This document shows, piece by piece, positions 1 through 64,000 of a DNA stretch of 64,000 bases. The position numbers were made by a program, and so were the translations under genes. The stretch's first letter is position 1; each line of letters begins with the position of its first letter. The notes under the pieces were generated by a model, which made no database searches, was not told where the DNA came from, and saw only the letters and a program-made list of their open reading frames with translations. The stretch spans positions 21,318 through 85,317 of the forward strand of contig JAAEEP010000006.1 of NCBI GenBank assembly GCA_013415695.1, read 5' to 3'. Source of the DNA: Methanomassiliicoccales archaeon (GTDB lineage Archaea; Thermoplasmatota; Thermoplasmata; Methanomassiliicoccales; JAAEEP01).

Positions 1-626
1 CCATAACCGTACTCCGTCGAGGTGGACGGATTCCAGACATCGAAACCTGTGGCTACAACCACCGCCCCGACATCGAACTCCAGCATGACATCGTTCATCT
101 CGTAGTCGATCGCTTCCCTCTTGCAGACCTTCTTGCAGACCCCGCACTTTCCTTCCTTGAGGTACCTGCAGTTCTCAGGGTCTATGATCGCCGCTCTGGG
201 AACAGCCTGCATGAAGGGCATATAGATGGCCCTCCTTGTCGACAAACCTTGCTCCCACTCATTGGGTATATTCTTCGTGGGGCACTTTTCCAAGCATTCT
301 CCACACCCCGTACATTTGTATTCATCAACGTATCTAGCCTTCTTCAGTACCCTGACATTGAATTTGCCCTTCTCACCTTCGAGGCCGACCAATTCAGAAC
401 AGGTCATCACGTTAATGTTGGGGTGTCCATAGCAATCAGCCATCTTCGGGGCGAGTATACAGATCGAGCAGTCATTGGTGGGGAAGGTCTTGTCCAGCTG
501 TGCCATTCGGCCACCTATGCTGGGCTCCTTTTCCACCAGGTGCACGATGACTCCCTTGTCCGCTAGGTCCAAGGAGGCCTGTATGCCCGCGATGCCGCCG
601 CCAATTACCAGCACCGTTTTTTCCAT
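1..626 (-). CDS. hdrA: HdrA-like FAD/Fe-S flavoprotein, 5' part only (gene continues beyond window start)
   Basis: Manual minus-strand translation from ATG 626-624 (GGAGG upstream) stays open to position 1. It reads MEKTVLVIGGGIAGIQASLDLADKG..MAQLDKTFPTNDCSICILAPK..CTGCGECLEKCP..CRYLKEGKCGVCKKVC. It is absent from the ORF track because there is no stop in the window. Paralogous to the N-halves of the two large hdrA genes. Confidence 0.9.
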   Translation of the reverse strand, partial: MEKTVLVIGGGIAGIQASLDLADKGVIVHLVEKEPSIGGRMAQLDKTFPTNDCSICILAPKMADCYGHPNINVMTCSELVGLEGEKGKFNVRVLKKARYVDEYKCTGCGECLEKCPTKNIPNEWEQGLSTRRAIYMPFMQAVPRAAIIDPENCRYLKEGKCGVCKKVCKREAIDYEMNDVMLEFDVGAVVVATGFDVWNPSTSTEYGY

Positions 627-693
627 TTTTCTTTCCTCCGTCCAGTAAAACCACAGTATTTTCTTTTGGAAAGTGGATTCTTTTCCACGTCAT

Positions 694-747
694 GGGTACC
701 TGGTGCCTGACCGCTTCAACGATCATTTGCACGCACTTAAGGTACCC
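694..747. repeat. 8-bp inverted repeat GGGTACCT/AGGTACCC (694-701 / 740-747) in the spacer between the Cys-repeat gene and hdrA
   Basis: Read directly from the sequence. The arms are perfect with a 38-nt spacer. It lies in the 137-nt gap inside an otherwise overlapping gene string. Confidence 0.5.
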
Positions 748-763
748 ATCCTGAAAATGGCTC

Positions 764-1135
764 CTACTCCCCTCCCTCGAAGATCCCTGAAAGATCTCCA
801 GATTTTTTCAATTCCACAGTCTTAACCTTGAATTTCTTCTTGTCCAGGACTTCCCTCTTGTATCTTTGACAATTGGGATAGGTGCATGGATCGCACTGCT
901 TCTCTGAACAAGCCAGTTCAACAAACATGTACCATTGTCGGTACCCATCCTTGCTTACAGGTGGACCCTCTACCTCAAACGCTTTGGTGGTCACTTTGGG
1001 CTTCTCTGTCAAACGAACGTAACGCTGACAGTCTGGATAAGTGCATGGGTTGCACTTGAAGTCCTTGCAGGAGAGTTCCACCATTAGATATCTCTTGTCC
1101 GGATTATCCATTTCTTCGGTCGCCGTCTCAATCAC
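764..1135 (-). CDS. Unrecognised small soluble protein with a tandem-duplicated C-x4-C-x2-C-x4-C-QRY motif (8 Cys)
   Basis: 123-aa ORF; start is GTG 1135 (1 nt after the hdrC/B fusion stop) or ATG 1111. The two repeats are LMVELSCKDFKCNPCTYPDCQRY and MFVELACSEKQCDPCTYPNCQRY. Same strand and tight spacing with the hdr genes. Confidence 0.6.
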   Translation of the reverse strand: MIETATEEMDNPDKRYLMVELSCKDFKCNPCTYPDCQRYVRLTEKPKVTTKAFEVEGPPVSKDGYRQWYMFVELACSEKQCDPCTYPNCQRYKREVLDKKKFKVKTVELKKSGDLSGIFEGGE

Positions 1136-1136
1136 C

Positions 1137-2282
1137 TCACTTCATATGTTCTGCCACGAAGTTGCTGAAATCCTTTACTTTAATATCAATCTTCTCTCTC
1201 TCAATGGGCATTTTTTCCATCGAAAGCAGACAGTTGTAATGTATCACGCACTTGGGACAAAAGGCCAACATCGTTTCCGCTCCTGTCTGCTTGGCCTCGA
1301 GCAGCCTCATCATCTGGAGCTGTCTTGAGGCTTCGTTGCAGTTGGTGAACGCATTGACCCCGCAGCACAAGGCTTTCTCCTGAGAGCTAGCCATCTCAAC
1401 AAACTCGACCCCCATGGCGTCGAGCAGATCCCTTGGCGTATCGTAGATGCCAGCGTGCCTCCCCAACCGACAGGAGTCGTGGTAGGTGACCGTTTCATCG
1501 GTCTCCTTGAACTCCAGCTTCCCCTCGTCTATCAGATTCATGAGGAACTCGGAGATATGCAGAATCTCAAAGTCCAAGTCTCCCAGGAACCCCTGATAGT
1601 CGATGTTGAAGGTTCTGAAACCTTCTGGGCATGAAAAGACCACTTTCTTTGCTCCGGTCTCCTTGATCATTTCCACGTTCTGCTCCATCAGGTCAATGAA
1701 GCCTACCTCATCCCCAGACCACAGCTGATCATGACCGCAACAGACCTCCTTATTGGACACTACCGGTTCGATTCCCGCGGCGTTCATTATCCTCACCACG
1801 TTCGCGGGGATCTCCTTCAGTTCGGGTGCCTTATCGTTGAAAAGGATACCGAGTTGGTAGGCGCAGCCCGTGAAGTAGTAGACATCGCCCTTATCACTCA
1901 CCTTTAGATCATCTGTGAGCCATGCGAGCCGGTTCTGCTTCTGTCCCATACCTGTGATCCTCTGCATGGTCTGGACCGCCCCTGCCTCCGAGCAAACGGG
2001 AACATTGCCCATTCCCACTGCCTCTACCCTCATCCTCTGGATGAAGCCGGAGAAATCCACCTCATAGGGGCACATGTCGTTGCAGATCTCACAGGTTATG
2101 CATGACCATATGTCCTTGTCACGCTTGATCTCCGATTCCAGACCCTCCTGGGCCTTGACCACTATCAATCTAGGGGCGAAATCGGAATTAATATTCGCTA
2201 CTGGACAAAGGCTGGTGCACTTACCGCACTCCACGCAGTCGAAGGCTCCAGTTTCTTCGATGAACTCCTCGATCTTGGTCAT
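1137..2282 (-). CDS. hdrD: HdrC/HdrB fusion (HdrD-like): N-terminal 2x[4Fe-4S] ferredoxin motifs plus two CCG domains
   Basis: 381 aa with CVECGKCTSLCP, CITCEICNDMCP, VCCGHD and ALCCGV (CCG motifs). ATG 2282 overlaps the mvhD stop (TAATG). Confidence 0.8.
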   Translation of the reverse strand: MTKIEEFIEETGAFDCVECGKCTSLCPVANINSDFAPRLIVVKAQEGLESEIKRDKDIWSCITCEICNDMCPYEVDFSGFIQRMRVEAVGMGNVPVCSEAGAVQTMQRITGMGQKQNRLAWLTDDLKVSDKGDVYYFTGCAYQLGILFNDKAPELKEIPANVVRIMNAAGIEPVVSNKEVCCGHDQLWSGDEVGFIDLMEQNVEMIKETGAKKVVFSCPEGFRTFNIDYQGFLGDLDFEILHISEFLMNLIDEGKLEFKETDETVTYHDSCRLGRHAGIYDTPRDLLDAMGVEFVEMASSQEKALCCGVNAFTNCNEASRQLQMMRLLEAKQTGAETMLAFCPKCVIHYNCLLSMEKMPIEREKIDIKVKDFSNFVAEHMK

Positions 2283-2698
2283 TAGATCACCTCCTTCAAG
2301 GGGCTTGGACCGAGTTCCTCCAACTCTTTGGTGAAATTATTCATGGTATCGGCGAATTTGGTACCTTCCCCCGCGGAAATCCACTCCAGCCTCAATCTCC
2401 TGCTGTCCACGCCAAGAACGTCAAGAAGCTCCTTGGTCATTTCAACTCTCACTTTTGCCTTCTCGTTGCCCGCGATGTAATGACAGTCACCTATGTGGCA
2501 CCCAGCCACCAGCACACCATCCGCCCCCAATTCAAAGGCTTTCAGAATGAACTGCGGTTCCAGTCTTCCACTGCACATCACCTTAATGATCCTAGCACTG
2601 GGAGGATACTGCAGTCTGCTGACCCCCGCAAGGTCCGCGCCGGCGTAGGAGCACCAATTGCAGCAGAAGGCCACGATCCTCGGTTCGAAGGCAGTCAA
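2282..2698 (-). CDS. mvhD: MvhD-like [2Fe-2S] subunit (methyl-viologen-reducing hydrogenase delta family)
   Basis: Reads TAFEPRIVAFCCNWCSYAGADLAG..MCSGR..GADGVLVAGCHIGDCHY. The probable TTG start at 2698 overlaps the hdrA stop (TTGA). The track ORF extension to 2806 lies inside hdrA and is rejected. Confidence 0.8.
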   Translation of the reverse strand: MTAFEPRIVAFCCNWCSYAGADLAGVSRLQYPPSARIIKVMCSGRLEPQFILKAFELGADGVLVAGCHIGDCHYIAGNEKAKVRVEMTKELLDVLGVDSRRLRLEWISAGEGTKFADTMNNFTKELEELGPSPLKEVI

Positions 2699-5600
2699 TA
2701 TCTCACCCCCTCTAGGCAGGACTCGACCATTGCAAGTATCTGCTCGTTGGTGAAATGTTTGCTGATGATAGCCCCGTTGCAGCATGTCACTGCACATGTA
2801 CCGCATCCTTTGCAGAGCGCGGGGTTGATGCTGGCCTTGAAAACTCCTGGCTCAACTTCCTGCACTGTGATGGCGGAGAACTCACAGACTGCCTCGCATC
2901 TAGCGCAGCCCCGACATTTCACCTCCTCCACATAGCTTATTGTGGCCTCACCCTCCACGGTGTCCTTGGATATCACCATTATTGATCTTGATGCGGCTCC
3001 CGCCGCCTGGGCGATGCTCTCGTCCGCGAGCTTAGGCCAATGGGCAAGGCCTGCAAGGAACACCCCCTCGGTGGCGAAGTCCACCGGCCTGAGCTTCATG
3101 TGAGCCTCCAGGAAAAAGCCATCCTTGCTAAGGGGAACTTTGAGCATCTTCGCCAATTCCTCGTTGTCGGGATTGGGCTTAATGCCTGTGGAGAGTACCA
3201 CCATATCCGGTTGTACCGACACCTTGTCCCCAAGAATCACATCCTGGGCGGAAATATCGATGATGCCTCCATCCACCGTCATGTCTGGCATGGTGTCGTC
3301 CGGCATCCTTATGAACTTCACGCCAAGCTCGCCTGCCTCCCTGTAGAGATCTTCCTTGAAGCCGTAGGTCCGGATGTCTTTGTAGAACATGTATACCTCG
3401 GCCTCAGGGTTGGCCTTCTTGATGCTGATCGCATTGTTCATGGCAGTCGAGCAGCAGATGCGGCTGCACATCGGATTATCCTTAGTGCGGGAGCCAACAC
3501 ACTGGATCATGACCACATTCTTGGCCTCGAGAGGTTTCTCGGCCATCATCTCTGCCAACTCCAGCTGTGTGACCACGCGGTCATCCTCACCGTAGAAGTA
3601 CTCGGTGGGCTGGTATTCCTGTGCTCCCGTGGTCAGTATTATCGTGCCTGCCTCAATCTCTTCCTCCGGAAGTGATATCCTAAAGTTGCCCACGAAACCC
3701 GAGATGTTCTCAATCTCAGCGTTCAGATGTACGGTAATCTTCTCGTTTCTAGAGATCTTAGCAATGAGCTCATCGGATACCTGCTTGCCGGTCTTTCCAT
3801 CCTTGTAAATGTGGACCCGCTTCAGATTGCCTCCAAGGCCATCCGATCTTTCGATGATGTCCACATCGAAGCCTTGGGCGGCGATCTCGAGGGCGGTAAT
3901 CATCCCAGAGAGGCCACCTCCAATGATGGCGGCTGAGTGATAGACTTCAAGTTTAGTCCTCTCCAAAGGTGAGATGAGCCTTGCCTTCGCCACCGCCATT
4001 CTCACAAGGTCCTTGGCTTTCTCCGTGGCTTTCTTTGGCTCGTGAGAGTGCACCCATGAGCATTGGTCGCGTATGTTGGCCATCTCGAAGAGATACGGGT
4101 TCAGGCCGGCTTCCCTGATGGTACTCTGGAATAGAGTCTCGTGAGTCCTCGGTGTGCATGATGCCACGATCACCCTGTTGAGGTTGTTCACATTGATCAT
4201 CCTCTTGATGATCTCCTGAGTATCCTGGGAGCAGGTGTACAGGTTCGCCTCGGCGTGAACGACATTTGGCAGGGTCTTTGCATACTCCACCACCTCCGGG
4301 ACGTTGATCACCCCGCCGATGTTGATGCCGCAGTGGCATACGAACACCCCTATTCTGGGCTCTTGAGTCCTTATGTCGACCTCATGAGGATACTCCTTTG
4401 GTTTGGCAAGTGTATTCCTCCTATCCGAAATGATTGCCGATGCCTTAACCGCTGCTCCCGAAGCCTCGGCCACCGTGGTCGGGATGTCCATGGGAGCAGC
4501 GAATGACCCGCTTACGAATATGCCCTCCTTGGATGTACTCAGCGGATCCCAAGCACCGGTTTCACAGAAGCCGTACTTGTTCAGCTCAATGCCGAAGACC
4601 TCCTGCAATTTCCCGGCGCTGTTCGAAGGGCAGAGACCTACCGAAAGGACTGCCATTTCGAACTCTTCCTCGTAAACATCGCCCCCTTCGCTGTACCTGA
4701 CGATAATGTTCTTGGTCTCAGGGTCTTCCTCGAGAGAGGCCACCCTAACTCCCCGGTGAATAATAACGCCACGTTCAAGCTCAGCGCGCTTGCGGTAGTC
4801 CTCGAACTCCTTTCCGACCGCTCTCACATCCATGAAGAAGATGTGCGGTTCCAGTCCCTTGGCGTGTTCCCCAGCGATGATGGCCTGCTTGAGCGCGTAC
4901 ATGCAGCAGACTGATGAGCAGTAGGTGTTTCCTACCTTCTCATCCCTGGACCCAACGCATTGCAAGAACGCTATCTTGGAGGGTATGTCACCATCTGAAG
5001 GTCTAAGCACATGCCCGAGATATGGGCCAGTGGCGCTGAGAATCCTTTCAAATTCTATGCTGCTCACCACATTCAGGTATTCTCCATAGCCATACTCCTT
5101 CTTCACCGAAGGCTCAAATTCCTCCGAACCAGGCGAAAGAATGATAGAACCCACCTCGACCGCTACGGACCTGTCCGCCAGCTCGAAATCGATGGCTCCG
5201 GTATTGCATGAGAGCTTGCAGGCACCGCACCCTATGCAGAGTTCGGGATCAATGCTGTATACCAGGGGAACCGCTTGAAGGTAAAGCACAGATATCGCTT
5301 TCCTCCTCATGAGCCCCTCGTTGAACTCATCTACGTACTCGACGGGACAGTTCTCTGCACAGGTTCCGCAGCCTATGCATTTCTCTGGGTTGACCTTGGG
5401 TACCCTCTGTTTGAGCGTCACCTTGAAATTTCCGGGCTCACCCTCGCATTTTTCAAGATCCGCATTGTTTATTATTGTGATGTTGTGATGCCTTCCCGCC
5501 TGCACGAGTTTTGGGGCGAGTATGCACATCGCGCAATCGTTGGTGGGGAAGGTCTTGTCCAGCTGGGCCATCACGCCCCCGATGCTTGGCTTCTTCTCCA

Positions 5601-5700
5601 CCAAGTAGACTCTGAAGCCTGAGTCGGCAAGATCCAGGGCTGACTGTATTCCAGAGATGCCGCCCCCGACGACCATTACTGCGCCGATCTTTTCGCCCAT
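2695..5700 (-). CDS. hdrA: Double-length HdrA-like flavoprotein (about 1001 aa)
   Basis: N-half: GGGISGIQSALDLA, LDKTFPTNDCAMCILAPK, CIGCGTCAENCP, CIGCGACKLSC, CVGSRD..YCSSVCCMYALK. Middle: VFVCHCGINIGG..ASCTPR..DQCSWVH. C-half: a second GGGLSG Rossmann motif, IQCVGSR..MCSRICC, and terminal CRGCARCEAVC plus CKGCGTCAVTC. ATG 5700 has SD GGAGGTG; the track start 5709 is GTG. Confidence 0.85.
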   Translation of the reverse strand: MGEKIGAVMVVGGGISGIQSALDLADSGFRVYLVEKKPSIGGVMAQLDKTFPTNDCAMCILAPKLVQAGRHHNITIINNADLEKCEGEPGNFKVTLKQRVPKVNPEKCIGCGTCAENCPVEYVDEFNEGLMRRKAISVLYLQAVPLVYSIDPELCIGCGACKLSCNTGAIDFELADRSVAVEVGSIILSPGSEEFEPSVKKEYGYGEYLNVVSSIEFERILSATGPYLGHVLRPSDGDIPSKIAFLQCVGSRDEKVGNTYCSSVCCMYALKQAIIAGEHAKGLEPHIFFMDVRAVGKEFEDYRKRAELERGVIIHRGVRVASLEEDPETKNIIVRYSEGGDVYEEEFEMAVLSVGLCPSNSAGKLQEVFGIELNKYGFCETGAWDPLSTSKEGIFVSGSFAAPMDIPTTVAEASGAAVKASAIISDRRNTLAKPKEYPHEVDIRTQEPRIGVFVCHCGINIGGVINVPEVVEYAKTLPNVVHAEANLYTCSQDTQEIIKRMINVNNLNRVIVASCTPRTHETLFQSTIREAGLNPYLFEMANIRDQCSWVHSHEPKKATEKAKDLVRMAVAKARLISPLERTKLEVYHSAAIIGGGLSGMITALEIAAQGFDVDIIERSDGLGGNLKRVHIYKDGKTGKQVSDELIAKISRNEKITVHLNAEIENISGFVGNFRISLPEEEIEAGTIILTTGAQEYQPTEYFYGEDDRVVTQLELAEMMAEKPLEAKNVVMIQCVGSRTKDNPMCSRICCSTAMNNAISIKKANPEAEVYMFYKDIRTYGFKEDLYREAGELGVKFIRMPDDTMPDMTVDGGIIDISAQDVILGDKVSVQPDMVVLSTGIKPNPDNEELAKMLKVPLSKDGFFLEAHMKLRPVDFATEGVFLAGLAHWPKLADESIAQAAGAASRSIMVISKDTVEGEATISYVEEVKCRGCARCEAVCEFSAITVQEVEPGVFKASINPALCKGCGTCAVTCCNGAIISKHFTNEQILAMVESCLEGVRY
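3488..3600. repeat. Near-identical block shared with 7265-7377 (hdrA paralogs)
   Basis: By manual alignment, 89 nt are perfectly identical (3488-3576 = 7265-7353), and 113 nt match with 2 mismatches. Flanking sequence is much more diverged. Confidence 0.85.
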
Positions 5701-5701
5701 C

Positions 5702-6475
5702 TCAGGCACCTCCCCTCAACAGAGCCTTGTATTTCGGTGTAGGGCCCTCAATGGAGTCCATGCCTATGAGATTCCTCGACCTCAGAACGACTACTTGCTT
5801 CAGTATTTCTTGAGGGGGAGCACCTATCTCTTCCGCCAATTCCTTTACTGAGAGGGGATTGGTCTTAGTCAATTGGAGGATAAGATTTCTTTCATAGTCC
5901 TCCTTTACCACCACTTCGGTCAGCTCATCCAGTTCATCAACGTTGATGAGGTCGCCGTAGACATTCCCTCTCTGAGTAAGATCCAATTCCTTGCCGCTGA
6001 GAAGCCTCAGCCTGTACTCTCGGGCAGTCCCAATAGCGGCGTCGAGCTTCACTTGAAGCTCCTCATTGTCCTTGACCGGGGATGGTCCAAGCTTCTTCAG
6101 GTACTTGACGAAATCGTCGACAACCTCGGCGAACCTCTCGCCTTCCGAGGCTGAGACAGGTTCTAACCTCAGCCTCCCTGGGTCAAGACCAACGAATTCC
6201 ATCAACTGCCATGCCATCTCCACCCTCTTCTGCGTGTATATGTGAGCGGAGAGATTGCAGCAGTCCTCGATGTGACAACCCCCGATCAACACCCCATCAG
6301 CTCCCTCGCTGAACACTTCGAGGATTATGTGAGCGGTAATCCTGGTGCTGCAAAGCACCCTGATAGAGCGTATATTGGTTGAATACTGGAAATGACTCAC
6401 GCCTGCCAGGTCAGCACCGGCATAGGCGCAGAAGTTGCATAGGAAACCAATGATCTTTGGTTCAAAGTTGCTCAC
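5702..6475 (-). CDS. mvhD: MvhD-like domain with a C-terminal extension of about 120 aa resembling a winged helix-turn-helix
   Basis: GTG 6475 overlaps the hdrA stop (GTGA). Reads SNFEPKIIGFLCNFCAYAGADLAG..GADGVLIGGCHIEDC, then ..NLILQLTKTNPLSVKELAEEIGAPPQEILKQVVVLRSRNLIGMDSIEG. The track extension to 6694 is rejected. Confidence 0.75.
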   Translation of the reverse strand: MSNFEPKIIGFLCNFCAYAGADLAGVSHFQYSTNIRSIRVLCSTRITAHIILEVFSEGADGVLIGGCHIEDCCNLSAHIYTQKRVEMAWQLMEFVGLDPGRLRLEPVSASEGERFAEVVDDFVKYLKKLGPSPVKDNEELQVKLDAAIGTAREYRLRLLSGKELDLTQRGNVYGDLINVDELDELTEVVVKEDYERNLILQLTKTNPLSVKELAEEIGAPPQEILKQVVVLRSRNLIGMDSIEGPTPKYKALLRGGA

Positions 6476-9400
6476 TCCATCACCTCCTTGAGGGCCACAC
6501 AGGCCTCGGCCAGGAGCTGAGAATCTGTGTAATGCATGAGGACGATTGCCCCCACTGGGCAGGCTGCTCCGCAGGAGCCGCACCCCTTGCATAGGGCAGG
6601 GTTCACAGACGCTTTCAGAGCACCTGTGGAGTCTTCTTTCATATCTACCGCACTGAAAGCACAGACCTCCTGGCAAATGCCGCAAGCCCTGCACTTCAAT
6701 TCATCGATCACTGGAACCGGGGCCATCCCCTCTAACTCGCTCTTCGCGATTATGGTCATGGCCTTCGAAGCAACGGCCGCGCCCTGGGCGATGCTCTCGT
6801 TGGCAAGCTTCGGCCAATGGGCAAGACCTGCCATGTAAATACCTTCAGTGGAAAATTCCACAGGTCTTAACTTCATATGAGCCTCCTGGAAGAAGCCATC
6901 TTTGCTAAGGTGAATCTTTAGCATCCTTGCCAGCTTGCTCGAATCTTCCCTGGGTCTAATACCAGTGGAAAGGACCAAGAGGTCCGCATTGACAACCACC
7001 TCATCTCCGAGAATGAAGTCATTGGCGCTGACCAATAATCTACCATCTTCCATCTTGACCTCAGGCATTTCGGCATCAGGCATCCTTATGAACTTCACAC
7101 CCAACTCGCAAGCTTCCCGATAGAGATCCTCCCTGAGGCCGTAGGTCCTTATGTCCTTACAGAAAACAAAGACATTTGAACCTGGGTTGCTCCTCATTAC
7201 ATTAATTGCATTGTTCATAGCTGTCGTGCAGCAGATACAGCTGCACATCGGATTGTCCTCGGTCCGGGAGCCAACACACTGGATCATGACCACATTCTTG
7301 GCCTCGAGAGGTTTCTCGGCCATCATCTCTGCCAACTCCAGCTGTGTGACCACACGGTCATCCTCGCCGTAGAAGTATTCCTGTGGTTGATACTCCTCAG
7401 CGCCTGTGGCCACAATGATGGCCCCAGCCTTTATCGGTCCACCATTGGTATTGAGCACGAAGTTGCCCACGAAACCCGCTACTTCCTCTATCTCTGTCTC
7501 AAGATGGACGGTCACCCTATCATTTGACATGACTCTGGAAATCATCTCATCCGCAGCTTCCCTTCCGGTTTTGCCGTCTTGCTTAAAAAGCACTCTATTC
7601 AAATGACCTCCAAGCCTGTCTGATCTCTCGATCAGATCGACCTCGTAGCCATTACTGGCGATCTCCAGGGCGGATGTCATTCCGGCGAGACCGCCTCCTA
7701 TGACCGTGACGGAATGGCCAATTGGGAATGTGGGTGTTGTCAAAGGCTCAACCAGTCTTACCTTGGCCACTGCCATCTTAACCAGATCATTTGCCTTAGC
7801 GGTGGCCTTTCTCTTCTCATTCATGTGAACCCACGAGCATTGATCGCGTATGTTTGCCATCTCCAGGAGATACTGGTTCAGGCCAGCTTCCCTGATGCAA
7901 TTCTGGAATAGCAGTTCGTGTGTCCTTGGAGAACACGAAGCGATCACTATCCTGTTCAATCTGTGTTCTTCGATCTTCTCCTTCATCAATTCAAGTGCGT
8001 CCTGTGAGCACGCATAAAGGAAGTCGGAAACGCTGATCACATCGGGCAGTTCCTTCGTGGCCTGTACAACCTTCTTCACATTGACCACACCACCGATGTT
8101 TCTACCACAGTGACATACGAATACCCCTATTCTGGGCTTCTCACCCTGCACATCCTTTTCTGAGGGGTAGTCCTTTCGAAGGATGGAGACTTTCTCCCGT
8201 TCGGTGACGGTCGAAAGCGCTTTAGAAGCTGTTCCAGACGCCTCAGCGACAGAGGCTGGTATGTCCTTTGGTGCTGAGAAGGTCCCACACACGTAGATAC
8301 CATCCCTGGAAGTGGATAAAGGATCCCAGACGCTTGTGGAGCAGAATCCGTCCTTGTTGAGCTCGACGCCGAAAACCTTGGAGATTTCCCCGGCCGATGT
8401 GGTAGGGCAGACACCCACTGACAGAACCACAAGATCGAAGGTCTCCTCGACCAGTCTTTCACCATCGCTGTAGTGAACAATAAGGTTCTCGTCGTCATCC
8501 TCATCAATGGAGGCGACTCGAGTCCCTCGATGGATCACAACTCCTTCTTCCTGCTCCGCCCGGATACGATAGTCCTCGAACTCCTTGCCAACCGTCCTTA
8601 CGTCCATGAAGAATATGTGCGGCTCCACCTTATTGAGGCGGTTCTTGGCGATCATGGCTGCCTTGAGTGCATGCATGCAACAGACAGATGAACAGTAGGT
8701 GTTTCCTACCTTATCATCTCTGGAACCCACACATTGGAGGAATGCAATTCTATTTGGCGCCTTCTTGTCAGATGGCCTTAGTAATTGGCCTTCATAGGGT
8801 CCAGCAGTGCTGAGGATCCTTTCAAATTCTCTGCTCGACACAACATTCTTGAAGAACTCATAGCCGTACTCCGTCTTCATTGAGGCATTGCATTCATCAA
8901 AACCAGGACAGAGTATCACTGAGTTGACTTCGAACTCGATCTCCTCGTCCTCCATATCAAAATTGATGGCGTCGTACTCACAGACCTTTGCGCATATTCC
9001 GCACTTCCCCTGTGTCAGATATAGACAGGTCTCTGGATCTATGACCGCGGTCTTCGGAACCGCTTGTGGAAATGGAATATATATCGCCTTTCTCGTAGAT
9101 AGTCCAAGTTCCCAGTAATCTAGGACTCCTTTCACAGGACACTTCTCAATGCAGTCCCCACGACCCATGCATTTTTCCTGATCGATGTATGTGGCCTTCC
9201 TGAGAACCTTCACCTTGAAGTCTCCCTTGTCGCCCTCAAGCCCAATCACCTTGGAATGGGTTAGAACATTGATGTTTGGATGGCCATAGCAGTCAACCAT
9301 TTTCGGAGCCAGTATGCATATCGAGTAATCATTAGTTGGGAAAGTCTTGTCCAATTGGGCCATCTTCCCACCAATGCTTGGATCTTCTTCTACCAGATAC

Positions 9401-9495
9401 ACTTTGACACCGACCTCGGCTAGGTCTAATGCCGCTTGAATTCCTGCTATTCCTCCACCAACAACAAGTACTGAGTTAGGCTCGTTGTCGGTCAA
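6472..9495 (-). CDS. hdrA: Double-length HdrA-like flavoprotein (about 1007 aa) with substitutions in conserved Cys motifs of the N-half
   Basis: Same architecture as 2695-5700. The probable TTG start at 9495 follows SD GGGAGGA and aligns with the paralog N-termini (LTDNEPNSVLVVGGGIAGIQ); the track start 9552 is also TTG. It carries TNDYSICIL and CMGRGDCIEKC instead of TNDC..C and CxGCGxCxxxC. Confidence 0.85.
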   Translation of the reverse strand: MTDNEPNSVLVVGGGIAGIQAALDLAEVGVKVYLVEEDPSIGGKMAQLDKTFPTNDYSICILAPKMVDCYGHPNINVLTHSKVIGLEGDKGDFKVKVLRKATYIDQEKCMGRGDCIEKCPVKGVLDYWELGLSTRKAIYIPFPQAVPKTAVIDPETCLYLTQGKCGICAKVCEYDAINFDMEDEEIEFEVNSVILCPGFDECNASMKTEYGYEFFKNVVSSREFERILSTAGPYEGQLLRPSDKKAPNRIAFLQCVGSRDDKVGNTYCSSVCCMHALKAAMIAKNRLNKVEPHIFFMDVRTVGKEFEDYRIRAEQEEGVVIHRGTRVASIDEDDDENLIVHYSDGERLVEETFDLVVLSVGVCPTTSAGEISKVFGVELNKDGFCSTSVWDPLSTSRDGIYVCGTFSAPKDIPASVAEASGTASKALSTVTEREKVSILRKDYPSEKDVQGEKPRIGVFVCHCGRNIGGVVNVKKVVQATKELPDVISVSDFLYACSQDALELMKEKIEEHRLNRIVIASCSPRTHELLFQNCIREAGLNQYLLEMANIRDQCSWVHMNEKRKATAKANDLVKMAVAKVRLVEPLTTPTFPIGHSVTVIGGGLAGMTSALEIASNGYEVDLIERSDRLGGHLNRVLFKQDGKTGREAADEMISRVMSNDRVTVHLETEIEEVAGFVGNFVLNTNGGPIKAGAIIVATGAEEYQPQEYFYGEDDRVVTQLELAEMMAEKPLEAKNVVMIQCVGSRTEDNPMCSCICCTTAMNNAINVMRSNPGSNVFVFCKDIRTYGLREDLYREACELGVKFIRMPDAEMPEVKMEDGRLLVSANDFILGDEVVVNADLLVLSTGIRPREDSSKLARMLKIHLSKDGFFQEAHMKLRPVEFSTEGIYMAGLAHWPKLANESIAQGAAVASKAMTIIAKSELEGMAPVPVIDELKCRACGICQEVCAFSAVDMKEDSTGALKASVNPALCKGCGSCGAACPVGAIVLMHYTDSQLLAEACVALKEVME
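7265..7377. repeat. Partner of the 3488-3600 near-identical block
   Basis: See 3488-3600. Confidence 0.85.
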
Positions 9496-9633
9496 GCTCT
9501 TCCTCCCTTTTCTGCAATCTAGGTCCTCCCTGATTTCGTCCCAATAGCCCAATTGTGAGGGTCATGATGTTGAATCTCGCCCTCCCGTCTCAGATGGATG
9601 ATGCTTCGTAAGAAGGCAAAATCCATCCGATAA

Positions 9634-9657
9634 GGTTTTAAAAGCCCATTTTTAAAT
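9634..9657 (-). promoter_or_regulatory. Candidate TATA-like elements for the hdr supercluster
   Basis: The minus strand reads CTTTTAAAA and TTTAAAAAT, about 140-160 nt upstream of the proposed TTG start at 9495. Sequence inspection only. Confidence 0.25.
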
Positions 9658-10253
9658 TCCCAAAAAAGAACGAAGCTTCGTAGACATGTTGAAAGGAGCG
9701 ACCTCCGGCTAGAGCGTGTGTCGTTTTCCCAACACGAGCCAGAGTTGAGTTTTCTCGTGGTCTCCATTCTCATTCCTCGACTCTTCGACTGGTCCTTGGA
9801 AGCTTGCCCAAAGGTCGAATTCCTCAGAAGGAATACGATTATGTCAGCAGTTCCGTCCAATTCCCATCACACCATAACCATCCTTACGATAAGCGGCAAT
9901 GTTGGAACCGTGGGGCTTCCGTTGACATCTTCAAATTCCCGACTGGATATTAACCCAAAAGGGGATTCGATTTTCATAGGTGAAGCGTAACTCGGCTATT
10001 TGATATTTACTCCGAACTAGTTTCAGATTTTCATCCCGTATATTTTATTTCTCGTTTTCAAGCAACGAATATTTTCTATTAATTACACAATTGTTATGAT
10101 ATTCGTAATCATAAAGATAAAAATCAAGAAATCAAAGATTCGAATCAAGAATAAAACATAGGTGATGATTGATGATGTTTCTTGCTTTTTTCGAAATCAT
10201 TTGCCCTTGACCTCGGATCTGATTTCTTGAAATGCGTATCAATCATATGTAAT

Positions 10254-11006
10254 ATGAAAAACGTAGAAAGAGATTTAATTCAAATAACCCTGCCGTTCCC
10301 TGTGATCATTCTCCTGGTTACCGCAACGGTTCTCGGGGCAATGGCCGCTGTGACGATCATCAGTCTAAGGAGTTACATGAATTCCAAGGAAGGATGCGAC
10401 CAGGGGTCAATGGTCCCAAAACTCGACGGTATCACAAAGATCATTTGGAGGGGCAGGATCAGTAATCAAAGGCCAAGGGTGTTGGTAAACGGGCCCGAGG
10501 TGAAATCCCAAGTCTGCCAGATCTGTCTGGGAAGGATCAAAGAGGGTTCAAACCATCTGGAGTGTAATTGCGGCAGAACTTTTCACATCATCTGCCTCTC
10601 GCGCACGGGCTTCTGCCCTTATTGTCATGAACCCTATGAGAACCTGATACCTCAAACGGGAAACATTCAATCATTTCTGACATGCCCCCTATGTGGCATC
10701 AATCTAGAACCAGGATCAAGAAGATGTGAATGTGGTGCAATATTCCAGGAGGAAGGAGTTGACTTCTGCTGCCCCATCTGCGGGACCCATATCTCCGAGG
10801 AAAACACAGTCTGTCCCTATTGCGGGGAGATATTCGATTGCTATCGTCTCATCAATTGCCCTGTCTGCGGACTTATGATCGATGAGGATACAGAGGTCTG
10901 CGATTGCGGGGCGGTCCTTATTGATCGCTGCCCTGGGTGTGATGCCCCCCTGGGAGCGGAGGATAGGTACTGCATAAGTTGTGGCGCAGAATTCGAGTTC
11001 ATTTGA
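10254..11006 (+). CDS. Single-pass membrane protein with a C4HC3 cross-brace-like finger followed by four zinc ribbons
   Basis: ATG 10254 (the track start 10182 lies in AT-rich DNA). TM segment ITLPFPVIILLVTATVLGAMAAVTIISL. Finger CQICLGRIKEGSNHLECNCGRTFHIICLSRTGFCPYC, then CPLCG..CECG, CPICG..CPYCG, CPVCG..CDCG and CPGC..CISCG. Confidence 0.7.
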   Translation: MKNVERDLIQITLPFPVIILLVTATVLGAMAAVTIISLRSYMNSKEGCDQGSMVPKLDGITKIIWRGRISNQRPRVLVNGPEVKSQVCQICLGRIKEGSNHLECNCGRTFHIICLSRTGFCPYCHEPYENLIPQTGNIQSFLTCPLCGINLEPGSRRCECGAIFQEEGVDFCCPICGTHISEENTVCPYCGEIFDCYRLINCPVCGLMIDEDTEVCDCGAVLIDRCPGCDAPLGAEDRYCISCGAEFEFI

Positions 11007-11100
11007 ATACCCTTCCTGAGCATTGTGGCGAAGAGAATGGATTTAAGTATTTCCAACCGTATTCGCCAACCCGAATTCTAAACATCTGGGATGGGAAATC

Positions 11101-12180
11101 ATGAAATCCATCATTGACAGGGCATTGGAGGCTCACGAGGAATCTGTGGACGAAGAGGGAATTGAGCAACCTGGCCTTCCTATGGAGTCAGACGAAGAGC
11201 TAAGGAAGCTGGTAGAGTCTCTTCAGGTGAGCATAACAATCATGGGTTGCGGAGGTGGCGGTTCAAACACCATCCGCAGGATCAACGAAGCGGGAATAAT
11301 AGGCGCCACGCTAGTAGCTGCAAACAGTGATGCCAAGCACCTACTTTCCATTCAGGCACCGAACAAGATACTTCTAGGCAGGACGATCACAAGAGGGCTT
11401 GGAGCAGGGGCGCAGCCGGACGTAGGTAGAAGAGCCACTGACGAGGCCAGAACTGACATCATGAGATTCATCCAGAACCAGGACATCGTGTTCATCACCG
11501 CGGGAATGGGCGGCGGTACGGGAACTGGCTCCGCTCCCTACGTTGCAGAGCTTTCCAAACGAACCAGCAGGCTTGTGATGGGTATTGTCACTCTCCCTTT
11601 CAGGGCTGAGGGGAAACTAAGAAGGGAAAATGCCCTCAGAGGTCTGGACCTCATGAAAGAATTCTGCGATACCACCATTGTTGTGGAGAACGACAAGTTG
11701 TTGGAACTGGTGCCGAAGCTCCCAATCGAAGCCGCTTTCAGGGTAGCTGATGAGGTTTTAATGCAGTCCATCAAGGGCATAACCGAGATCATCACCAAGC
11801 CCGCACTGGTCAATGTCGACTTCAACGACATGATGACCATCATGGAGAACGGCGGCGTGGCAATGATAGGTATCGGTGAATCAGATTCCAGCAATGGAAG
11901 GGTGGAGGAAGCGGTGTCAGAGGCCATGTCTTCACCACTCCTGGGTGACATCGATGTGAAATCAGCGAAAGGCGCGTTGATCCGTGTTGTTGGTGGACCT
12001 GATATGACCGTTTCCGAGGCGGAGAAGGCTGCCAGGCTCATAGGAGATCAGATCAACCCGATGTCAAGGATCATCTGGGGATGCGCTGTGGAGCCAGAGG
12101 TTGAGGGCACTATCAAGGTGCTGGTGGTCATCACAGGCGTAAAGTCACCCCAGTTCATAGAAAAAGGTACTATCCTTTAA
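11101..12180 (+). CDS. ftsZ: Cell division GTPase FtsZ
   Basis: GCGGGGSNTIRRI, tubulin signature GMGGGTGTGSAP, and T7-loop NVDFNDMMTIM. Confidence 0.9.
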   Translation: MKSIIDRALEAHEESVDEEGIEQPGLPMESDEELRKLVESLQVSITIMGCGGGGSNTIRRINEAGIIGATLVAANSDAKHLLSIQAPNKILLGRTITRGLGAGAQPDVGRRATDEARTDIMRFIQNQDIVFITAGMGGGTGTGSAPYVAELSKRTSRLVMGIVTLPFRAEGKLRRENALRGLDLMKEFCDTTIVVENDKLLELVPKLPIEAAFRVADEVLMQSIKGITEIITKPALVNVDFNDMMTIMENGGVAMIGIGESDSSNGRVEEAVSEAMSSPLLGDIDVKSAKGALIRVVGGPDMTVSEAEKAARLIGDQINPMSRIIWGCAVEPEVEGTIKVLVVITGVKSPQFIEKGTIL

Positions 12181-12198
12181 GACCGGTGAATAGAGGAC

Positions 12199-12510
12199 AT
12201 GGTAGTCAAGGACAAGAGGGGTAGAAGGCGGTACATTGCCTTCGTCCTAACCCAAGGTGGCCCGATTACTAAGAGCGGGCTCATCACGCTCCTGAGGGAA
12301 GCATCCAGAGAGTATAGGATTGAAGAACCGAGGGTGATCGAATTCGATGGGACGAAGGGCATAGTGAGATGCGGCCACCTTCTAAAGGAAGAGACTCTGG
12401 CGATCCTCGGTTCCTTCAGTGAACGAAAGGATGGCATTGAGGTCAAGACATTGAGCACTTCGGGGACGTTGAGGAAACTGAGAGAGCAATACTTCAATTC
12501 AGAAAATTGA
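12199..12510 (+). CDS. rnp2: RNase P protein component 2 (Pop5/Rnp2)
   Basis: 103 aa. RRRYIAF, GIVRC and TLSTSGTLRKLREQY match the archaeal Pop5 layout. Confidence 0.75.
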   Translation: MVVKDKRGRRRYIAFVLTQGGPITKSGLITLLREASREYRIEEPRVIEFDGTKGIVRCGHLLKEETLAILGSFSERKDGIEVKTLSTSGTLRKLREQYFNSEN

Positions 12511-12589
12511 CGAACCAGTTGCTAGCTGCTCTATCCATGGCATTACTTGGACAGGATAACGGGGGCTAATGCACCCTAGGAACTCAATC

Positions 12590-12629
12590 CAGCTACCCCA
12601 CCGCAAGTAGCTGAGTCATTTTCTTTTAT
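12590..12629 (+). terminator. Hairpin plus T-tract after rnp2
   Basis: CAGCTAC (12590-96) pairs with GTAGCTG (12607-13), followed by CATTTTCTTTTA. Confidence 0.4.
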
Positions 12630-12752
12630 GTAAACCATGGACCTAATCTGGATTTCATTCAACCTCGTGATTAATAATATATAGCTAGTAAAGTAGATAT
12701 TAACAATGTTCACAACACGAATGATACCTTCTTGTAATGGAGGAACGAAGGA

Positions 12753-14495
12753 ATGGCACAAAGCAAGGAAGGGACGATAGCGATCTATATTTGCTCTGAA
12801 CAGGACAAAATGTGTGATTTCATTGATCTTGAAAGCATCAGGGATATGCTCCTCCGTGAGAAGGACGTGGTCGATGTTCTCATACATCACCAACTCTGTG
12901 CCGTGGATGAGATCATCAAGATCGTGGAGAGATATCGAGAGCACAAGCCTGAGAGAGTCCTGTTGGGTTGCTGCCAGACCGCAACAAGTGAACGATTAAG
13001 GGAGTCATTGATAGAAGCTGGCCTGAACAAGTACCTCTATGAGAGGGTGAACCTCAAGGAGCTTGTCATGCTAGTCCATATAGACAGGGAGAGGTCGACT
13101 AGAAGGGCAAAATCCCTGCTGCTGAGCGGTTTGGCCCGCTTGCGGCGGGCCAAGCCGTTGGATGATATTGTCATGCCCATACGGGACAGCGTCCTCATCA
13201 TTGGAGGCGGCATAGCCGGAATGGCATCCGCGAAGGCCATTGCTGACGAGGGTTTCAAGGTCTATCTGGTGGAGAAGGAAAAACGACTTGGAGGGAGAGC
13301 GTATCAACTATCTACCACCTTCCCAACCCATGAATGCGGAATATGCTGCATGAGGTACTGCAAGGAGTGTGTTCTTACTCCAAAGATACCAGAAATCGCA
13401 ACACATCCTAATATCGAGGTTATGCTGAATAGTAATGTCACGCATATATCTGGGCGCTTTGGAGAGAGGCATATCGAGGTTGAATCGAATGGTGACATGC
13501 AAGAATTCGATGTTGGGATCATCATAGTGGCGACTGGCTCCAAAACCTTCGACCCCATTTCACTCCCAGAGTACAATTACGATAGGTTGGAGAATGTGGT
13601 GACCTCCATGGAGTTCTGCGACATCATGGCCAAAGCAAGCACCGCAGATTTCAGAAGGCCTTCCGACAACAAGATTCCCAAGGTTGTGAACTTCGTACTC
13701 TGCGTAGGATCCCGCGACTGCCATCGAGCCAACAACTACTGCTCCATAGTATGCTGCACATACGCGATCGGTTCGGCCAAGGAGTTTAAATTGGCCCACC
13801 CGGAGACAGAAGTCTACATACACTTCATCGATCTCAGAGGCCCATACAGGGGGTTCGAAACACTTCTTCTCGAGGCCAGGGAAGCAGGCGTGATATTCAT
13901 CAGGGGACGTGTGGCAGAGATAATCGATGATGACGGCGAGATACTGCTCAGGGTGGAGGATGCAGACGCTGGAGAGCTCTTGAACATCCATAGCGATCTC
14001 GTGATCCTCGCCGTGGGTCAGGAGCCAAGCGTTGGTTCGGAGGAGCTGGGGAAGATGCTCCGACTGCAGGTTGACATTGACGGATTCTTGAAGGACTTCA
14101 ACCCGATGTATCCTGAGGAGATTAGGAAGGGGATCTATGTGGTGGGTTGTGCCCAGGGTCCCAAGGGAATAAGATACTCCATCGACGACGCTAAGAGGAC
14201 AGCATTCGAAGTCATTAACCTCCTGAACAAGGGTGAGATATCAATTGATAATCTTGTCGCTGAGGTCAATGAGCATACCTGCCGTGGGTGCGGTCGATGC
14301 GTGGAGAACTGTCCCTTCGAAGCCGTTGAGCTGGTGGAAAAGGGTGACGAGAAGATCGCCCAAGTCGATGAAATGGTCTGCGAAGGATGTGGTATCTGCT
14401 CGGTGGTCTGCTGCAACAAATCGATAACCATGAGACATTATACGAGAGACAGCCTGCTTTCCCAGGTTCGCTCGGTGATCAAGGAGGTCAGCTAA
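12753..14495 (+). CDS. hdrA: Short HdrA-like flavoprotein (580 aa) with a degenerate CHCG-type N-domain and an extra Cys insertion
   Basis: The N-domain-like segment has YICSEQ instead of VCHCG. Then IIGGGIAGMASAKAIADEG, LSTTFPTHECGICCMRYCKECVLTPK, CVGSRD..YCSIVCCTYA, and C-terminal CRGCGRCVENCP plus CEGCGICSVVC. SD GGAGG lies 9 nt upstream of the ATG. Confidence 0.8.
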   Translation: MAQSKEGTIAIYICSEQDKMCDFIDLESIRDMLLREKDVVDVLIHHQLCAVDEIIKIVERYREHKPERVLLGCCQTATSERLRESLIEAGLNKYLYERVNLKELVMLVHIDRERSTRRAKSLLLSGLARLRRAKPLDDIVMPIRDSVLIIGGGIAGMASAKAIADEGFKVYLVEKEKRLGGRAYQLSTTFPTHECGICCMRYCKECVLTPKIPEIATHPNIEVMLNSNVTHISGRFGERHIEVESNGDMQEFDVGIIIVATGSKTFDPISLPEYNYDRLENVVTSMEFCDIMAKASTADFRRPSDNKIPKVVNFVLCVGSRDCHRANNYCSIVCCTYAIGSAKEFKLAHPETEVYIHFIDLRGPYRGFETLLLEAREAGVIFIRGRVAEIIDDDGEILLRVEDADAGELLNIHSDLVILAVGQEPSVGSEELGKMLRLQVDIDGFLKDFNPMYPEEIRKGIYVVGCAQGPKGIRYSIDDAKRTAFEVINLLNKGEISIDNLVAEVNEHTCRGCGRCVENCPFEAVELVEKGDEKIAQVDEMVCEGCGICSVVCCNKSITMRHYTRDSLLSQVRSVIKEVS

Positions 14496-16108
14496 TGGAG
14501 GGGGAGGCTTTCGATCCGGTCGTGGTCACATTCGCCTGCAACTGGTGCGGTTATCCCGCAGCGAGATTGACCGGAGTTCAGAACATCGATTATCCATCGG
14601 GAATCAAGATCGTTCGGGTGATGTGTACTGGGAGGGTCGATCCGGCCATGATAATGAAGGCCTTCGAGTACGGCGCGGACGGTGTGGCCCTCGTCGGTTG
14701 CCGCATGGACGAGTGCCACTTCCTTGAGGGAAACAAGAAGGCCAAAGAGAGAGTGGAAGCGATAAAGAAGATCCTCGATTACATCGGTCTTGATGGGGGT
14801 CGTCTGGAAGCTGAGTGGTTGGCCGCAGCCGAGACAAAGAAATTCGCAAAGCTCACTAACGACCTCGTCTCGAAGATAAAGGAACTCGGTCCAAACCCCA
14901 TTCCGCGAATCGGTGAGATGGGTGAGGAGGAGGCTGTCTTCGACAAGGACGCGATCGATGATATTATCTCGAGCACCAGCGCCCACGACTGCGTGGAGTG
15001 CGGTAAGTGCACTAGCGTATGCCCGGTGGCCAGGTTCGATGAGGAGTTCGCTCCCAGGAGAATAGTGCTTCGAGCCCTTGAGGGAGTGTCCGACAAACTT
15101 GCCGAAGACAAGGACATATGGTCCTGCATCACCTGCGAGATGTGCAATGCTATGTGCCCCTACGAGGTCGATTACTCCGAGTTCATCAGGAGAATGAGAT
15201 CGGAGGCCGTGCTGTTAGGGGGAAGGCATGATTCGATAATCAAGGAATGCCCCCAAGGTGGGATGCTGCAGAGCATGATGAGGATCATGGCATATACCGA
15301 GAAGCAGAATAGGCTCTCCTGGATACCTGAGGATGTGAGGATCCAGACAACGGGAGATGTCTTCTACTTCACAGGTTGTCTTCCCCACATGGACTTGGTG
15401 TTCAGAGACCGGGAATTGGACCTTACCCAGACCGCAGTGAGCGCTATCAAGCTTCTGAACCACGCTGGTATCGAGCCCGTGGTGAGCAACAACGAGGTCT
15501 GCTGTGGTCACGATCTCAATTGGGTAGGTGATGAGGATAGTTTCGAGCTGCTGATGAACAAGAACATCGAGGCCATTAAGGAGAGTGGGGCAAAGACGGT
15601 GGTCTTCACCTGCCCCGAGGGACTTAGAACCTTCGATATTGATTACAGGGACATACTTGGGGATCTGGATTTCGAAGTGATGCACATCTCGGAGTTCCTT
15701 CTGGAGCTTGCGGATGAAGGCGATATCGACCTCTCCTCGGACAACAGTGGAACAGTGACCCTTCACGAGTCCTGTAGGCTGGGCAGGCATCTGGGCATCT
15801 ACGATCCGCCGCGAGAGCTACTGGAAAGAGCGGGGATCGAGATCAAGGAAATGGAGAACGTAAGGGACAAGGCCATCTGTTGTGGTGTCAGCTCTTTCGT
15901 GGCATGCAGCGAATCGGCTCAAAAAATGCAGCTCGAGAGAATAATGGAGGCCAAGAGGACTGAAGCAGAGACCCTTCTGACAGTCTGCCCCAAGTGCAGG
16001 ATACACCTGAGCTGCGCGATCTCAAAGGAGATCCCTTGTGACCGCGAGTTGGTGGACATTCCTATCGAGGATTATACTGTGTACCTTGCTAGGCACTTGA
16101 ACCTATGA
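14495..16108 (+). CDS. MvhD-HdrC-HdrB triple fusion (537 aa)
   Basis: ATG 14495 overlaps the upstream stop (TAATG) and follows AAGGAGG. MvhD part: VVVTFACNWCGYPAARLTG..GCRMDECHF. HdrC part: CVECGKCTSVCP and CITCEMCNAMCP. HdrB CCG part: VCCGHD and AICCGV. The track extension from 14387 is rejected. Confidence 0.85.
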   Translation: MEGEAFDPVVVTFACNWCGYPAARLTGVQNIDYPSGIKIVRVMCTGRVDPAMIMKAFEYGADGVALVGCRMDECHFLEGNKKAKERVEAIKKILDYIGLDGGRLEAEWLAAAETKKFAKLTNDLVSKIKELGPNPIPRIGEMGEEEAVFDKDAIDDIISSTSAHDCVECGKCTSVCPVARFDEEFAPRRIVLRALEGVSDKLAEDKDIWSCITCEMCNAMCPYEVDYSEFIRRMRSEAVLLGGRHDSIIKECPQGGMLQSMMRIMAYTEKQNRLSWIPEDVRIQTTGDVFYFTGCLPHMDLVFRDRELDLTQTAVSAIKLLNHAGIEPVVSNNEVCCGHDLNWVGDEDSFELLMNKNIEAIKESGAKTVVFTCPEGLRTFDIDYRDILGDLDFEVMHISEFLLELADEGDIDLSSDNSGTVTLHESCRLGRHLGIYDPPRELLERAGIEIKEMENVRDKAICCGVSSFVACSESAQKMQLERIMEAKRTEAETLLTVCPKCRIHLSCAISKEIPCDRELVDIPIEDYTVYLARHLNL

Positions 16109-16304
16109 TGGACGAGGATTAGGACATCATGAGTTTAGAGACCCGTGAGAATTCACAATCCCTCCTCCAACCCTTTGTTCTAGGGAAATGTTCAACAATG
16201 ATGTTATTCAATCAAATTGGAAATTCAGAAAGAATCGAATGACCCGATCGAACTCAATTGCTGCCCTTTTATTTGTGAAATAGTTGAGCGAAAACTCGGT
16301 CAAT

Positions 16305-16350
16305 GGGATGCATCCCAGAGGGATGTCGAGACAATAGCTATATATTTAAG
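16305..16350 (+). promoter_or_regulatory. Perfect 12-bp palindrome GGGATGCATCCC (plus a third GGGATG half-site) next to a TATA-like CTATATATTTAAG upstream of psmA
   Basis: Read directly. Palindrome at 16305-16316, GGGATG again at 16321-16326, AT box at 16338-16350, ATG at 16411. Confidence 0.35.
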
Positions 16351-16410
16351 TAGTTGTTTAGGCAGATAGCGTAGCGAAGCCTATATGTGTAATTAATAAG
16401 GAGTGATGAA

Positions 16411-17133
16411 ATGCAGCCAGGACAGATGGCATACGACAGGGCCATAACCGTCTTCTCACCTGATGGAAGGTTGTTCCAGGTTGAATACGCTAGAGAGGCG
16501 GTGAAGAGGGGTACCACGACTGTCGGCCTCAAATTCAAGGACGGCGTGGTCCTGATCGTAGACAAGAGAATTGCCAGTCGCCTTATGGAACCTAAATCCA
16601 TTGAGAAGATATTCCGCATCGATGAGCATATTGGATGCGCCACTTCAGGATTGGTGGCCGATGCAAGGATCCTCGTAGACCAGGCCAGGGTGATCGCCCA
16701 AATAAGCAAGATCACCTATGACGAAAAGATGGGAGTGGAGGCCTTGGTAAAAAGGATCTGTGATTTCAAGCAGAACTACACGCAGTACGGTGGAGTTCGT
16801 CCTTTTGGCACGGCACTATTAGTGGCCGGAGTGGATGAACAAGGCGAGCACCTTTTCGAGACCGATCCAAGCGGCGCCCTCGTATCATACAAGGCAGGGA
16901 GCATTGGTGCTGGCCGAAACTCGGTCATGGAGGTCTTCGAGGAGGACTATCAGGAGAACATAGAGATGGAAGAGGCCATACTTCTCGGTCTAAAGGCTCT
17001 TCTGAAGGCGACCGATGAGGACAAGCTCAACCCTAAGGCGGTAGAGATCGGCATCGTGAGGAGAGACGAGAACTTCAGGCAGCTTGAGGAGTCTGAGGTA
17101 GAGTCCTACATCTCGAAGCTCGGCTCAGAATAA
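16411..17133 (+). CDS. psmA: Proteasome alpha subunit
   Basis: [27 protein letters not shown]. Confidence 0.95.
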
Positions 17134-17140
17134 GGTGAAA

Positions 17141-17836
17141 ATGGTCAGCATAGAGGACGCGATCATAGCCAGGTTGGACACACACGGTGAGACCTTCGAG
17201 GTGCTCATCGATCCTGATGTGGCTAGGGCATTGCGTGAGGGGGAGGATGTAAACCTCTCTGAACACATGGCCATCGAGGAGATATTTAGAGACTCCAAGA
17301 AGGGTGACCGAGCCTCCGATGAGAAGATGATGGAGATTTTCGGGACTTCTGATGTGCTAGCGGTGGCCAGAGAAATCATACTGAATGGAGATGTTCAGCT
17401 AACCACCGAACAAAGAAGGGAGATGCTGGAGGTGAAGCGGAGGCGCATCATCAACGAGATCGCCCGCAACGCGATCAACCCCCAGAACAATACTCCCCAC
17501 CCCCCTCAGAGGATTGAACTTGCGATGGAGGAGGCAAAGGTTCACATTGATCCCTTCAAGTCGGTCGATGCCCAGGTCCCTATCGTGCTCAGTAAACTCC
17601 GACCGATAATTCCAATTCGATTCGAGAAGTCGAAAATCGCCGTGAAGTTACACGGTGATGACTACGGGCGTTGCTACGAGGACATAATCTTCTTCGGGAC
17701 CATCCTGAAGGAGGAGTGGCAACCCAGCGGAGACTGGATAGGTGTGGTGGAGATACCAGCAGGCACGAGGGACGAATTCATCAGCAAGCTCAAGAATAAG
17801 ACCAAAGGGAGTGTGGAGACCAAACTCCTGACCTGA
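17141..17836 (+). CDS. sdo1: SBDS/Sdo1 ribosome maturation protein
   Basis: The N-terminus [17 protein letters not shown] is typical of the family. Position in the exosome superoperon fits. GTG 17135 is an alternative start. Confidence 0.85.
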
Positions 17837-17866
17837 TCGCGACCAATGTTAAAATGAGGTTTACTC

Positions 17867-18568
17867 ATGACTAATGATAATATGAACAGGGAGGTCCAGA
17901 GGCCCGTGAGGGAATTAGTTGTCCCCGGTGACCTACTGGACACAGGAAAGCTCAAGGCGGGCAATGGGACCTACGTCGTGGATGGGAACATCTACGCGTC
18001 CCAGCTAGGCATAAAGAGTGTTCGATCCAATTATGTGAACGTGATCCCCCTTGGAGGGAGATACATCCCCCATCAAGGAGACACAGTGATAGGCAAGGTA
18101 ATCGATCTGGGACCATCCAACTGGCTGGTGGACATCAACTCCCCCTACCCGGCGCCCCTACATGTAAACGAGGTGCCCTGGAGGGTGGAGTTCGGGGACA
18201 CGGCTAGATACCTCAATGTGGGTGATGTGCTTCTTTCCAAGATACTGATAGTGGACGAGACAAAAAGGGTGCAGGTCACCATGAAGGAGCCCGGACTTAG
18301 GAAGCTCCAGGGTGGCCAGATAATCGAGATCACCCACAGCAAGGTTCCCAGGGTAATCGGCAAGGGTGGATCAATGATCCAGATGATCAAGAGCTACACG
18401 AATTGCAGGATCTTCGTGGGCCAGAATGGTAGAATCTGGTTGGATGGGGAAATCGACAACATCGTGTACGCAATAAGGGCCATAAAGATGATAGAGGAAG
18501 AGGCCCAGACCATGAGACTCACCGAGAGAGTGAAGGAATATCTGGAATCCGTTTTTGGTTCTGAATGA
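17867..18568 (+). CDS. rrp4: Exosome RNA-binding subunit Rrp4 (S1 plus KH)
   Basis: VVPGDLL N-domain, S1-like core and a KH GKGGSMI motif; conserved position. Confidence 0.9.
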   Translation: MTNDNMNREVQRPVRELVVPGDLLDTGKLKAGNGTYVVDGNIYASQLGIKSVRSNYVNVIPLGGRYIPHQGDTVIGKVIDLGPSNWLVDINSPYPAPLHVNEVPWRVEFGDTARYLNVGDVLLSKILIVDETKRVQVTMKEPGLRKLQGGQIIEITHSKVPRVIGKGGSMIQMIKSYTNCRIFVGQNGRIWLDGEIDNIVYAIRAIKMIEEEAQTMRLTERVKEYLESVFGSE

Positions 18569-18581
18569 TTTGGTGATTTAA

Positions 18582-19340
18582 ATGGGTGGAAATTCGGATA
18601 TTAAAATGATAGATGAGAACGGGCTTAGACTTGATGGTAGAAAATTCAACGAGCTCAGACCTATTAAGATTGAAGCGGGCGTCCTCAAGAGAGCAGACGG
18701 CTCCGCCTACGTTGAGTGGGGCAAGAACAAGGTTATGGCGGCTGTCTATGGACCAAGGGAGTGTCATCCCAGGCACCTTCAGGATCCCGCCAAGGGACTG
18801 GTAAGATGCAAGTACAACATGATCGCATTCTCAGTCTCAGATCGAAAGAGACCGGGGCCTGACAGAAGGTCTGTGGAGATATCAAAGATAATCTCTGAGG
18901 CTCTGGAATACGTGGTTTTCACGGAGCATTTCCCTAGGACCTCTATCGACGTGTATGTCGAGGTCTTGCAAGCCAACGCGGGCACGAGATGTGCTGGCCT
19001 TACGGCTGCATCTGTAGCGTTGGCCGATGCGGGCATTCCGATGAGAGACATAGTTCCCTCAGTGGCAGTGGGAAAAGTCAACGATACCGTTATTCTGGAT
19101 CTCAACAAAGAGGAGGACAACTTCGGGCAGGCGGATGTCCCCATGGCCATCATGCCCCGTACCGGCGAGGTCTTACTCCTGCAGATGGATGGTCATATGA
19201 CATACGATGAGCTTCAGCAAGCCATTGACATGGGATTTGAGGCTTCACAGACCATCTACGAGCTCCAGAAAGACGCGCTCAGGCGCAGATACGCGGTGGA
19301 AGATGTTGCTGATGACGATGAGAACGGAGAGGAGGAGTAG
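18582..19340 (+). CDS. rrp41: Exosome RNase PH subunit Rrp41
   Basis: [34 protein letters not shown]. Confidence 0.9.
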
Positions 19341-19342
19341 AA

Positions 19343-20116
19343 ATGGCACGCTCTATCATATCGGACATCAAAAGGGATCACATTCACAAGCTGATAGCCA
19401 AGGGCAAGCGCATCGACGGTCGTTCTTGGGATGAGTTCAGGGAGATCAGCATAGAGACCAACTTCGGCGAGAACGCCGAGGGCTCTGCCCGCGTGAAGTT
19501 GGGCAACACGGATGTGCTGGTTGGAGTCAAGATGGACCTTGGAACACCCTTCCCGGATACACCTGACAAGGGAGTGCTCACGACCAGCGCCGAGCTTATT
19601 CCACTTGCTTCGCCCTCATTCGAACCAGGTCCCCCGGACGAGAACGCGATCGAGCTCGCCAGGGTCGTGGACAGGGGAATAAGGGAGAGTGGCATGATCG
19701 ATGTCAAGTCTCTATGCGTGACCGAGGGTGAACAGGTCTGGATTTGCTTCCTGGACATTTATGTCCTGGACTTTGATGGCAACCTTTTCGACGCCTGCAT
19801 GCTAGGAGCAGTGGCGGCTCTGAAGTCTGCAATGGTACCGGCTTCCAGGCACGACAAGGGAGATGATTACCCGCTTCCTACAACCTGCACGCCCATCTCT
19901 TGCACCGCAGTACAAATCGAAAACTCTTTATTGCTCGATCCGACTCTCGACGAAGAAAAGGTCGCTGCGGCTCGTCTCACCGTGACCACTGACGAGAACG
20001 GTGACATTAGGGCCATGCAGAAGGGCCTAATGGGGTCCCTTACCCGCGATCAGATAACGACCATAATTGAGACATCCCAAAGATTGGGAAATGAACTTAG
20101 GAAGCTCATTGGGTGA
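19343..20116 (+). CDS. rrp42: Exosome RNase PH-like subunit Rrp42
   Basis: RIDGRSWDEFREISIETN..AEGSARVKLGNT; conserved position. Confidence 0.9.
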   Translation: MARSIISDIKRDHIHKLIAKGKRIDGRSWDEFREISIETNFGENAEGSARVKLGNTDVLVGVKMDLGTPFPDTPDKGVLTTSAELIPLASPSFEPGPPDENAIELARVVDRGIRESGMIDVKSLCVTEGEQVWICFLDIYVLDFDGNLFDACMLGAVAALKSAMVPASRHDKGDDYPLPTTCTPISCTAVQIENSLLLDPTLDEEKVAAARLTVTTDENGDIRAMQKGLMGSLTRDQITTIIETSQRLGNELRKLIG

Positions 20117-20121
20117 GCGAA

Positions 20122-20385
20122 ATGGCAAAGAGAACTGCGAAGGTAGGAAGTGCTGGAAAGTTCGGACCTAGGTACGGTGTCCGTGTCAGAAAGAGGGTAA
20201 GAGACATAGGCAATGTCAAGAGCGGGCCGCACGAGTGCCCCAACTGCCACCACCGGAGCGTGAAGCGCGTCTCCGTTGGAATTTGGGAGTGCAGGCATTG
20301 CGAGACAAAGTTCGCCGCGTCCGCCTACAACCCCAAGACAGTACGCCTTGTGGGTGCCGAGAGAAAGACCAGAGGAGGCGCCTGA
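20122..20385 (+). CDS. rpl37ae: Ribosomal protein L37Ae (eL43)
   Basis: MAKRTAKVGSAGKFGPRYG..CPNCHH..CRHC zinc ribbon. GTG 20113 is an alternative start. Confidence 0.9.
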   Translation: MAKRTAKVGSAGKFGPRYGVRVRKRVRDIGNVKSGPHECPNCHHRSVKRVSVGIWECRHCETKFAASAYNPKTVRLVGAERKTRGGA

Positions 20386-20386
20386 A

Positions 20387-20521
20387 TTGTATAAGTGCGG
20401 GAAATGTGAAAGGCCCATCCGCTCCAACGTGAACACTGTGGGGATGCAGTGCGAGAACTGTTCATCCAAGATATTCTACAAGGAGCGGCCAAATGTCAAG
20501 AAGGTAATCACGGGTAGATGA
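20387..20521 (+). CDS. rpoP: RNA polymerase subunit P (Rpo12)
   Basis: 44 aa from TTG 20387 after GAGGAGG. LYKCGKCERP..CENCSSKIFYKERP zinc ribbon. Embedded in a longer spurious track ORF (20276-20521). Confidence 0.75.
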   Translation: MYKCGKCERPIRSNVNTVGMQCENCSSKIFYKERPNVKKVITGR

Positions 20522-20525
20522 GTCG

Positions 20526-20759
20526 ATGCCCTCGGCAGAGCTCAGCGTTGACTCCAAGATCCCCGAGACCCTGCTAAGAGCCCTAGGGCCTGAGCTGGGG
20601 AGGGATATTCCCAAGACAAATGTGGACGGCCGCATAGAGAACGGCCGTCTGGTGCTGAGCATCGAGGCGACGGACATATCGGCCCTAAGGGCCGCCCTAA
20701 ACTCGTACCTCAGGTGGATAAAGATCACCAAGGACATGATCGAAATCGCAGGTGGATGA
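20526..20759 (+). CDS. pcc1: KEOPS subunit Pcc1-like
   Basis: 77 aa; LRAALNSYLRWIKI; usual position between rpoP and prefoldin beta. Confidence 0.65.
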   Translation: MPSAELSVDSKIPETLLRALGPELGRDIPKTNVDGRIENGRLVLSIEATDISALRAALNSYLRWIKITKDMIEIAGG

Positions 20760-20760
20760 T

Positions 20761-21129
20761 ATGAACGAGATAAGTCCCAAACTCCAGAATCAGATCGCAC
20801 AGTTCCAGCAGCTCCAGCAGCAGCTTCAGACGATCCTATCACAGAAATTGCAGATGGAAGCCCAACTCCGAGAGGTTGAGAATACCCTTGAGGAGCTCGG
20901 CAAGGTGACGGACGATGCCCCCATTTACAAGAATGTGGGTTCACTCCTGATCAAGGCCACCGACAAGGATTCTGTGGTCAAGGAGATCGAGGATGACAAG
21001 GAGACCCTAGAGGTCCGTGTCAAGACCCTGAACCGACAGGAAAAGCAGATGAGGGAGCGCTACCAGTCTATGCAGGACCAGCTCCAGAAGGCTCTCGGCG
21101 GTGCAGGTGCTCCTCCTGGTATGAACTGA
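20761..21129 (+). CDS. pfdB: Prefoldin beta subunit
   Basis: Coiled-coil QIAQFQQLQQQLQ..IYKNVGSLLIK..LEVRVKTL. GTG 20752 is an alternative start. Confidence 0.85.
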   Translation: MNEISPKLQNQIAQFQQLQQQLQTILSQKLQMEAQLREVENTLEELGKVTDDAPIYKNVGSLLIKATDKDSVVKEIEDDKETLEVRVKTLNRQEKQMRERYQSMQDQLQKALGGAGAPPGMN

Positions 21130-21300
21130 GACCGGAACGGCTCAAACATCTTACCTTCCTTTTCATGATTTTCTATTGAAAGGCCCCGGTGCTGAACGGT
21201 TCGAAGTAGTACGAAAGGCGATTCTTCGCTGACCGCTTCCGACATAACTTCATCCGTTCAATTATATAGAGTTAAAGAGAATCTCTATCAAGGGAGAACA

Positions 21301-21873
21301 ATGGCACTAGAGGATCTTCTACCCTGGATAATACTGGGAATAGTGGTCATTATTGTGGTTGTAGTCATCCTCTACTTTGTTGGGATCTACAACCGTTTTC
21401 AAAGCCTCAAGAACTCTTCAGAGGCTACCTTGGGACAGATCAGGGTGGCTATGAAGAAGAGATTGGATATGATCGATCAGCTCTTGGGAGCGGTGAAGAG
21501 CTACGCTAAGTTCGAAAAGGAGACCCTGGAGAAGGTGACTGCCATGAGAGCCATGGTGGCCACGGCGGACGCTGGTGACCTCAACGAGATAGAGAGAGAA
21601 TCACGTTCCCTTCTAGGAAGGCTCTTCGCCGTCGCGGAGGCATATCCAGATCTCAAGACGAACACGACAGTTATGGACCTGATGGGTGCTGTCAGGAGCG
21701 TGGAGGAGGAGATTGCCCGGCAGAGGTACACTTACAACAACATCTCACAGCAGTTCAACACTATGAGGGATGTCATTCCATCGAACATCATAGCCAACAT
21801 GTTAGGATTTGAGAAGCTCGACTACCTTGAATTTGAAGAAGAGATTGAGACTCCACCTAAGATCGAGTTCTGA
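21301..21873 (+). CDS. lemA: LemA family membrane protein
   Basis: N-terminal TM segment, then [29 protein letters not shown]. Confidence 0.85.
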
Positions 21874-21884
21874 AGGGAAATCAA

Positions 21885-23693
21885 TTGATTGAGAAGAGGC
21901 AGCTGGCAATACTGTTGGTGGTGACATTCGCCATTTCGTTGGCGGGGGTTGGTCTCACCTCACTGATACCGCCTGCGCTTGAAGGTGACCTGGTCATTGA
22001 CGAATACGGGGCGTCATTCAGTGAGAATGGATCGCTGATCGAATCTTACGCATACGAAGTGAAGAACTCAGGACAGTACCGGATGCTCTTTCGTTACTGG
22101 GAAGAGGAGCTCTCCCTCACCAACCTAGACCGCCCATACATCGAGTTCTTGAACATGGCGATACCTTCAGGGTCGATTGGATACATCAAGGACCATAACG
22201 GGGAGGTCACCCTCTTTGGGTCGAGCGATCCTTCGATAAGATGGACCATCCAGAACCTTGCGTTCAACAATGAAGTGGGAATATTTGATCCGGGTTATTT
22301 CCAGGCCGGCACCTATTCAGTAGAGTACAGCTACATGCTCCATCCCACCATCGAGTATGATGACCAGTATGCCCACCTCAACATTCGACTTCTGGATGAG
22401 CACATACCCTTCCGGACCCTTACCATAGAATATCCAAGCCATTATGTTCAGGACGTGTTTCCTCATCCCCCAAGTCTCAGCGTCAAGGAGAGCGGGGGAG
22501 AGGTCGTTCTATCTGGGAGCCTGGGCGGTAATGAGGGTCTTGGAATCGAACTGCTTCTCTCCCTGGAGGCCGTTGACGAGATGAGCGGTTATCCGACGTT
22601 CGTTGAGGACGTTAGGGGAAAGACGGTGGCGGCAAACCCCTGGTACGACATACTCCCTTACTACGCCGCATGGATTCTTTATCCCCTGTCAATCGCACTT
22701 GTCATTCTAACCCCATTTCTATTCCTGGTGATCTACTACATCTTCGGACGGGAGAAGTCATTCACGGTCCCCGAATACCTAAGCTTCACCCCTAATCCCA
22801 AAATGAAACCCTGGGCGGTGAATCTGCTGTTCAAGAAAGATCCCATGGTATTCGACCAAGATGGTTACTACGCCACTCTGCTTGACCTGCACAGGAAGAA
22901 GTTGATAACCATCACAGAGACGGCGGATGGTCAGGGAGTGAGGATCAAACTGAACAATAATGCATCTGATGATTCCTATGAGCAGAGGGTCCTCGACTTT
23001 CTCCAGGATGTTTCCCAGGAAGGAGTGGTCGATTCAGAGGAAATCAAGTATCTGGCGACCATCGCAAAGAGCAATCATTACGCCGAATCAAGGATACTCC
23101 GCTATCAGAGTGTGCTCTCCGATGTCACCAGGAAATCCGATCCTGTGCTCATCGATAAGTATGTGGTAAATGGCAGGAAGCATGTGATCCCCCTTCTGGC
23201 GGTCGGGGTAATCATGCTAATCGCATCAATCGTGGTCATTGCGCTGATACCTCCCCAGATCGGACTCCTGATTCCGGCCATAGTATTATGGATATTCATG
23301 ATAGTCCAAACCGGAATTGCGTTGTCATTCCCTTCAACTCTCTTCGGACACTGGAAGGGAGATGGTTACAAGGAGAAGCTGGAGTGGAGCGCTTTCTCCT
23401 ATTTCCTTACCGATCTCGCATTGATCAAACAGTACGCCCCCTCCGACATCTCAATGTGGGGAGAATGGTTAGTGTACGGTACAGCGCTAGGGGTGGGTGA
23501 CAAGGTGGAAAAGGTGATGAAGGACCTGAACATCAGCACTCCCGAAGCTGGAGTTCCCCTAGGAGTAAGGGCCGTATTTGTGCCAATATTCTTCTACTCC
23601 CCGGCCTCCCCTGGAGGATTAGCGGGTGGATTTGGCGGGGGAGGATTTGGCGGGGGAGGAGGATTCGGAGGCGGCGGAGTGGGAGGAAGATAG
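21885..23693 (+). CDS. DUF2207-type membrane protein with a Gly-rich C-terminus
   Basis: TTG start. Large extracytoplasmic N-domain, several TM segments and a GGFGGGGFGGGGGFGGGG tail. The usual partner of lemA. Confidence 0.7.
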   Translation: MIEKRQLAILLVVTFAISLAGVGLTSLIPPALEGDLVIDEYGASFSENGSLIESYAYEVKNSGQYRMLFRYWEEELSLTNLDRPYIEFLNMAIPSGSIGYIKDHNGEVTLFGSSDPSIRWTIQNLAFNNEVGIFDPGYFQAGTYSVEYSYMLHPTIEYDDQYAHLNIRLLDEHIPFRTLTIEYPSHYVQDVFPHPPSLSVKESGGEVVLSGSLGGNEGLGIELLLSLEAVDEMSGYPTFVEDVRGKTVAANPWYDILPYYAAWILYPLSIALVILTPFLFLVIYYIFGREKSFTVPEYLSFTPNPKMKPWAVNLLFKKDPMVFDQDGYYATLLDLHRKKLITITETADGQGVRIKLNNNASDDSYEQRVLDFLQDVSQEGVVDSEEIKYLATIAKSNHYAESRILRYQSVLSDVTRKSDPVLIDKYVVNGRKHVIPLLAVGVIMLIASIVVIALIPPQIGLLIPAIVLWIFMIVQTGIALSFPSTLFGHWKGDGYKEKLEWSAFSYFLTDLALIKQYAPSDISMWGEWLVYGTALGVGDKVEKVMKDLNISTPEAGVPLGVRAVFVPIFFYSPASPGGLAGGFGGGGFGGGGGFGGGGVGGR

Positions 23694-23730
23694 CACCCCT
23701 CCACAGCATCCAGAGAAGAAGGTGCTGAAT

Positions 23731-24408
23731 TTAGAAACCTGGAAGGGGTTTCATTCGATTGAATCCACCAATAGGACAGGAAGTGATGCAGAGGGAGCAC
23801 TGCTCCTTGGTGAATCTTGTTATTCGATTGACCGTCTCCTCCTGCATGATCACCATGTTATCATCGGGATCGAACTCTGCGATGCATTTGCTACGGTCGA
23901 AGATCGCCCTGTCCAGAGCCCCGGTGGGGCATTCCCTTATGCAAACAGTGCACATGTTGCACAGCTCGATATTCAATGGAGCATCGACCTCCACATCGAT
24001 ATCCGCGAAGACCGCCGTGAACCGCAACCGTGGTCCCCACTCCCGATTGAGTACGAGGTTGTTCTCACCAAGTAACCCGAGGCCTCCAGCAACAGCCGCC
24101 CGTTTGAGGTCGATCTTATGCCACGAATCGGTGAACTCCAAAGGCTCTGCCCTTATTCCCTTCTCTCTTAGATCCCAAGCTAACTTCCTAGCCTTGTTCT
24201 CGAGCACCTCGTAAATCCACTTGCTCCATCTTTCCTTACCAGCAATATTCGCCTTGAAGGTGAACTCGGTGGACTCATCCGGAGTGACCATTCCAAGTAC
24301 GATGACCCTGGAAAAATCTGTGTTGGCATCGATATCAGACGGATCGACGATCGCGGTCATGTCAAAGCCGACTTCGATACCAAGATCCCTTATCCAATCT
24401 GGAGGCAC
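23731..24408 (-). CDS. QueG/reductive-dehalogenase-superfamily-like 4Fe-4S protein
   Basis: AAVAGGLGLLGENNLVLNREWGPRLRF..CNMCTVCIRECPTGAL..CSLCITSCP resembles the epoxyqueuosine reductase core. Confidence 0.5.
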   Translation of the reverse strand: MPPDWIRDLGIEVGFDMTAIVDPSDIDANTDFSRVIVLGMVTPDESTEFTFKANIAGKERWSKWIYEVLENKARKLAWDLREKGIRAEPLEFTDSWHKIDLKRAAVAGGLGLLGENNLVLNREWGPRLRFTAVFADIDVEVDAPLNIELCNMCTVCIRECPTGALDRAIFDRSKCIAEFDPDDNMVIMQEETVNRITRFTKEQCSLCITSCPIGGFNRMKPLPGF

Positions 24409-24625
24409 GCTATATGAATTTGGATCGATTTCGATAATACTTTGCCATCGACTAGTTAATTCTATAACATCAATATGAGAATGTAATAGCGGTAGTTGGG
24501 AATAACTTGTAACTCAGGCAAATAGGCACCATATTCAATGGTTTGAGAGATACACCTAAGGATTGGAATGAGGTAGAATCAAGGCTGGACTTTGATGATG
24601 ATTGCTAGTATGGATTGTCAATTTT

Positions 24626-24955
24626 TTAAATATAGGTTTCCCAAGCACCCATGGAGATGCTGCCAACCACCTTCATCTGCATCAACTCCTCATGGAACTT
24701 GATGCACTCGGTGCTGTTCTTGAGTCTTTTGTCAAGATTTTCCTTCTCGGCCCAGCTTTCAAACTCAACTACTTGCACGATCGCTCCTGAGACATTACCA
24801 AAAGTCTGAGAGTAGAGATTCATCGATTTGATTTCTTTAAATAGCTCCGGGTTCTTCCTCATGTATTCGAGGAATTCCTTCCATAGCTGCTTGTGTTCAA
24901 TATCGTATTCTGGTTTGACCACCCATGTCTCCACCATTGACACGCTCATTTTCAA
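24626..24955 (-). CDS. Hypothetical protein (109 aa)
   Basis: ORF only; no motif recognised. Confidence 0.4.
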   Translation of the reverse strand: MKMSVSMVETWVVKPEYDIEHKQLWKEFLEYMRKNPELFKEIKSMNLYSQTFGNVSGAIVQVVEFESWAEKENLDKRLKNSTECIKFHEELMQMKVVGSISMGAWETYI

Positions 24956-25009
24956 TCCCCCATTTACTTAGCATTCATTCTAATCCTGAGGATTTGTATA
25001 TTGCTGCTT

Positions 25010-25456
25010 CTACCAAGATCTCTCCACTGCTTCGAGGTTCTGAATTATCCGAATGAGATACTCTTCCAATTCATTCCTTTCCTCCATGGAGAACCCCTCA
25101 TAGAATAATTCGGTCATATCCTTCGATACATCCATATAGTCACGTCTGAGGTTCTGTGCCTTGTCTCCAAGAGATAGGAGTACTGCCCTACGATCGCCAT
25201 GTGATCTTCGTCTCATCACCAGACCGTCCTCCTCCATCCGATCTAGCATGCTGGTCAGTGTAGAAGGGCTGAGAGAAGCCCTCTCCGCGAGTTGCTGTAT
25301 TGGTATGTCATCTTCCTTCAGAAGCACAAATAGTATCCTTCCTTGCCCAGAATTGATTGGGATCCCCCTCTCCACCAACAGGTGATTGAATACCCTTCCC
25401 GATAACTGGTGTGCCTTTGAGAGTAGGAAGCCTCCCTGACTTGGCATTTGGGTCAT
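25010..25456 (-). CDS. MarR family transcriptional regulator
   Basis: wHTH QLAERASLSPSTLTSMLDRMEEDGLVMRRRSHGDRR. ATG 25456 overlaps the upstream stop (ATGA). Confidence 0.85.
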   Translation of the reverse strand: MTQMPSQGGFLLSKAHQLSGRVFNHLLVERGIPINSGQGRILFVLLKEDDIPIQQLAERASLSPSTLTSMLDRMEEDGLVMRRRSHGDRRAVLLSLGDKAQNLRRDYMDVSKDMTELFYEGFSMEERNELEEYLIRIIQNLEAVERSW

Positions 25457-25914
25457 CTCAACCTCACTTCGAACTTGCGAGGAGTCGCCCATCCCCTGGC
25501 GAGCGTAGGTTTCATTGATATGACCGTGTAATCGGGGTCCTCCGCTCCCTTAGGGTAGTACCTTTCCCACCAGTCCACCCAGAGACGATGCTTGAATTCT
25601 TTATCATCCACAATCTCAGCCGTGCCGCTGAGCTGTACTCCGTTGGACTCTCCGGGTTTGCAGTAGTATACCGAAATCCTGGGATCATTTCTGATCTCCT
25701 CGACCTTCCTGGAAGAGGTGTTGGTTGAGACTGTAATGGTAATATCATCGGGATCCTGATTGAGGAATGATAGTGTGGGGAACTGCTTCTCGTTCCGTAG
25801 GTTGAACATCGCCCGTATTTGAGGGTGACCGTCTGCACCTTTTGTAGCGAGGTACATGATCTCGGCCTCCCTTAGAAGCCGAGTTATCAATTCCATAAGC
25901 TCGTTGTCGAGCAT
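25453..25914 (-). CDS. Pyridoxamine 5'-phosphate oxidase family (general-stress-protein-26-like) protein
   Basis: MYLATKGADGHPQIRAM..ISVYYC..VQLSGTAEIV. ATG 25914 chosen over the AT-rich track start. Confidence 0.65.
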   Translation of the reverse strand: MLDNELMELITRLLREAEIMYLATKGADGHPQIRAMFNLRNEKQFPTLSFLNQDPDDITITVSTNTSSRKVEEIRNDPRISVYYCKPGESNGVQLSGTAEIVDDKEFKHRLWVDWWERYYPKGAEDPDYTVISMKPTLARGWATPRKFEVRLR

Positions 25915-26010
25915 ATCATCAATAAATACTATATAAAATATTACTATATAGTAATTTCTTTTCATTCTTCAAAAAACTGCAAATAGTTGGGTTTCGTTCT
26001 GGAAACCATC

Positions 26011-26976
26011 ATGCTCCAGTCAATCTCTTCCAAGCTCGAAAAGGGCAGGAAGCTCATACTCATCCACGGAAATGCAGACCCCGATGCACTGGGATGTGCC
26101 TATGCTATCGCAAAGGCTTTCCCAGAAGGAGATATCGTGGCACCTGGTGGCCTGGACAGAATATCAAAGATCATCACTGACAAGCTAGGGATTGAAGTAG
26201 GTGAGAATGCAGATTTCTCTGATTATGATCTGGTTGTAGTCGTTGACACCTCATCCCCCGACCAGCTTGAGAATCTCAGCGATGTCCCTCTGGGTAGTGT
26301 AATAATAGATCATCATGCCCGTACCGAAAAGTGGAATGGTTGCGTCTATTACTGCGATGAATCGAAACGGAGCTGTGCAGAGATCGTTCTCGAGCTGGTC
26401 CGAATCGATGGAAAGGAACTGGATAGGGATGTTGGCCTAGTCTTACTCGCTGGAATGATCACCGATAGCGGTCACTTCAGGTACGCGAACCAAGAACTGT
26501 TGACCACCTTCGCCGAGTTATTGAGGGAAAACGAACTGGAGATCGACGAGGTATTCGCACTTACCGATATGGAGCAGGTCATATCAGAGAGGATAGCCCA
26601 GCTGAAGGGCGGTCAGAGACTCAAATTTGATAGGATAGGGCGATACATAGTGGCGATCTCCCATGGTTCATCCTTCGAAAGCTCCGTCTCAAAATCGCTG
26701 TTGTCACTTGGCGCAGACGTGGCGTTCGTAGGTTCCCAGCGCGAAGATCGGTTCAGAGTAAGCGCAAGGGCCAGGCAGGAGATGGTAAGGATGGGATTGC
26801 ACCTTGGAAGAATGTTGGAGGATATCGGTTTCGAGACCTCCAACGATGGTGGAGGACATCCCGGAGCTGCTGGTCTTATCGGGGAAGGTGATGTTGAAGC
26901 AATGCTCAACATGTGCATGAGGCGCACGATGGACTTCTTTAGAAAGATCAGAGATTCAGAACCTATCAGGAATTGA
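26011..26976 (+). CDS. DHH/DHHA1 phosphoesterase (NrnA-like)
   Basis: HGNADPDALG, VVVDTSSP, IIDHH and GGGHPGAAG. Confidence 0.8.
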   Translation: MLQSISSKLEKGRKLILIHGNADPDALGCAYAIAKAFPEGDIVAPGGLDRISKIITDKLGIEVGENADFSDYDLVVVVDTSSPDQLENLSDVPLGSVIIDHHARTEKWNGCVYYCDESKRSCAEIVLELVRIDGKELDRDVGLVLLAGMITDSGHFRYANQELLTTFAELLRENELEIDEVFALTDMEQVISERIAQLKGGQRLKFDRIGRYIVAISHGSSFESSVSKSLLSLGADVAFVGSQREDRFRVSARARQEMVRMGLHLGRMLEDIGFETSNDGGGHPGAAGLIGEGDVEAMLNMCMRRTMDFFRKIRDSEPIRN

Positions 26977-27006
26977 GAAAGATAAAAGAAATGGGATCGA
27001 GGAAGA

Positions 27007-28059
27007 TCACTTGTCTAGGATCTCCCTGATCTTTTCCAGGTTCTCCGGGTGTTTTTCGAAGAACTCCCGCACGGGAGCGAGCATCTCCACAAGGGCGGAG
27101 GAGGTCCCGTTCTTGAGGTCCATTGGATGCAGTTGTCCTGCTACGTATGATTCCTCGAGTGCCGAATAGCTCTCAAAGACCAAGGGACCGCCGAACTTCT
27201 CCGGACGATCGATCTTCAGGAAGTCCATTCTTTGGAATATTATGAAACGGCAAATATCCAGTATTGGATTTCCCTCTGCCTCTGGAGGGCAGAATGCCTT
27301 CTTTATCTTCCTCCTGATGTCCTCGGGAGAGTCGTGAATCATGATCCCACTGTCGGGGTCGCTCTTGGACATCTTGGCTGCAAGAGGATCCATTCGATCA
27401 CCTCCCTTGAGCCCCGATAACAAGGGCGTATGCAACGCTACTGGCTTCTTCCAGCCGAGTTTATCAGCGGCTTCCCTGGCCAGCATGTGCGCCCTTCTCT
27501 GATCCATGCCTGCGTAGGCCACATCAACATCCAGGGCAAAAATGTCAGCCGCCTGCATCAGGGGATACATGACCTTGGAGGTGTCCACCTCGGCCTCATC
27601 ACCCTCTCTTCCCATGATGGTCATGGCTCTCTTCACCCTGGATAGGGTTGAGTTCTTCCCGATGCTGATGACCTTAGACCAATAATCGATGTTATCCATT
27701 AGTTCAAAGGCATAGACGAAATTGACCTTGTCCCTGGGCACACCGAGTGCCTCGAAACAGTCCTCCATATACCTGGCACATATCCTGATGGTGCCGATGT
27801 TTCCACCGAGCTTGTCGTTGATATAGGCGTGCCAGTCTGCGAAGAACACCGTGAAGTCGAATCCTGCGTCGACGAAGTCTCTCACCTTGTTGGATATGAT
27901 AACCCAGCCAAGGTGCACCAGGCCCGAAGGCTCGAAACCGACGTAGCCCTTCGGTCGGTCGTTTGTCTCCAAGAGCTTCCTCAGCTCTTCCGGGGTAACG
28001 ACCTCCTCGGCATTCCTGGTCAGTAGGTCAAATCGTTCCTCTGAGTCCATGGAAATCAA
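27007..28059 (-). CDS. tyrS: Tyrosine--tRNA ligase (archaeal type)
   Basis: GFEPSGLVHLG, YPLMQAADI, KMSKS, PEDIRRKIKKAFCP; collinear with archaeal TyrRS. Confidence 0.9.
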   Translation of the reverse strand: MISMDSEERFDLLTRNAEEVVTPEELRKLLETNDRPKGYVGFEPSGLVHLGWVIISNKVRDFVDAGFDFTVFFADWHAYINDKLGGNIGTIRICARYMEDCFEALGVPRDKVNFVYAFELMDNIDYWSKVISIGKNSTLSRVKRAMTIMGREGDEAEVDTSKVMYPLMQAADIFALDVDVAYAGMDQRRAHMLAREAADKLGWKKPVALHTPLLSGLKGGDRMDPLAAKMSKSDPDSGIMIHDSPEDIRRKIKKAFCPPEAEGNPILDICRFIIFQRMDFLKIDRPEKFGGPLVFESYSALEESYVAGQLHPMDLKNGTSSALVEMLAPVREFFEKHPENLEKIREILDK

Positions 28060-28139
28060 GGTCGAATCACCAGCCGCTTATTAAATACTTCTGGGAATTA
28101 AGAGGAAGATCGTTCATATTCTCCGAAAAGCCGAATCAG

Positions 28140-28294
28140 AGTTATGATGATTCTAATATGAATCACTTAATCATTATTATACATATGTATAGTAATTTTG
28201 ATTCATATTATACATATATCTATTCTAATAATACATTATATACAATTATAGTGTTTAACAACCTTTAAGTAGATATTTGTTTATAAACTAATTC
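28140..28294. promoter_or_regulatory. Strongly AT-rich divergent promoter region (tyrS / amt operon) with repeated TTATACATAT
   Basis: TTATACATAT occurs twice, alongside related ATACATTATATAC. Sequence inspection only. Confidence 0.4.
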
Positions 28295-28559
28295 ATGTCT
28301 CCAATAAATGTCTATCAAAATGGAATTGTTGATTCACAGTATTCCATTTTTATGGGCTTCGAGTGTACAAATATAGGAGAATATTCGGTGTCATTAGTCA
28401 AATATTATTCTCCAAGAAGGCAGAAATCGATTGAGATTGGGGCAAGTACCAACTCCCCTGATTCATCTCCGGAATGCTTTCCCCTAGCACTCATCAGGAG
28501 GCACAGCGAGGGGTCAAGACCTCGTGACATAAACGGCTCATCGAGCTACAAACACCAAT

Positions 28560-28602
28560 GGGACGGTCGTCAAACACCACACCTTTCTGACGCGACCGTC
28601 CC
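28560..28602 (+). promoter_or_regulatory. Perfect 10-bp stem hairpin in the amt leader
   Basis: GGGACGGTCG (28560-69) pairs with CGACCGTCCC (28593-602) around a 23-nt loop. Further hairpins: CCTGAT/ATCAGG (28458-63/28491-96) and CGAGG/CCTCG (28507-11/28520-24). Confidence 0.4.
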
Positions 28603-28691
28603 TTCACCCAGTATGATCAACTGCGCCTACGGAGAGTTGGGTCTTCAGGTGCGCACACGCTCTAAGAAAGGTAAAGTGAGGTGAATAAGAA

Positions 28692-30101
28692 GTGAGGAAA
28701 ACGACGCTGGTTCTAGTGGCAATCCTATTGGTAGGAGTGTTCCTCTTCATTCCATCGACAGTCATGGCAGCCGATCCCTCGGGAGCGGAAACCATCGCCA
28801 CGGAGGGAGAAGGAATTGCTCTCGACTTCATCTGGATACTGCTATGTGCTTTCTTGGTCTTCAGCATGCACGCCGGGTTCGCAATGTTGGAATCCGGATT
28901 CTCCAGATCGAAGAACGTGACCAATGTGCTTATGAAGAACATCATGGCCTTTTCTGTAGGCACTATCTCGTTCTTCGTCGTTGGATATGTCTTTCTAATG
29001 GGCACTGATTTCGCTGGCTTTTTCGGCACGGACGGATTCATGCTGCTAGGGGACTTCTACGATGTCAACACGTTGCTGCTGTGGTTCTTCATGCTTGTCT
29101 TCGCCGCTACCTCCGCCACAATCGTGAGTGGGGCTATCGCGGAGAGGACTAAATTCAGCACATTCATCATAGTAACTGTTGCGATTACCGCTGTCATCTA
29201 TCCCATATACGGACATTGGATCTGGGGCGGTGGGTGGCTCTCTTCGGCAAATTTCCTTGTAGATCTGGGTGGCGGCTATGGGGCTCTCGATTTTGCGGGA
29301 TCTGGTGTAGTCCACGCGGTGGGCGGTTTCATCGCCCTCGCGGGCTGTCTGATCATTGGTCCGAGGATAGGGAAGTACAGCTCTGACGGAAAACCAAATC
29401 CCATTCCAGGCCACAGCATGACCCTGGCAGTACTGGGTGCATTCATACTCTGGTTTGGATGGTTCGGATTCAACGCTGGGAGTACCCTCTCCGCATACGA
29501 GCTTAGGATATCAGTAATTGCAGTCAACACCAATATGGCGGCCGCAGCAGGCGCCATCACGGCAATGGGGATCACATGGCAGAAATTCGGCAAACCAGAT
29601 ATCGCCATGACCGTAAACGGTGCGATAGGTGGTCTTGTAGGAATAACCGCGGGTTGTGCTTGGGTAGCCCCCTGGGCTTCATTGGTCATTGGAGTGGCAG
29701 CCGGAGCAATCGTATGCTATGCATATTGGTATCTTGAGAGCAAAGGAGTGGATGATGTGGTGGGAGCCATCTCGGTGCACGCTTTCGGCGGAATCTGGGG
29801 GCTCATCGCCCTTGGCCTGTTCGCTGATGGCACCTATGGCAACTACACCACAGAGGGGCCTCTAGTTACCGGTCTTCTATACGGCAACCCCGGATTCTTC
29901 GTGGTCCAACTGATCAGCGTTTTGGTTGTCATATTGTGGGCGTTTGGACTCGGTCTGGCCTTATTCTATACGCTCAAGAAGACCACTGGTGTCAGGGTCG
30001 AGCCCGTGGAGGAAATTGAGGGTCTTGACCTTGCAGAGCACGGTTCTCTAGCATATCCAGAGTTCGTATCAATGGACCTTGTCGTCAAGAGGAGGCGGTA
30101 G
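28692..30101 (+). CDS. amt: Ammonium transporter Amt
   Basis: GTG start after GAGGTGA. Signal-like N-terminus, then FLVFSMHAGFAMLESG, AGSGVVH and the usual multi-TM layout. Confidence 0.9.
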   Translation: MRKTTLVLVAILLVGVFLFIPSTVMAADPSGAETIATEGEGIALDFIWILLCAFLVFSMHAGFAMLESGFSRSKNVTNVLMKNIMAFSVGTISFFVVGYVFLMGTDFAGFFGTDGFMLLGDFYDVNTLLLWFFMLVFAATSATIVSGAIAERTKFSTFIIVTVAITAVIYPIYGHWIWGGGWLSSANFLVDLGGGYGALDFAGSGVVHAVGGFIALAGCLIIGPRIGKYSSDGKPNPIPGHSMTLAVLGAFILWFGWFGFNAGSTLSAYELRISVIAVNTNMAAAAGAITAMGITWQKFGKPDIAMTVNGAIGGLVGITAGCAWVAPWASLVIGVAAGAIVCYAYWYLESKGVDDVVGAISVHAFGGIWGLIALGLFADGTYGNYTTEGPLVTGLLYGNPGFFVVQLISVLVVILWAFGLGLALFYTLKKTTGVRVEPVEEIEGLDLAEHGSLAYPEFVSMDLVVKRRR

Positions 30102-30103
30102 CG

Positions 30104-30442
30104 ATGAAGAAAATCGAGGCTATCATAAGGCATGAGAAGCTGGATGAGGTGAAGAGCTCCCTCGATGAGGCAGGCATAGTGGGCATGACAATCTCCGAGG
30201 TCATGGGACGCGGCCGGCAGAAAGGTTTCGAACGCCAGTGGAGGGGCATGGTCTATGTAGCGGATCTTGTCCCCAAGATCAAGCTCGAGATCATTGTCGA
30301 CGACAAGGACGTCGAGTTGGCGATCGATACCATCCTGAAATCCGCATGGACTGGGGACACCGGAGACGGCAAGATCTTCGTGACCGACGTCGAGGAGGTC
30401 ATCAGAGTTCGCACCGGAGAGCGGGGAAGGGATGCGATATGA
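30104..30442 (+). CDS. glnK: PII nitrogen regulatory protein (GlnK/GlnB)
   Basis: MKKIEAIIRHEKLDEVKSSLDEAGIVGMTISEVMGRGRQKG..TGDTGDGKIFV. Confidence 0.9.
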   Translation: MKKIEAIIRHEKLDEVKSSLDEAGIVGMTISEVMGRGRQKGFERQWRGMVYVADLVPKIKLEIIVDDKDVELAIDTILKSAWTGDTGDGKIFVTDVEEVIRVRTGERGRDAI

Positions 30443-31395
30443 GCTTCCCTGTTGAGGTGCGTAAGAATCAGGAATACCACACGGGGGACGAGAAACCCCG
30501 TTACTTCCTGGAGGTCGATCTGAATATGGTCGCTCCGGGAAGGAAGGCTTCCCTCCCCATCTATTGGAGATCCAACAGTTCTCACCCGGTGCTCAAGGAG
30601 ATATATCACACCGAGATCGGTGGCTTCGCGATCGAGAGGGGGAACCTTCCCTCTCTCCTTGATTCGGTCAAGAACGCCATGGGCGGAATGATGGAGAACG
30701 GGACTTTGCCCTACTATTCGATCGTGCTTCCCAATGGCAACCGGCTATCGATATTTCTGGTTAAGGACAAGCTTCAGGCGAGAATCGGTCGAACGAAGAT
30801 CGAGGGGAAGGACATTGCAGACGTCTACAAGCAGCTGAGAGAGGCTCTGAAGGGGATAGGGATGATCACGAATGGTTCCCAGCTTAAGGTGAATATCTTC
30901 CTCTGGCACGATTTGAGATTGTACCCGCCCGCCTTCATTCTCAGAGATATTAGAGAAAGGGTTTGGACCCCCATCTTCTGCTCCCTGAAGGAGGGGGAGG
31001 CGATGCTGAACTACGATGAGGTCAACCGGCCTTCGGAGATGATCGAGATTAAAAATGTTCTCAATTTGCGCGACCAGATGGCATACAGGATCGCGTCCTA
31101 CGGGACCGTAAGGTCAGCCAATCAGATATTCATGGATCAGACCCACGATGCGGTCTGGAAGACCATCAGAGAACAGGTCGATAGAACCGATGAAGTTCTC
31201 AGCTACGAGAAGAGTGATTTGAGATTTGAGATACCAATCTACACGGCGAGGACCGGGCTGATTGCAGCTGACAGGCCCAAGGTGTTCTTCGGCAAGGATC
31301 CGTCTAGCCTGGCTTCGGTAGTGGCCGAGGTCCTCAAGGCGAACGGCACCATTGCCAGCTCCGTTTCGCTGAGATTGGATACCAAGAGGAGGTAG
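30439..31395 (+). CDS. Unrecognised soluble protein (318 aa), translationally coupled to glnK
   Basis: ATG 30439 overlaps the glnK stop (ATGA). No TM segment and no motif I recognise. The track extension from 30238 lies inside glnK and is rejected. Confidence 0.6.
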   Translation: MSFPVEVRKNQEYHTGDEKPRYFLEVDLNMVAPGRKASLPIYWRSNSSHPVLKEIYHTEIGGFAIERGNLPSLLDSVKNAMGGMMENGTLPYYSIVLPNGNRLSIFLVKDKLQARIGRTKIEGKDIADVYKQLREALKGIGMITNGSQLKVNIFLWHDLRLYPPAFILRDIRERVWTPIFCSLKEGEAMLNYDEVNRPSEMIEIKNVLNLRDQMAYRIASYGTVRSANQIFMDQTHDAVWKTIREQVDRTDEVLSYEKSDLRFEIPIYTARTGLIAADRPKVFFGKDPSSLASVVAEVLKANGTIASSVSLRLDTKRR

Positions 31396-31399
31396 TTGA

Positions 31400-32812
31400 A
31401 TGTATGAAATAATCGGAGCAGTGATAGGTGGAGCAGTACTCCTATTCCTGATCTGGGCAGTGAGATACACCAAATGCGGGCCCAACGAGGTGCTTATCAT
31501 CTCGGGTCGGAAGCGCAAGGATGCGACGAGCAAGAAGAGCGCCGGTTTCCGGATAATCAGAGGGGGCGGTACATTTGTCTGGCCTTTCAAAGAAACTGTC
31601 AAGCGGATGTCGCTGGAGATCATGAACCTTGATGTGCGCACCAGCGATGTGTACACTAAGCCAGGTGTTCCCATATCCGTGGAGGCGGCCTCGCAAGTGA
31701 AGGTGAAGGGTGATGACGAGTCCATCATCCTGGCGGCGGAGAACTTCCTCTCCAGGCCTAAGGACGACGTTATGAAGACCGCCCTTCAGGTACTTGAGGG
31801 CCACACCCGCGCGGCAATATCTATGATGACCCCGGAGGAGGCCTACCAGATGAGGCGTGAGCTCGCCAACAGATCCAAGGAGGAGGCCTCCGCTGACCTC
31901 AACAGGATGGGGCTGGAGATCGTCTCCCTGACCATAAGGAACGTTTACGACAACCAGGGCTACCTGGAGGCCGTTGGCAGGCCCCGGACAGCCCAGGTTA
32001 AGAGGGATGCGCTTATCGGTGAGGCTCTTGCTGACGAGGAGGCCAAGAAGGTCCAGTACGATGCCGAGACCAAGATAGAGGAGTCCCGTAGGAACTACGA
32101 GATACAAAAGGCCGGTTACGACGCTTCCGTTGCTGAGAGGAAGGCGGAGTCCGATCTCGCCTACGATCTGCAGAGGTTCAAGACCGAGCAGAAGGTGAAG
32201 GAAGAGGAGATCAAGGTCGGCATTGTCGAGAAACAGATGGCGACCGAGCTCGCCGAGAAGGAAATCGCCAGGAAAGAGAAGGAACTCTACGCTGAGGTGG
32301 TGAAACCTGCGGAGGCCGAGAAGCTCAAGATCGAGAGGTTGGCTGAAGCTGAGAAGTTCAAGCTGACGACCGAGGCCGATGGAGAGTCCATGGCCATCAA
32401 GCGCAGGGGATTCGCTGAGGCTGATGTGATCAAGCAGAAAGGTGTCGCGGAGGCGGAGACCATGACGCTAAAAGCTGAGGCCTGGAGCAACTATAACGAG
32501 GCGGCCGTCACCGAGATGTTCGTGGACGTCCTTCCCAAGATGGCTGAGGCAGTCGCACAGCCTCTGGCTCAGACAGATAAGATCACCATCATTTCGCAGG
32601 ACGGTCAGTCTACTGGGGCGGATCGCATAGTGGGCGACATAACCGGCGTGATAGCAAAGCTCCCCACAATCGTCGAATCCCTTACAGGAACCAAGCTAAG
32701 CGATCTGATCAAGAAGATCCCTGGCCTGGGGGAGGCTTTCGAGGACGATGATATGGAGACAAGTGAAACCCACACGGAGAGTGAGAGCGGATGGTCAGAA
32801 AAAGCCTTCTGA
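31400..32812 (+). CDS. Flotillin-like SPFH/band-7 protein
   Basis: N-terminal TM segment, an SPFH core (NLDVRTSDVYTKPGVPISVEA), and a long EA-rich coiled coil (AEAEKLKIERLAEAEKFKL). Confidence 0.85.
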   Translation: MYEIIGAVIGGAVLLFLIWAVRYTKCGPNEVLIISGRKRKDATSKKSAGFRIIRGGGTFVWPFKETVKRMSLEIMNLDVRTSDVYTKPGVPISVEAASQVKVKGDDESIILAAENFLSRPKDDVMKTALQVLEGHTRAAISMMTPEEAYQMRRELANRSKEEASADLNRMGLEIVSLTIRNVYDNQGYLEAVGRPRTAQVKRDALIGEALADEEAKKVQYDAETKIEESRRNYEIQKAGYDASVAERKAESDLAYDLQRFKTEQKVKEEEIKVGIVEKQMATELAEKEIARKEKELYAEVVKPAEAEKLKIERLAEAEKFKLTTEADGESMAIKRRGFAEADVIKQKGVAEAETMTLKAEAWSNYNEAAVTEMFVDVLPKMAEAVAQPLAQTDKITIISQDGQSTGADRIVGDITGVIAKLPTIVESLTGTKLSDLIKKIPGLGEAFEDDDMETSETHTESESGWSEKAF

Positions 32813-34284
32813 GATCAAAGAAGGAGGCAAAGTCAAAAGACCCGAAGGACCTCAAGAAGGAAGCGAAGCGGAGGGATAAGGATGATCCCTTCACCCGCTT
32901 CATATCCGGAGAGATCAAGATGGTGGACTTCAAGTTCACCGACCTCCCTGGAGGCCTGCAGCACATCACCATCCCTGCCGAGCGGTTCAACCCAGAAGTG
33001 CTTGCTGAGGGGATAGGTTTCGATGGTTCCAGCATCAGGGGGTTTGCGGAGATACAGGAGAGCGACATGCAGCTCGTCCCCGATCGAACGACGGCTTTCG
33101 TCGATCCCGTCTGTAAGCTCCCAACCCTTTCATTTCTATGCAACGTGTTCGATCCCGTCACAAAGGAAAGGTTCTGGAACGACCCGAGGTACATCGCCCA
33201 GAAAGCTGAGGAATATTTGGTATCCTCGGGAATCGCAGACACTGTGAATATGGGGCCAGAGGCAGAGTTCTTCATCTTCGACTCGGTAAGGTTCGACCAG
33301 AACGAGCACAGCAGCTATTACTTCGTGGATTCGGATGAGGGTATATGGAACTCTGGTTCTGACGACGGCCCTAACCTGGCCCACAGACCTAGGTACAAGG
33401 GTGGATACTTCCCCGTCCCACCCACCGACTCACTCAATGATATCAGGTCCGAGGCGATGCTGAAGATGGCTGAGGTTGGGATCGAGACAGAGGTGCACCA
33501 CCACGAGGTCGCAACTGCGGGACAGGGAGAGATCGGCATCAAGTACTCGACCCTAACCAAAGCCGCTGACAACATAATACTCTACAAGTACATCGTGAAG
33601 AACACTGCACTGGAATTCGGGAAAACGGTGACATTCATGCCAAAGCCCCTTTTCGGGGACAACGGGACCGGGATGCACGTCCACATATCACTGGCCAAGG
33701 AAGGTGACAACCTCTTCTACGGATCAGAGGGATATGCGCAGCTTAGCATCAGTGCCATGCACTTCATGGGCGGTTTGCTTGAGCATGCGGCCTCAGTACT
33801 TGCGTTCACCAATCCGACCACGAACTCATATCGCAGACTCGTTCCAGGGTTCGAAGCCCCTGTCAACCTCGTGTACTCGCAGAGGAATAGGAGCGCAGCG
33901 ATTAGAATTCCAGTCGTTTCTTCTCCCAAGGCCAAGAGGATGGAGTTCCGTCCCCCTGACCCATCCAGCAATCCATACCTAGCGTTTGCGGCCATTCTAA
34001 TGGCTGGACTCGATGGCGTGAAGCGCAGGATAGATCCGGGTGACCCCATGGATGTCGATATATTCGAGCTCCCGAGGGACAAGATCGCCAACATCAGAAC
34101 GGTGCCTGGATCACTTGAGAAAGTGCTTGAGGCGCTTGAGTCAGATCACGAATACCTGCTCAAAGGAGGGGTATTCACCAAGGGGCTGATAGAAACATGG
34201 ATAGAATATAAGAGGAAGAGAGAGAACGACCCTATGAGGCTTCGGCCACATCCTTACGAGTTCTACCTCTACTTCGATGTGTGA
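32791..34284 (+). CDS. glnA: Glutamine synthetase type I
   Basis: FDGSSIRGF, NMGPEAEFF, HHHEVATAGQGEI, KPLFGDNGTGMHVH and NSYRRLVPGFEAP. The start is ambiguous. ATG 32791 gives a Lys-rich extension and overlaps flotillin by 22 nt. ATG 32920 would truncate the usual N-terminal helix. Confidence 0.9.
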   Translation: MVRKSLLRSKKEAKSKDPKDLKKEAKRRDKDDPFTRFISGEIKMVDFKFTDLPGGLQHITIPAERFNPEVLAEGIGFDGSSIRGFAEIQESDMQLVPDRTTAFVDPVCKLPTLSFLCNVFDPVTKERFWNDPRYIAQKAEEYLVSSGIADTVNMGPEAEFFIFDSVRFDQNEHSSYYFVDSDEGIWNSGSDDGPNLAHRPRYKGGYFPVPPTDSLNDIRSEAMLKMAEVGIETEVHHHEVATAGQGEIGIKYSTLTKAADNIILYKYIVKNTALEFGKTVTFMPKPLFGDNGTGMHVHISLAKEGDNLFYGSEGYAQLSISAMHFMGGLLEHAASVLAFTNPTTNSYRRLVPGFEAPVNLVYSQRNRSAAIRIPVVSSPKAKRMEFRPPDPSSNPYLAFAAILMAGLDGVKRRIDPGDPMDVDIFELPRDKIANIRTVPGSLEKVLEALESDHEYLLKGGVFTKGLIETWIEYKRKRENDPMRLRPHPYEFYLYFDV

Positions 34285-34314
34285 TCGATGAAACTCCGTG
34301 AGCTTTGACACTTT

Positions 34315-34350
34315 GATGGCAAGGGTTGCCATCCTTTTTTCTATTTTCTT
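34315..34350 (+). terminator. Hairpin plus T-tract after glnA
   Basis: GATGGCAA-ggg-TTGCCATC followed by CTTTTTTCTATTTTCTT. Confidence 0.6.
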
Positions 34351-34443
34351 ATAATTTCCAAATCTGCCCTGGAGAAACGATATTTGTAGGAAAAATCGAG
34401 AAAGGGAAAGGGTTTCACTGGTAGTCTGACGGATAGTAGGGTG

Positions 34444-34725
34444 CTAGCCGCCCACGTTCATGTGCATGACGTTGACCACGTCACCATCCTCAAGCTCCGT
34501 ATCAAGGCCGTCCAGGAGGGTGATGTTCTTGCCATTCTTCAGGATGGTCACCACATCATTGAGGTTGCCCCGGGGATAGACGAACTTGCCGTAGCTTTCG
34601 TCGGTCTGCTTGAACACCTCCATCAGGAAATCCCTTATAGTAGAGCCTTCCATCTCGATGTCCAACTCCTTGACTCCAGCCATCTGGGCGAGATGTCCTA
34701 CTGTCTTGAACTTCACCCTTTTCAT
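34444..34725 (-). CDS. MoaD/ThiS-family ubiquitin-like beta-grasp protein ending in Gly-Gly (SAMP-like)
   Basis: 93 aa; ..ILKNGKNITLLDGLDTELEDGDVVNVMHMNVGG-stop; SD GGTGG. Confidence 0.75.
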   Translation of the reverse strand: MKRVKFKTVGHLAQMAGVKELDIEMEGSTIRDFLMEVFKQTDESYGKFVYPRGNLNDVVTILKNGKNITLLDGLDTELEDGDVVNVMHMNVGG

Positions 34726-34767
34726 CGAACCACCTTTGGGTCCATGGATTATTCAGATGTTGCCAAT

Positions 34768-36120
34768 CTACAGCCTGTTCATGGCCACTTCCGCAGCGGT
34801 GTGTGCTGGGTCTCTTACCATGCTGGTCGGCGGGCAGTAGGCGTTCTCGAACTGAATGACGAACTCCTCGATGGTCACTCCCTTCTCGAGGGCTGCTGTG
34901 ATCCAGTTGACACGCCCGTTCATCTGTGGATCCTTGCCAACCATCTGGGCTCCCAGTACTTTATGGCTTCCCTTCTCCACCAGGATTTTCACGGTCACGG
35001 GCTCGTGACCTGGATAATACCTAGCACAGGAAAGGCCAGTGTACTTGCCCTCCACCAAATCGATTCCGTAATAGGCGGCGAGTCCAAGAGAGATGCCTGT
35101 ACCGGCACACTGCAGGTCCCCGATCACACTTACCCAAGGGCTCGTGACCCCTGGATATATCATGCTCCCACCGGCTGCGTTCGTGCCTGCCACGATACCC
35201 TGTCTGACCGCGCTTGAGCCAAGTTGGCTCATTGTTGGTCCGGGGACTATGCAACTCTCTACCTGGATGACATCACCTGCTAGGTATATGTCAGGTACAA
35301 GCCGGCCTTTCTTGTATGGCTGCATGGTGGGGCTAACTCTTATCGCACCCAGCTCACCAACATCCAGTCCGATCTTGCTTGGAAGCTCCAGATTAGCGCG
35401 AACTCCCGTGGCCATGATGATCACCTCAGCGGGGTACTCCTTTTCCCCAGCGATCACGGATACTGCCTTGCCATTCTCCCCCTTGATGGAACCTATTGGA
35501 GTACCCATGACGAATTTGATGCCCTCTCCCTCGAGGTAATCCTGGACCATGTCTGCCATGTCCTTGTCGAATATCCTGGGGATGACCTGAGGGAACATCT
35601 CGATCACGGTAACATCGAGACCGACCTTCTTCAAAGCCAAAGCCATCTCGAGACCGATGACACCAGCACCTGCTATGACCGCTGACTTGGCTCCAACCAT
35701 AGAGGCTTGTATCTTCTTGCCATCGTTGATGGTCCTGACCGTGAAGACCCCATCAAGGTCCTTGCCCTCGATCGGCGGAACCCAGACATATCCACCTGTG
35801 GCTAGGATGAGGGAGTCATACTCCCACAACTTGCCGTCTGCGGTGGTGATCTTCTTATTGTCCGCGTCCACATCAGTGACTTTTGTCTTGGTGTACACGT
35901 TGATGTTCCTCTCCTCCTTATAGAACTCAGGATCGTGCATCACCATGTAATCCCAGTCTATGAGGCCCTCAAGGACCCATGGTATCACGCATGGAGAGTA
36001 AGCAATGTACTCGTCATCCGTGAAAACATTGATCTCGGCGTCCTTGTCCGTCCTTCGCGCAGCGGATGCGGCTGGCATTCCAGCGGCCCCGGTACCGATA
36101 ACGATTATCTTGCGAGCCAT
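34768..36120 (-). CDS. Pyridine nucleotide-disulfide oxidoreductase, CoA-disulfide reductase/NADH oxidase (NSR) family
   Basis: MARKIIVIGTGAAG, active-site YSPCVIPW and a second GAGVIGLE motif. ATG 36120 chosen over the track start. Confidence 0.8.
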   Translation of the reverse strand: MARKIIVIGTGAAGMPAASAARRTDKDAEINVFTDDEYIAYSPCVIPWVLEGLIDWDYMVMHDPEFYKEERNINVYTKTKVTDVDADNKKITTADGKLWEYDSLILATGGYVWVPPIEGKDLDGVFTVRTINDGKKIQASMVGAKSAVIAGAGVIGLEMALALKKVGLDVTVIEMFPQVIPRIFDKDMADMVQDYLEGEGIKFVMGTPIGSIKGENGKAVSVIAGEKEYPAEVIIMATGVRANLELPSKIGLDVGELGAIRVSPTMQPYKKGRLVPDIYLAGDVIQVESCIVPGPTMSQLGSSAVRQGIVAGTNAAGGSMIYPGVTSPWVSVIGDLQCAGTGISLGLAAYYGIDLVEGKYTGLSCARYYPGHEPVTVKILVEKGSHKVLGAQMVGKDPQMNGRVNWITAALEKGVTIEEFVIQFENAYCPPTSMVRDPAHTAAEVAMNRL

Positions 36121-36369
36121 AAGATCTACCTTTCCTTTGGAAGTATAGAATAGCATATTAATAAATTTGTGAGTTCGGGTCAAGGATACTCCGGTTATGC
36201 CCAAGGTTCATTGAAATTGGATTGAGAATGATATCGAGCCTTTCGATATCCGTAGGATGCACTGAAAATCAATTGATTGTCCTGTTCGAACCAGCATATC
36301 GCGTCACTGGCATCATGAGAAGATATATAGCCTTCCCGCGATGTTCTGAGCCAAGAACAAGAGGATTAG

Positions 36370-37371
36370 ATGATGGGAAAGAAGAAAGATCCCAAGAGGA
36401 ATCAGAGGCCCGAGGCTCTCTGGAAAGAGAAGGATCAGATCGATGGTGGGACCGTGGATGCCATGGTCCTCATCTTGAGGACCTCAGGTTGCAGATGGTA
36501 TCGTGATGGAGGCTGTCTGATGTGTGGATATCACTCTGCCAGCGAGGAGGGGATTGGCATCGAAGATCTCAGAATGCAGATTGACTCTTCGTTAGAGAGA
36601 TATGATGGGGAAGAAATGGTAAAGATATACACCTCGGGAAGCTTTCTTGACACGGGGGAAATACCAGTCGGGTTGAGAAGGGAGGTCTTCGAGGCATTCT
36701 CGGAATCTCAAAGGATTCTCTTCGAAAGCAGACCTGAATTTGTAAGCATTAACAACCTGGAGGGAATTGAAGTGGGAAAGGCGCATGTCGCCATTGGACT
36801 GGAGACCTCCAGCGATCTCGTCAGGGAGACGTGCGTTAATAAAGGCTTCACATTTCAAGATTATGAGAAGGCAGCCTCGCTCCTACTCGAAAAGGGTATC
36901 CCACTCAGGACATACCTACTACTCAAACCTCCATTCCTTTCAGAAAGGGAGGCCATAAGGGACGTAATCTCATCGATAGAAGATTCATCCCCGTACTCGG
37001 AGAGCATTTCCATCAATCCCGTGAATGTTCAGAGAGATACATTGGTGGAGAGGCTCTGGCGAAGAGGTGACTATAGGCCGCCATGGTGGTGGTCATTGAA
37101 TGAGGTTCTCTCCAAGGGTCTTGAAGCCAGCGATGCAAGGATCCTATCGGCGCCCAGCGGGGCAGGGACTCCCCGAGGGATTCACAACTGCGGAGACTGC
37201 GAGGATAAGTTTATTGAAGCGGTGCGGCGTTTTTCCTTCGAGCAGGACCTCGGAGTATTGCGGGGTCTGCGGTGCGACTGCAGAGAGGAATGGGAGACCC
37301 TCATAGATGTTCAGGACATCATGGGCACTTCTGTGGATGTCTCCCGCTACTTGAGCTCAAGTAAAGATTGA
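36370..37371 (+). CDS. Radical SAM protein, archaeosine-biosynthesis RaSEA-like (TIGR01210-type)
   Basis: LILRTSGCRWYRDGGCLMCGY cluster motif. The family call is from memory of that motif only. Confidence 0.5.
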   Translation: MMGKKKDPKRNQRPEALWKEKDQIDGGTVDAMVLILRTSGCRWYRDGGCLMCGYHSASEEGIGIEDLRMQIDSSLERYDGEEMVKIYTSGSFLDTGEIPVGLRREVFEAFSESQRILFESRPEFVSINNLEGIEVGKAHVAIGLETSSDLVRETCVNKGFTFQDYEKAASLLLEKGIPLRTYLLLKPPFLSEREAIRDVISSIEDSSPYSESISINPVNVQRDTLVERLWRRGDYRPPWWWSLNEVLSKGLEASDARILSAPSGAGTPRGIHNCGDCEDKFIEAVRRFSFEQDLGVLRGLRCDCREEWETLIDVQDIMGTSVDVSRYLSSSKD

Positions 37372-37377
37372 ACGGAT

Positions 37378-37707
37378 GTGATCATGATGGAATACGATAT
37401 CAAGAGAGGACACTTCAAGAATATAGAGAGCGACGGCCTCAAGGATATGCTCACCGAGTTTTTCGGGGGATACCAAGAGGACGGGGATACTCTGATTGCT
37501 AACTACGGGGCAATGATAGAGATGAGGGTGAAGGTCCTTAGCAAGTCCTCGCTGGTCGTTGAGACAAAAACAGATACCAATGTATCTGACGATGTCGCCA
37601 TGGATACCATCAGGAAGTTTAATAAGTTCCTGGAGAGTGCCACTGGACTCAACTCTAAGCAGCGCAGGGATCGCCTGAGCAAGAAGGCGAAGGAAGGCAA
37701 GTTGTAG
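37378..37707 (+). CDS. Hypothetical small protein with a basic C-terminus
   Basis: ORF only, 7 nt after the radical SAM gene; ends SKQRRDRLSKKAKEGKL. Confidence 0.4.
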   Translation: MIMMEYDIKRGHFKNIESDGLKDMLTEFFGGYQEDGDTLIANYGAMIEMRVKVLSKSSLVVETKTDTNVSDDVAMDTIRKFNKFLESATGLNSKQRRDRLSKKAKEGKL

Positions 37708-37806
37708 AAGTCTTCAATACAAAAATTGAATCGAGAAAGGACTCCTTGCCTTCATTCATTCTCAATCAGCCAATCGCTGGTCTGGGAGTGCATATCATGC
37801 TGGAAT

Positions 37807-40746
37807 TCAGCCCATGTCTCTGAATGCCTCTGCGGGGGGAATGCGCGATGCCATCCTGGATGGTGCAACAGTGCAAAGGATTGCGGCGAGATAGACGATA
37901 CCGACGATTATGAGAAGGGTTTCCCAAGGAAACACGAATGGCACATCAAGTTCAGCCATGGCAGTGTACCAGATGCCGTAGGCACAGGTGAATCCAACAA
38001 AGATGCCCAGTAGCACTCCGAGCGAAGTGATGAAAAGCACCTCCACCAGGAATGATTTCGATATCATTGACCTCTGATATCCTATCGATCGCAGCATTCC
38101 TATGATTCTCTTTCGTTCAAAGACCGCCCGATATGCAAGCACTCCAAGTGAGGCTACACCTATGAGCAGGCCAAGAGAAAGGAAAATGGAGAACATCTGC
38201 ATGATATCCTCCATCTGCTTCTTTGAATCGATTAGCACCTTCTCAATTGACTGGGCCTCCATTCCGATCGACCTGAAATCGGTGTTCATCTTTTCCACTG
38301 ATGATTCCAGTAGAACTCCATCTTTGAGATTGACCAGGAACAGGTTGTTGTCGATAAGATGAGGGAATATCGTCCCCATGCTGCTCTTTGCGATGAACAG
38401 TCCGTTGAGAAGTGTCTCTTTAACGATTCCAATCACTCTCAGTTCAACAGAGGAGTCCACCACGTGGGAAGGAAGCGTCACAATGTCACCTACTAAGATG
38501 GGTATGTGAGTGCTGGCAGTACCGGAGCTTATGATGACAAGTGAGTCATCCTCTTGGAGTGCCGCCCAGACCTCGTCCTCGGTACTGTATTCTGGATGGA
38601 TGCTCTCCAAGTTCCATTTCGTATGATCCTTGAAATCGTCCTCTATACCAAATATTCCATAATACGGTGGACCGTAGGATGGTACGTCCTCACCGTTCTT
38701 CTGCAGATTTCCCATGAAATAAAAGCTTCTGATCGACTCTATGTACTCGACATCATTCCTGATCACCTCGGAATCGATCTCCTCGACCTCCCCTTCCCGG
38801 ATCACAGTGACATTCTCAAGATTCTCAACACTCAATGATGTGGTGGAAACGATATCGTACCCGCCTGCCTCCTCGGTAATATCGGAAACAACGAAGGACG
38901 AGGTGAAAATCGAAGTCATGGTGACGAGGAATAGGACCAATGTGAACATAGCGATGGTCATACCAGTCCTGAACCGCTTCTGGAGCGAGTAACCGACAGC
39001 TATCTGCGAGATGGCCTTGGAACTGGGGCTGAAGGAGAACAACCTTGAGACCCCAGAAACGATGATCCGTGAGTTGAAAACGAGAATTACTACTGCGCTG
39101 AAGCATAGGATGAGCCCAATAAAGACGAATGCCAGTATTGCATCTGTTCCTTCGTAAGTAACGTTGAAAAGTGTCCAAAGTGCATAGAGGAAGATCAATA
39201 CACCTGCGATGGAATAGACAATCTCCGGACGGACCTCCCTCCTCACTATCATTGCGGCCCCAGCAATGACCAGTATGGAGCCTGTTATGAGGAGGAGATA
39301 ATAGTCGTAATGGAAATAGTACACATAGGTGATCAGATTTCCCAGTATTGCGAGGAACAGACCATAACCAATTGTGGTGTTGGTCCCCTTCTTCAAGACT
39401 GGTTCCTCTATCTCCCTTATCGCCCTCACGATATTCAGTTTCGATATTTTTCGTGAAACCAACAATATGGTGGCGATTGATACCAGGGTACCCAGCACTA
39501 TGGAAAGTACTAGACTCGAGAGGAAGAAGTAGAACGGAAGGCTTTCGCCGCCCTCGACCCCCATTATGGAGTTCATAGAGGTGATGAGCATGTATGCTAT
39601 CAGGATGCCCAGCAGTGCTCCGATGATCGACGCCGGGAAGGTGTAACCCAGACCTTCAAAGGTGAAGATCCTGGTGAGATGGATTCTCTTCAGACCGATG
39701 GCCCTTGATATTCCGAGTTCACGCTTGCGCTCCTCGGCAAGCATCACGAAGATGTTCACGATCAGTATGACGCCTGCGGTAACGGCGAACATAGACATGA
39801 GTAGAAGAAAATCACCGAAGTTCTCGGCGGCAAAATCGGCAAGATCCAGCTGGTTTCTCTTGTAGTCAGTTATGACGAGTGATCCAAGAACCGCGTTTAC
39901 GGGATCGTTCTCTATGAAGTTGTCGAGCACTCTCTCGATCTCAGTGGTAACCTGGTCGGTCAGAACAACTGAGTCAATCATGCCCCCGTTGTTGGAGACC
40001 TTGATGAAGTTGTATTCGAAGTCATTGGTCTGGTACATTTCCCAAGCCGATTCTATCTTGAGGAATAGATTGGGAGTTCCAAACATGGCCGCCTTACCTG
40101 CATCAGATGATATGGATTTGACATTGAACTGGATCGACCTTATCTCGGCCATCCCCTCCTGCATCGATGTCTCTTCCTCTGATGGGGTTTGCCTTCCTGG
40201 CAAGGTGGGAATGATCCCATTGATCTCCGGAATGCCGTCCAAGCTCGGAGGGATGATGTAGTAGACCTCAAGAGAGTCACCTACCTGAGCGCCGATCCGC
40301 TCCGACAGCATTGAATTGATTATGATCTCATCATCACCGAGGTCTTCCCCGTAGCGATCACCCGATGGAATGGCAAACTCACCGAATTCCTGGTCCAAGG
40401 CGGAATCGAATCCCACCACGGTCGAAGAGGGACTAGTCAACCCGGTCCTTGGATTGAAAACAGAGATGCCTTGGAACATGATCTGGGGAGAGATGCCATC
40501 GGTCAACGCCCTGATCTCTTGGTCCTGCGAGATGCCATTGTAGACCCCGAAATCGAAGAAACCACCTCCTGGAGAGGAGATGTACTCGTCCATCAGATCC
40601 GAGTTCAGATAGCTAGTCTCCCTGATGTAGAAATCAAGAGAATCGCTGGTTACCAGGGAGCTAGAGATCATGGCTGTTGCAATCATGAGCGCCCCAATCA
40701 CCAGGGCAGTGTGAGCCTTTCTCCGGGTGATGTTGTGTAGGCCCAT
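37807..40746 (-). CDS. ABC transporter permease with two FtsX/MacB-type domains and large extracytoplasmic loops
   Basis: N-terminus GLHNITRRKAHTALVIGALMIA. Two copies of the ..RKRELGISRAIGLKR / RKRIIGMLRSIGYQR FtsX signature. ATG 40746. Confidence 0.8.
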   Translation of the reverse strand: MGLHNITRRKAHTALVIGALMIATAMISSSLVTSDSLDFYIRETSYLNSDLMDEYISSPGGGFFDFGVYNGISQDQEIRALTDGISPQIMFQGISVFNPRTGLTSPSSTVVGFDSALDQEFGEFAIPSGDRYGEDLGDDEIIINSMLSERIGAQVGDSLEVYYIIPPSLDGIPEINGIIPTLPGRQTPSEEETSMQEGMAEIRSIQFNVKSISSDAGKAAMFGTPNLFLKIESAWEMYQTNDFEYNFIKVSNNGGMIDSVVLTDQVTTEIERVLDNFIENDPVNAVLGSLVITDYKRNQLDLADFAAENFGDFLLLMSMFAVTAGVILIVNIFVMLAEERKRELGISRAIGLKRIHLTRIFTFEGLGYTFPASIIGALLGILIAYMLITSMNSIMGVEGGESLPFYFFLSSLVLSIVLGTLVSIATILLVSRKISKLNIVRAIREIEEPVLKKGTNTTIGYGLFLAILGNLITYVYYFHYDYYLLLITGSILVIAGAAMIVRREVRPEIVYSIAGVLIFLYALWTLFNVTYEGTDAILAFVFIGLILCFSAVVILVFNSRIIVSGVSRLFSFSPSSKAISQIAVGYSLQKRFRTGMTIAMFTLVLFLVTMTSIFTSSFVVSDITEEAGGYDIVSTTSLSVENLENVTVIREGEVEEIDSEVIRNDVEYIESIRSFYFMGNLQKNGEDVPSYGPPYYGIFGIEDDFKDHTKWNLESIHPEYSTEDEVWAALQEDDSLVIISSGTASTHIPILVGDIVTLPSHVVDSSVELRVIGIVKETLLNGLFIAKSSMGTIFPHLIDNNLFLVNLKDGVLLESSVEKMNTDFRSIGMEAQSIEKVLIDSKKQMEDIMQMFSIFLSLGLLIGVASLGVLAYRAVFERKRIIGMLRSIGYQRSMISKSFLVEVLFITSLGVLLGIFVGFTCAYGIWYTAMAELDVPFVFPWETLLIIVGIVYLAAILCTVAPSRMASRIPPAEAFRDMG

Positions 40747-40878
40747 TCTAATGAAGATGCTGGGTCGAAGGCTAGCGATCAGGATGATCAGCACTACGAC
40801 GATGAGAACCGCCAGAAGTGGAAGAGCCCTGTCCCAGCCAGTATCAGGTATCTCGATATCATCATCTCCTGCTCATCC

Positions 40879-41598
40879 TCATTCCACTATCCTGCCATTC
40901 TCCATGCGCACTATCCGGTCCGCCATTCCGCTCACCAGAGGATCATGGGTCACCACCACGTACGTCTGATTCTTCTCTTTGTTGAGGGTGGAGAGTAATT
41001 TCATGATCTGCACGGTATTTTCCTTGTCAAGGTTCCCAGTTGGCTCGTCTGCCCATACTATCACTGGGTCGTTGACGAGAGAGCGGGCAATTGCCACCCT
41101 CTGCTGTTGACCCCCTGAGAGCTCGCTGGGCTTGTGCTTGGCCCAATCTTTGAGACCGACTACTTCTAGGGCATTCATGGCCTTCTCCTTTGAAGCCTTG
41201 ACATTGACCCCTGATACCAGTAGAGGAAGCTGGACATTCTCAAGGGCTGAGAGTACGGGAAGAAGATTATACGATTGGAAAATGAACCCCATCTTCTTTG
41301 CCCTATACTCTGTCCTCTCCCTATCGCTCATCTTGGATATATCCTTGTCCTCGATCAGTATCTTTCCATCATCGATCTCGTCGATCCCGGAAAGGCAGTT
41401 GAGGAGGGTTGTCTTTCCGCATCCAGATGGTCCCATCACTGCAACCATCTCCCCCCTACTTATCTCGAGGTCCAAACCTCTCAGGGCGTGAACCCTTACC
41501 TCGCCCGTGTCGTAGATCTTCTCGACACCTATTGAGCGTATGATGGGGCTGTTTTCCACTAAATCGGTTGGTTTGGGTTTCTCCTCGTCGGGGTCCAT
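40879..41598 (-). CDS. ABC transporter ATP-binding protein (MacB/LolD-like)
   Basis: GPSGCGKTT, LSGGQQQRVAIARSL and VWADEPTGNLD. Confidence 0.9.
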   Translation of the reverse strand: MDPDEEKPKPTDLVENSPIIRSIGVEKIYDTGEVRVHALRGLDLEISRGEMVAVMGPSGCGKTTLLNCLSGIDEIDDGKILIEDKDISKMSDRERTEYRAKKMGFIFQSYNLLPVLSALENVQLPLLVSGVNVKASKEKAMNALEVVGLKDWAKHKPSELSGGQQQRVAIARSLVNDPVIVWADEPTGNLDKENTVQIMKLLSTLNKEKNQTYVVVTHDPLVSGMADRIVRMENGRIVE

Positions 41599-41724
41599 TT
41601 CTCTCCGTATTAAAATACCTGAAGAACCTTTTAATTTAATCTACGTTAAAATAAATCAAACTCGGCCTGAACCTAGGTGGCCTTTGATGATTAGGAGAAC
41701 GATTCGGCAAGGACGCCTTTATTC

Positions 41725-43446
41725 TCAGAATTCGTGATGTCTCTCATCAAGACGCTCCAGGGTGTCCATTAGATCGCGTCTGGTAATGATTCCGACGATC
41801 TTCTTGTTATCCATGGGTGACACGACTATCATTCTCGAAATCTGCTTGGAGTTCATGATGTCAAACGCTTCCAGAGCCTCCTTGTCCGAAGGAATGGTGT
41901 CGTAATGAGTCTGGATGACTTTCCTCAGGGACGATTCAGGTGAACTCGAGAATTCTTTTTCGATGAGGTCCATGGGAGCCATCCCCACCATTTTTCCATT
42001 TGAATCGATTGCCGGGTAAAGATAATGAGGATTGTCCCTCACTTTGGCTATGATCTCTGCCAGATTTTCATCCTCTTGAATTATGATCACGTTTCCTTCC
42101 ATGACATCTCCCACCCTCACCTTGCTAAGCATTGAGATGTCCAGAGTGAAGGAATGCTGCGTTATCTGGCTCTCGTATATGGTGCGAGAGCCAGTGACCG
42201 TGTAGCTTATGATGGAGGATATCATGAGCGGAATGAGGACCGACACCCCGCCAACCATCTCCGTCAACATTATCGAGGAGGCGATTGGTGTCTTAGTCAC
42301 ACCTGCCATCATCGATCCCATGCCCACAACGACCAGGATGGGTGTGATGTCTAAACCTGAAAGGACACCGATCGCTCCCCCAACCGTACCACCTATGACC
42401 AGCGAGGGAAAGAATACGCCCCCGCTACCGCCAGAGCCGACGGTGAGGGAGGTTGCCACGATCTTCCCCACAAGGATAGCCAATAGTACCAATATCGATG
42501 TGATGGCGCCGTCTATCAGATCCTGTATTATACCCTCGCTAAGTCCAAGCACACCGGGGATCGATAAACCGATGATGCCGACCATCAGGCCCCCCAGACC
42601 CGCTCGGAAGTACAGGGGAAGTGTCAATTCCTTGAAGAATCTGCTCATCCGGTTTCGGAGCTGGATGAATCCCAATCCTACCAATCCCAAAACGAAACCG
42701 GTGAGTATCGTTAGCGGGAAGACCTCTGCGGAAAGGAATATATTGACATCTGGGAAGCTAAAAAGAGGCTCCACGCCATAGAATGGAACGAACACCAGGT
42801 ATGCAACCGCACTGGAGACCATCGCAGGAACCACTGCACTACTCTCCAAGTCGTTCTTATAGGGTATCTCTATGGCGAAAATTGCAGCCCCAAGCGGTGC
42901 CTTGAACACGGCGGACATTCCCGCCGCCATTCCGCTGATAACCAGTATCCTGAGGTCCGAACGGCTTAGTTTGAACCTGTCGGCCACGAAGTTTGCCAGA
43001 CCCGCAGTGATCTGGGATATTGGACCCTCTCTTCCAGCGCTCCCTCCGGTTCCGATCGTCAAGGCTGAAGCCACCAACTTTACCGGAGCCACAATTGGCC
43101 GCACCTTGCCCCCAGTATGATGTAGAGCGTTGACCACGTTATCCTGACCAGGGCCTTCAGCCTCAGGTGCCATATAGGAGACCAAGAAGCCCATGATTAC
43201 CCCTCCGACAGCGGGAATAAACACGATCAGGTACCAAGGCACCGCAACGGTCTCGTAAAAGGAGGACCAGATCAATTCCAGAAGGAACTCGAAGGCCATC
43301 GCCCCCAGTCCTCCCACCAGTCCCATCATTATGCCCAACGGAATCCATTTCTTGAAATAGTCGCGAATATCCAATGAGAAGATGCGGGTCAACCTTCTCT
43401 CTATACTCTCGATACGAGCCCTGCTTCTTGGGATATCATTGCTCAT
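41725..43446 (-). CDS. ClC voltage-gated chloride channel family protein with C-terminal CBS pair
   Basis: GSAGREGP, GGVFFPS, and a CBS-like C-terminus. ATG 43446 chosen; the track extension to 43650 has no homolog-like sequence. Confidence 0.85.
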   Translation of the reverse strand: MSNDIPRSRARIESIERRLTRIFSLDIRDYFKKWIPLGIMMGLVGGLGAMAFEFLLELIWSSFYETVAVPWYLIVFIPAVGGVIMGFLVSYMAPEAEGPGQDNVVNALHHTGGKVRPIVAPVKLVASALTIGTGGSAGREGPISQITAGLANFVADRFKLSRSDLRILVISGMAAGMSAVFKAPLGAAIFAIEIPYKNDLESSAVVPAMVSSAVAYLVFVPFYGVEPLFSFPDVNIFLSAEVFPLTILTGFVLGLVGLGFIQLRNRMSRFFKELTLPLYFRAGLGGLMVGIIGLSIPGVLGLSEGIIQDLIDGAITSILVLLAILVGKIVATSLTVGSGGSGGVFFPSLVIGGTVGGAIGVLSGLDITPILVVVGMGSMMAGVTKTPIASSIMLTEMVGGVSVLIPLMISSIISYTVTGSRTIYESQITQHSFTLDISMLSKVRVGDVMEGNVIIIQEDENLAEIIAKVRDNPHYLYPAIDSNGKMVGMAPMDLIEKEFSSSPESSLRKVIQTHYDTIPSDKEALEAFDIMNSKQISRMIVVSPMDNKKIVGIITRRDLMDTLERLDERHHEF

Positions 43447-43880
43447 TGGAGATCGCCAGGGAGTCATACATTTGGGCGTGAGAATCATAGGGAAATCAAC
43501 AGACTTAAGCAATCCGGATGATGGCTGAAGGAGAATTACGACCTCGACATTCTTTCCAGATCGGTTGTAGAAAGGACCTTTATTTGAAGAAATGTGGGCA
43601 AATTTGTCTATTATTCTAATAAGGCAGTTTGTGATGCTAGGAGAGGTCAAAACTCATCAACGAATTCCTGTTCATGGACTTATTCGTGGCTCTGATATGC
43701 ACATGACTCCCTAGGCTGTATTCGAGCCTCTGATTAAGAATCCCTTCGCCATTCTGTGCATGAGAAAGTTTGCCGAGGATAAAGTATGAGGTGGAGCCTG
43801 TCGGCAAATTCACCGATCGAGTATCTGGTGATCTTTTCCGAGTTCTCCTGATCGGCGTAATAAGGCGCAGGAAGTGGGCT

Positions 43881-43919
43881 CCTGTCCATGGCCTGTTTGC
43901 CATCGGGGCTCTGGACAGG
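43881..43919. other. Stable nested hairpin in the long clc/rpl3 spacer
   Basis: CCTGTCCA (43881-88) pairs with TGGACAGG (43912-19), with an inner TGGC/GCCA pair. Confidence 0.4.
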
Positions 43920-44114
43920 GCGCGGGGATTACCGCACATCTTATATACCATAATCCTAATGCAAGGCTTAGCTGAACGCATGAGGACGTTCGACCAGACG
44001 CCTTGGGCAATGCATATGGCACCCCTCAATCGCTGCCCCACTGATTCTGGGCAGTGACAACAGCGTCACGGTCGAAGGTACTGACCTCGACACAGTTGAA
44101 CGACTCGCGTAAGC

Positions 44115-44149
44115 GGAGAGAGAGGATTCTCTCCCAAACAGAGGGAGAA
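44115..44149 (+). promoter_or_regulatory. Two mutually exclusive hairpins at the rpl3 ribosome-binding site
   Basis: Hairpin A is GGAGAGA (44115-21) with TCTCTCC (44128-34). Hairpin B is TCTCCC (44130-35) with GGGAGA (44143-48), which covers the GAGGGAGA SD 3-7 nt before ATG 44152. Confidence 0.35.
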
Positions 44150-44151
44150 TC

Positions 44152-45153
44152 ATGCCGAACAAGAGACGTCCACGAAGAGGATCTAAAGCTTATTCACCTC
44201 GCAAGAGGGCCAAGAAGGAGACCCCGAGGCTGGATGCTTGGCCTGAGATCAGCGATGGACCCAAGGTCCAGGGATTCGCCGGCTATAAGGCTGGAATGAC
44301 CCATGCACTGATCGTAGACTACAGGCCTAAGAGCACCACTACTGGCCAGGAGGTTCAGGTACCTGTCACCGTTCTTGAGGTACCCCCCATGAGGGTTGCC
44401 GCCGTCAGATTCTATGTGAATTCGACGTACGGTCTACAGACCCTTGGGGAAGTCTGGGCAAAGAACATCGATTCGATGCTTTCCAGGCGGCTACCCATAC
44501 CCAAGAACTATGACCCAGGCAATGCCTGGAGGAAGATCGAGGGAAGGGATCTTGAAGATGTGAGGATCCTGGCCTACACCCAGCCCAAGCTGGTCAAGGG
44601 CGTACCCAAGAAGGTCCCGGATCTCATGGAACTCCGCATCGGCGGAGGGACCATGGAGGAGAGGACCGCATACTCCAAGGAACTCCTTGGTAAACAACTG
44701 ACATTCAACGACTTCGCAAAGGAGGGAGATATGATCGATGTCTCCGCCGTGACCAAAGGCAAGGGATTCCAGGGAGCGGTCAAGAGGTGGGGCGTGAAGC
44801 TGCTGTCCCATAAGAACAGCAAACACCGCCGCCTTTACGGTAACCTCGGACCCAAGCGACCTGGATATGTTAGGCCCACAGTTCCGATGGCCGGTCAGGT
44901 CGGATACCATCAGAGGACTGAGTTCAACAAGCGAGTCCTGCGCTTCGGGGAGAACGGAGATGATGTGACCCCCAAGGGCGGATTCGTCAGGTACGGTCAG
45001 GTAGTGAATCCATACGTGCTCATCCACGGCTCTGTACCGGGTCCTTCCAAGAGGCTCATAAGGCTCAGGGATCCGGTAAGAAAGGGCGGAGTCAAGCTCA
45101 CAGAGGCACCCAACTTCGCATATATATCGACTGAATCAAAGCAGGGGGCCTAG
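44152..45153 (+). CDS. rpl3: Ribosomal protein uL3
   Basis: Recognisable sequence (RRGSKAYSPRKRA..) and conserved operon order. Confidence 0.95.
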   Translation: MPNKRRPRRGSKAYSPRKRAKKETPRLDAWPEISDGPKVQGFAGYKAGMTHALIVDYRPKSTTTGQEVQVPVTVLEVPPMRVAAVRFYVNSTYGLQTLGEVWAKNIDSMLSRRLPIPKNYDPGNAWRKIEGRDLEDVRILAYTQPKLVKGVPKKVPDLMELRIGGGTMEERTAYSKELLGKQLTFNDFAKEGDMIDVSAVTKGKGFQGAVKRWGVKLLSHKNSKHRRLYGNLGPKRPGYVRPTVPMAGQVGYHQRTEFNKRVLRFGENGDDVTPKGGFVRYGQVVNPYVLIHGSVPGPSKRLIRLRDPVRKGGVKLTEAPNFAYISTESKQGA

Positions 45154-45155
45154 AG

Positions 45156-45932
45156 ATGACTGGTAACAATTCATCCGTTAATGTATACTCGCTCGGAGGC
45201 GATGTGGTGAAGACCATTTCGCTACCCTCGGCCTTCGGAACGACCTTTAGGCCAGATATCATAAGGAAGGCGGTCGTCGCCCAGGAGGCCAACAAGAGGC
45301 AGCCCTACGGGCCCTCCAAGACGGCCGGGATGAGACATGCGGTCTCGACCTGGGGCAAGGGAAGAGGCGTTGCAAGGGTCCAGAGGCTGACCCAGGGTAG
45401 AAAGGCGGCCGAGTCGCCTAACAATGTTGGAGGGCGAAGAGCTCATCCCCCCGTACCCGAGAAGGATCTCTCTAAGAAAATGAACCGAAAGGAGAGGAGA
45501 CTGGCAAAGCTTTCAGCACTGGCCGCCACCGCAGATCCCGACATCGTCAAGGGTCGAGGGCACTGGTTCGAGGAGGATGTGACCCTTCCCGTGGTAGTGG
45601 AGGATGACATCGAGACTCTGGAGACCGTCAAGGAGGTCCTGGATGCGTTGGAGAGCCTTGGCATCAGAGATGATATCATAAGGGCCAAGGAGGGAAAACA
45701 CATCCGAGCTGGTCGAGGAAAGATGCGCGGCAGGAAGTATCGGAGACCCCGCAGCATACTGATCGTTGTATCCGGGGAGGACGTTCCCCTGGTAAAAAGC
45801 GCTGGCAACCTGCCCGGTGTTGAGATAGTCCCACCAAGCAGGCTGAACGCTGGTGTTCTGGCACCTGGTGGGGACGCAGGCAGGCTGGCTTTGTTCACCG
45901 AGTCCGCTCTGGGCAAGATAGGAGAGTGGTGA
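45156..45932 (+). CDS. rpl4: Ribosomal protein uL4
   Basis: Sequence and order. Confidence 0.95.
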   Translation: MTGNNSSVNVYSLGGDVVKTISLPSAFGTTFRPDIIRKAVVAQEANKRQPYGPSKTAGMRHAVSTWGKGRGVARVQRLTQGRKAAESPNNVGGRRAHPPVPEKDLSKKMNRKERRLAKLSALAATADPDIVKGRGHWFEEDVTLPVVVEDDIETLETVKEVLDALESLGIRDDIIRAKEGKHIRAGRGKMRGRKYRRPRSILIVVSGEDVPLVKSAGNLPGVEIVPPSRLNAGVLAPGGDAGRLALFTESALGKIGEW

Positions 45933-45933
45933 T

Positions 45934-46218
45934 ATGGTCGAGAAGAGGAAGATACTGCTTCATCCCTATGTCACAGAGAAGACCATGAACCAGATGACTG
46001 GGACTCCAACACAGGATTTCACTGACGGCAACAAGCTTGAGTTCATAGTTCATAAGAGCGCCTCCAAGAAGGAGATCAAGGAGGTCTTCGAAGAGCACTT
46101 TGAGGTCAAGGTGGATAAGGTTTCCACCAAGATCTCCAAGCATGGCAAGCACGCCATAATTAAGCTCGCCGAGGGATACTCGGCGGAAGAAGTCGGGATG
46201 AGGATCGGCGTGTTCTGA
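45934..46218 (+). CDS. rpl23: Ribosomal protein uL23
   Basis: Sequence and order. Confidence 0.9.
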   Translation: MVEKRKILLHPYVTEKTMNQMTGTPTQDFTDGNKLEFIVHKSASKKEIKEVFEEHFEVKVDKVSTKISKHGKHAIIKLAEGYSAEEVGMRIGVF

Positions 46219-46228
46219 GGTGGTGTGA

Positions 46229-46930
46229 ATGGGTAAGAATCTTAGACAGCAGAGGAGGGGTCGCGGAACTCCTACGTACCGATCCCCTAGCCACAAGCAT
46301 GTGGCGGAGATAAAGCACCCCGCCTTCGACCACGGTACGGGCAAGGTTCTCGATCTGATACATGCGCCGGGGAGGAACAGCCCCCTGGCCGAGGTTGAAT
46401 TTGACGGTGAGGTAATACCGATGATCGCGGCCGAGGGAATGCAGGTTGGCCAGGAAGTGGAGTTGGGCCCAGGAGCGTCCATCTACTCCGGCAATACCAT
46501 GCCTCTCTCAGGCATCCCTGAGGGTACTCCCATCTACAATGTTGAGGGACGCCCGGGTGACGGAGGCAAGTTCATCCGCACTGCCGGGACATCCGCGAGC
46601 ATCGTCAGCAGAGGAAAGAAGGTGGTTATCCTCATGCCTTCAGGCGAGTTCAAGACACTCGATCCGAGGTGCAAGGCTACCATCGGAGTTGTGGCAGGCG
46701 GTGGGCAGAAGGAGAAGCCTTTCGGCAAGGCGGGTGCGAAGTACCATGCCTACAAGAGCAAGGCCAAGGCAAACTTCTCAGTGCGTGGCGTGGCCATGAA
46801 CGCTGTGGACCATCCACATGGTGGAGGATCACACCAGCATGTCGGTAAGCCCAGCACGGTAGGCAGAAATGCTCCCCCTGGCAGAAAGGTAGGTCACCTC
46901 TCACCAAAGAAGAGGAGCAAGAGGAAGTGA
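46229..46930 (+). CDS. rpl2: Ribosomal protein uL2
   Basis: ..AMNAVDHPHGGG..; order. Confidence 0.95.
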   Translation: MGKNLRQQRRGRGTPTYRSPSHKHVAEIKHPAFDHGTGKVLDLIHAPGRNSPLAEVEFDGEVIPMIAAEGMQVGQEVELGPGASIYSGNTMPLSGIPEGTPIYNVEGRPGDGGKFIRTAGTSASIVSRGKKVVILMPSGEFKTLDPRCKATIGVVAGGGQKEKPFGKAGAKYHAYKSKAKANFSVRGVAMNAVDHPHGGGSHQHVGKPSTVGRNAPPGRKVGHLSPKKRSKRK

Positions 46931-46935
46931 TGTAG

Positions 46936-47394
46936 ATGGCAGTAAAGATGGGTGGAACCAAGGCCTCTAGAAGGAGAGCCAGGAAGAAGAAAGGGGCGAT
47001 AACGGCCCGAAGAAAGAAGGAGTTCACTTATCGCGGGTTCACCATGGAAGAGCTGCTCGAAATGCCCTTCGATGAGGTGGTGACCCTGATGCCGGCAAGG
47101 ATTAGGCGCACGCTGATCCGCGGGCTCAACGATGAGCAGCGGACAACCTTCGATAAGATCAGGGATTCCGATGGGAACACTATAAGGACCCACCGGAGGG
47201 ACATTCCTATCATCCCGCAGTTCGTGGGAAAGAGCGTGTCGGTGTACACTGGTAAAGAATTCAGGGATTTCGAGATCAAGCCCGAAATGATAGGGCACTA
47301 CTTGGGAGAATTCGCCCCCACCAGGGGAAATGTAAGACACTCTGGTCCTGGTGTAGGTGCGACAAGGTCATCCAAGTTCCTGCCGCTTAAGTGA
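46936..47394 (+). CDS. rps19: Ribosomal protein uS19
   Basis: ..VYTGKEFRDFEIKPEMIGHYLGEFAPTR.. Confidence 0.95.
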   Translation: MAVKMGGTKASRRRARKKKGAITARRKKEFTYRGFTMEELLEMPFDEVVTLMPARIRRTLIRGLNDEQRTTFDKIRDSDGNTIRTHRRDIPIIPQFVGKSVSVYTGKEFRDFEIKPEMIGHYLGEFAPTRGNVRHSGPGVGATRSSKFLPLK

Positions 47395-47405
47395 GGTGAA
47401 ATGGC

Positions 47406-47852
47406 ATGGTAGGATACACAATGGAAACTGACCCTGACAGCACCTCTCGGGCAATAGGCAAGGAGCTCCCGATCTCACCCAAGCACTCGAGGGAGATATG
47501 CAGCATGGTCCGGGGCATGGAGGTCAGCGTAGCCGTCGATGTTCTCAACGAGATCATCGAGTTGAAGCGAGCCGTTCCCTTCAAGCGATACAAGAAGTGC
47601 GTGTCCCACAAGAAGGGCACGGGACCTGGACGCTATCCCCAGAAGGCCGCCAAGGCCATACTGGGCGTCATAGAGAGCGCGATGAGCAACGCCGAGTACA
47701 AAGGCCTGGGCGTGGATTCCATGCGCATTAAGGTCATAGCCGCCCACTTGGGGCGGACTCAGCAGGGGTGGATGCCCCGAGCTTATGGAAGGGCGACTCC
47801 TTTCGATCATCAGACAGTAAACGTCGAAGTAATCCTAGAGGAGATGGAGTAG
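47406..47852 (+). CDS. rpl22: Ribosomal protein uL22
   Basis: Sequence and order. Confidence 0.9.
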   Translation: MVGYTMETDPDSTSRAIGKELPISPKHSREICSMVRGMEVSVAVDVLNEIIELKRAVPFKRYKKCVSHKKGTGPGRYPQKAAKAILGVIESAMSNAEYKGLGVDSMRIKVIAAHLGRTQQGWMPRAYGRATPFDHQTVNVEVILEEME

Positions 47853-48728
47853 ATGGCTAGTGAGAGGAAATTCATAGCTGAGAACATTAGGAGAGTGCTC
47901 CTCAAGGAGTACCTCATGAAGGAGGTCAACCGCGCTGGCTTCGGCGGCGTGGAGGTCCAGAGGACTCCAATGGGAACTCGCGTGACCCTTACGACCGAGC
48001 GACCTGGCATCGTCATCGGAAGGAGGGGTTCAGCCATCAAGAACCTGACTCGTGCCATCGAGGAGGATTTCAATTTCGATAATCCTCAGATCGAGGTGCA
48101 GGAGGTACAGGATCCTAACCTTAACCCCCAGATTATGGCAGAGAAGCTCGCCTTCGCTCTGGAGAGGGGATGGCACTTCAGGCGTGCTGGTCACTCCACT
48201 GTGCGACGCATCATGGAGTCTGGTGCCAAGGGTTGTCAGGTGGTGCTAGCTGGGAAGCTCACTGGCCAAAGACACCGGACCGAGAAGTTCAAGGCCGGTT
48301 ACATCAAGTTCTGCGGTGAGCCAAGATTACAGTTCATTAAGACCGGTTTCGCCGTGGCGACCCTTAAGAGGGGCGTCATAGGTGTGAAGGTCGAAATCAT
48401 GGACCCCGAGGCAAGGCTGCCCGACGAGGTGTCCGTGCTCACTCCTGCCCAGGCAAAGGACCTTCTGCCAGACCTCTTCGCCGAGATAGAGGCAAGAGAG
48501 GCTGCGGAGAGAGTTACCGCCTATGAAACCTCCGAGGCCAAGACCACGGAGGAGGATGTGGAGGAAGCACCATCGGAGGATGCCGAGGAGCCTCAGTCCG
48601 AAGACGCTCCAGTTGAGAGTGTTGAGGTTGAGCCCGCGGAAGAAGCCAATGTTGAAGGGGACAAGGAAGAAGAACCCGAGACGGTAGAGGAGGCCGAGTC
48701 TGAAGGCTCCGAAGAGGTGAAGGAGTAA
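47853..48728 (+). CDS. rps3: Ribosomal protein uS3 (with acidic C-terminal tail)
   Basis: KH domain plus uS3 core, then an E/A-rich tail. Confidence 0.95.
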   Translation: MASERKFIAENIRRVLLKEYLMKEVNRAGFGGVEVQRTPMGTRVTLTTERPGIVIGRRGSAIKNLTRAIEEDFNFDNPQIEVQEVQDPNLNPQIMAEKLAFALERGWHFRRAGHSTVRRIMESGAKGCQVVLAGKLTGQRHRTEKFKAGYIKFCGEPRLQFIKTGFAVATLKRGVIGVKVEIMDPEARLPDEVSVLTPAQAKDLLPDLFAEIEAREAAERVTAYETSEAKTTEEDVEEAPSEDAEEPQSEDAPVESVEVEPAEEANVEGDKEEEPETVEEAESEGSEEVKE

Positions 48729-48931
48729 TGCCTCTGATGAAGACCTCCGAGATACGGGGCATGAGCGCTGATGAGCGCAAGGGAGTGCTACTGGAGCTCG
48801 AGGACGAACTGATGCATGAAAGGGGAGCCGCGGCTATGGGCGGAGCACCGCCCAACCCCGGTCGCATCAGAGCCCTTAGGACAAATATCGCAAGGATCCT
48901 AACCGTCCAGAAGGAGGAGGAAGAGAAGTAA
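48728..48931 (+). CDS. rpl29: Ribosomal protein uL29
   Basis: Sequence and order; TAATG overlap with rps3. Confidence 0.9.
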   Translation: MPLMKTSEIRGMSADERKGVLLELEDELMHERGAAAMGGAPPNPGRIRALRTNIARILTVQKEEEEK

Positions 48932-49230
48932 TGGCGGACATTTGCCCTGTGTGTGGATTGCCCGAAGAACTCTGCATGTGCGAGGAGATAGCTCGCGAGC
49001 AGCAGAAGGTGAGGATATCGACCGACAGCCGACGATACGGTAAGACAGTTACCGTCATCGAAGGAATAGACGCGAACGACATCGACATTGATGACCTGGC
49101 CCGGACGCTTAAAACCAAGTGCGCGGCAGGCGGCACAGCCAAGGATGGCCGCATCGAGCTCCAGGGCGAACACAGGAAGAAGGTCAAAAAGGCCCTTGAA
49201 GAGATGGGCTTCAAGACCGAGGTTCGGTGA
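48931..49230 (+). CDS. sui1: Translation initiation factor SUI1 (aSUI1/eIF1)
   Basis: N-terminal CPVCG..CMC knuckle and ..TKCAAGGTAKDGRIELQGEH. Confidence 0.9.
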   Translation: MADICPVCGLPEELCMCEEIAREQQKVRISTDSRRYGKTVTVIEGIDANDIDIDDLARTLKTKCAAGGTAKDGRIELQGEHRKKVKKALEEMGFKTEVR

Positions 49231-49239
49231 GGTCATCCG

Positions 49240-49512
49240 TTGGGCAATATGAAGAGAAGGGATTTCATGAAACAGGAATTCATCGGCTTGAATGTAGAGG
49301 TCATCGGTTCCGCCCACCCCGGATACCGCGATATCAGCGGAATAGTGGTGGACGAGACAAGAAATACCCTGACCATCGAGGTTAACGGCAGGGAGAAGAT
49401 GATACCCAAGCCCGGAAATGATTTCCAGTTCACATTCCAGGGTAAGAAGATCGCTATCAAGGGCGATGAGATCAGACATCGACCCGAGGACCGGATCAAG
49501 AAGTGTAGGTGA
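49240..49512 (+). CDS. rnp1: RNase P protein component 1 (Rpp29/Pop4)
   Basis: FIGLNVEVIGSAHPGYRDISGIVVDETRNTLTIE. TTG 49240 or ATG 49249. Confidence 0.85.
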   Translation: MGNMKRRDFMKQEFIGLNVEVIGSAHPGYRDISGIVVDETRNTLTIEVNGREKMIPKPGNDFQFTFQGKKIAIKGDEIRHRPEDRIKKCR

Positions 49513-49516
49513 TCTC

Positions 49517-49843
49517 ATGGATCATGCTAAGGATATTGGTATTGACGTCAAGCCTCCCGAATCCGCCTGTGACGATGGCAACTGCCCCTTTCATGGCACC
49601 CTGTCCGTCAGGGGCCAGATAATCGATGGGGTGGTTGTTTCCACGAAGATGAACAATACAGCGGTAGTGGAGCGCAATTACCTGAAGTATCAGAATAAGT
49701 ACGAGCGTTTCGAAAAGAGGACCAGTCGCTACTCCGTACACAATCCCCCATGCCTCCAGATCGGAGTTGGGGATGAGGTGAGGATCATGGAGTGCAAACC
49801 CATCAGCAAGACCGTCTCGTTCGTCATAATCGAAAAGAGGTGA
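49517..49843 (+). CDS. rps17: Ribosomal protein uS17
   Basis: [17 protein letters not shown]..; ATG 49517; the track extension is rejected. Confidence 0.9.
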
Positions 49844-49848
49844 ACGGG

Positions 49849-50247
49849 ATGAAGGGCGTTGCAGGCAATCAAACTAGAGGACTGGTCACAGGCTCCGAGC
49901 TCGATGTGATCGATAACACCGGGGCCAAGATGATCAAGATCATTTCCGTACCGGGGTACCACGGCGTAGCTCGCCGTTACCCAGCAGCGGGTATTGGTGA
50001 CATAGTGGTCGCGTCCGTCAAGAAGGGCACTCCAGAGATGAGGAGACAGGTCGTCTACGCTGTAATAGTGAGGCAGAGGCGACCATTCAGGAGACCCGAC
50101 GGGACCATGGTGTCCTTCGAGGACAACGCCGCGGTCATCACCACCGATACAGGTGAGACCAAGGGAACCGATATCAAGGGACCGGTAGCCCGCGAGGCGG
50201 CTGAAAGATGGCCCCGTATAGCGGCGACCGCTTCAGTGATAGTGTGA
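49849..50247 (+). CDS. rpl14: Ribosomal protein uL14
   Basis: ..VIDNTGAK..; ATG 49849. Confidence 0.95.
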
Positions 50248-50257
50248 GGTGATGTGA

Positions 50258-50635
50258 ATGGTTAAGAGCACCAAGGCAAGAAAGCAGAGGAAGGCCCTAT
50301 TCAATGCACCCTCCCATTTGAGGCGCAAGAACGTGGCCTCCCATCTGAGTGAGAACTTACGCAGAGAGTATGGCAGGCGCTCGGCCCACGTCATCAAGGG
50401 CGATACCGTCATGGTCATGAGGGGCAACGAGGACCTTATTGGGACGGAGGGCAAGGTGGCTGAAGTAAACACAAGGACTGGCCGCCTCACCATAGAGGGT
50501 GTCACCATCCCCAAGGCTGACGGCACCGAGGTCAGCAGACCGATTCACGCCTCCAATGTGATCATTACTAAGCTTGACACTTCAGACTCCTGGCGCAGAG
50601 ATATACTGACCAGGAAAGAGGAGGGAGCGCAATGA
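50258..50635 (+). CDS. rpl24: Ribosomal protein uL24
   Basis: Sequence and order. Confidence 0.9.
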   Translation: MVKSTKARKQRKALFNAPSHLRRKNVASHLSENLRREYGRRSAHVIKGDTVMVMRGNEDLIGTEGKVAEVNTRTGRLTIEGVTIPKADGTEVSRPIHASNVIITKLDTSDSWRRDILTRKEEGAQ

Positions 50636-51342
50636 GCAAGAGTATGAAGAGGCTAACGGCTCCCCGCAGCTGGCCCGTCCCAAGGAAGACGGACCAGTGG
50701 ATCACGAAGCCATCCCCCGGACCGCACCCCATTCAGAGGAGCATGCCGGTATTGACAGTGGTCAGGGACCTGCTCCAGGCGTGTGATACCGCGGCAGAGG
50801 CCAAGCGTATCATCGGGAACCGCGACATCATCGTCGACGGCCGCCCTGTCAAAGAGCATAAGTTCCCGGTGGGCCTCATGGACGTGGTCTCCATACCCAA
50901 ACTTGAGCAGAACTTTAGGATGCTCGTGGACAGGAGGGGCAAGTTCCGCCTGGTCACCATCAGAGAGGGTGAGGAGAGCTGGAAGCTATGCAGGATTGAG
51001 AACAAGACCACCGTGAGGGGTGGAAGGATACAACTGAATCTTCACGATGGTAGGAACATCATAGTCAAAGAGAACAAGTACAAGACGGGCGACGTGCTCA
51101 AGGTCGAGGTACCCTCTCAGAAGATACTAGAAGTGTACCCCATGGCTAAGGGCAACATAGCCATGGTCATCAGCGGGGCGCACGCGGGAGAGATCTCGGT
51201 CATCGAGGAGTACGAGGTCAGCAGGACCCCTTCCTCCAACATCGTCCGCTTCAGGGACGGAAAATCCACCGTCAAGGACAACGTGTTCGTGGTAGGCACG
51301 AGCGCGCCCGTCATCGAGCTGCCGGAGGCGAGTGTGATATGA
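50632..51342 (+). CDS. rps4e: Ribosomal protein eS4
   Basis: MKRLTAPRSWPVPRK.. Confidence 0.95.
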   Translation: MSKSMKRLTAPRSWPVPRKTDQWITKPSPGPHPIQRSMPVLTVVRDLLQACDTAAEAKRIIGNRDIIVDGRPVKEHKFPVGLMDVVSIPKLEQNFRMLVDRRGKFRLVTIREGEESWKLCRIENKTTVRGGRIQLNLHDGRNIIVKENKYKTGDVLKVEVPSQKILEVYPMAKGNIAMVISGAHAGEISVIEEYEVSRTPSSNIVRFRDGKSTVKDNVFVVGTSAPVIELPEASVI

Positions 51343-51851
51343 GCGAGGCTATGAGGCAGCTCAGGATAGAGAAGGTGGTCGTTAACATAGGAGTCGGAGA
51401 GGCTGGAGAGCGCCTGGTCAAAGCCCAGAAGGTTCTGGAGATGCTTACCGGGCAGACCCCATTGGTCACCGTCTCCAAGACCACCAACCGAGATCTCGGG
51501 ATCCGTGAGGGGATGCCTATTGGGTGCAAGGTCACTCTGAGGCACGACATCGCGGATAACTTCCTCAAGCGCGCCCTGTGGATCAGGGAGAACCGCATAG
51601 CGGAGTACTCATTCGATCCCGAAGGGAACCTGTCCTTTGGTATATCGGACTACACGGACTTCGAGGGTATGAGGTATGATCCCGAGATCGGCATATTTGG
51701 AATGGATGTGAACGTGGTAATCCAACGCCCTGGTTACAGGGTGACGAAGCGAAGGATAATGACGCGCAGGCTGCCCCACAGGCACCGAGTCACCCGACAG
51801 GAGGCGATGGATTTCATGAAGGAGCAATTCGCAGTTGAGGTGGTGGAATGA
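51339..51851 (+). CDS. rpl5: Ribosomal protein uL5
   Basis: Sequence and order. Confidence 0.95.
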
Positions 51852-51994
51852 AACCCAAGAAGGAATTCGGCAGGAAGAAGGGCTGCCAGCGCTGCGGAAG
51901 GAAGGCGGGCATCGTACGCCGTTACGGCATTCATCTATGCCGTCAGTGCTTTCGCGAGATCGCTCCCGAGATAGGTTTCAAGAAGTACTCGTGA
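51848..51994 (+). CDS. rps14: Ribosomal protein uS14 (zinc-binding short form)
   Basis: Manual translation gives [48 protein letters not shown] (48 aa). ATGA overlap with rpl5. Below the ORF track size cutoff. Confidence 0.9.
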
Positions 51995-52003
51995 GGTGAG
52001 AGA

Positions 52004-52393
52004 ATGCAGAGCGATCCATTGAACGACGCTATGTCGATAATAAAAAACGCCGCGTTGGTCGGTAAGAGCAACTGCCTGATCACTCCATCCTCCAAGCTCA
52101 TTGGAAGGGTGCTCAAGGTGATGCAGGAGAGCGGCTACATCAATGCCTTTGAGTTCATCGAGGACGGCCGAGCTGGTGTGTTCAAGGTTGACATGAAAGG
52201 CACCATTAACAACTGCGGCGTGATCAAGCCCCGATACTCGATCAAGCGTACCGAGCTGGACAAATGGGAGTCAAGGTATCTTCCCGCCCAGGACTTCGGG
52301 GTGCTCATACTCACCACCACCGAGGGCGTGGTCAGCCATATGAAAGCAAAAGAACTGGGAGTCGGAGGCAAGCTCCTGGCATTCGTATATTGA
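52004..52393 (+). CDS. rps8: Ribosomal protein uS8
   Basis: Sequence and order. Confidence 0.95.
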
Positions 52394-52402
52394 GGGATCA
52401 AG

Positions 52403-52954
52403 ATGACAATTACCGGGATGCTGGAGCAGGAGATAGAGATTCCAAAGGGAGTCTCGGTTCAGATCAACGGCCCCCAAGTCATAGTGAAGGGTCCCAACGG
52501 ACAGCTGTCGAGAAGGCTATCCCATCCCAGGGTGAAGATCAGGAAGACCGACAGCAAGGTGCTGGTTTACTGCGAGTTCCCCCGGGTCAAGGAAAAGGCT
52601 CTGGTGGGGACCTTCGCTGCCCACGTTCGTAACATGGTCTACGGGGCTGAAAGTGATTTCGAGTACCACATGAAGATCGTTTATTCCCACTTTCCCATGA
52701 AGGTCAATGTTCGCGGCAACAGGTTTGTCATAGAGAACTTCATGGGAGAACGTTCTCCAAGGGGTGCAGACATACTAGAAGGCGTGAAGGTCGCCGTGAA
52801 GGGTAGCGATGTTACCTTAACTGGGGCTGACATCGAGGCTGTGGGACAAACAGCAGCCAACATCGAGAAGGCAACCCGCATAAGGGGATACGACCCCAGG
52901 GTGTTCCAGGATGGTATATACATCGTCGTGAAAGGAAGGAGGGCTGCGGCATGA
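52403..52954 (+). CDS. rpl6: Ribosomal protein uL6
   Basis: Sequence and order. Confidence 0.95.
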   Translation: MTITGMLEQEIEIPKGVSVQINGPQVIVKGPNGQLSRRLSHPRVKIRKTDSKVLVYCEFPRVKEKALVGTFAAHVRNMVYGAESDFEYHMKIVYSHFPMKVNVRGNRFVIENFMGERSPRGADILEGVKVAVKGSDVTLTGADIEAVGQTAANIEKATRIRGYDPRVFQDGIYIVVKGRRAAA

Positions 52955-53697
52955 AGAAGCAGCAAGAGATACGCAAGATCTCAGACCTCCCTTACTACAA
53001 GGAGGAACATGCCCAGGTCCTCGAGGACAAGGGCATCAAGAACCTTGATGATTTGCTGGACACCCTCTACGACGAGGAGAGGTCCAAAGAACTCATCGAC
53101 GGCCTTAAGGGAGTCGGTCCGAAGATAGCGGACCAGTGGGTCGAGCTCATCGAGGACCTCGGCGTCTTCGAGCATGAAGAGGAGGCCGAGGAAGAGGTTG
53201 AAACCGTCGATCAAGAGGTCGAGGAGGAAACAATCATCGAAGAGCCCGAGGCCCTCATCGAAGAGGGAGGACCTGAAGTGGTCGAGGCGGGCGGATACTT
53301 TGCCGCCCCCAAACCCGTAATGGACGACGAGACCCGCAGGCTGTTCGAGCAGAGGAAGACCTACAAGATGCCCAAGTTCAAGAGGCAGGAATGGTTCCGA
53401 TACAAGAAACTGGGCGAGAAGTGGAGGAGGCCCAAGGGCATCCACAGCAAGCTGAGGCGAAATTACAAGTACCGCCCTCCCATGGCTTCCATCGGATACG
53501 GGACGCCAAAGAAAGTGAGAGGACTCCACTCCTCTGGCTTTGAGGAAGTGCTTATACATAACCCCACACAGCTTGAGGGTTTGAACCCCAAGACCCAGGC
53601 TGCCAGAGTCGGTGCTACCGTGGGTTACAGGAAGCGCCTTGATATCGAGAAGAAAGCCTCAGAGCTTGGGATTCACATACTCAACAGGACGGGATGA
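52951..53697 (+). CDS. rpl32e: Ribosomal protein eL32 with an N-terminal HhH-like/acidic extension
   Basis: The C-terminal 130 aa are the eL32 core (KFKRQEWFRYKKLGEKWRRPKGIHSK). The N-terminal 115 aa contain GLKGVGPKIADQW and an E-rich linker. Confidence 0.9.
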   Translation: MKKQQEIRKISDLPYYKEEHAQVLEDKGIKNLDDLLDTLYDEERSKELIDGLKGVGPKIADQWVELIEDLGVFEHEEEAEEEVETVDQEVEEETIIEEPEALIEEGGPEVVEAGGYFAAPKPVMDDETRRLFEQRKTYKMPKFKRQEWFRYKKLGEKWRRPKGIHSKLRRNYKYRPPMASIGYGTPKKVRGLHSSGFEEVLIHNPTQLEGLNPKTQAARVGATVGYRKRLDIEKKASELGIHILNRTG

Positions 53698-54155
53698 TCA
53701 TGGATCTCAAGAATCAGAAGCGAATGGCGGCTGAACTCCTCGGATGCGGCTTGGGGCGTGTGTGGATAGATCCCAACAGGATCGAGGATGTCGCCGACGC
53801 AATCACCAGGGCGGACATTAGAACCGCTATCGACTCGGGCACTATCAAGGCCCTCCCCAAGAAGGGCATTTCCAAGGCGAGGACCAGGTACGCCCATGAT
53901 CAAAGGAGCAAGGGAAGGAGGCGCGGTCCCGGCAGCCGTAAGGGCGCAGCTGGGGCAAGGCAGCCACGCAAGAGGAGATGGATCCAGACAATCCGGCCCA
54001 TCAGGGAAGAGTTGAGAAATCTCCGCGACGAGGAGAAGATCACCCGATCAGTTTACAGGGAGTTCTATCTCAAGGCGAAGGGCGGGATGTTCAAGAGCAG
54101 GAACCATCTGATCAGCCACCTCAGGTCAGAGGGGCATCTCAAGGAGGATAACTGA
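53694..54155 (+). CDS. rpl19e: Ribosomal protein eL19
   Basis: LKNQKRMAAELLGCGLGRVWIDP. Confidence 0.95.
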   Translation: MIMDLKNQKRMAAELLGCGLGRVWIDPNRIEDVADAITRADIRTAIDSGTIKALPKKGISKARTRYAHDQRSKGRRRGPGSRKGAAGARQPRKRRWIQTIRPIREELRNLRDEEKITRSVYREFYLKAKGGMFKSRNHLISHLRSEGHLKEDN

Positions 54156-54655
54156 TGGCTCAGGGTCCAAGATATAAGGTACCATTCCGTCGACGCCGCG
54201 AGGGTCGCACGGATTATCGATACAGGGCAAGGCTCCTCAGGGCAAGGGTGCCCAGGGCCGTGGTTAGGCTGTCCAACAAACATGCCTCGATCCAATTCAT
54301 CGAATACAACGCAGAAGGCGACAGAGTAATAATCTCAGCCCACTCCAAGGACCTCAAGGACTATGGATGGGAGACGGTGACCAACAACATACCTTCGGCA
54401 TACCTGACAGGCTACCTGGCCGGCAAACGTGCTCTCCAGAAGGGCATCGAGGAGGCTGTCCTGGACATCGGTCTCAAGGTTCCAGCGAAAGGTGCGACAT
54501 GCTTCGCCGCCCTTAGGGGAATGGTGGACGCCGGCATGTACATCCCTCATGGAGAAGAGATCATCCCAGATGAGGATAGACTCAAAGGGGGTCACATCAG
54601 TGAGGAGCTGAAGAACCAGGTAGATAAGATCAAAGAAGAGATGGAGGGTGAGTGA
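54155..54655 (+). CDS. rpl18: Ribosomal protein uL18
   Basis: Sequence and order. Confidence 0.95.
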   Translation: MAQGPRYKVPFRRRREGRTDYRYRARLLRARVPRAVVRLSNKHASIQFIEYNAEGDRVIISAHSKDLKDYGWETVTNNIPSAYLTGYLAGKRALQKGIEEAVLDIGLKVPAKGATCFAALRGMVDAGMYIPHGEEIIPDEDRLKGGHISEELKNQVDKIKEEMEGE

Positions 54656-54656
54656 A

Positions 54657-55358
54657 ATGGAATGGAACCCTAAAACCAGGCTGGGGAAGAAAGTGCTCGA
54701 CGGTGAGGTAACCACTATGAGCGATGTCCTGGCCACCAAGCTCCCCCTAAGGGAGCCCGAGATAGTGGACATCCTGCTGCCCGAGATGGCCGATGAGGTC
54801 ATAGATCTCAACATGGTACAGAGGATGACCGACTCCGGTAGGAGGGTGAAGTTCGGGGTCACCTGCGCCGTGGGCAACGGTGATGGTTTCGTCGGCATCG
54901 GGCGCGCCAAAGGGAAGGAGGTCGGGCCCTCCATCAGGAAGGGTATCGACAACGCTAAGCTGAACATCATAGAGATCAAGAGGGGCTGTGGCTCATGGGA
55001 ATGCGGGTGTGGAACCCCACACACCCTGCCTTTCGAGGTCAGGGGAAAGGCCGGTTCCGTGGAGGTCATTCTAAGACCAGCACCCCGGGGTATCGGGCTC
55101 GCGGTAGGCGACGTTTCCAAGAGCATTCTTACCCTGGCCGGTATCAAGGATGCATGGGGATTCGCAAAGGGCCACACCAAGACCACTGTGAACTACGCTC
55201 TGGCCACATTCGATGCCCTCATCAAGACATCAGAGATCAGGGTCAGCGATGCCCAAGCGAAGCGCCTCAGAATAATCAGCGGTCCGACCATGGTCCACAT
55301 AGCGGAGCAGCAGTTCACCGAAGAGGCGGCCGATGATGCCGCTGCAAAGGAAGAGTGA
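54657..55358 (+). CDS. rps5: Ribosomal protein uS5
   Basis: Sequence and order. ATG 54657 after GGAGGGTGA (GTG 54648 is an alternative). Confidence 0.95.
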   Translation: MEWNPKTRLGKKVLDGEVTTMSDVLATKLPLREPEIVDILLPEMADEVIDLNMVQRMTDSGRRVKFGVTCAVGNGDGFVGIGRAKGKEVGPSIRKGIDNAKLNIIEIKRGCGSWECGCGTPHTLPFEVRGKAGSVEVILRPAPRGIGLAVGDVSKSILTLAGIKDAWGFAKGHTKTTVNYALATFDALIKTSEIRVSDAQAKRLRIISGPTMVHIAEQQFTEEAADDAAAKEE

Positions 55359-55363
55359 GGGAA

Positions 55364-55828
55364 ATGGCGTACGCAGTCATTAGAATTCGCGGCACGGTCA
55401 ATGTGAACCGCAAGATCGAGGATACCATGAATATGCTCAACCTTACTCGGGTGAACCACTGCGTCATCTTGCCGGAAAACAACATAATGAAGGGCATGCT
55501 TGACAAGGCCAAGGATTACATCACCTGGGGAGAGGTCAGCGAGCAGAACCTCGCCCGCCTAATTAAGTTCAAAGGTAGGCTGATGGGCGACAAGCCCATC
55601 GATGACAACTACATCATAGAGAACTCGGAGTTCACTTCGATAATGTCCCTTTCAAAGGGCATTTCGAACAATGAGTTCAGTTACAAGGACCTTAAGAACG
55701 TGAAGCCCGTTTTCAGGCTCAGTCCTCCCCGGAAGGGGTACGAAGGAATCAAACGCTCCTTCCGTAACGGTGGAGCGCTGGGATACCGCGGGGAGGACAT
55801 CAACGACCTCTTGGAGAGGATGTTGTAG
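55364..55828 (+). CDS. rpl30: Ribosomal protein uL30
   Basis: MAYAVIRIRGTVNV.. (GTG 55355 is an alternative). Confidence 0.9.
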   Translation: MAYAVIRIRGTVNVNRKIEDTMNMLNLTRVNHCVILPENNIMKGMLDKAKDYITWGEVSEQNLARLIKFKGRLMGDKPIDDNYIIENSEFTSIMSLSKGISNNEFSYKDLKNVKPVFRLSPPRKGYEGIKRSFRNGGALGYRGEDINDLLERML

Positions 55829-55840
55829 GAGGGACCACAG

Positions 55841-56269
55841 ATGCCAAGTAGAACAAAGAAGCTCAGAGGTAGTCGCACCCACGGCCGCGGTAAGAAGGCC
55901 GGTAGAGGAGCCGGTAAAAGAGGCGGTCGCGGTAACGCTGGATTGTGGAAACACAAAAAAATGAGCATTTATAAATACAACCCTGAGCATTTCGGCAGAC
56001 GAGGTTTCAAGCGGCCCCAGAAGGTCGTTTCCGCCAAGATAACAATGAATGTGGGGTATCTCGAGGAGAACCTCGAGTCCCTGAAGAGGGATGGGTTTGC
56101 GACCGAGAAGAGTGGCATGACGACAATTGACCTTACCAAAATGGGCGTCGATAAGCTCCTCGGATTCGGCAGAGTGGGAACACCGCTGCAAATCGTTGTC
56201 CCTGAGACCTCCGAGCGCGCGAGGAACAAGGTAGAGGAAGCGGGCGGAACGATCATGGAGCCACAGTGA
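55841..56269 (+). CDS. rpl15: Ribosomal protein uL15
   Basis: KKLRGSRTHGRGKKAGRGAGKRGGRGNAG. Confidence 0.95.
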   Translation: MPSRTKKLRGSRTHGRGKKAGRGAGKRGGRGNAGLWKHKKMSIYKYNPEHFGRRGFKRPQKVVSAKITMNVGYLEENLESLKRDGFATEKSGMTTIDLTKMGVDKLLGFGRVGTPLQIVVPETSERARNKVEEAGGTIMEPQ

Positions 56270-56285
56270 CTACTCTGTGATTCCC

Positions 56286-57854
56286 ATGGCTACCGAGGAA
56301 AAAAGTCTGCTTTACAGGTTGAAACCCATTACTGACAGGTTACCCGCCGTCAGCAGGCCTGAGGGCCACGTGCACTTCAGGTCCAAGATGATGTGGGTAG
56401 TCCTGATCCTCGTTTTCTATTTCGTCATGACGAATGTCTTCCTATACGGTCTGGATCAGCAACAGACCGTTGACCTCTTTGCCCAGTACCGAGCCATACT
56501 GGCAGGGGCGCAGGGGTCCTTGATGCACCTGGGCATAGGCCCGATCGTCACCGCATCGATTATCATGCAGCTCTTCGTCGGAGCGAAGATCATCAAGCTC
56601 GATCTGAACGATGACGATGACAAGGCGGTGTATCAGAGCAGCCAGAAATTCCTAGTGATCGTGATGATCGTCGTGGAGGCAGCTCCCCAGGTGTTCGGTT
56701 ACCTGGTGCCATCCGAGGCTTTCATTGGAAATCTGGATGGAGTATTCGGAGCTACGGGAATATTAAACGGCCTAAATATGGCCAGATTGATAATCGTACT
56801 TCAACTATTCATAGGATCATACTTAGTCTTCTTGATGGATGAGGTTGTATCCAAATGGGGTATAGGTAGCGGTATATCGCTGTTCATCGCGGCCGGTGTA
56901 GCGCAAGCGATATTCACTGGAACTCTTAACTGGCAGGCGGTCGATGGTACCCTCCCGATCAGTCTGGACAACCCACCTTCGGGAACGCTCCCAAAGACCG
57001 TCTTCATCATGCAGAACATGTCCGCATCGGAGATGGCCAGCGGGGGCTATGAGCAAATATTGCTTTCGAATCCAAATCCAATGATAGCTCTAGTGGGAAC
57101 TATAGCAATATTCTTGTTCGTCGCCTATGCTGAAAGTTCCCGTATAGAACTTCCATTGGCCCATGGTTCGGCAAGGGGCGCACGTGGAAGATACCCCATC
57201 AAGCTCATCTACGCGTCGAACATACCCGTCATCCTGATGGCCGCTCTGCTGGCTAACATCTCGATGATCACCCTGATCCTCTACAATAGCGGTGTACCCC
57301 TGATTGGTAACAACCCCCTATTGGGTTATTATCCGCCGGGTACCAGCCAAGCGGCTGGAGGTTTAGCGTGGTATCTCAGCGCACCTATGGGTCTAGGCGA
57401 ATGGTTGCTTCCCATGCTAGATCCAACGAGATATGGATATCTGGTCTACGACCATAGTCCATTGCAGACGGGAATTCGGGTGACAACTTACTTCACCATC
57501 ATGGTACTCGGTTCGGTAATGTTCGCGAAATTCTGGATCAATACGACCAATATGGGACCAGACGCAGTCGCGAGACAGATCGAGAGCAGCGGTCTCCAGA
57601 TACCTGGATTCAGAAGGGATCCGAGGGTATTGAGAAGGGTTCTCCAACGATACATACCAGTGGTAACTGTACTCAGCGGTGCGATAGTGGGAGCTCTGGC
57701 AGCAGGCGCAGACCTCATCGGAACTGTCGGAAATGCGTCCGGTACAGGTGTACTGCTAGCTGTAGGAATATTGATACAGTTCTACGAGGCTATGGGTAGG
57801 GAACAGATGATGGAAATGCACCCGGTCTTGAGGCAGTTCTTCGGAGGTGAGTAG
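56286..57854 (+). CDS. secY: Preprotein translocase subunit SecY
   Basis: 10-TM layout, ..GIGPIVTASIIMQL.. and conserved position. GTG 56277 is an alternative. Confidence 0.95.
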   Translation: MATEEKSLLYRLKPITDRLPAVSRPEGHVHFRSKMMWVVLILVFYFVMTNVFLYGLDQQQTVDLFAQYRAILAGAQGSLMHLGIGPIVTASIIMQLFVGAKIIKLDLNDDDDKAVYQSSQKFLVIVMIVVEAAPQVFGYLVPSEAFIGNLDGVFGATGILNGLNMARLIIVLQLFIGSYLVFLMDEVVSKWGIGSGISLFIAAGVAQAIFTGTLNWQAVDGTLPISLDNPPSGTLPKTVFIMQNMSASEMASGGYEQILLSNPNPMIALVGTIAIFLFVAYAESSRIELPLAHGSARGARGRYPIKLIYASNIPVILMAALLANISMITLILYNSGVPLIGNNPLLGYYPPGTSQAAGGLAWYLSAPMGLGEWLLPMLDPTRYGYLVYDHSPLQTGIRVTTYFTIMVLGSVMFAKFWINTTNMGPDAVARQIESSGLQIPGFRRDPRVLRRVLQRYIPVVTVLSGAIVGALAAGADLIGTVGNASGTGVLLAVGILIQFYEAMGREQMMEMHPVLRQFFGGE

Positions 57855-57856
57855 CG

Positions 57857-58501
57857 ATGCCTAGTGAATCCCAACAGGCGATGAGCTGGTCAAGGATGGC
57901 AACGATATTCGTTCTCATACTTGCAGTCTTTATCCTCTTCGACCAGAACCTGAGGAATGGATTAGGGCAATTGGTGGGTTACGGCCTAGAACCCCTAGTA
58001 GGATTCGGGGGCGCATATCCCGTCGTCACCCTTTTCCTGACTGGCATGATCATGACATCGATCACCATCATCGTCAGGCACTTCTTCACGGATTATGTGG
58101 ACCAGATTAGGAGCCAGAAGATCGTATCAGCGTTCAACAAGGATCTTCGAGAGGCAAGGATGGAGAACAACACCTACAAGATCAAGAAGCTCACGGAGAT
58201 GCAGCAGGACATCCTGCAGAAGTCGATGAAGGCATCTACTGCCCAGCTGAAACTCCTGCCCATCACCATGATTGTCATCATACCCATCTTCGCCTGGCTG
58301 GCGGTGTTCATGGGACAGGTCCCTAACACCATCATATCCGTTCCGTGGGCACTCAATGTCAATCTCATAGACACGATATTACTACCCATTTGGGTAATAC
58401 TGTACTCGCTAATCAGCGTTCCTTTCGGCCAGATACTGATGCGTTCACTCCGCTTCTTCGAGTTCCGGAAGCGCCTCAGAGAGCTGGAAGCTGGTGAATA
58501 A
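57857..58501 (+). CDS. DUF106/EMC3-like membrane protein (archaeal Oxa1/YidC-superfamily insertase candidate)
   Basis: Three TM segments with a central coiled-coil (KIVSAFNKDLREARMENN..LTEMQQDILQKSMK). The usual archaeal position next to secY/cmk. Confidence 0.7.
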   Translation: MPSESQQAMSWSRMATIFVLILAVFILFDQNLRNGLGQLVGYGLEPLVGFGGAYPVVTLFLTGMIMTSITIIVRHFFTDYVDQIRSQKIVSAFNKDLREARMENNTYKIKKLTEMQQDILQKSMKASTAQLKLLPITMIVIIPIFAWLAVFMGQVPNTIISVPWALNVNLIDTILLPIWVILYSLISVPFGQILMRSLRFFEFRKRLRELEAGE

Positions 58502-59028
58502 TGAGAATAACCATAAGCGGACCCCCGGGCTCCGGTAAGACCACGGTGTGCCGACGACTCTCGGAAATGCTTTCCATAGAGTGCGTAATATCCGGAGAGG
58601 TATTCAGGCAGATGGCGAAGAACCACGACCTGAGCTTGGCGGAGTTCGGTGAGCTAGCGAAGAACGACCCCTCCTACGATCGAATGCTCGACGATAGAAT
58701 GCTGGAGATCGCCAGGAAGAATGATACAATAATTCTTGAGGGACGCCTGACCGCTTACATGCTGACACGGAACGGGCTTGAGGCCTTCAAGATTTACCTC
58801 GATGCCGACATACAGGAGAGGGCCAGCAGGATATCGAAAAGGGAGGAAATTCCCATGAAAATCGCCCTTGAGCGCATAAAGGAGCGTGAAAGGTGCGAGG
58901 CTGCCAGATACTTGGAGTACTACGGCATAGATATCTCTGACCAATCGGTCTACGACCTGGTTTTGGATACAACCAACATCCCGGCGGAGAAGGTCGCGGA
59001 CCTCATCCTGGACAAGGTGACCCCATGA
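58501..59028 (+). CDS. cmk: Cytidylate kinase (archaeal type)
   Basis: MRITISGPPGSGKTT..; TAATG overlap with the upstream gene. Confidence 0.85.
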   Translation: MRITISGPPGSGKTTVCRRLSEMLSIECVISGEVFRQMAKNHDLSLAEFGELAKNDPSYDRMLDDRMLEIARKNDTIILEGRLTAYMLTRNGLEAFKIYLDADIQERASRISKREEIPMKIALERIKERERCEAARYLEYYGIDISDQSVYDLVLDTTNIPAEKVADLILDKVTP

Positions 59029-59981
59029 CCAAGATGCTGGTACGTGAAAAAACACCTATGTCCTTCAAGTGGGGGAAGGAACCCTCCAAGAGGAGTCTGG
59101 AAGAACTCCTCCAAGCCTCGGTCATCAATCTTGACAAACCTCAGGGACCAACCTCTCATCAGGTATCCGCCTGGGTAAGGGATATCTTCGACATCAGCAA
59201 GGTAGGCCACGGCGGCACGCTTGACCCCAAGGTGAGCGGGGTCCTGCCCATTGCCCTAGGGAAGGCGACCCGCGCCATGGACCTTGTTCTGCAATCCGAT
59301 AAGGAGTACGTGTGCGTGATGCGCCTCCACCGTGACGCGGATGAGGAGAAGGTTCGATCGGTGATAGACACCTTCGTCGGGGAGATCTACCAAATGCCCC
59401 CTGTCAGGGCAGCTGTGAAACGCCAGCTGAGGACCCGGAGGGTGCACTTCATTGACGTCCTCGAGATCGAAGGCAGGGATGTCCTTTTCCGGGTAGGGAC
59501 TGATGCGGGAACCTACATCCGCACCCTGTGTGTAGACATTGGGGAGGCTCTTGGCATAGGGGCACACATGGAGGACCTCCGTAGAGCGCGATCAGGTTCC
59601 ATGATCGAGGACCACTCCGTGACACTTCAGGACATCAAGGACGCTCATGTCTTCTGGAAGGAGGATGGTGATGAGCGCCCTCTGAGGGGAATGCTCATGC
59701 CATGGGAGGTCCTTCTGGAGCCCATTCCCAAGATCACGCTGAAAGGTACTGCCGTCGACGCCATATGTCACGGCGCGGACCTCGCCGCGGTGGGAGTCCA
59801 AGAGGTCGAATCCACCGTGGAGAAGAAGCAGCTGGTCGCCCTTCTAACGGACAAGGGGGAGGGTGTTGCTTTGGCTATAGCCGAGATGACTGCTCAACAG
59901 ATGGTTGATGCCGAAGAGGGGCTGGCCGCTCGAACCAACCGAGTGTTCATGGATCCGGGCACATACCCAAAGATGTGGTGA
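59025..59981 (+). CDS. cbf5: H/ACA RNP pseudouridine synthase Cbf5 (TruB family, with PUA domain)
   Basis: ..NLDKPQGPTSHQV.., GHGGTLDPKVSGVLPI, and a PUA-like C-terminal domain. Confidence 0.9.
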   Translation: MTKMLVREKTPMSFKWGKEPSKRSLEELLQASVINLDKPQGPTSHQVSAWVRDIFDISKVGHGGTLDPKVSGVLPIALGKATRAMDLVLQSDKEYVCVMRLHRDADEEKVRSVIDTFVGEIYQMPPVRAAVKRQLRTRRVHFIDVLEIEGRDVLFRVGTDAGTYIRTLCVDIGEALGIGAHMEDLRRARSGSMIEDHSVTLQDIKDAHVFWKEDGDERPLRGMLMPWEVLLEPIPKITLKGTAVDAICHGADLAAVGVQEVESTVEKKQLVALLTDKGEGVALAIAEMTAQQMVDAEEGLAARTNRVFMDPGTYPKMW

Positions 59982-61019
59982 TTAGAATTCTAGTAGGGAC
60001 CGCTGGTCCTTTGCCAGGGGATAGGAATCGATACTCAGCCTGGTTTGGATTTGAGATGCAAGATCTCTCTCGAAGCCATGATGAGTATACACCACGGAAG
60101 GCTCGCATTTTTCAGTGAACCACAGAAGGTCGTTGAAATCGGCATGGTCTGAAAGTATGAATGCCTCGTCCACGCCCATCCTTTGCCTGAACGAGGAATC
60201 AACGGCCCACCCCGAAATCGAGATGGTGAGCATACCCTTCTTGCGCAGGTTCTCGATGAAGCTCGCCCTTCTTACCCCCGTGGGGCATATCATTAGGAAC
60301 GGCTCCTCCATTCTTCTAAGATCAAATGGCCGATAGGAGAACTCCACTCCGACATCCTCTATCAGCTGGGTCATGAGCAGTGAGGATCCGTAGAGATAGG
60401 GATCCATATCCTTGAACAGCATGAGCATCTCCTGGGACTTGCCCAGGGGATATGCAAGAACCGCAACTGACCTTCCTGAGGCGAGCTTGTCCTCGACCCA
60501 GTCCAATATGGTCCGCTCCATCTCCTCCCTTGGGGGAAAGATGTAGCGCGGCAGCCCAAAGGTGGATTCCAGGATCAGGATATCGGTCTTGACGGGCTTC
60601 GCCCCCATCAATCCCAGACGATCCCTGGAACACATATCTCCGGTGTAAAGGACCCTCTGTTCGCCCTCGAACAGGAACATGTTCGACCCGAGTATATGAC
60701 CGGAGTCCAGTACCTTGACCTGGGGATGTTCCTTGATCTTCAGTTTCCGCTTGAGCCGGTCCTGAGCACATCTTTGGGTAATGGGAGAGCATATCACTTC
60801 ATCACCCAGCATCTTACTGGGCAGGTGATCGAAGTGAGCGTGGGATATGCAGTAGATCCCGCTGTGACCTATGTCGACGGGGTCGAAGTAGCATTTCACC
60901 TCTCCTAGGAGTTCAACGCCGTTCCCAAGTCGAACATTCGGACCCTCCACCATGCGCACCCCATATTGCCCCATGGCTATATTTGACTTGACCCGAACTC
61001 GGTTGATTTGCCCGCCCAT
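59982..61019 (-). CDS. Beta-CASP family metallo-beta-lactamase-fold nuclease (short form)
   Basis: HAHFDH, SGHILGS, YTGDM, ESTFG, SDHAD and YTHHG motifs in canonical order. The start is uncertain (61019, 60974 or 60953). Confidence 0.8.
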   Translation of the reverse strand: MGGQINRVRVKSNIAMGQYGVRMVEGPNVRLGNGVELLGEVKCYFDPVDIGHSGIYCISHAHFDHLPSKMLGDEVICSPITQRCAQDRLKRKLKIKEHPQVKVLDSGHILGSNMFLFEGEQRVLYTGDMCSRDRLGLMGAKPVKTDILILESTFGLPRYIFPPREEMERTILDWVEDKLASGRSVAVLAYPLGKSQEMLMLFKDMDPYLYGSSLLMTQLIEDVGVEFSYRPFDLRRMEEPFLMICPTGVRRASFIENLRKKGMLTISISGWAVDSSFRQRMGVDEAFILSDHADFNDLLWFTEKCEPSVVYTHHGFERDLASQIQTRLSIDSYPLAKDQRSLLEF

Positions 61020-61153
61020 TCAATGGAAATGGAATCGAGGGATCCAGGCTTGCTGGTTCGAGCGGGATGGCACCCATCCTGACACTTTCGGGCATCTCTC
61101 ACGCTCATTCTTTTTAGAATAGCTTGAGGTAGTGAAGTTCAGAGGAAGATGAG

Positions 61154-61885
61154 ATGTTCACCGTCCACGAGAACCTGTCATCACTGGGTACAGTCGAGGG
61201 CGAGATGTACCTTCCCCCCGAGCGCAGGGTGCGGACATCACTGCCCGCGATCGACTCCTTCTTTCCTGGGTTCAGATCATCCCAGATCGCCCTGATAGAC
61301 AGCTCGGACAAGTTCCTCTTTGATCTCACCCACCTCCTCTGCGTAAACGCCATCAGTGACCTGGGGGAGGAGGTAGTGTGGGTGGACGGGGGAAACTCCA
61401 TCAATCCCTACGAAATCGCCTCCCTTTGCAGGAGATTCCGCCTGGACATGAGAGAGACCCTGGACAGCGTCAACATCGCCCGGGCATTCACCGCTTACCA
61501 GATGACCTCTCTCATCGTGGACAAGCTGGAGAGAGAGGTGGAGCGCACGAGAAGCGGCACGGTGATCGTCTCCTGCTTCACCGACCTGTTCCACGACAAG
61601 GACATGTGGTGGTCGGAATCGTTCCAGCTCATCAAACGCTGCCTCTCATCCCTGAGGGAGATGACCGAAAGACATTCGTTGGTGACCATAGTGACCAACT
61701 ACGGCCTCACTAAGATCGGTCACAAGCGGAGCCTTAGCACCTTGATGGAGGAGAGCGCCGACTCCATACTGCGCATCGAGAATAGAAAAAGGGTGCTGGA
61801 GCTGTCCCTGGTGAAGGAGGGGAGGATAATGCTCTACCACCCCGTGCCCTACTATCAGACCACGCTTGACGAGTTCCTGAGGTGA
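61154..61885 (+). CDS. RecA/RadB-superfamily-like protein with degenerate Walker A and B motifs
   Basis: Collinear with RadB. TSLPAIDSFFPGF aligns to the dimer/N-cap. IALIDSSDKFLFDL sits where GxxGxGKT should be. VVWVDGGNSINPYEI aligns to VxYIDTEGxFxPER. GTVIVSCFTDLF sits where hhhhDS should be. Confidence 0.6.
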   Translation: MFTVHENLSSLGTVEGEMYLPPERRVRTSLPAIDSFFPGFRSSQIALIDSSDKFLFDLTHLLCVNAISDLGEEVVWVDGGNSINPYEIASLCRRFRLDMRETLDSVNIARAFTAYQMTSLIVDKLEREVERTRSGTVIVSCFTDLFHDKDMWWSESFQLIKRCLSSLREMTERHSLVTIVTNYGLTKIGHKRSLSTLMEESADSILRIENRKRVLELSLVKEGRIMLYHPVPYYQTTLDEFLR

Positions 61886-61889
61886 TGTA

Positions 61890-62132
61890 ATGGGCAGGAC
61901 AGTTCCCACCTATCGCAGGACGCTAGAATCCATAATTCGAGAGTGGGGAGATTTTCGAAGAGCCTTGGACCGTGAGGACAGAGAAGCCTTCGATAAGGTA
62001 ATGGCGAGGGCTAGAAAGCACTCGTCCGCTTCCTCCTACGCCGCGCTCTGCGATCCCCTGGAGGCGGTGCTGTTGTCCATCCTTCTGGAGCAGGAGAAGG
62101 AGATCGAGTCCCTGAGGAAGGGGAACGAATGA
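61890..62132 (+). CDS. Unrecognised 80-aa predicted helical protein
   Basis: ORF sandwiched between neighbours: 4 nt after the upstream gene, and an ATGA overlap with the polB-like gene. Confidence 0.5.
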   Translation: MGRTVPTYRRTLESIIREWGDFRRALDREDREAFDKVMARARKHSSASSYAALCDPLEAVLLSILLEQEKEIESLRKGNE

Positions 62133-64000
62133 GAGGCTGGATCCTAGATTGCCACCCGGACTACGGGCTCAACTCCATGGTGATGTGGGTCAGGACCGCC
62201 GAGAGAGCGGAGCGCCTGGTCCATGATTATCGACCTGATATCTACGTCTGGGCACCAGCGGTGGAGATGCAATCCCTGCCCAGGAGGCTGGAGATGATCG
62301 ACTTCCCGGACACCTCGATCGAGAGGAAGCGATTGTGGCTGGGCGAGCGCGAGAGGGAGGCGTTGAGGGTGGGAATCCCCCGATACTCGGACATCCAGAA
62401 CCTGGCGCGGACGATCGACAGCTGGGGCCATCATGACCGCTACCGTCTGTTCAACGTGGACCTCCGCCTGGAGCAGCGCTTCCTCCTGGAGAGGGGACTG
62501 TTCCCCCTGGCCCTCACCGACATGAACAACTTGCGGGCACTTGACTCCCCGTGGAGACATGACTACCCCCTCCCACAGTTCAGGGAGGCCATTCTAGACA
62601 TCGCGGTCAGGGCGGAGAACGGCATCCCCACCTTCGACGATCGGCTGAAGAAGGTGACCGTAAACGACATTGAGCTGGACGGTCCCGAGGACCACATCCT
62701 CGAGGAACTCAACCGGGTGATAGCGGAGCTGGATCCCGACATCGTGTACACCGGACGAGGAGATGATTTCTACATGCACTACCTCGCCCGGAGGGCGGAG
62801 GAACACGGAATGGTAATGGAGCTGGGAAGGGGAGAAGGCGCCCGGATGTCAAAGGGAAAGAGCTACTTCACCTACGGTCGCATACTTTACAAACCACCCG
62901 CTTACAAATTACGGGGCCGAATCCACATAGACCGGGAGCAATCCTTCATGTACGTGGAGGCCGGCGGGATGTACGGCCTCATCGACCTCTCGAGGATGTC
63001 GCTCATCCCGGTGCAGGACCTCTCCCGCCTGTCACCGGGGAGCGCCATAAGCGCCATGCAGGTGAACGAGGCCCTGCGCACGGGCCACCTCATTCTGTGG
63101 AAGAAGAACATTCCCGAGGAGTTCAAGACCGCCAGGGAGCTGCTGATCTGCGACCGTGGGGGTTTCATCCACAACCCGGTGGTGGGCATTCACGACTCCG
63201 TCACCGAGTTGGACTTCTGCTCTCTGTACCCCAACATCATGGTGAGGTACAACATCTCCCCCGAGACCCTGATGTGCGACTGCTGCCCCCGATCATCCAT
63301 CAGGGTGCCCGAGATCGGGTACCACTTCTGCGAGCGGGAGAGGGGCCTGATACCTCGGGTGATCGAACCCGTGATAAGAAGAAGGATGGCTTGCAAACGC
63401 CTCGCCAGGGAGGCCCCAAGACACAACGACATCTACGCCCAGAGGGCCAAGGTGCTCAAGTGGATCCTGGTCACCTGCTTCGGCTACACCGGGTACCGCA
63501 ACGCCCGCTTCGGACGCATCGAGTGCCACGAGTCGATCACCGCCTACGGAAGGGAGATCCTATTGCGGAGTTCGGAGATCGCCGAGCGCAGGGGATTCAG
63601 GGTGCTCCACGGTATAGTGGACTCGCTGTGGCTCTCTGGCGATGGGGACTGCGAATCGTTCTGCGAGGAGATCGACAGGGAGTTCGATATACCCCTGGAG
63701 GTGGAAGGCCACTACAGTTGGATCGTGTTTCTCCCCTGCGTCACCACTGACATCGGTGCGCTCAACCGATACTACGGGCTCTTCGACGACGGAGAGCTGA
63801 AGACCCGAGGGATAGCGGTCAGGAAGAGGGACACGCCCCCGTTGATAAAGGATGTGCAGCACGAAATGCTCCACGAGCTTTCGAAGGCCTCCTGCTCCAG
63901 TGAGTTCCAAGACCGGATAGCCGGGGTGCTGGACCTCTTGTGTATCCACGCAGGAAAGCTTCTCGACGGCTCAGTACCGCTGGAGAAGCTCATCCTCACC
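62129..64000 (+). CDS. polB: Family B DNA polymerase, PolB2-like, 5' 624 codons (runs off window end)
   Basis: Manual translation stays open from ATG 62129 to 64000: MRGWILDCHPDY.. Motif A is DFCSLYPNIM (frame verified at 63179). The motif B-like segment is KWILVTCFGYTGY. Motif C reads LHGIVDSLW instead of YGDTDS (frame verified at 63599). Exo I reads LDIAV instead of FDIE, and Exo II reads GDDFYMHYL instead of NFDxxYL. Confidence 0.8.
   Translation, partial: MRGWILDCHPDYGLNSMVMWVRTAERAERLVHDYRPDIYVWAPAVEMQSLPRRLEMIDFPDTSIERKRLWLGEREREALRVGIPRYSDIQNLARTIDSWGHHDRYRLFNVDLRLEQRFLLERGLFPLALTDMNNLRALDSPWRHDYPLPQFREAILDIAVRAENGIPTFDDRLKKVTVNDIELDGPEDHILEELNRVIAELDPDIVYTGRGDDFYMHYLARRAEEHGMVMELGRGEGARMSKGKSYFTYGRILYKPPAYKLRGRIHIDREQSFMYVEAGGMYGLIDLSRMSLIPVQDLSRLSPGSAISAMQVNEALRTGHLILWKKNIPEEFKTARELLICDRGGFIHNPVVGIHDSVTELDFCSLYPNIMVRYNISPETLMCDCCPRSSIRVPEIGYHFCERERGLIPRVIEPVIRRRMACKRLAREAPRHNDIYAQRAKVLKWILVTCFGYTGYRNARFGRIECHESITAYGREILLRSSEIAERRGFRVLHGIVDSLWLSGDGDCESFCEEIDREFDIPLEVEGHYSWIVFLPCVTTDIGALNRYYGLFDDGELKTRGIAVRKRDTPPLIKDVQHEMLHELSKASCSSEFQDRIAGVLDLLCIHAGKLLDGSVPLEKLILT

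Follow-up and report, generated by a model that had tools for sequence, protein, structure and literature searches.

Seven minus-strand genes of Hdr/Mvh type lie at one end of the window, the whole 64-kb stretch of DNA that was analysed (Table 1). A sequence-only reading had described this string, and all seven genes are present in the window sequence where it had placed them, with gene order, coordinates and sizes exact. On re-reading the sequence, the junctions are also as described: in gene order, GTGA, a 1-nt gap, TTGA, TAATG, a 1-nt gap and a 137-nt spacer. The quoted HdrA motifs (GGGIxGIQ, LDKTFPTND, CVGSRD..YCSSVCC and CHCG, with two CxxCxxCxxxC at the C-terminus) were all located at the expected places. 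The first gene starts with a TTG codon that has GGGAGG just upstream. The junctions suggest that the genes of the array are translationally coupled, and those that overlap or leave a single nucleotide were counted as support for co-expression. The assignments to the HdrA, FlpD/MvhD and CCG families far exceed chance: the HdrA proteins match the HdrA2 model with E = 1e-288 to 1e-294 and the solved HdrA of PDB 5ODC with E = 1.9e-202, and the CCG domain match has E = 2e-23. Both the Hdr/Mvh-type identity of the genes and their tight coupling are borne out. According to Pfam scans, the other large ORFs of the window are only housekeeping genes; these are of archaeal type. Among full-length homologues with a named source, the closest are proteins from Methanomassiliicoccales MAGs.

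Table 1 Hdr/Mvh-type features of the window, the seven-gene array being listed in its direction of reading
Feature	Position	Strand	Description
hdrA_a (paralogue group A1)	6472-9495	-	1007 aa, type II HdrA
mvhD-tail	5702-6475	-	257 aa; FlpD 1.5e-41
hdrA_b (paralogue group A2)	2695-5700	-	1001 aa, type II HdrA
mvhD	2282-2698	-	138 aa, plain MvhD/FlpD subunit; FlpD 3.6e-56, VhuD model 2.8e-42
hdrC/B fusion (HdrD-like)	1137-2282	-	381 aa
8-Cys ORF	764-1135	-	123 aa
Spacer	627-763	-	137 nt, long hairpin and GGAGG ribosome-binding site ahead of hdrA_c
hdrA_c (group A3N)	1-626	-	first 208 codons; the window edge cuts the gene
HdrA-like gene	12753-14495	+	580 aa; separate and divergent, about 33% identity to canonical HdrA
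MvhD-HdrC-HdrB triple fusion	14495-16108	+	537 aa; TAATG overlap with the 580-aa gene

Fused and split HdrA proteins

The two long proteins are type II HdrA, a catalogued class in which an A6-like HdrA is fused to an A12-like one. The N-terminal half of hdrA_a is formed by a thioredoxin-reductase (TrxR)/FAD domain into which a ferredoxin domain is inserted, with Tyr and Arg in place of Cys194 and Cys249; its C-terminal half holds an Fe-S domain of the N-terminal type, a second TrxR domain and, at the C-terminus, a ferredoxin domain for 2x[4Fe-4S]. This protein is 78% identical to that encoded at the same position in the related locus L012. In hdrA_b all the cysteines of the inserted ferredoxin domain are kept, and residues 8-372, 446-596 and 818-995 correspond to residues 146-511, 2-152 and 473-649 of the 5ODC HdrA. 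This mapping agrees with the earlier proposal that, in the large proteins, the domain found at the N-terminus of canonical HdrA links two HdrA-like flavin modules. An NfnB/GltD-like identity of the C-terminal halves was rejected, as their family and 5ODC matches are to HdrA.

The N-half contributes the inserted ferredoxin domain, Cys197 and a FAD site marked by the bifurcation pair Glu356/Lys409; it keeps all three residues in each of the 136 type II HdrAs. The C-half keeps the Glu/Lys pair in 85 of the 136, and both window copies, including hdrA_b, have Ala/Asn instead. Cys197 and the inserted ferredoxin domain are absent from every C-half, the N-domain cysteines Cys11 and Cys13 are present in all those sampled, and the eight C-terminal ferredoxin cysteines are intact in all the C-halves of a smaller set of 12 proteins. 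Judging from these residues, the HdrA of about 1000 aa is a single-chain copy of the HdrA dimer, that is, a pseudo-heterodimer, in line with the single-peptide heterodimer already proposed for fused HdrA (PMC9012536). Each fused protein retains exactly one complete bifurcation path, the mirror-image path being deleted, and in both window copies the E/K signature of the second flavin site is gone. Counting against the one-path reading, Lyu 2025, who defined the type II class as an A6 + A12 fusion, argued that both flavin sites may bifurcate; the signature is found in both halves of 75% of their type II sequences, whereas the C-halves of the window copies are without it (PMC12054007).

The third hdrA, cut by the window edge, had been counted as a paralogue alongside two double-length ones. 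The two long ones stand, but the third is not a canonical HdrA. It shares 93% identity with the A3N protein of L012, an A6-like HdrA of 439 aa, and 95% with its counterpart in L033, and in the relatives the 439-aa protein is followed by a separate A12-like HdrA of 611-620 aa. Since it combines this identity with such a neighbour in the relatives, hdrA_c is the first gene of a split A6-like/A12-like pair, neither canonical nor double-length. The A6-like HdrA has the TrxR/FAD domain and an inserted ferredoxin domain, keeps Cys197 and has neither the N-terminal nor the C-terminal domain. The succession of a short and a longer HdrA-like flavoprotein seen in the split pair also occurs in the QmoABC of sulfate reducers; nevertheless, the QmoA and QmoB models are not among the NCBIfam matches of the pair and a membrane subunit such as QmoC is absent from the array. 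The tandem HdrA5/6 and HdrA12/13 of ANME archaea show the same succession (PMC9012536).

The architecture, which had been read as that of a possibly uncharacterised assembly, was in fact already on record: Borrel 2014 described in Methanomassiliicoccales a long HdrA with two FAD sites adjoining mvhDGA (PMC4153887), Chadwick 2022 named such fusions HdrA3/4 (PMC9012536) and Lyu 2025 gave them their class. No purified type II HdrA enzyme or structure was found. The ANME/Methanosarcinales type II proteins (A3/A4) share with the array the A6-like + A12-like fusion and the complementary Cys197 and N-terminal domain (PMC9012536, PMC12054007), and both are accompanied by further HdrA copies, by MvhD and by HdrD-like proteins; yet their clusters carry FdhB and a molybdopterin-oxidoreductase homologue as proposed F420-linked donor, whereas the partner of the array is a Mvh-type hydrogenase. 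Two TrxR/FAD domains, together with MvhD and HdrBC-like subunits, are also known from the HdrA of MetFV-HdrABC-MvhD (Moorella thermoacetica, Sporomusa ovata) and from the BamE of class II benzoyl-CoA reductase (PMC5861303, PMC9430772), but the Moorella HdrA has a GltD insertion and that of S. ovata is without the inserted ferredoxin domain, both unlike the array, and these systems have other partners (MetFV, Bam subunits) and donors (NADH).

The tailed MvhD and the small members of the array

The mvhD-tail product starts with a MvhD [2Fe-2S] domain (residues 1-135), which a helical linker connects to a winged-helix domain resembling ArsR/SmtB. Cys13, Cys16, Cys42, Cys67 and Cys72 are invariant in the alignment of its family. 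Its AlphaFold model (pLDDT 85, pTM 0.85) superposes on the MvhD of 5ODC chain D with TM 0.87 in Foldseek. The same program relates the tail to CzrA, NolR and SmtB, but weakly (E about 5e-3, TM 0.55-0.6). One possibility is that this protein is mainly a redox-sensing transcription regulator, made of a [2Fe-2S] sensor and an ArsR-type DNA-binding domain, and less an enzyme subunit. The resemblance of the tail to ArsR/SmtB repressors, weak HTH_20 and ArsR-family sequence matches and the JGI label of some family members (hydrogenase delta subunit / predicted transcriptional regulator) point that way. Yet, beyond the weakness of the structural match, the GTGA overlap and 1-nt gap to the flanking hdrA genes and the strict position of the gene over 87 loci form a pattern typical of a stoichiometric subunit, which makes a regulator improbable.

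The position of mvhD-tail is, near-invariably, between two HdrA units: among the 87 loci, all 58 fused genes come after an HdrA that has a C-terminal ferredoxin domain, and of the 56 with a gene downstream, 55 have another hdrA there. The gene next to a plain mvhD is usually hdrCB, hdrC or mvhG, and another hdrA-II in 11 cases. From this distribution it might be supposed that the array encodes a supercomplex in which several HdrA units, instead of being independent isoenzymes, are wired to one another through MvhD-tail, each bifurcating flavin passing its output to the next in tandem bifurcation or confurcation. Such an arrangement would also be congruent with the grouping of the paralogues as orthologs by position, the conserved order of the array, the suggested translational coupling, the variable number of [mvhD-tail > hdrA-II] units (1 to 3 per lineage), the compactness of the MvhD-tail model and the tandem bifurcation proposed for other double-HdrA systems (PMC12054007; BamE in PMC9430772). 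Nevertheless, gene order speaks for physical contact only indirectly, nine loci have a tail homologue as a separate gene between mvhD and mvhG, which shows that the tail is not confined to HdrA-HdrA positions, and the bifurcation residues are gone from the second flavin site of both window copies; we regard the supercomplex as unlikely.

The hdrC/B fusion has two CxxCxxCxxxC motifs (residues 16-26 and 61-71), a CCG motif with four cysteines (C140, C181, C182, C218) and a complete one with five (C271, C306, C307, C342, C345). Its PDB matches include HdrC (1e-11) and the HdrD-like iron-sulfur reductase 9OJN (1.4e-33). The 8-Cys ORF is built from the unit ELSCx4CxPCTYPxCQR[FY], which occurs twice with Lys-rich tails, and Pfam and NCBIfam searches gave no family for it. 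It has 23 relatives among 1.84 billion representative proteins, and all eight cysteines are invariant in the family. Third codon positions account for 24 of its 29 nucleotide differences from L033 and 40 of 53 from L012, and in 18/18 loci it is located between hdrCB and an A6-like hdrA. It is a real, rare and conserved member of the cluster. The spacer that follows folds with an MFE of -41.2 kcal/mol (z = -2.69).

The electron donor and the function of the cluster

Neither tblastn nor Pfam scans of the large ORFs revealed mvhA/G, fdh or frh genes within the 64 kb, tblastn being used for MvhG/MvhA homologues, as the sequence-only reading had said; it had called the donor unknown. The metagenome contig L033 is collinear with the last 4.2 kb of the window up to the edge (89% nucleotide and 92-95% protein identity) and continues past it as A6 > A12 > mvhD-tail > hdrA-II > mvhD > mvhG > mvhA. 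The last three genes encode FlpD, Oxidored_q6 and NiFeSe_Hases proteins, the best NCBIfam models of G and A being VhuG and VhuA. Each of the 13 related loci long enough to tell (L003, L004, L028 and 10 metagenome loci) ends in mvhG/mvhA. In view of this continuation, the missing donor is an effect of the window edge, and the donor is almost certainly H2, through a [NiFe] hydrogenase that close relatives encode just past it; mvhG and mvhA are placed in the source genome by synteny, the relatives used reaching no more than 89% nucleotide identity. In another lineage, L031 reads hdrA-II > mvhD-tail > hdrA-II > mvhD > hdrC > hdrB > mvhG > mvhA > hycI.

Alternatively, the assembly could be independent of hydrogenase and fed by F420H2, NAD(P)H or formate, either directly or via unlinked genes. 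The 64 kb without mvhA/G, fdh or frh would fit this reading, as would distant lineages (e.g., L059 and L108) in which A6 > A12 > mvhD-tail > hdrA-II occurs without a hydrogenase nearby, and Methanosarcina HdrA2B2C2, which is reported to take F420H2 without an extra subunit (PMC5296606). Yet, all the close relatives that can be followed, including the contig collinear to the window edge, end in mvhD-mvhG-mvhA, and GltD/NfnB and FrhB/FdhB-type domains are absent from all cluster products scanned. A donor-less cluster is therefore very improbable.

The region most probably represents the upstream two thirds of a Methanomassiliicoccales Mvh/Hdr operon for a soluble, H2-dependent, flavin-based electron-bifurcating heterodisulfide reductase. 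The full cluster would read hdrA-II > mvhD-tail > hdrA-II > mvhD > hdrCB > 8-Cys > hdrA(A6-like) > hdrA(A12-like) > mvhD-tail > hdrA-II > mvhD > mvhG > mvhA, with its last ~9 kb outside the window by synteny. [quoted passage not shown] The extra HdrA-MvhD units are ancient paralogues of conserved position, which probably assemble around the single hydrogenase and the HdrCB/HdrBC modules as further modules or as alternatives.

Several observations sit less well with the H2-dependent operon. The window has no mcr or methyltransferase genes, so the CoM-S-S-CoB acceptor is assumed from the known metabolism of the order, and non-methanogenic relatives carrying hdr/mvh genes exist (bioRxiv 10.1101/2020.03.09.984617). 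The stoichiometry is mismatched, with one hydrogenase and one HdrCB for four HdrA units and four MvhD, and one HdrCB CCG motif has four of its five cysteines. The related modules of distant lineages also count against it.

The MvhAGD-HdrABC of hydrogenotrophic methanogens, represented by that of Methanothermococcus thermolithotrophicus (PDB 5ODC), has the cofactor-binding modules of the array: a FAD/TrxR domain that carries Glu356/Lys409, the [4Fe-4S] cysteines of the TrxR domain, an N-terminal Fe-S domain, both ferredoxin domains (inserted and C-terminal), MvhD, and HdrC-type and CCG-type domains. A Vhu/Mvh-type [NiFe] hydrogenase is shared as well by the relatives of the array. In contrast to the 650-aa HdrA homodimer of 5ODC, the array has either one chain of 1000 aa or the A6/A12 split pair, with one of the two symmetric paths, and further differs in the fusion of HdrC and HdrB, the several HdrA-MvhD units in a row and the winged-helix tail on half of the MvhD. 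Cultured Methanomassiliicoccales (M. luminyensis, Ca. M. alvus, Ca. M. intestinalis) share the long two-FAD HdrA beside mvhDGA, in the order's H2-dependent Mvh/Hdr model (PMC4153887, PMC7824343, PMC6147122); the accepted function is H2-dependent bifurcation to heterodisulfide and ferredoxin. They are listed with one hdrA beside mvhDGA per genome (Borrel 2014, PMC4153887), whereas the array has three to four HdrA units, two mvhD-tail, a HdrCB fusion and the 8-Cys gene before the hydrogenase. The find is mostly an ordinary variant of a known system, its architecture being catalogued within the accepted model; the repeated HdrA–MvhD layout is the part without earlier study.

A fourth HdrA-like gene and a third MvhD, fused to HdrC/B, of the window lie outside positions 1-9495, to which the sequence-only reading referred (Table 1). 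The 580-aa HdrA-like protein is without the inserted ferredoxin domain, has Cys and Gly in place of Glu356 and Lys409 and has lost part of its N-terminal domain cysteines. Its gene and that of the triple fusion also adjoin the cluster in L003, L004 and L037.

Gene content of the cluster and its probable electron donor

The cluster lies on the minus strand and runs towards position 1. The ORF listing and the translations recover the seven genes that the sequence-only reading had described there, all the motifs it quoted are found in the products, and the junctions read here (in order, GTGA, TGA-G-ATG, TTGA, TAATG, TGA-G-GTG and a 137-nt spacer) match its descriptions. The Pfam and NCBIfam families found among the products are HdrA, MvhD/FlpD and HdrC plus CCG, all with very low E-values. 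The MvhD proteins match FlpD at 1e-41 and 4e-56 and their cysteines are invariant. The HdrC/B fusion (HdrCB) carries a pair of ferredoxin-type motifs and two CCG motifs, of which one is complete and the other retains four of the five cysteines; its nearest solved relatives are HdrC (1e-11) and an HdrD-like reductase, and its best NCBIfam model is TfrB, below the cutoff.

Hdr-related and other features of the window
Feature	Position	Strand	Product	Basis or remark
hdrA_a (type II)	6472-9495	-	1007 aa	ORF listing and translation
mvhD-tail (MvhD with C-terminal extension)	5702-6475	-	257 aa	ORF listing and translation
hdrA_b (type II)	2695-5700	-	1001 aa	ORF listing and translation
mvhD	2282-2698	-	138 aa	ORF listing and translation
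HdrC/B fusion	1137-2282	-	381 aa	ORF listing and translation
8-Cys ORF	764-1135	-	123 aa	ORF listing and translation
Spacer with hairpin	627-763	-
hdrA_c	1-626	-	cut by window edge	ORF listing and translation
Second, divergently placed Hdr module	12753-16108	+		outside the coordinates of the sequence-only reading
Class I oxidoreductase	34768-36204	-	478 aa

That no donor module accompanies these genes within the 64 kb, as had been claimed, was confirmed: tblastn with the MvhG and MvhA of a relative gave no match to either in the window and only picked up the three MvhD domains, and no hydrogenase, Fdh or Frh was detected elsewhere in the window by tblastn or by Pfam scans of 30 further ORFs. 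The context of the cluster was then studied in 87 related loci, which were collected by exact look-ups and a metagenome scan and uniformly annotated. One metagenome contig (L033) is collinear with the last 4.2 kb of the window up to position 1, with 89.1% nucleotide identity and 92-95% identity between proteins. Beyond the window edge, this contig carries the rest of the A6-like hdrA, an A12-like hdrA, mvhD-tail, a 1006-aa type II hdrA and mvhD, followed by the small and then the large subunit of a [NiFe] hydrogenase. Its final genes match FlpD, Oxidored_q6 and NiFeSe_Hases, and the best NCBIfam models are VhuG and VhuA. All 13 loci that reach past the last hdrA/mvhD (L003, L004, L028, L033, L035, L037, L038, L042, L044, L049, L051, L054 and L076) end in mvhG, together with mvhA where the contig allows, without exception. 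In another lineage, represented by L031, the gene order hdrA-II, mvhD-tail, hdrA-II, mvhD, hdrC, hdrB, mvhG, mvhA, hycI links the first four gene types of the window straight to a hydrogenase.

Given this synteny with the relatives, the absence of a donor is best explained by the window stopping about 7 kb short of mvhG. The donor had been considered unknown, a view that the presence of mvhG/mvhA directly downstream in L033, and in 12 further related loci, makes improbable. Likewise, the suggestion of a possibly uncharacterised assembly turns out to be largely a window-edge artefact over a known architecture. In distant lineages (41-50% identity), the string A6, A12, mvhD-tail, hdrA-II can occur without an adjacent hydrogenase; the idea of a donor-less complex is not far-fetched as such, but this lineage does not conform to it.

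In guts, wetlands and soils, Methanomassiliicoccales contribute significantly to methane production, and the Mvh/Hdr system underlies their energy metabolism. In membership and presumed function, the cluster corresponds to the Mvh/Hdr system attributed to this order in the literature (PMC4153887, PMC7824343, PMC6147122, PMC10804542). H2-dependent CoM-S-S-CoB reduction coupled to ferredoxin reduction is the function of the MvhAGD-HdrABC complex and would be that of the system encoded here. At present, the main outcome is that a window-edge artefact is corrected and the cluster is assigned to a known system.

Domain composition of the fused HdrA proteins

Judged by their sequences, the double-length HdrA proteins belong to the catalogued type II class, which Lyu et al. 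2025 describe as A6 fused to A12 (PMC12054007). Chadwick et al. 2022 proposed that a fused HdrA is a heterodimer within a single peptide (PMC9012536), and Borrel et al. 2014 had reported that the HdrA of Methanomassiliicoccales is longer, has two FAD sites and adjoins mvhDGA (PMC4153887). The 1001-aa protein has thousands of full-length homologues, of which the closest with a source name are proteins from Methanomassiliicoccales MAGs.

Each double-length protein contains two Rossmann/Pyr_redox_2 regions (approximately residues 8-430 and 590-900), that is, two thioredoxin-reductase (TrxR)/FAD-binding domains in one chain. The residue numbering of the HdrA solved in the MvhAGD-HdrABC complex of M. 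thermolithotrophicus (PDB 5ODC) was rebuilt from HdrA alignments, and all the cysteine ligands and the Glu356/Lys409 pair were then tabulated. The hdrA_b product aligns with the 5ODC protein in three collinear blocks: residues 8-372 correspond to 146-511 (FAD/thioredoxin-reductase domain with the inserted ferredoxin domain), 446-596 to 2-152 (N-terminal Fe-S domain) and 818-995 to 473-649 (end of the second thioredoxin-reductase domain and C-terminal ferredoxin domain). The N-halves are A6-like: they lack the N-terminal Fe-S and C-terminal ferredoxin domains and have Cys197, the inserted ferredoxin domain with its cysteines (apart from the hdrA_a exception given below), the four cysteines of the TrxR-domain cluster, Glu356 and Lys409. 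The C-halves are A12-like: the cysteines of the N-terminal domain, the eight of the C-terminal ferredoxin domain and those of the TrxR-domain cluster are present, while Cys197 and the entire inserted ferredoxin domain are missing. For fused HdrA3/4, Chadwick et al. place the N-terminal Fe-S domain in the first HdrA of the chain and Cys197 in the second (PMC9012536), the reverse of the order in the proteins studied here and in the A6+A12 description of Lyu et al. The C-halves could also have been NfnB/GltD-like, with the GltD/NfnB NAD(P)H-binding insertion of the type III kind; this was ruled out, as they align to HdrA throughout, and neither family is among the listed Pfam and NCBIfam matches.

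The Cys197/Glu/Lys pattern of the N-half is invariant across 136 type II HdrAs. The Glu/Lys pair of the C-half is kept in 85 of them and is replaced by Ala/Asn in both window copies, so neither carries the Glu356/Lys409 signature in both flavin sites. This double signature has been reported for 75% of the type II class (PMC12054007); it is frequent in the class, not defining. In the hdrA_a product, Cys194 is replaced by Tyr (residue 57, TNDYSIC) and Cys249 by Arg (residue ~119), which leaves the first cluster of the inserted ferredoxin domain one ligand short. Both replacements also occur in the ortholog of L012, a relative, and the pattern is present in only 4 of the 136 sequences. According to Lyu et al., no biochemistry exists for type II HdrA (PMC12054007). 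A sequence search of the PDB returned no solved type II structure, and no cryo-EM work on the HdrA of Methanomassiliicoccus luminyensis was found in the literature searched.

To our knowledge, all mechanistic information on Hdr comes from the symmetric dimer of the 650-aa HdrA. [quoted passage not shown] Of the five elements of the mirror path, four are deleted and the fifth, the flavin signature of the C-half, is dispensable. Since one path is complete and its mirror mostly deleted, we infer from the sequence that each type II HdrA is a single-path pseudo-dimer. This interpretation departs from the suggestion that both flavins of type II HdrA bifurcate (PMC12054007). If correct, the fused HdrA would offer the bifurcating core in a naturally occurring single-path form, useful for dissecting its mechanism.

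The third hdrA is cut by the window edge after 208 residues, which are 93% identical to the 439-aa A6-like HdrA of L012 and 95% to that of L033. In every relative, a separate gene for an A12-like HdrA of 611-620 aa comes next, so hdrA_c is the unfused form of the type II pair. According to pairwise identities, the HdrA copies sort into ortholog groups by position: A1 (with hdrA_a; 66-78% identity between genomes), A2 (with hdrA_b; 59-85%), the split A3 pair (with hdrA_c as its A6-like half; 67-86%) and A4 (68-87%). A3 is only 43-50% identical to the other three groups. High identity between genomes and low identity between groups indicate that the copies are old, maintained paralogues and not recent duplicates.

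The HdrA-MvhD array, the MvhD tail and the 8-Cys protein

What remains interesting is the multi-HdrA array itself. For this order, neither a conserved array of three to four HdrA units nor a winged-helix MvhD, the 8-Cys gene or the residue-level one-path logic was found described in the literature searched. The MvhD-tail protein is a member of a large family of ~257-aa proteins; a search of genome contigs retrieved one close relative (L013, a 3.8-kb contig), the other matches being distant bacterial MvhD genes that add nothing on synteny. Its AlphaFold model (50-sequence alignment; pLDDT 85, pTM 0.85) has a first part of 135 residues that superposes on the MvhD of 5ODC (chain D) with a TM of 0.87, and residues 210-251 are predicted to form three helices and a beta-hairpin in a winged helix-turn-helix fold. 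With the last ~75 residues of the model, Foldseek retrieves CzrA, NolR, SmtB and HlyU (prob 1.0, E ~5e-3, TM 0.55-0.6). The modelled tail thus resembles ArsR/SmtB winged-helix proteins; its sequence gives only sub-threshold matches (HTH_20, 17 bits for a cutoff of 27; ArsR model, 18 bits for a cutoff of 55).

The position of this gene follows a strict grammar across the 87 loci. The gene upstream of a fused mvhD-tail encodes an HdrA with a C-terminal ferredoxin domain in 58/58 cases, and another hdrA lies downstream in 55 of the 56 cases having a downstream gene. The plain mvhD is mostly followed by hdrCB, hdrC or mvhG, and by another hdrA-II in 11 cases. Depending on the lineage, one to three [mvhD-tail, type II hdrA] units are found per array (L047, L049, L053, L054, L076). 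At nine loci, a free-standing homologue of the tail sits between mvhD and mvhG, so the tail is not restricted to HdrA-HdrA junctions; it is the split form of the MvhD-tail, beside the hydrogenase. These homologues (among others in L042, at 16948-17334, L038, L044, L049, L051, L054, L070 and L076) have 129-190 aa, are 29-32% identical to the tail of the window and have overlapping start and stop codons.

One speculative possibility, which we regard as rather improbable, is that the array of HdrA unit, winged-helix MvhD, HdrA unit, MvhD and catalytic module encodes a chained multi-flavin complex. MvhD-tail proteins would then connect successive single-path HdrA pseudo-dimers, the electrons of one hydrogenase would cross at least two bifurcation/confurcation steps before reaching HdrCB and ferredoxin, and an additional metal-binding subunit would be provided by the 8-Cys protein. 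Such a complex, if real, would be of considerably greater interest. HdrA-MvhD repeats with a winged-helix MvhD recur in many uncultured lineages and, if they form a larger assembly, they would add to the ways in which bifurcating complexes are known to be built.

The 8-Cys ORF has no Pfam or NCBIfam match. Nucleotide differences are concentrated at third codon positions (24 of 29 in the comparison with L033 and 40 of 53 with L012), which marks it as a real gene. The eight cysteines are all invariant and lie in two ELSCx4CxPCTYPxCQR repeats. There are 23 relatives among 1.84 billion representative proteins, and in 18/18 loci the gene is located between hdrCB (or mvhD-hdrCB) and an A6-like hdrA. 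The best homologue (P0279) sits on a 622-bp contig and adds no gene context, and the predicted structure is of low confidence (pLDDT 41.5, pTM 0.16). The stop codon of the ORF is TAG (764-766, minus strand) and read-through would add nine codons up to a TAA; Methanomassiliicoccales are known to decode UAG as pyrrolysine. Next to this gene lies the sole real spacer of the operon, in which a perfect 10-bp inverted repeat (ATGGGTACCT / AGGTACCCAT) underlies a long hairpin, with an MFE of -41.2 kcal/mol and z = -2.69. Lying ahead of the split hdrA pair, the spacer may serve in processing or attenuation, or as an internal promoter.

Other genes of the window

The remaining part of the window carries archaeal housekeeping genes, among them those for FtsZ, SBDS, proteasome alpha, exosome subunits, Cbf5, an aminoacyl-tRNA synthetase, Amt and GlnA, the L3-L4...SecY ribosomal operon, and genes for a ClC channel and an ABC transporter. 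Scans for tRNA genes and Rfam families found none in the 64 kb. The second, divergently placed Hdr module is made up of two genes joined by a TAATG overlap. The product of the first is an HdrA-like protein of 580 aa (~33% identity to canonical HdrA) without an inserted ferredoxin domain, in which Glu356 is replaced by Cys and Lys409 by Gly; the second encodes a 537-aa MvhD-HdrC-HdrB triple fusion. Next to the main cluster, this gene pair is also found in L003, L004 and L037. Finally, the window encodes, with no link to the hdr cluster, a class I pyridine-nucleotide disulfide oxidoreductase that includes a dimerisation domain and is possibly an NAD(P)H-linked thiol/disulfide enzyme.

Follow-up and report, generated by a model that had tools for sequence, protein, structure and literature searches.

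A small cysteine-rich gene in an Hdr gene cluster

The DNA that we analyzed, referred to here as the window, is a stretch of 64,000 nucleotides from a Methanomassiliicoccales archaeon. At 764..1135 on the minus strand it carries an ORF of 123 amino acids that starts with GTG at 1135, and the encoded protein, whose sequence includes MIETATEEMDNPDKRYLMVELSCKDFKCNPCTYPDCQRYVRL and YMFVELACSEKQCDPCTYPNCQRYKRE, is identical to NYT11729.1, a 'hypothetical protein GKC03_04160' of a Methanomassiliicoccales archaeon MAG. An alternative in-frame ATG at 1111 would give a protein of 115 amino acids and leaves the repeats described below unaffected; the cluster mates of NYT11729.1 span 115, 123 and 125 amino acids. 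A preliminary description of the sequence had reported an internally duplicated ORF of this length at these positions, and our translation and self-alignment agree with it and place the gene on the minus strand. The two duplicated peptides, LMVELSCKDFKCNPCTYPDCQRYVRL and MFVELACSEKQCDPCTYPNCQRYKRE, are both present. Repeat 1 (residues 16-56; 968..1090, minus strand) was delimited by self-alignment, motif scan and invariant columns, and repeat 2 (residues 69-110; 806..931, minus strand) by self-alignment and motif scan. The local alignment of the two halves extends over 42 residues with a score of 116, compared to 23.5 +/- 4.4 (maximum 41) in 1000 shuffles, and the internal duplication is thus far beyond chance. 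The protein contains exactly eight Cys, arranged as the two C-x4-C-x2-C-x4-C blocks with a following QRY that the preliminary description had noticed, and the repeat consensus, present twice, is ELxC-x4-C-xPCTYPxCQR[YF]. A motif scan placed the Cys4 cores at nt 1028-1069 (repeat 1) and 869-910 (repeat 2), the only blocks of this spacing in open frames of the whole window. The protein is very hydrophilic (GRAVY -0.83; 22 K+R, 21 D+E), and the composition analysis found no hydrophobic segment in it, again as first described.

The small gene is flanked on both sides by hdr genes on the same strand. The preceding gene (1137..2282, minus strand) encodes an HdrC/B fusion, that is, an HdrD-like subunit with a 4Fe-4S dicluster domain (Fer4_8) and two CCG domains, as assigned with Pfam and NCBIfam. 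Its TGA stop occupies 1139-1137 and the GTG of the small gene follows 1 nt further on, the distance originally claimed; this junction suggests translational coupling of the two genes. Ahead of it are an MvhD/FlpD-type subunit (2282..2806, minus strand; Pfam and synteny), which is fused to the HdrD-like protein in many relatives, and a double-length HdrA of 1004 amino acids (2695..5709, minus strand), three stretches of which match the NCBIfam HdrA2 model, the best of them at model positions 141-562. On the other side, a spacer of 137 nt (627..763, minus strand) separates the small gene from the 5' part of a 'short' HdrA (1..626, minus strand; translation and synteny), which begins at 626 with the FAD-binding motif VLVIGGGIAG (MEKTVLVIGGGIAG) and runs off the window edge. 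The short HdrA covers HdrA2 model positions 139-563, the FAD core without the N-terminal domain and without the C-terminal ferredoxin, and by the same comparison the long HdrA found in related loci is a full HdrA without MvhD. The 1004-aa HdrA of the window is the short and long forms fused, an N-domain-less HdrA core joined to a full HdrA. HTH proteins are also encoded in the Hdr cluster.

We called ORFs in fetched homologous loci, classed them by BLAST against reference Hdr parts, and confirmed the gene order with the gene calls of the collection itself. About 50 loci from different genomes share the order fused HdrA (about 1005 aa), MvhD/HdrD (separate or fused), small Cys protein, short HdrA (about 430 aa), long HdrA (about 620 aa), long MvhD (about 257 aa), fused HdrA and MvhD, and the short HdrA is the invariable downstream neighbor of the small gene. 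HdrD and the small gene are mostly -35 to +28 nt apart, the small gene and the short HdrA mostly 100-220 nt. In one locus (L013) the MvhD/HdrD genes are missing and the small gene still precedes the short HdrA. No small Cys gene adjoins the second HdrA and MvhD-HdrD pair of the window (12753..16108, plus strand) or the other split-HdrA pairs in two of the loci (L004 and L061). Together these exceptions tie the small gene to one module of the supercluster and not to every HdrD or HdrA. Co-location with hdr genes in about 50 loci and the tight HdrD junction make the encoded protein a candidate subunit of the Hdr-like complex.

We considered several other explanations for the arrangement and rejected them. 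The spacer at 627..763 folds as a long hairpin (MFE -43.8 kcal/mol, z -3.7), but its folding is a feature of this genome only, as 45 homologous spacers gave a median z of -0.8, and there was no Rfam match for the hairpin; a conserved RNA element was therefore dismissed. The small protein is not a split-off N-domain of the short HdrA: it bears no relation to the N-domain motif of HdrA (VFVCHCG...), which is missing from the fused HdrA as well. Nor does the protein supply a missing CCG ligand to HdrD: in the window, CPEG closes the first CCG domain of either HdrD-like protein, with or without an adjoining small gene, and the HdrDs of other lineages with the small gene carry CxxC. A RiPP or cofactor precursor was discarded as well, modifying enzymes adjoining the small gene or its paralogs in no context examined.

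Conservation of the Cys4 repeat and its resemblance to known families

A word-indexed search of 5.8 billion proteins recovered 77 relatives of the 123-aa protein, about 52 with two repeats (119-165 aa) and about 25 with a single repeat (70-87 aa), none of which had a Pfam domain or a name beyond 'hypothetical'. With a further set of 93, about 100 homologs overall support the small gene. All four Cys are kept in 159 repeat units of 103 collected proteins, together with the surrounding E, P, T, Y, P, Q and R; the motif is missing from one of the 103, a sequence that is evidently corrupted. In the two-repeat homologs all eight Cys are invariant, as are the flanking E, P, P, T, Y, Q and R. Comparison with the 93% identical orthologue in locus L012 gave a dN/dS of 0.07 (dS 0.38), an estimate that rests on this pair because dS is saturated in more distant ones, and it reveals strong purifying selection on the small gene. 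The small size of the protein, its uncertain start (GTG 1135 or ATG 1111) and an annotation as 'hypothetical' only could be taken to mean that 764..1135 is a chance ORF or a decaying remnant, but the low dN/dS and the retention of the motif in homologs of 40-93% identity (about 100 cluster representatives, more than 50 genomes) effectively refute that reading. The ORF at 764..1135 is a genuine, conserved gene.

When one genome per GTDB species was scanned, the Cys4 module turned up at 73 loci. These belong to Thermoplasmatota MAGs, with the exception of a single 3.5-kb contig assigned to a Paceibacterota bin; the genes around the module are the same archaeal ones there, and the bin assignment is probably wrong. 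An exhaustive search of 1.84 billion 50%-identity representatives with an HMM of the family yielded 28 clusters, all of 151 amino acids or less, and no fusion of the module to a larger protein; a unit-level profile search gave no match longer than 102 amino acids. All matches being short, an informative domain fusion is absent. Our literature search for the motif string retrieved no paper containing it, and papers on these archaeal lineages name generic hdr/mvh genes only and do not mention the Cys4 protein. The tandem Cys4 family is new in that no paper or database entry that we found describes it.

Sequence and profile searches of the window protein against Pfam, NCBIfam and PDB returned no family at threshold, in keeping with the original remark that the protein could not be assigned to a family and that its spacing is unlike those of ferredoxins, CCG domains and zinc knuckles. 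Its best matches were at noise level, apart from one below threshold that aligned residues 77-100 in repeat 2 with positions 45-68 of the RsxB (RnfB) model (E=0.45). To count recurrent weak matches, we scanned all 77 members individually. The Pfam family PF04060 ('FeS', 'Putative Fe-S cluster') was matched by 32 of the 77 at E<1, with a best E of 3.2e-4; the best member scored 20.7 bits against a cutoff of 23, short of the curated threshold, and the window protein itself gave no PF04060 match. This best match covers profile positions 6-27, from Cys2 through the segment past Cys4. Two zinc families recurred at similar frequency, IBR in 34 of 77 (best E 0.0024; member P0015 reached 18.1 bits, the cutoff being 24.3) and Zn_Tnp_IS91 in 33 of 77 (best E 0.0019). 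In NCBIfam the top recurrent weak matches were all RnfB-type, namely NF005506 (41/77), RsxB (25/77) and rnfB/RnfB (3/77). The only match in the PDB profile search was a C2H2 zinc knuckle (CTWPGC.KRF; E 0.28, non-significant).

We compared the repeat with solved RnfB chains (8ahx_B, 9eri_B, 7zc6_B) and CFeSP large subunits (4djd_C, 9fzy_F), which share C-G-x-C-G-[FYLT]-[PA]-[GT]-C with a C-P 16 residues further on. The C-[DNS]-P-C-T-Y-P-[ND]-C of the repeat aligns with this triad and has the C-x2-C-x4-C spacing with the aromatic-Pro pair of PF04060. A profile-profile alignment (hhalign) of the repeat unit with six RnfB/CFeSP domains placed Cys2, Cys3 and Cys4 on the triad over 21 columns, with a probability of 22% and a P of 0.001; its score of 19.7 was not reached by any of 300 column-shuffled controls (8.9 +/- 2.1, maximum 17.4). 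In CdhE/AcsC the motif CX2CX4CX16CP provides the ligands of a [4Fe-4S] cluster, and RnfB has this motif too (PMC4023990). The distal Cys-Pro found about 16 residues past the triad in PF04060 is absent from the repeat, no repeat having a Cys downstream of Cys4, and an invariant Cys1 sits 4-5 residues upstream of Cys2 in every repeat. The repeat falls short of PF04060 membership in its score and in where its fourth ligand lies, and the likeness to the RnfB/CFeSP 'FeS' domain is a local one, better than chance and functionally suggestive. The motif had been called unrecognised, which stands insofar as no family is reached at threshold and must be qualified for Cys2-Cys4, given their sub-threshold but better-than-chance resemblance to PF04060.

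Other cysteine-rich families were a poorer fit. No member matched the Fer4 family (CxxCxxCxxxCP), which differs in spacing, even at E<=1, and the small protein gave no match to the CCG domain (PF02754; C-x31-39-CC-x35-36-CxxC) and has no CC pair. The first three Cys spacings coincide with those of Fer2 (PF00111; C-x4-C-x2-C-x~29-C), the fourth Cys lying at +4 instead; two of the 77 members matched Fer2 weakly (E 0.45), and the family does not belong there. Rubredoxins and zinc ribbons were absent from the Pfam and NCBIfam matches of the 77 members; the four Cys of a repeat fall within 14-15 residues, and rubredoxin-type knuckles are separated by at least 10. The repeat lacks the C6HC pattern of IBR/RING and a His ligand. 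DsrC was not matched by any member in Pfam or NCBIfam, and the C-termini are Cys-free tails rich in K and E.

Structure prediction with AlphaFold2 gave a mean pLDDT of 40.6 for the whole protein (77-sequence alignment) and 66.7 for one repeat (55-unit alignment), in which two helices surround a loop: a predicted helix at residues 3-17 runs through Cys1, the loop carries Cys2-Cys4, and another helix follows right after Cys4. The Foldseek comparison proposed in the preliminary description, run with a low-confidence model, found 0 matches in the PDB. The small protein probably does not fold on its own, and a cofactor, a binding partner or the two together would give it order. The family is basic and hydrophilic, with a median pI of 9.4, a GRAVY of about -0.97 and, for two-repeat members, a median net charge of +12.5; the window copy is near neutral (pI 7.4).

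Paralogs and possible roles of the Cys4 protein

The same genomes often carry a mini version of 46-50 amino acids (at least 17 genomes, judged by isolate name) of the form ...IE[TS]SC-x4/5-C-xPCTYPNCQR...K.FGK. At no fewer than 22 loci the mini gene is the last of a co-directional block, nifS - nifU_N (iscU) - pyrD - pyrK - mini, which faces a convergent HMGL-family gene. In L088 a single-repeat member is flanked by an iscU-type gene on one side and an HdrC-like dicluster gene on the other. Another precedes a ThiI/THUMP gene (L085-L087), and a third, in the MAG of the window itself (L090), precedes tusA - dsrE2 - nifS - nifU (NYT12703.1, GKC03_09210). One two-repeat copy (L046) and one mini gene (P0099) have unrelated contexts. 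One small paralog adjoins a ribosomal protein gene. The varied loci point to the Cys4 module as a general small unit of these archaea, and it recurs beside Fe-S and flavin proteins and genes for Fe-S/sulfur mobilisation. The protein was originally placed within the hdr operon; the fixed order in about 50 loci bears this out for the window gene, but the family is not Hdr-specific, as the nifS/iscU/tusA/pyrK paralogs and L046 illustrate.

The original proposal of a metal- or cluster-binding subunit, electron-transfer adaptor or assembly factor for the Hdr-like complex is plausible as a putative assignment. Among its variants we tentatively favor, while holding it somewhat open to doubt, one in which both repeats bind an Fe-S cluster each and the protein serves the complex as an accessory subunit for electron transfer. 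Each repeat of about 45 residues would be a self-contained four-Cys metal site, most likely for Fe-S, with [4Fe-4S] as first choice and a [2Fe-2S] cluster on two C-x4-C chelates as the alternative. Cys2, Cys3 and Cys4 would form a C-x2-C-x-Y-P-x-C loop as in the RnfB/CFeSP 'FeS' domain, and Cys1, 4-5 residues upstream, would stand in for the distal fourth Cys of that domain. Endonuclease III binds a [4Fe-4S] cluster through C-x6-C-x2-C-x5-C, which illustrates that four closely spaced Cys are able to hold a cubane. The two-site protein, co-translated with the HdrD-like subunit, would then be a small, flexible, peripheral Fe-S subunit of a flavin-based electron-bifurcating Hdr-like complex of Thermoplasmata and might relay electrons at the HdrD / split-HdrA module. 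From motif and gene context we infer the identity of the metal, the physical association with Hdr, the electron-transfer role and the direction of flow. The invariance of the Cys, the dN/dS of 0.07, the fixed hdr order, the RnfB-type weak matches in two libraries and the single-repeat paralogs beside Fe-S proteins and Fe-S assembly genes argue for this Fe-S subunit. Against an Fe-S site are the unmet curated thresholds, the lack of a PF04060 match in the window protein, the hhalign probability of 22%, the low pLDDT, the absence of a structural neighbor and a basic family composition (pI 9.4, +12.5) unlike that of typical acidic ferredoxins. A role as an Hdr subunit is further weakened by the second (MvhD-)HdrD of the window and the other split-HdrA pairs, which have no small gene, and by the unrelated context of L046.

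Part of this evidence fits a structural zinc protein, in which pairs of zinc knuckles clamp Hdr subunits or bind nucleic acid as a regulator and have no redox role. The strongly basic (pI about 9.4), hydrophilic composition of the family keeps this reading alive, IBR and Zn_Tnp_IS91 are weakly matched as often as PF04060, the C-TYP-x-C-QRF of the repeat resembles the C-x4-C knuckle of Sp1/KLF (E 0.28), the only PDB profile match, and the small paralogs occur in variable contexts, including that beside the ribosomal protein gene. We nevertheless consider it rather unlikely, as the zinc-family matches are about tenfold weaker than the FeS-domain match, RnfB-type models dominate in NCBIfam, the consistent neighbors are Fe-S and flavin redox proteins and not nucleic-acid machinery, the window copy is near neutral, and the Hdr cluster already encodes HTH proteins. 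In a further reading the protein is an assembly factor: its Cys4 modules would accept a cluster or persulfide sulfur from NifS/IscU, keep it for a short time and pass it on to cluster-rich clients such as the Hdr complex or PyrK. This would account for the single-repeat paralogs beside nifS/iscU/tusA/dsrE in three independent arrangements and for the paralog that adjoins ThiI/THUMP. The predicted absence of a stable fold fits a protein organised by its cargo, and the Hdr cluster encodes an exceptional Fe-S load, dozens of clusters, among them the non-cubane clusters of HdrD. Close coupling with the stop codon of HdrD and a fixed place in a structural operon instead resemble a stoichiometric subunit; the known Fe-S carriers (A-type, Nfu) have a folded domain and different motifs, and their families were absent from the Pfam and NCBIfam matches of the members. 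The nifS-iscU-pyrDK-mini order could moreover be synteny inherited within one clade and so count as a single event, and on balance we judge such a carrier unlikely.

We also weighed a DsrC-like role, in which the Cys would cycle between dithiol and disulfide (or persulfide) as an acceptor reduced by the CCG domains of HdrD-like proteins. The small gene directly follows the gene of a CCG-domain catalytic subunit, one paralog adjoins tusA-dsrE2, and Cys2-x-P-Cys3 shares the C-x-P-C spacing of CGPC in thioredoxin. Basal relatives of the hosts, in the orders UBA10834 and RBG-16, are reported to have retained hdrABCD although they are not methanogens, the substrate being given as 'an unknown heterodisulphide' (bioRxiv 10.1101/2020.03.09.984617), and one host locus (L044) is from a UBA10834 isolate. 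However, four invariant, closely packed Cys with Pro, Tyr, Gln and Arg in each unit resemble a metal site and not a redox pair, the small gene of L013 stays with the split HdrA though MvhD/HdrD are missing, paralogs occur without a disulfide reductase nearby, and the Pfam and NCBIfam scans gave no signal of the DsrC or thioredoxin families; we regard this role as quite improbable.

Anaerobic energy conservation depends centrally on Hdr-type electron-bifurcating complexes, and a conserved Cys4 protein with a fixed place in very large hdr clusters may be a component for electron transfer or assembly that has so far been missing. Non-methanogenic Thermoplasmata are abundant in soils, wetlands and sediments, and the Cys4 protein is a candidate partner of their Hdr complexes; its paralogs beside nifS/iscU suggest that the module has a broader part, specific to this lineage, in the Fe-S metabolism of archaea. 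If a cluster is indeed bound by each 14-residue block, the repeats would be among the most compact natural Fe-S binding units and a permuted, stand-alone relative of the RnfB/CFeSP domain. Should the DsrC-like role prove true, the protein would be a wholly new type of redox protein, the physiological thiol/disulfide or persulfide-carrying partner of HdrD in Thermoplasmata without CoM-S-S-CoB, and the substrate of 'heterodisulfide reductase' in archaea that are not methanogens would be identified. A family model is warranted in any case, as more than 100 'hypothetical proteins' are ignored in metabolic reconstructions.

Comparison with known systems

The family is best filed with the small Cys4 Fe-S/metal modules, as a stand-alone, tandem and ligand-permuted form closest to the RnfB/CFeSP FeS domain. 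PF04060 domains occur in RnfB, AcsC/CdhE and some [FeFe]-hydrogenases, where they are a small electron-entry module, and have the C-x2-C-x-aromatic-P-x-C loop in common with the repeat. The helix past the triad is predicted here at low confidence and assumed for the FeS domain. The repeat differs in having an upstream Cys in place of the distal Cys-Pro at +16 and in being stand-alone, tandem and basic, and no ferredoxin, corrinoid or membrane domain is ever attached to the Cys4 module. Within hdr operons, the [2Fe-2S] connectors MvhD/FlpD are likewise small Cys-rich accessory proteins and are thought to relay electrons to HdrA, which makes them a functional analogy. Their sequence similarity to the small protein is nil, however, MvhD is a folded domain of about 130 amino acids, and the operon already has several MvhD genes. 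DsrC, the substrate of the HdrD-like DsrK, is also a small Cys protein genetically tied to a CCG-domain subunit, but it bears two Cys on the C-terminal arm of a folded domain, whereas the protein described here has eight in two compact blocks.

Similarities in architecture are found further afield. Zinc knuckles (C2H2 of Sp1/KLF, IBR) have, like the repeat, a C-x4-C knuckle with basic and aromatic residues after it and matched it weakly, but these matches are non-significant, and the repeat has neither His ligands nor the full IBR C6HC pattern. The loop of endonuclease III / MutY, which lies within a large DNA glycosylase fold, holds one [4Fe-4S] cluster with four close Cys in a basic environment; homology with the repeat was not detected. 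The CIAPIN1 region of anamorsin/Dre2, an electron carrier, is hydrophilic and poorly ordered and contains two compact Cys4 motifs, each with an Fe-S cluster. Anamorsin/Dre2 is eukaryotic, with other Cys spacings and no profile match to the family, but its link to Fe-S biogenesis parallels the nifS/iscU neighborhood of the Cys4 paralogs.

Single-repeat paralogs and a two-repeat copy remote from hdr

In at least 22 Thermoplasmata genomes (loci L062-L084), the last gene of a co-directional nifS - nifU_N (iscU) - pyrD - pyrK block encodes a single-repeat paralog of the two-repeat Cys4 protein, as exemplified by L064 (6483-10147) and L063 (6405-10144). An HMGL-family gene lies convergently opposite the paralog-terminated pyrK block, and the majority of the paralog genes at these loci are either without annotation or buried in longer spurious ORFs. 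The paralogs are 46-50 aa in length and each carries one repeat of the pattern C-x4/5-C-x2-C-x4-C. We also observed the archaeal pyrK - single-repeat paralog - HMGL order in a 3.5-kb contig (L068, DATEYD010000314.1) from a bin labelled ‘Candidatus Paceibacterota’. Because L068 is near-identical to L062, a Thermoplasmatota locus, this assignment is probably a binning error.

Two further single-repeat members were located in other settings. The window's own MAG (GCA_013415715.1) encodes a 55-aa paralog, NYT12703.1, in the region L090 7001-9912. Its gene is preceded by one for a PAS histidine kinase and followed, after 258 nt, by a tusA - dsrE2 - nifS - nifU operon, in which the nifU product combines NifU_N and FeS_assembly_P domains. 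In another MAG (region L088 5488-7110), a 49-aa member has an iscU-type gene on one side and an HdrC-like dicluster gene on the other; after the latter comes an ORF of unknown family that the contig end truncates. MAG CSMAG_404 holds the standard hdr-linked two-repeat copy (L048) along with a second two-repeat copy (L046, 9923-10456) that is remote from all hdr genes and has arginine decarboxylase, nuclease, RibD_C and SUKH-family genes as neighbours.

Chromosomal setting and the spacer hairpin

Genes for a double-zinc-ribbon protein, FtsZ, proteasome alpha, SBDS and exosome Rrp4/Rrp41 (10182-12180 and 16411-19340, both +) confirm that the window is archaeal chromosome. Neither a tRNA nor an Rfam RNA was found within the 64 kb, and no tandem repeat stood out. 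The spacer 3’ of the Cys4 gene (627-766, -) has a GGGTACC / GGTACCC inverted repeat around which it folds into a long hairpin (-43.8 kcal/mol, z -3.7); this hairpin was not conserved in the 45 homologous spacers checked.

Hdr modules and the CCG motif

HdrA architecture is mixed across the window cluster (2695-9552, -) and its homologous loci, with a double-length HdrA, in which a core without the N-domain is joined to a full HdrA, alongside a two-gene version of the same pair split into ~430 and 620 aa. Each form is followed by its own MvhD; the MvhD at 5702-6694 has a weak C-terminal helix-turn-helix match. A second Hdr module in the window (12753-16108, +) consists of a 580-aa HdrA-like flavoprotein and then a 573-aa MvhD-HdrD fusion, with no Cys4 gene after it.

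In both HdrD-like proteins of the window genome (1137-2282, -; 14387-16108, +), the first CCG domain terminates in C-P-E-G in place of C-x-x-C, leaving the canonical five-Cys non-cubane cluster motif short of one cysteine. The CxxC is retained in HdrDs from related lineages (L001, L003 and L004).

Follow-up and report, generated by a model that had tools for sequence, protein, structure and literature searches.

In an uncultured Methanomassiliicoccales archaeon we identified two adjacent genes that are, as judged from sequence, a real operon maintained by selection and that are predicted to encode a stripped-down heterodisulfide reductase (Hdr)-like enzyme. They lie in a window of 64,000 nucleotides, which is the whole stretch of DNA analyzed here; positions are counted from its first letter. 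A preliminary description had proposed a second compact hdr-like locus, composed of a 580-aa HdrA-like gene, a TAATG overlap and a 537-aa chain with MvhD, HdrC-type and two CCG domains. The open reading frames, the gene junction and the Pfam domains agree with this description. The genes and their unfused paralogues in the first hdr cluster of the window are located as follows.

12753-14495, plus strand: hdrA-like gene, 580 aa (ORF, Pfam, alignment with 5odc_A, Foldseek)
14481-14488, plus strand: Shine-Dalgarno-like AAGGAGGT, 6 nt 5' of the fusion ATG and within the end of the hdrA-like gene (direct reading)
14495-16108, plus strand: mvhD-hdrC-hdrB fusion gene, 537 aa (ORF, Pfam, three assemblies, >100 full-length homologues, AF2)
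1137-2806, minus strand: unfused paralogues of the first cluster, mvhD (2282-2806) followed by an hdrD-like gene (1137-2282), start and stop overlapping by one base

The reading frame of the fusion spans 14387 to 16108 (plus strand), and the homologue-supported start is the ATG at 14495, which gives 537 aa. At the junction the sequence, read directly, is ...GTC AGC TAA TGG..., where the TAA (14493-14495) and the ATG (14495-14497) share one base. This stop/start overlap and the Shine-Dalgarno-like AAGGAGGT point to translational coupling of the two genes. Equivalent overlaps occur in related loci, with ATGA in the three junctions that were read.

In the fusion protein, Pfam identifies FlpD/MvhD at residues 10-132 (PF02662, E 5e-47, 159 bits vs a cut-off of 22.3), Fer4_8 at 163-225 and two CCG stretches (PF02754, E 3.5e-23, 81.9 bits, above the threshold). 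These correspond to the following features.

14522-14890, plus strand: MvhD/FlpD domain, aa 10-132, with C15, C18, C44, C69 and C74 ([2Fe-2S] site)
14891-14980, plus strand: MvhD/HdrC-like linker, aa 133-162, a continuous ORF in all homologues but variable in length and sequence
14981-15169, plus strand: HdrC-type 2x[4Fe-4S] module, C166/169/172/176-P and C211/214/217/221-P (Fer4_8; 5odc_C, E 1e-13)
15368-15622, plus strand: first CCG domain, C295, C336-C337 and C373, then Gly376 (CPEG, not CPEC)
15755-16009, plus strand: second CCG domain, complete, C427, C462-C463 and C498-x2-C501 (Pfam CCG 421-505)

The MvhD domain matches 7bkb_F and 5odc_D with E-values of about 1e-36, and in Foldseek it resembles solved MvhD-type chains (MvhD/VhuD homologues) with a TMt of 0.82-0.88 at about 43-46% identity. 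Its five cysteines are conserved in 79-84 of 84 sequences, and all eight cysteines of the two HdrC motifs (CX2CX2CX3CP) are found in 84/84, with scores of the NCBIfam HdrC models (53-65 bits) below their cut-offs of 160-350. A complete CCG motif follows the pattern CX31-39CCX35-36CXXC. The first motif of the window reads C295-x40-C336C337-x35-C373-P-E-G376, with the fifth cysteine gone and the first spacing one residue longer, and thus only the second one is complete. This fifth cysteine is present in 80/85 sequences; the CPEG variant is confined to the 8 closest clusters and the cluster-1 HdrD of the window itself. Overall, the fusion retains 5/5 MvhD, 8/8 HdrC-type and 9/10 CCG cysteines. 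CCG proteins are also known to serve non-disulfide acceptors, which counts against a reading as disulfide reductase. The AF2 model of the fusion reaches a pLDDT of 78 and a pTM of 0.83, with linker residues 141-146 below a pLDDT of 50. The MvhD at 2282-2806 (minus strand) shares 48% identity with residues 5-139 of the fusion, and the 381-aa HdrD-like protein at 1137-2282 (minus strand) shares 53% with residues 154-535 (E 2e-159), in agreement with the paralogy already noted for the HdrC/B portion. The linker exceeds the joined ends of these unfused genes by about 14 residues. The first cluster also contains double HdrAs of 1004 and 1026 aa. In other Thermoplasmata the same kind of fusion is paired with double HdrAs ("type X"), and in a neighbor-joining tree the concatenated MvhD and HdrD-like proteins of cluster 1 are sister to these fused proteins.

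The HdrA-like protein consists of an N-terminal domain, an FAD/thioredoxin-reductase fold and a C-terminal 2x[4Fe-4S] ferredoxin domain (Pfam Pyr_redox_2, NAD_binding_8 and Fer4_21). Two blocks of it, residues 6-243 and 238-578, align with residues 3-234 and 305-652, respectively, of M. thermolithotrophicus HdrA (5odc_A, E 1.7e-99). Residues 235-304 of 5odc_A are unmatched, and the Pfam scan gives no Fer4 match between residues 200 and 500 of the HdrA-like protein. Because only these two blocks align, the inserted ferredoxin domain of about 70 residues is missing, a feature overlooked in the preliminary description. The following sites were located.

12753-13172, plus strand: N-terminal domain with degraded cluster site, aa 1-140 (alignment with 75 partner HdrAs)
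13335-13370, plus strand: 5-Cys motif C195-x2-C198-C199-x3-C203-x2-C206, including the 8-residue insertion, a putative new Fe-S site
13617-13619, plus strand: Cys289 at the Glu356 position (ungapped alignment, three solved HdrAs)
13701-13757, plus strand: thioredoxin-reductase-domain [4Fe-4S] motif CVGSRD...CSIVCC (C317, C330, C334, C335), invariant columns aligned to the classical motif
13770-13772, plus strand: Gly340 at the Lys409 (CC+5) position of bifurcating HdrA (ungapped alignment, three solved HdrAs)
14259-14432, plus strand: C-terminal ferredoxin domain, two CX2CX2CX3C (C510-C520, C543-C553), Fer4_21 at 503-560, eight invariant cysteines

The FAD-binding GxGxxG motif is present as GGGIAGM at 151-157. 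In the N-domain, VCHCG is replaced by YICSEQ, ACSPxxx by GCCQTAT and (R/K)EQC(A/S)WVH by KELVMLVH. The 1026-aa HdrA of the window carries VCHCG and DQCSWVH at the positions of YICSEQ and KELVMLVH. The classical N-terminal [4Fe-4S] cluster is held by the cysteines of CxC, ACSP and QC(S/A)W together with Cys197 of the partner; this set is absent from the window protein, and close relatives retain differing leftovers. All three canonical N-domain motifs are kept in 92 of the 120 closest clusters and are not in 26. Compared with FPTNDCSIC----ILAPK of 5odc_A, the segment FPTHECGICCMRYCKEC contains an insertion of 8 residues. C195 and C198 align with Cys194 and Cys197 of classical HdrA, the latter being the cysteine of FPTxDCSxC. 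The resulting motif CX2CCX3CX2C is invariant (18/18) and occurs in all 42 window-type sequences (the window and 41 loci); the combination of a short HdrA and the Cys-rich insertion is typical of this large family (119/120 closest clusters). The motif sits exactly at the position of residue 197, which two papers propose as the relay between FAD and the N-terminal cluster, with N-domain and MvhD forming a mobile docking module (PMC13518236, PMC9012536). In the AF2 monomer the loop 188-202 has a pLDDT below 50, too low to define the geometry of the putative site. The motif replacements and the insertion in the FAD-site motif agree with the first observations, and the differing cluster complement expected from them holds as a prediction: no inserted ferredoxin domain, lost N-terminal ligands, the 5-Cys motif and CPEG.

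Several known systems share parts of this architecture. The HdrABC-MvhAGD complex of Methanothermococcus thermolithotrophicus (5ODC; related 7BKB, 8RVU, 9SFI) has the same HdrA fold (TM 0.73-0.81 in Foldseek), FAD site, thioredoxin-reductase-domain cluster motif, Cys194/Cys197 equivalents and C-terminal ferredoxin domain, and also the MvhD, HdrC and HdrB modules with nearly all ligands. In the window, however, a single chain comprises MvhD, HdrC and HdrB, there is no inserted ferredoxin domain, the 8-residue Cys-rich insertion is found at 197 and Lys409 is replaced by Gly; the N-terminal ligands, Glu356, one CCG cysteine and adjoining hydrogenase genes are absent. By domain content, the closest known system appears to be the ferredoxin- and F420H2-dependent HdrA2B2C2 of Methanosarcina acetivorans, where hdrA2 and hdrC2B2 are not adjacent (PMC5296606). 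It has the same set of HdrA, MvhD, HdrC and HdrB without a dedicated hydrogenase. HdrA2 is the best NCBIfam model both for the HdrA-like protein (460.5 bits, far below the cut-off of 1100; HdrA, 365.7 vs 1400) and, through its positions 645-774 (171 bits), for the MvhD domain of the fusion. In contrast to HdrA2, which carries MvhD at its C-terminus, the HdrA-like protein stops at residue 580 and MvhD is joined to HdrCB; HdrC and HdrB are fused instead of separate (HdrB2, HdrC2), which places the pair outside the HdrA2B2C2 subclass. The inserted ferredoxin domain is missing as well. HdrD, known from HdrDE of Methanosarcina and as soluble HdrD from Methanomassiliicoccales, also combines the HdrC-type dicluster and two CCG domains in one chain, but the fusion has an additional N-terminal MvhD domain and an HdrA flavoprotein partner, and in the window its first CCG motif lacks one cysteine. 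Across 40 related loci no hdrE accompanies the fusion as a conserved neighbor, and none was found among the window ORFs scanned with Pfam, which are housekeeping or Hdr genes. The split or double HdrAs of ANME and Methanomassiliicoccales, with complementary loss of Cys197 or the N-domain, follow the same logic, with Fe-S modules added to or lost from a single FAD core, whereas the window-type HdrA is single and retains both N-domain and Cys197 equivalent; in the available sections of these papers we found no description of the 5-Cys motif (PMC9012536, PMC12054007, PMC4153887).

With slightly better than even confidence, we read the two genes as an operon with coupled translation whose product is an Hdr-like flavo-iron-sulfur enzyme that is soluble and self-contained, a hydrogenase-independent thiol/disulfide oxidoreductase whose low-potential branch is remodelled or lost. 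It would probably be a dimer of heterodimers, (HdrA-like)2(MvhD-HdrCB)2. That two polypeptides suffice, as initially suggested, fits the finding that joint conservation in 40 window-type loci is limited to these two genes, with no third conserved gene beside them; the absence of a further subunit is still inferred. The predicted high-potential wire is intact, from FAD via the thioredoxin-reductase-domain [4Fe-4S] cluster and the two HdrC-type [4Fe-4S] clusters to two CCG-type sites. Likewise intact is the predicted input side, made up of the [2Fe-2S] ligands in MvhD and the 2x[4Fe-4S] ferredoxin domain at the C-terminus of HdrA. By contrast, the classical low-potential exit is predicted to be gone, as the whole family lacks the inserted ferredoxin domain and the window subclade also the N-terminal cluster ligands. 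Reduced ferredoxin could donate the electrons, at MvhD, at the C-terminal domain or at the 5-Cys site; alternatively, F420H2 or NAD(P)H could deliver hydride to the FAD, by analogy with HdrA2B2C2. The electrons would then pass along the HdrC/HdrB part and reduce a disulfide. One additional [4Fe-4S] cluster is most likely bound by the 5-Cys motif; it might stand in for the lost low-potential branch (remodelled bifurcation) or merely be an added entry point. The cysteine-poor N-domain may be kept as docking surface for the MvhD domain.

[quoted passage not shown] MvhD is known to connect input modules to HdrA (PMC13518236), cultured Methanomassiliicoccales have mvhADG (PMC4153887), and the main family retains the N-domain cysteines, the Cys197 equivalent and Glu356. 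However, no hydrogenase, formate dehydrogenase or MvhAG/Vhu/Fdh input module is adjacent to the pair in the window, none is conserved in 40 related loci, and the five loci with genes listed by Pfam family contain no hydrogenase gene. Lys409 and Glu356 have been proposed to separate bifurcating from non-bifurcating HdrAs (PMC12054007). The window protein has Gly340 and Cys289 at these positions; Gly replaces Lys409 in 120/120 clusters, and Glu356 is lost from the window subclade together with the N-domain ligands. The absent inserted ferredoxin domain and the separate, larger hdrA/mvhD/hdrD cluster in the genome also argue against this reading. The proposed enzyme lacks several features held necessary for classical bifurcation, and it would need no dedicated hydrogenase or formate dehydrogenase partner. 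Since the MvhD domain retains all [2Fe-2S] ligands, a hydrogenase or dehydrogenase encoded elsewhere may dock, and bifurcation may persist because a conserved Lys/Arg three residues past Gly340 (K343 in the clade of the window, R in the main group) could stand in for Lys409.

Similarly doubtful is a function of the HdrD-like half outside disulfide reduction, in which it would, like EtfD, GlpC, SdhE, LutA and TfrB, exchange electrons with a quinone-like carrier, an organic acid or thiols undergoing oxidation, and the flavoprotein would act as dehydrogenase or confurcating module. EtfD sits in the membrane and takes up electrons from ETF. An internal segment of Mycobacterium smegmatis EtfD (9OJN, residues 391-727 of 1042) is the best single-chain match to the HdrCB part in fold (E 9e-13) and sequence (E 1.6e-33), but EtfD lacks an MvhD domain, while the window protein is paired with HdrA. 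TfrB, LdhH and GlpC are the top NCBIfam matches of this part, ahead of HdrC and HdrB but all below cut-off. The fifth cysteine of CCG motif 1 is gone in both HdrD copies of the genome, and the family is frequent in lineages that are not known to produce CoM-S-S-CoB. On the other hand, no membrane anchor or dehydrogenase partner is conserved near the fusion in 40 related loci, CCG motif 2 and four of five motif-1 cysteines are HdrB-like with both motifs complete in most members, and the fusion is partnered by HdrA, as in bona fide Hdr, directly upstream in every locus with enough upstream DNA.

An artefact or decaying pseudogene (frameshift, mis-assembly of mvhD and hdrD, or relaxed selection after duplication) is extremely improbable and was rejected, although cluster ligands are gone from the N-domain and CCG motif 1 and unfused mvhD and hdrD exist in a second Hdr cluster of the genome: the 537-aa protein is identical in three independent assemblies, collinear full-length homologues (46-91% identity) were found in 80 retrieved GTDB loci and further ones in about 20 of the 150 best clusters (50% identity clustering), down to 34% identity, and dN/dS is low. 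The dN/dS values are 0.04-0.11 for the two genes, 0.04-0.08 for the fusion gene and 0.10-0.20 for the N-domain segment, and point to purifying selection on both genes and also on the cysteine-poor N-domain. The E-values and the conservation among homologues are well beyond chance. The chain is therefore a genuine single gene, as first described, and the error considered near 14900-15000 is ruled out by the continuous ORF in all homologues. The term "degenerate" for the HdrA overstates decay in view of this selection.

In GTDB 327 loci were matched; the 80 that were retrieved come from MAGs of Thermoplasmata or Methanomassiliicoccales, and every one encodes a full-length fusion. The MvhD-HdrC-HdrB architecture recurs in more than 100 homologues over their full length, with more distant fusions in Alkanophagales, Planctomycetota and unclassified bacterial MAGs. 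No paper describing the fusion was found in the literature. The survey suggested at the outset shows that the fusion is widespread in uncultured Thermoplasmata, and annotation pipelines already recognise it as two-part. The family is apparently unstudied, uncharacterised rather than unseen. The types of partner HdrA are mirrored in the fusion tree, which indicates co-evolution. These HdrAs form a distinct class without the inserted ferredoxin domain, with a near-invariant CX2CCX3CX2C at the Cys197 site and Gly for Lys409; further losses in the window subclade are Glu356, one cysteine of the CCG motifs and the canonical cysteines of the N-terminal cluster. We lean towards the view that the enzyme of this subclade would be a disulfide reductase that depends on ferredoxin or hydride and does not bifurcate, or at least not in the canonical way. 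The substrate would be CoM-S-S-CoB in a methanogenic host, and some other disulfide in the many family-bearing Thermoplasmata that are probably not methanogens.

The locus consists of two co-directional ORFs, which encode an HdrA-like protein and a fusion of MvhD, HdrC and HdrB:

12753-14495, + strand: hdrA-like gene, ORF of 580 aa
14495-16108, + strand: MvhD-HdrC-HdrB fusion gene, ORF of 537 aa from the ATG shared by its homologues

The junction reads GTC AGC TAA TGG; the TAA stop codon (14493-14495) and the ATG (14495-14497) have one base in common. The longest form of the second ORF begins at 14387, within the first gene. A start at 14387 was rejected, since it lies inside hdrA, all homologues begin where the window protein has MEGEAF, and the ATG at 14495 has a Shine-Dalgarno-like sequence (AAGGAGGT) 6 nt upstream. 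In the fusion protein, Pfam analysis assigned residues 10-132 to FlpD/MvhD (E 5e-47) and residues 163-225 to an HdrC-like dicluster domain; two CCG domains follow and extend up to residue 505. The HdrA-like protein combines a Rossmann fold for FAD/NAD(P) with a dicluster ferredoxin domain at its C-terminus. ORFs, junction sequence and Pfam domains thus confirm the 580-aa HdrA-like gene, the TAATG overlap and the single MvhD/HdrC/CCG chain of the preliminary description. Scans of the whole window for tRNAs and Rfam families gave no matches, and the other large ORFs scanned are housekeeping genes.

The HdrA-like protein was aligned to HdrA of M. thermolithotrophicus (5odc_A; E 1.7e-99). The alignment falls into two blocks and skips chain residues 235-304, which indicates the lack of the inserted ferredoxin domain; this was not noted in the preliminary description. 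The Cys-rich insertion which had been noticed at the FAD-site motif is real: an 8-residue gap in the reference is located precisely at FPTHECGICCMRYCKEC, facing FPTNDCSIC----ILAPK. The replacement of VCHCG by YICSEQ and of DQCSWVH by KELVMLVH also holds, as the window's own large HdrA has VCHCG and DQCSWVH at these positions. AF2 models of both proteins were of moderate confidence (HdrA-like pLDDT 77; fusion pLDDT 78, pTM 0.83). In Foldseek, the HdrA-like model matched HdrA structures with TM up to 0.81, and the fusion model gave TMt 0.82-0.88 for the MvhD part and 0.61-0.67 for the HdrB part; at the level of predicted structure, this confirms the folds of both proteins. The cysteine-rich loop of the HdrA-like model has a pLDDT <50 and leaves the five-cysteine geometry unresolved.

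A frameshift or mis-assembly joining MvhD to HdrC, which had been considered as a possible source of the fusion, was not borne out, because the exact 537-aa protein occurs on three independently assembled contigs (GCA_013415715.1, a 109-kb contig, the Logan assembly of DRR851344) and its homologues are collinear. A pseudogene or relaxed selection was rejected due to the low dN/dS values (0.04-0.20). Compared with the closest relatives, these are 0.06-0.11 for hdrA, 0.04-0.08 for the fusion and 0.10-0.20 for the cysteine-poor N-terminal 140 codons of the hdrA-like gene.

For the distribution of the fusion, we scanned GTDB with one genome per species. The scan revealed 327 loci with a relative, of which the best 80 were examined. 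These 80 carry full-length fusions throughout, often in two or three copies per genome, and belong to MAGs labelled Thermoplasmata, Thermoplasmatota, Methanomassiliicoccales or older names (Euryarchaeota, Methanobacteriota). Of the best 120 database clusters, nearly all have full length (520-559 aa), and FlpD and CCG matches occur in each. Many are named [quoted passage not shown] by JGI, so annotation pipelines already recognise both halves. No cultured-species names were found among the best 120 matches to either protein. A representative library, in which clustering at 50% identity left 1.84 billion representatives, was also searched; among its best 150 matches, ~20 span both halves, with identity down to 34%. 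More distant named carriers include Ca. Alkanophaga/Alkanophagales, Planctomycetota and unclassified bacteria, in which FlpD and CCG were verified by Pfam. Three proteins of this library (P0343, P0248 and P0276; 864-1146 aa) are large fusions that combine an HdrD part with an NAD(P)H module resembling GltD/NfnB (Fer4_20 + Pyr_redox_2). P0343 additionally has a ferredoxin domain and an MvhD domain between these parts; it was rejected as an HdrA fusion and is of the GltD type.

The two genes form a conserved unit. Wherever the upstream DNA suffices, an hdrA ends a few bases from the fusion start, or within ~500 nt in two loci. An ATGA overlap was found at all three related hdrA-fusion junctions that were read. 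An apparent all-in-one HdrA-MvhD-HdrD protein at locus L068 was rejected, as its junction is an ATGA overlap. All-against-all clustering of every ORF was applied to 40 window-type loci, in which a single short HdrA carries a 5-Cys motif (CX2CCX3CX2C). Only the hdrA-like gene and the fusion are universally conserved, and no conserved third partner (hydrogenase, Fdh, FrhB-like, membrane anchor) was found in these loci; the remaining "conserved" ORF clusters were discounted as antisense shadow ORFs or local synteny. In five loci with genes listed by Pfam family, hydrogenase, formate dehydrogenase and membrane-anchor neighbours were not detected. In a rough NJ tree, the fusion clades match the type of the upstream HdrA, indicating co-evolution of both proteins. 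Compared with window positions 10182-16410, the pair is relocated inside a conserved neighbourhood in L004 (GCA_026394375.1). There it lies upstream of a zinc-ribbon gene, ftsZ and rpp14 and adjoins an IS (DDE_Tnp_1), whereas in the window it is flanked by rpp14 and the gene of the proteasome alpha subunit. A multiple zinc-ribbon (DZR) repeat protein is encoded directly upstream of ftsZ in the window (10182-11006, + strand), an arrangement common to L004.

According to the alignment, the HdrAs upstream of such fusions belong to at least four types. The window type was defined by 42 aligned sequences (window and 41 loci) and the 120 closest clusters. [quoted passage not shown] The motif FPTH(N/E)CGICC(M/I/V)xYC(K/R)(E/G)C is near-invariant (119 of 120 clusters). 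The CX3CX2C spacing of its last three cysteines would be compatible with a cubane site. The position of Lys409 (numbering of classical HdrA), at CC+5, is occupied by Gly in 120/120 clusters. According to a published proposal, Lys409 and Glu356 distinguish HdrA that bifurcates from HdrA that does not (PMC12054007). Residue 197 (Cys; Sec in M. maripaludis) coordinates the N-terminal cluster of the partner and is proposed as a relay between this cluster and the flavin; the N-domain and MvhD/VhuD together form a mobile docking and gating module (PMC9012536, PMC13518236). Given this relay role, the window-type insertion coincides with the hinge of the low-potential branch in classical HdrA; the domain downstream of that hinge is the inserted ferredoxin domain which this family lacks. 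The MvhD-HdrD fusion is of the same kind in the other types, X, Y and Z, and the HdrA partner differs. In type X (L039, L043-L075), the N-domain cysteines are complete, the Cys197 motif is missing and Ala/Asn stands in place of Lys409; these loci have a second hdrA farther upstream. Type Y (L028, L042) keeps both Lys409 and Glu356. In type Z (L080, L082, L084), HdrA is without the cluster cysteines of the thioredoxin-reductase domain and the fusion without MvhD Cys18 and CCG Cys498.

Other hdr genes are located at the start of the window, including unfused counterparts of the fusion, and a further oxidoreductase lies downstream:

1-690, - strand: further hdrA running off the window start, N-terminus MEKTVLVIGGGIAGIQ...
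1137-2282, - strand: hdrD-like gene directly after mvhD, CCG motif 1 is CPEG, not CPEC, as in the fusion
2282-2806, - strand: unfused mvhD, stop/start shares one base with the hdrD-like gene
2695-5709, - strand: HdrA of ~1000 aa with two thioredoxin-reductase/FAD modules (double "type II" HdrA)
5702-6694, - strand: MvhD-domain protein with a helical, charged-residue-rich C-terminal extension of ~125 aa
6472-9552, - strand: second HdrA of ~1000 aa, also double "type II"
34768-36204, - strand: class-I pyridine nucleotide-disulfide oxidoreductase, Pyr_redox_2 and Pyr_redox_dim (dimerisation domain)

Residues 154-535 of the fusion share 53% identity with the HdrD-like ORF, in agreement with the paralogy proposed earlier, and residues 5-139 share 48% with the unfused MvhD. 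When concatenated, the two unfused proteins are closer to the fused type X proteins from other Thermoplasmata (59-60% identity) than to the window's own fusion (51%). The mvhD/hdrD junction is therefore evolutionarily labile and was fused or split more than once. The hdrA at 1-690, which has no N-terminal domain but the classical FPTNDCSIC motif and the inserted ferredoxin domain, brings this cluster to at least three hdrA genes. Double "type II" HdrAs have been noted previously for Methanomassiliicoccales. The N-terminal half of the 1026-aa HdrA reads FPTNDYSIC, by which Cys194 is lost and Cys197 kept. The extension of the MvhD-domain protein has no Pfam match. Its gene probably starts near 6470, as the listed ORF start overlaps the upstream hdrA. 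The oxidoreductase at 34768-36204 is another thiol/disulfide enzyme of the window.

The locus is real and was correctly described, but it belongs to a large, database-visible family. As to whether this family is already described and characterised, our literature search found no paper that names an MvhD-HdrD, MvhD-HdrCB or HdrBC-MvhD fusion; the assembly accession gave no matches in the literature. Passages on Hdr systems report fusions of HdrC-HdrB (HdrD), HdrA-MvhD (HdrA2), HdrA-HdrA and HdrA with GltD/NfnB-like modules (PMC9012536, PMC12054007, PMC5296606), and those on Hdr diversity mention that HdrD occasionally adjoins HdrA. Neither the MvhD-HdrD fusion nor the 5-Cys motif of the window-type HdrA appears in these diversity passages, whose surveys cover mcr-bearing genomes or ANME.

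The Methanomassiliicoccales-affiliated relatives (55-91% identity), which form the window's subclade, have lost at least two canonical N-domain cysteine positions. The leftover cysteines vary between them, which argues for decay of the N-domain site over a new conserved site. Glu356 is also lost in this subclade; the main family keeps it together with the N-terminal cluster motifs. Among the 120 closest clusters, the canonical N-domain motifs are missing in 26. Of 84 fusion sequences, 79-84 keep each of 25 cysteines. In the first CCG motif, however, Gly (CPEG) takes the place of the fifth cysteine in the 8 closest clusters and in the HdrD of the first cluster. The predicted cofactors of the window HdrA would be FAD, three canonical [4Fe-4S] clusters and a putative one at the 5-Cys motif; the 4 [4Fe-4S] expected from sequence compare with 6 in classical HdrA. 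The fusion would bind one [2Fe-2S] and two [4Fe-4S] of the HdrC type, and its two CCG sites would be one complete and one with four cysteines.

The sequence shows the high-potential wire (FAD, thioredoxin-reductase-domain cluster, HdrC clusters and CCG sites). We infer that both proteins form a soluble thiol/disulfide oxidoreductase that is independent of hydrogenase. Among characterised enzymes, HdrA2B2C2 comes closest; it shares the domain set, and its electron donors are reduced ferredoxin or F420H2 (PMC5296606). In M. acetivorans, hdrA2 and hdrC2B2 lie at separate loci (MA2868 vs MA4236/4237; PMC5296606). HdrA2 is the top NCBIfam model for both proteins, with a score far under the cut-off. 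The new cysteine site may either begin a shortened low-potential branch, as its rebuilt first station, or provide an additional point of entry. The retained, selected N-domain probably docks the MvhD domain. The substrate would be CoM-S-S-CoB only where the host is a methanogen. A role of the HdrCB part other than disulfide reduction stays a live rival, since its best fold match is the mycobacterial EtfD and its best NCBIfam match is TfrB. K343, a conserved Lys/Arg at +3, may substitute for Lys409, and the MvhD domain may be bound by an input module whose genes lie elsewhere. Classical bifurcation is unlikely in the window's subclade because of the losses there.

The more far-reaching reading, which we regard as rather doubtful, is that the pair represents an undescribed Hdr class. 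The low-potential arm (N-terminal cluster and inserted ferredoxin domain) would be replaced by one new [4Fe-4S] cluster at CX2CCX3CX2C, at the residue-197 relay by the flavin, and Lys409 would be dispensable. The enzyme would either still be bifurcating or be naturally non-bifurcating. In the first case, the low-potential branch used for bifurcation would be radically shorter, and the Lys409/Glu356 criterion would be called into question. In the second case, a natural non-bifurcating ferredoxin:disulfide reductase would reveal elements which switch bifurcation off. In the window's subclade, as a further reduction, the N-terminal cluster would be naturally "knocked out".

Flavin-based electron bifurcation of the Hdr type is central in anaerobic energy metabolism, and the required parts of HdrA are still debated from few large hydrogenase-bound complexes. 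The family offers a naturally minimal two-polypeptide system, which retains an intact high-potential wire and has rebuilt or removed the low-potential one. It also holds graded natural variants, with the N-terminal cluster and Glu356 in the main family and neither in the window's subclade. Being compact, the pair could be used for expression and structure determination, and it could test the Lys409/Glu356 signature. For uncultured Thermoplasmata, it means that "HdrABC/MvhD" calls are not automatically H2-driven bifurcating heterodisulfide reductases.
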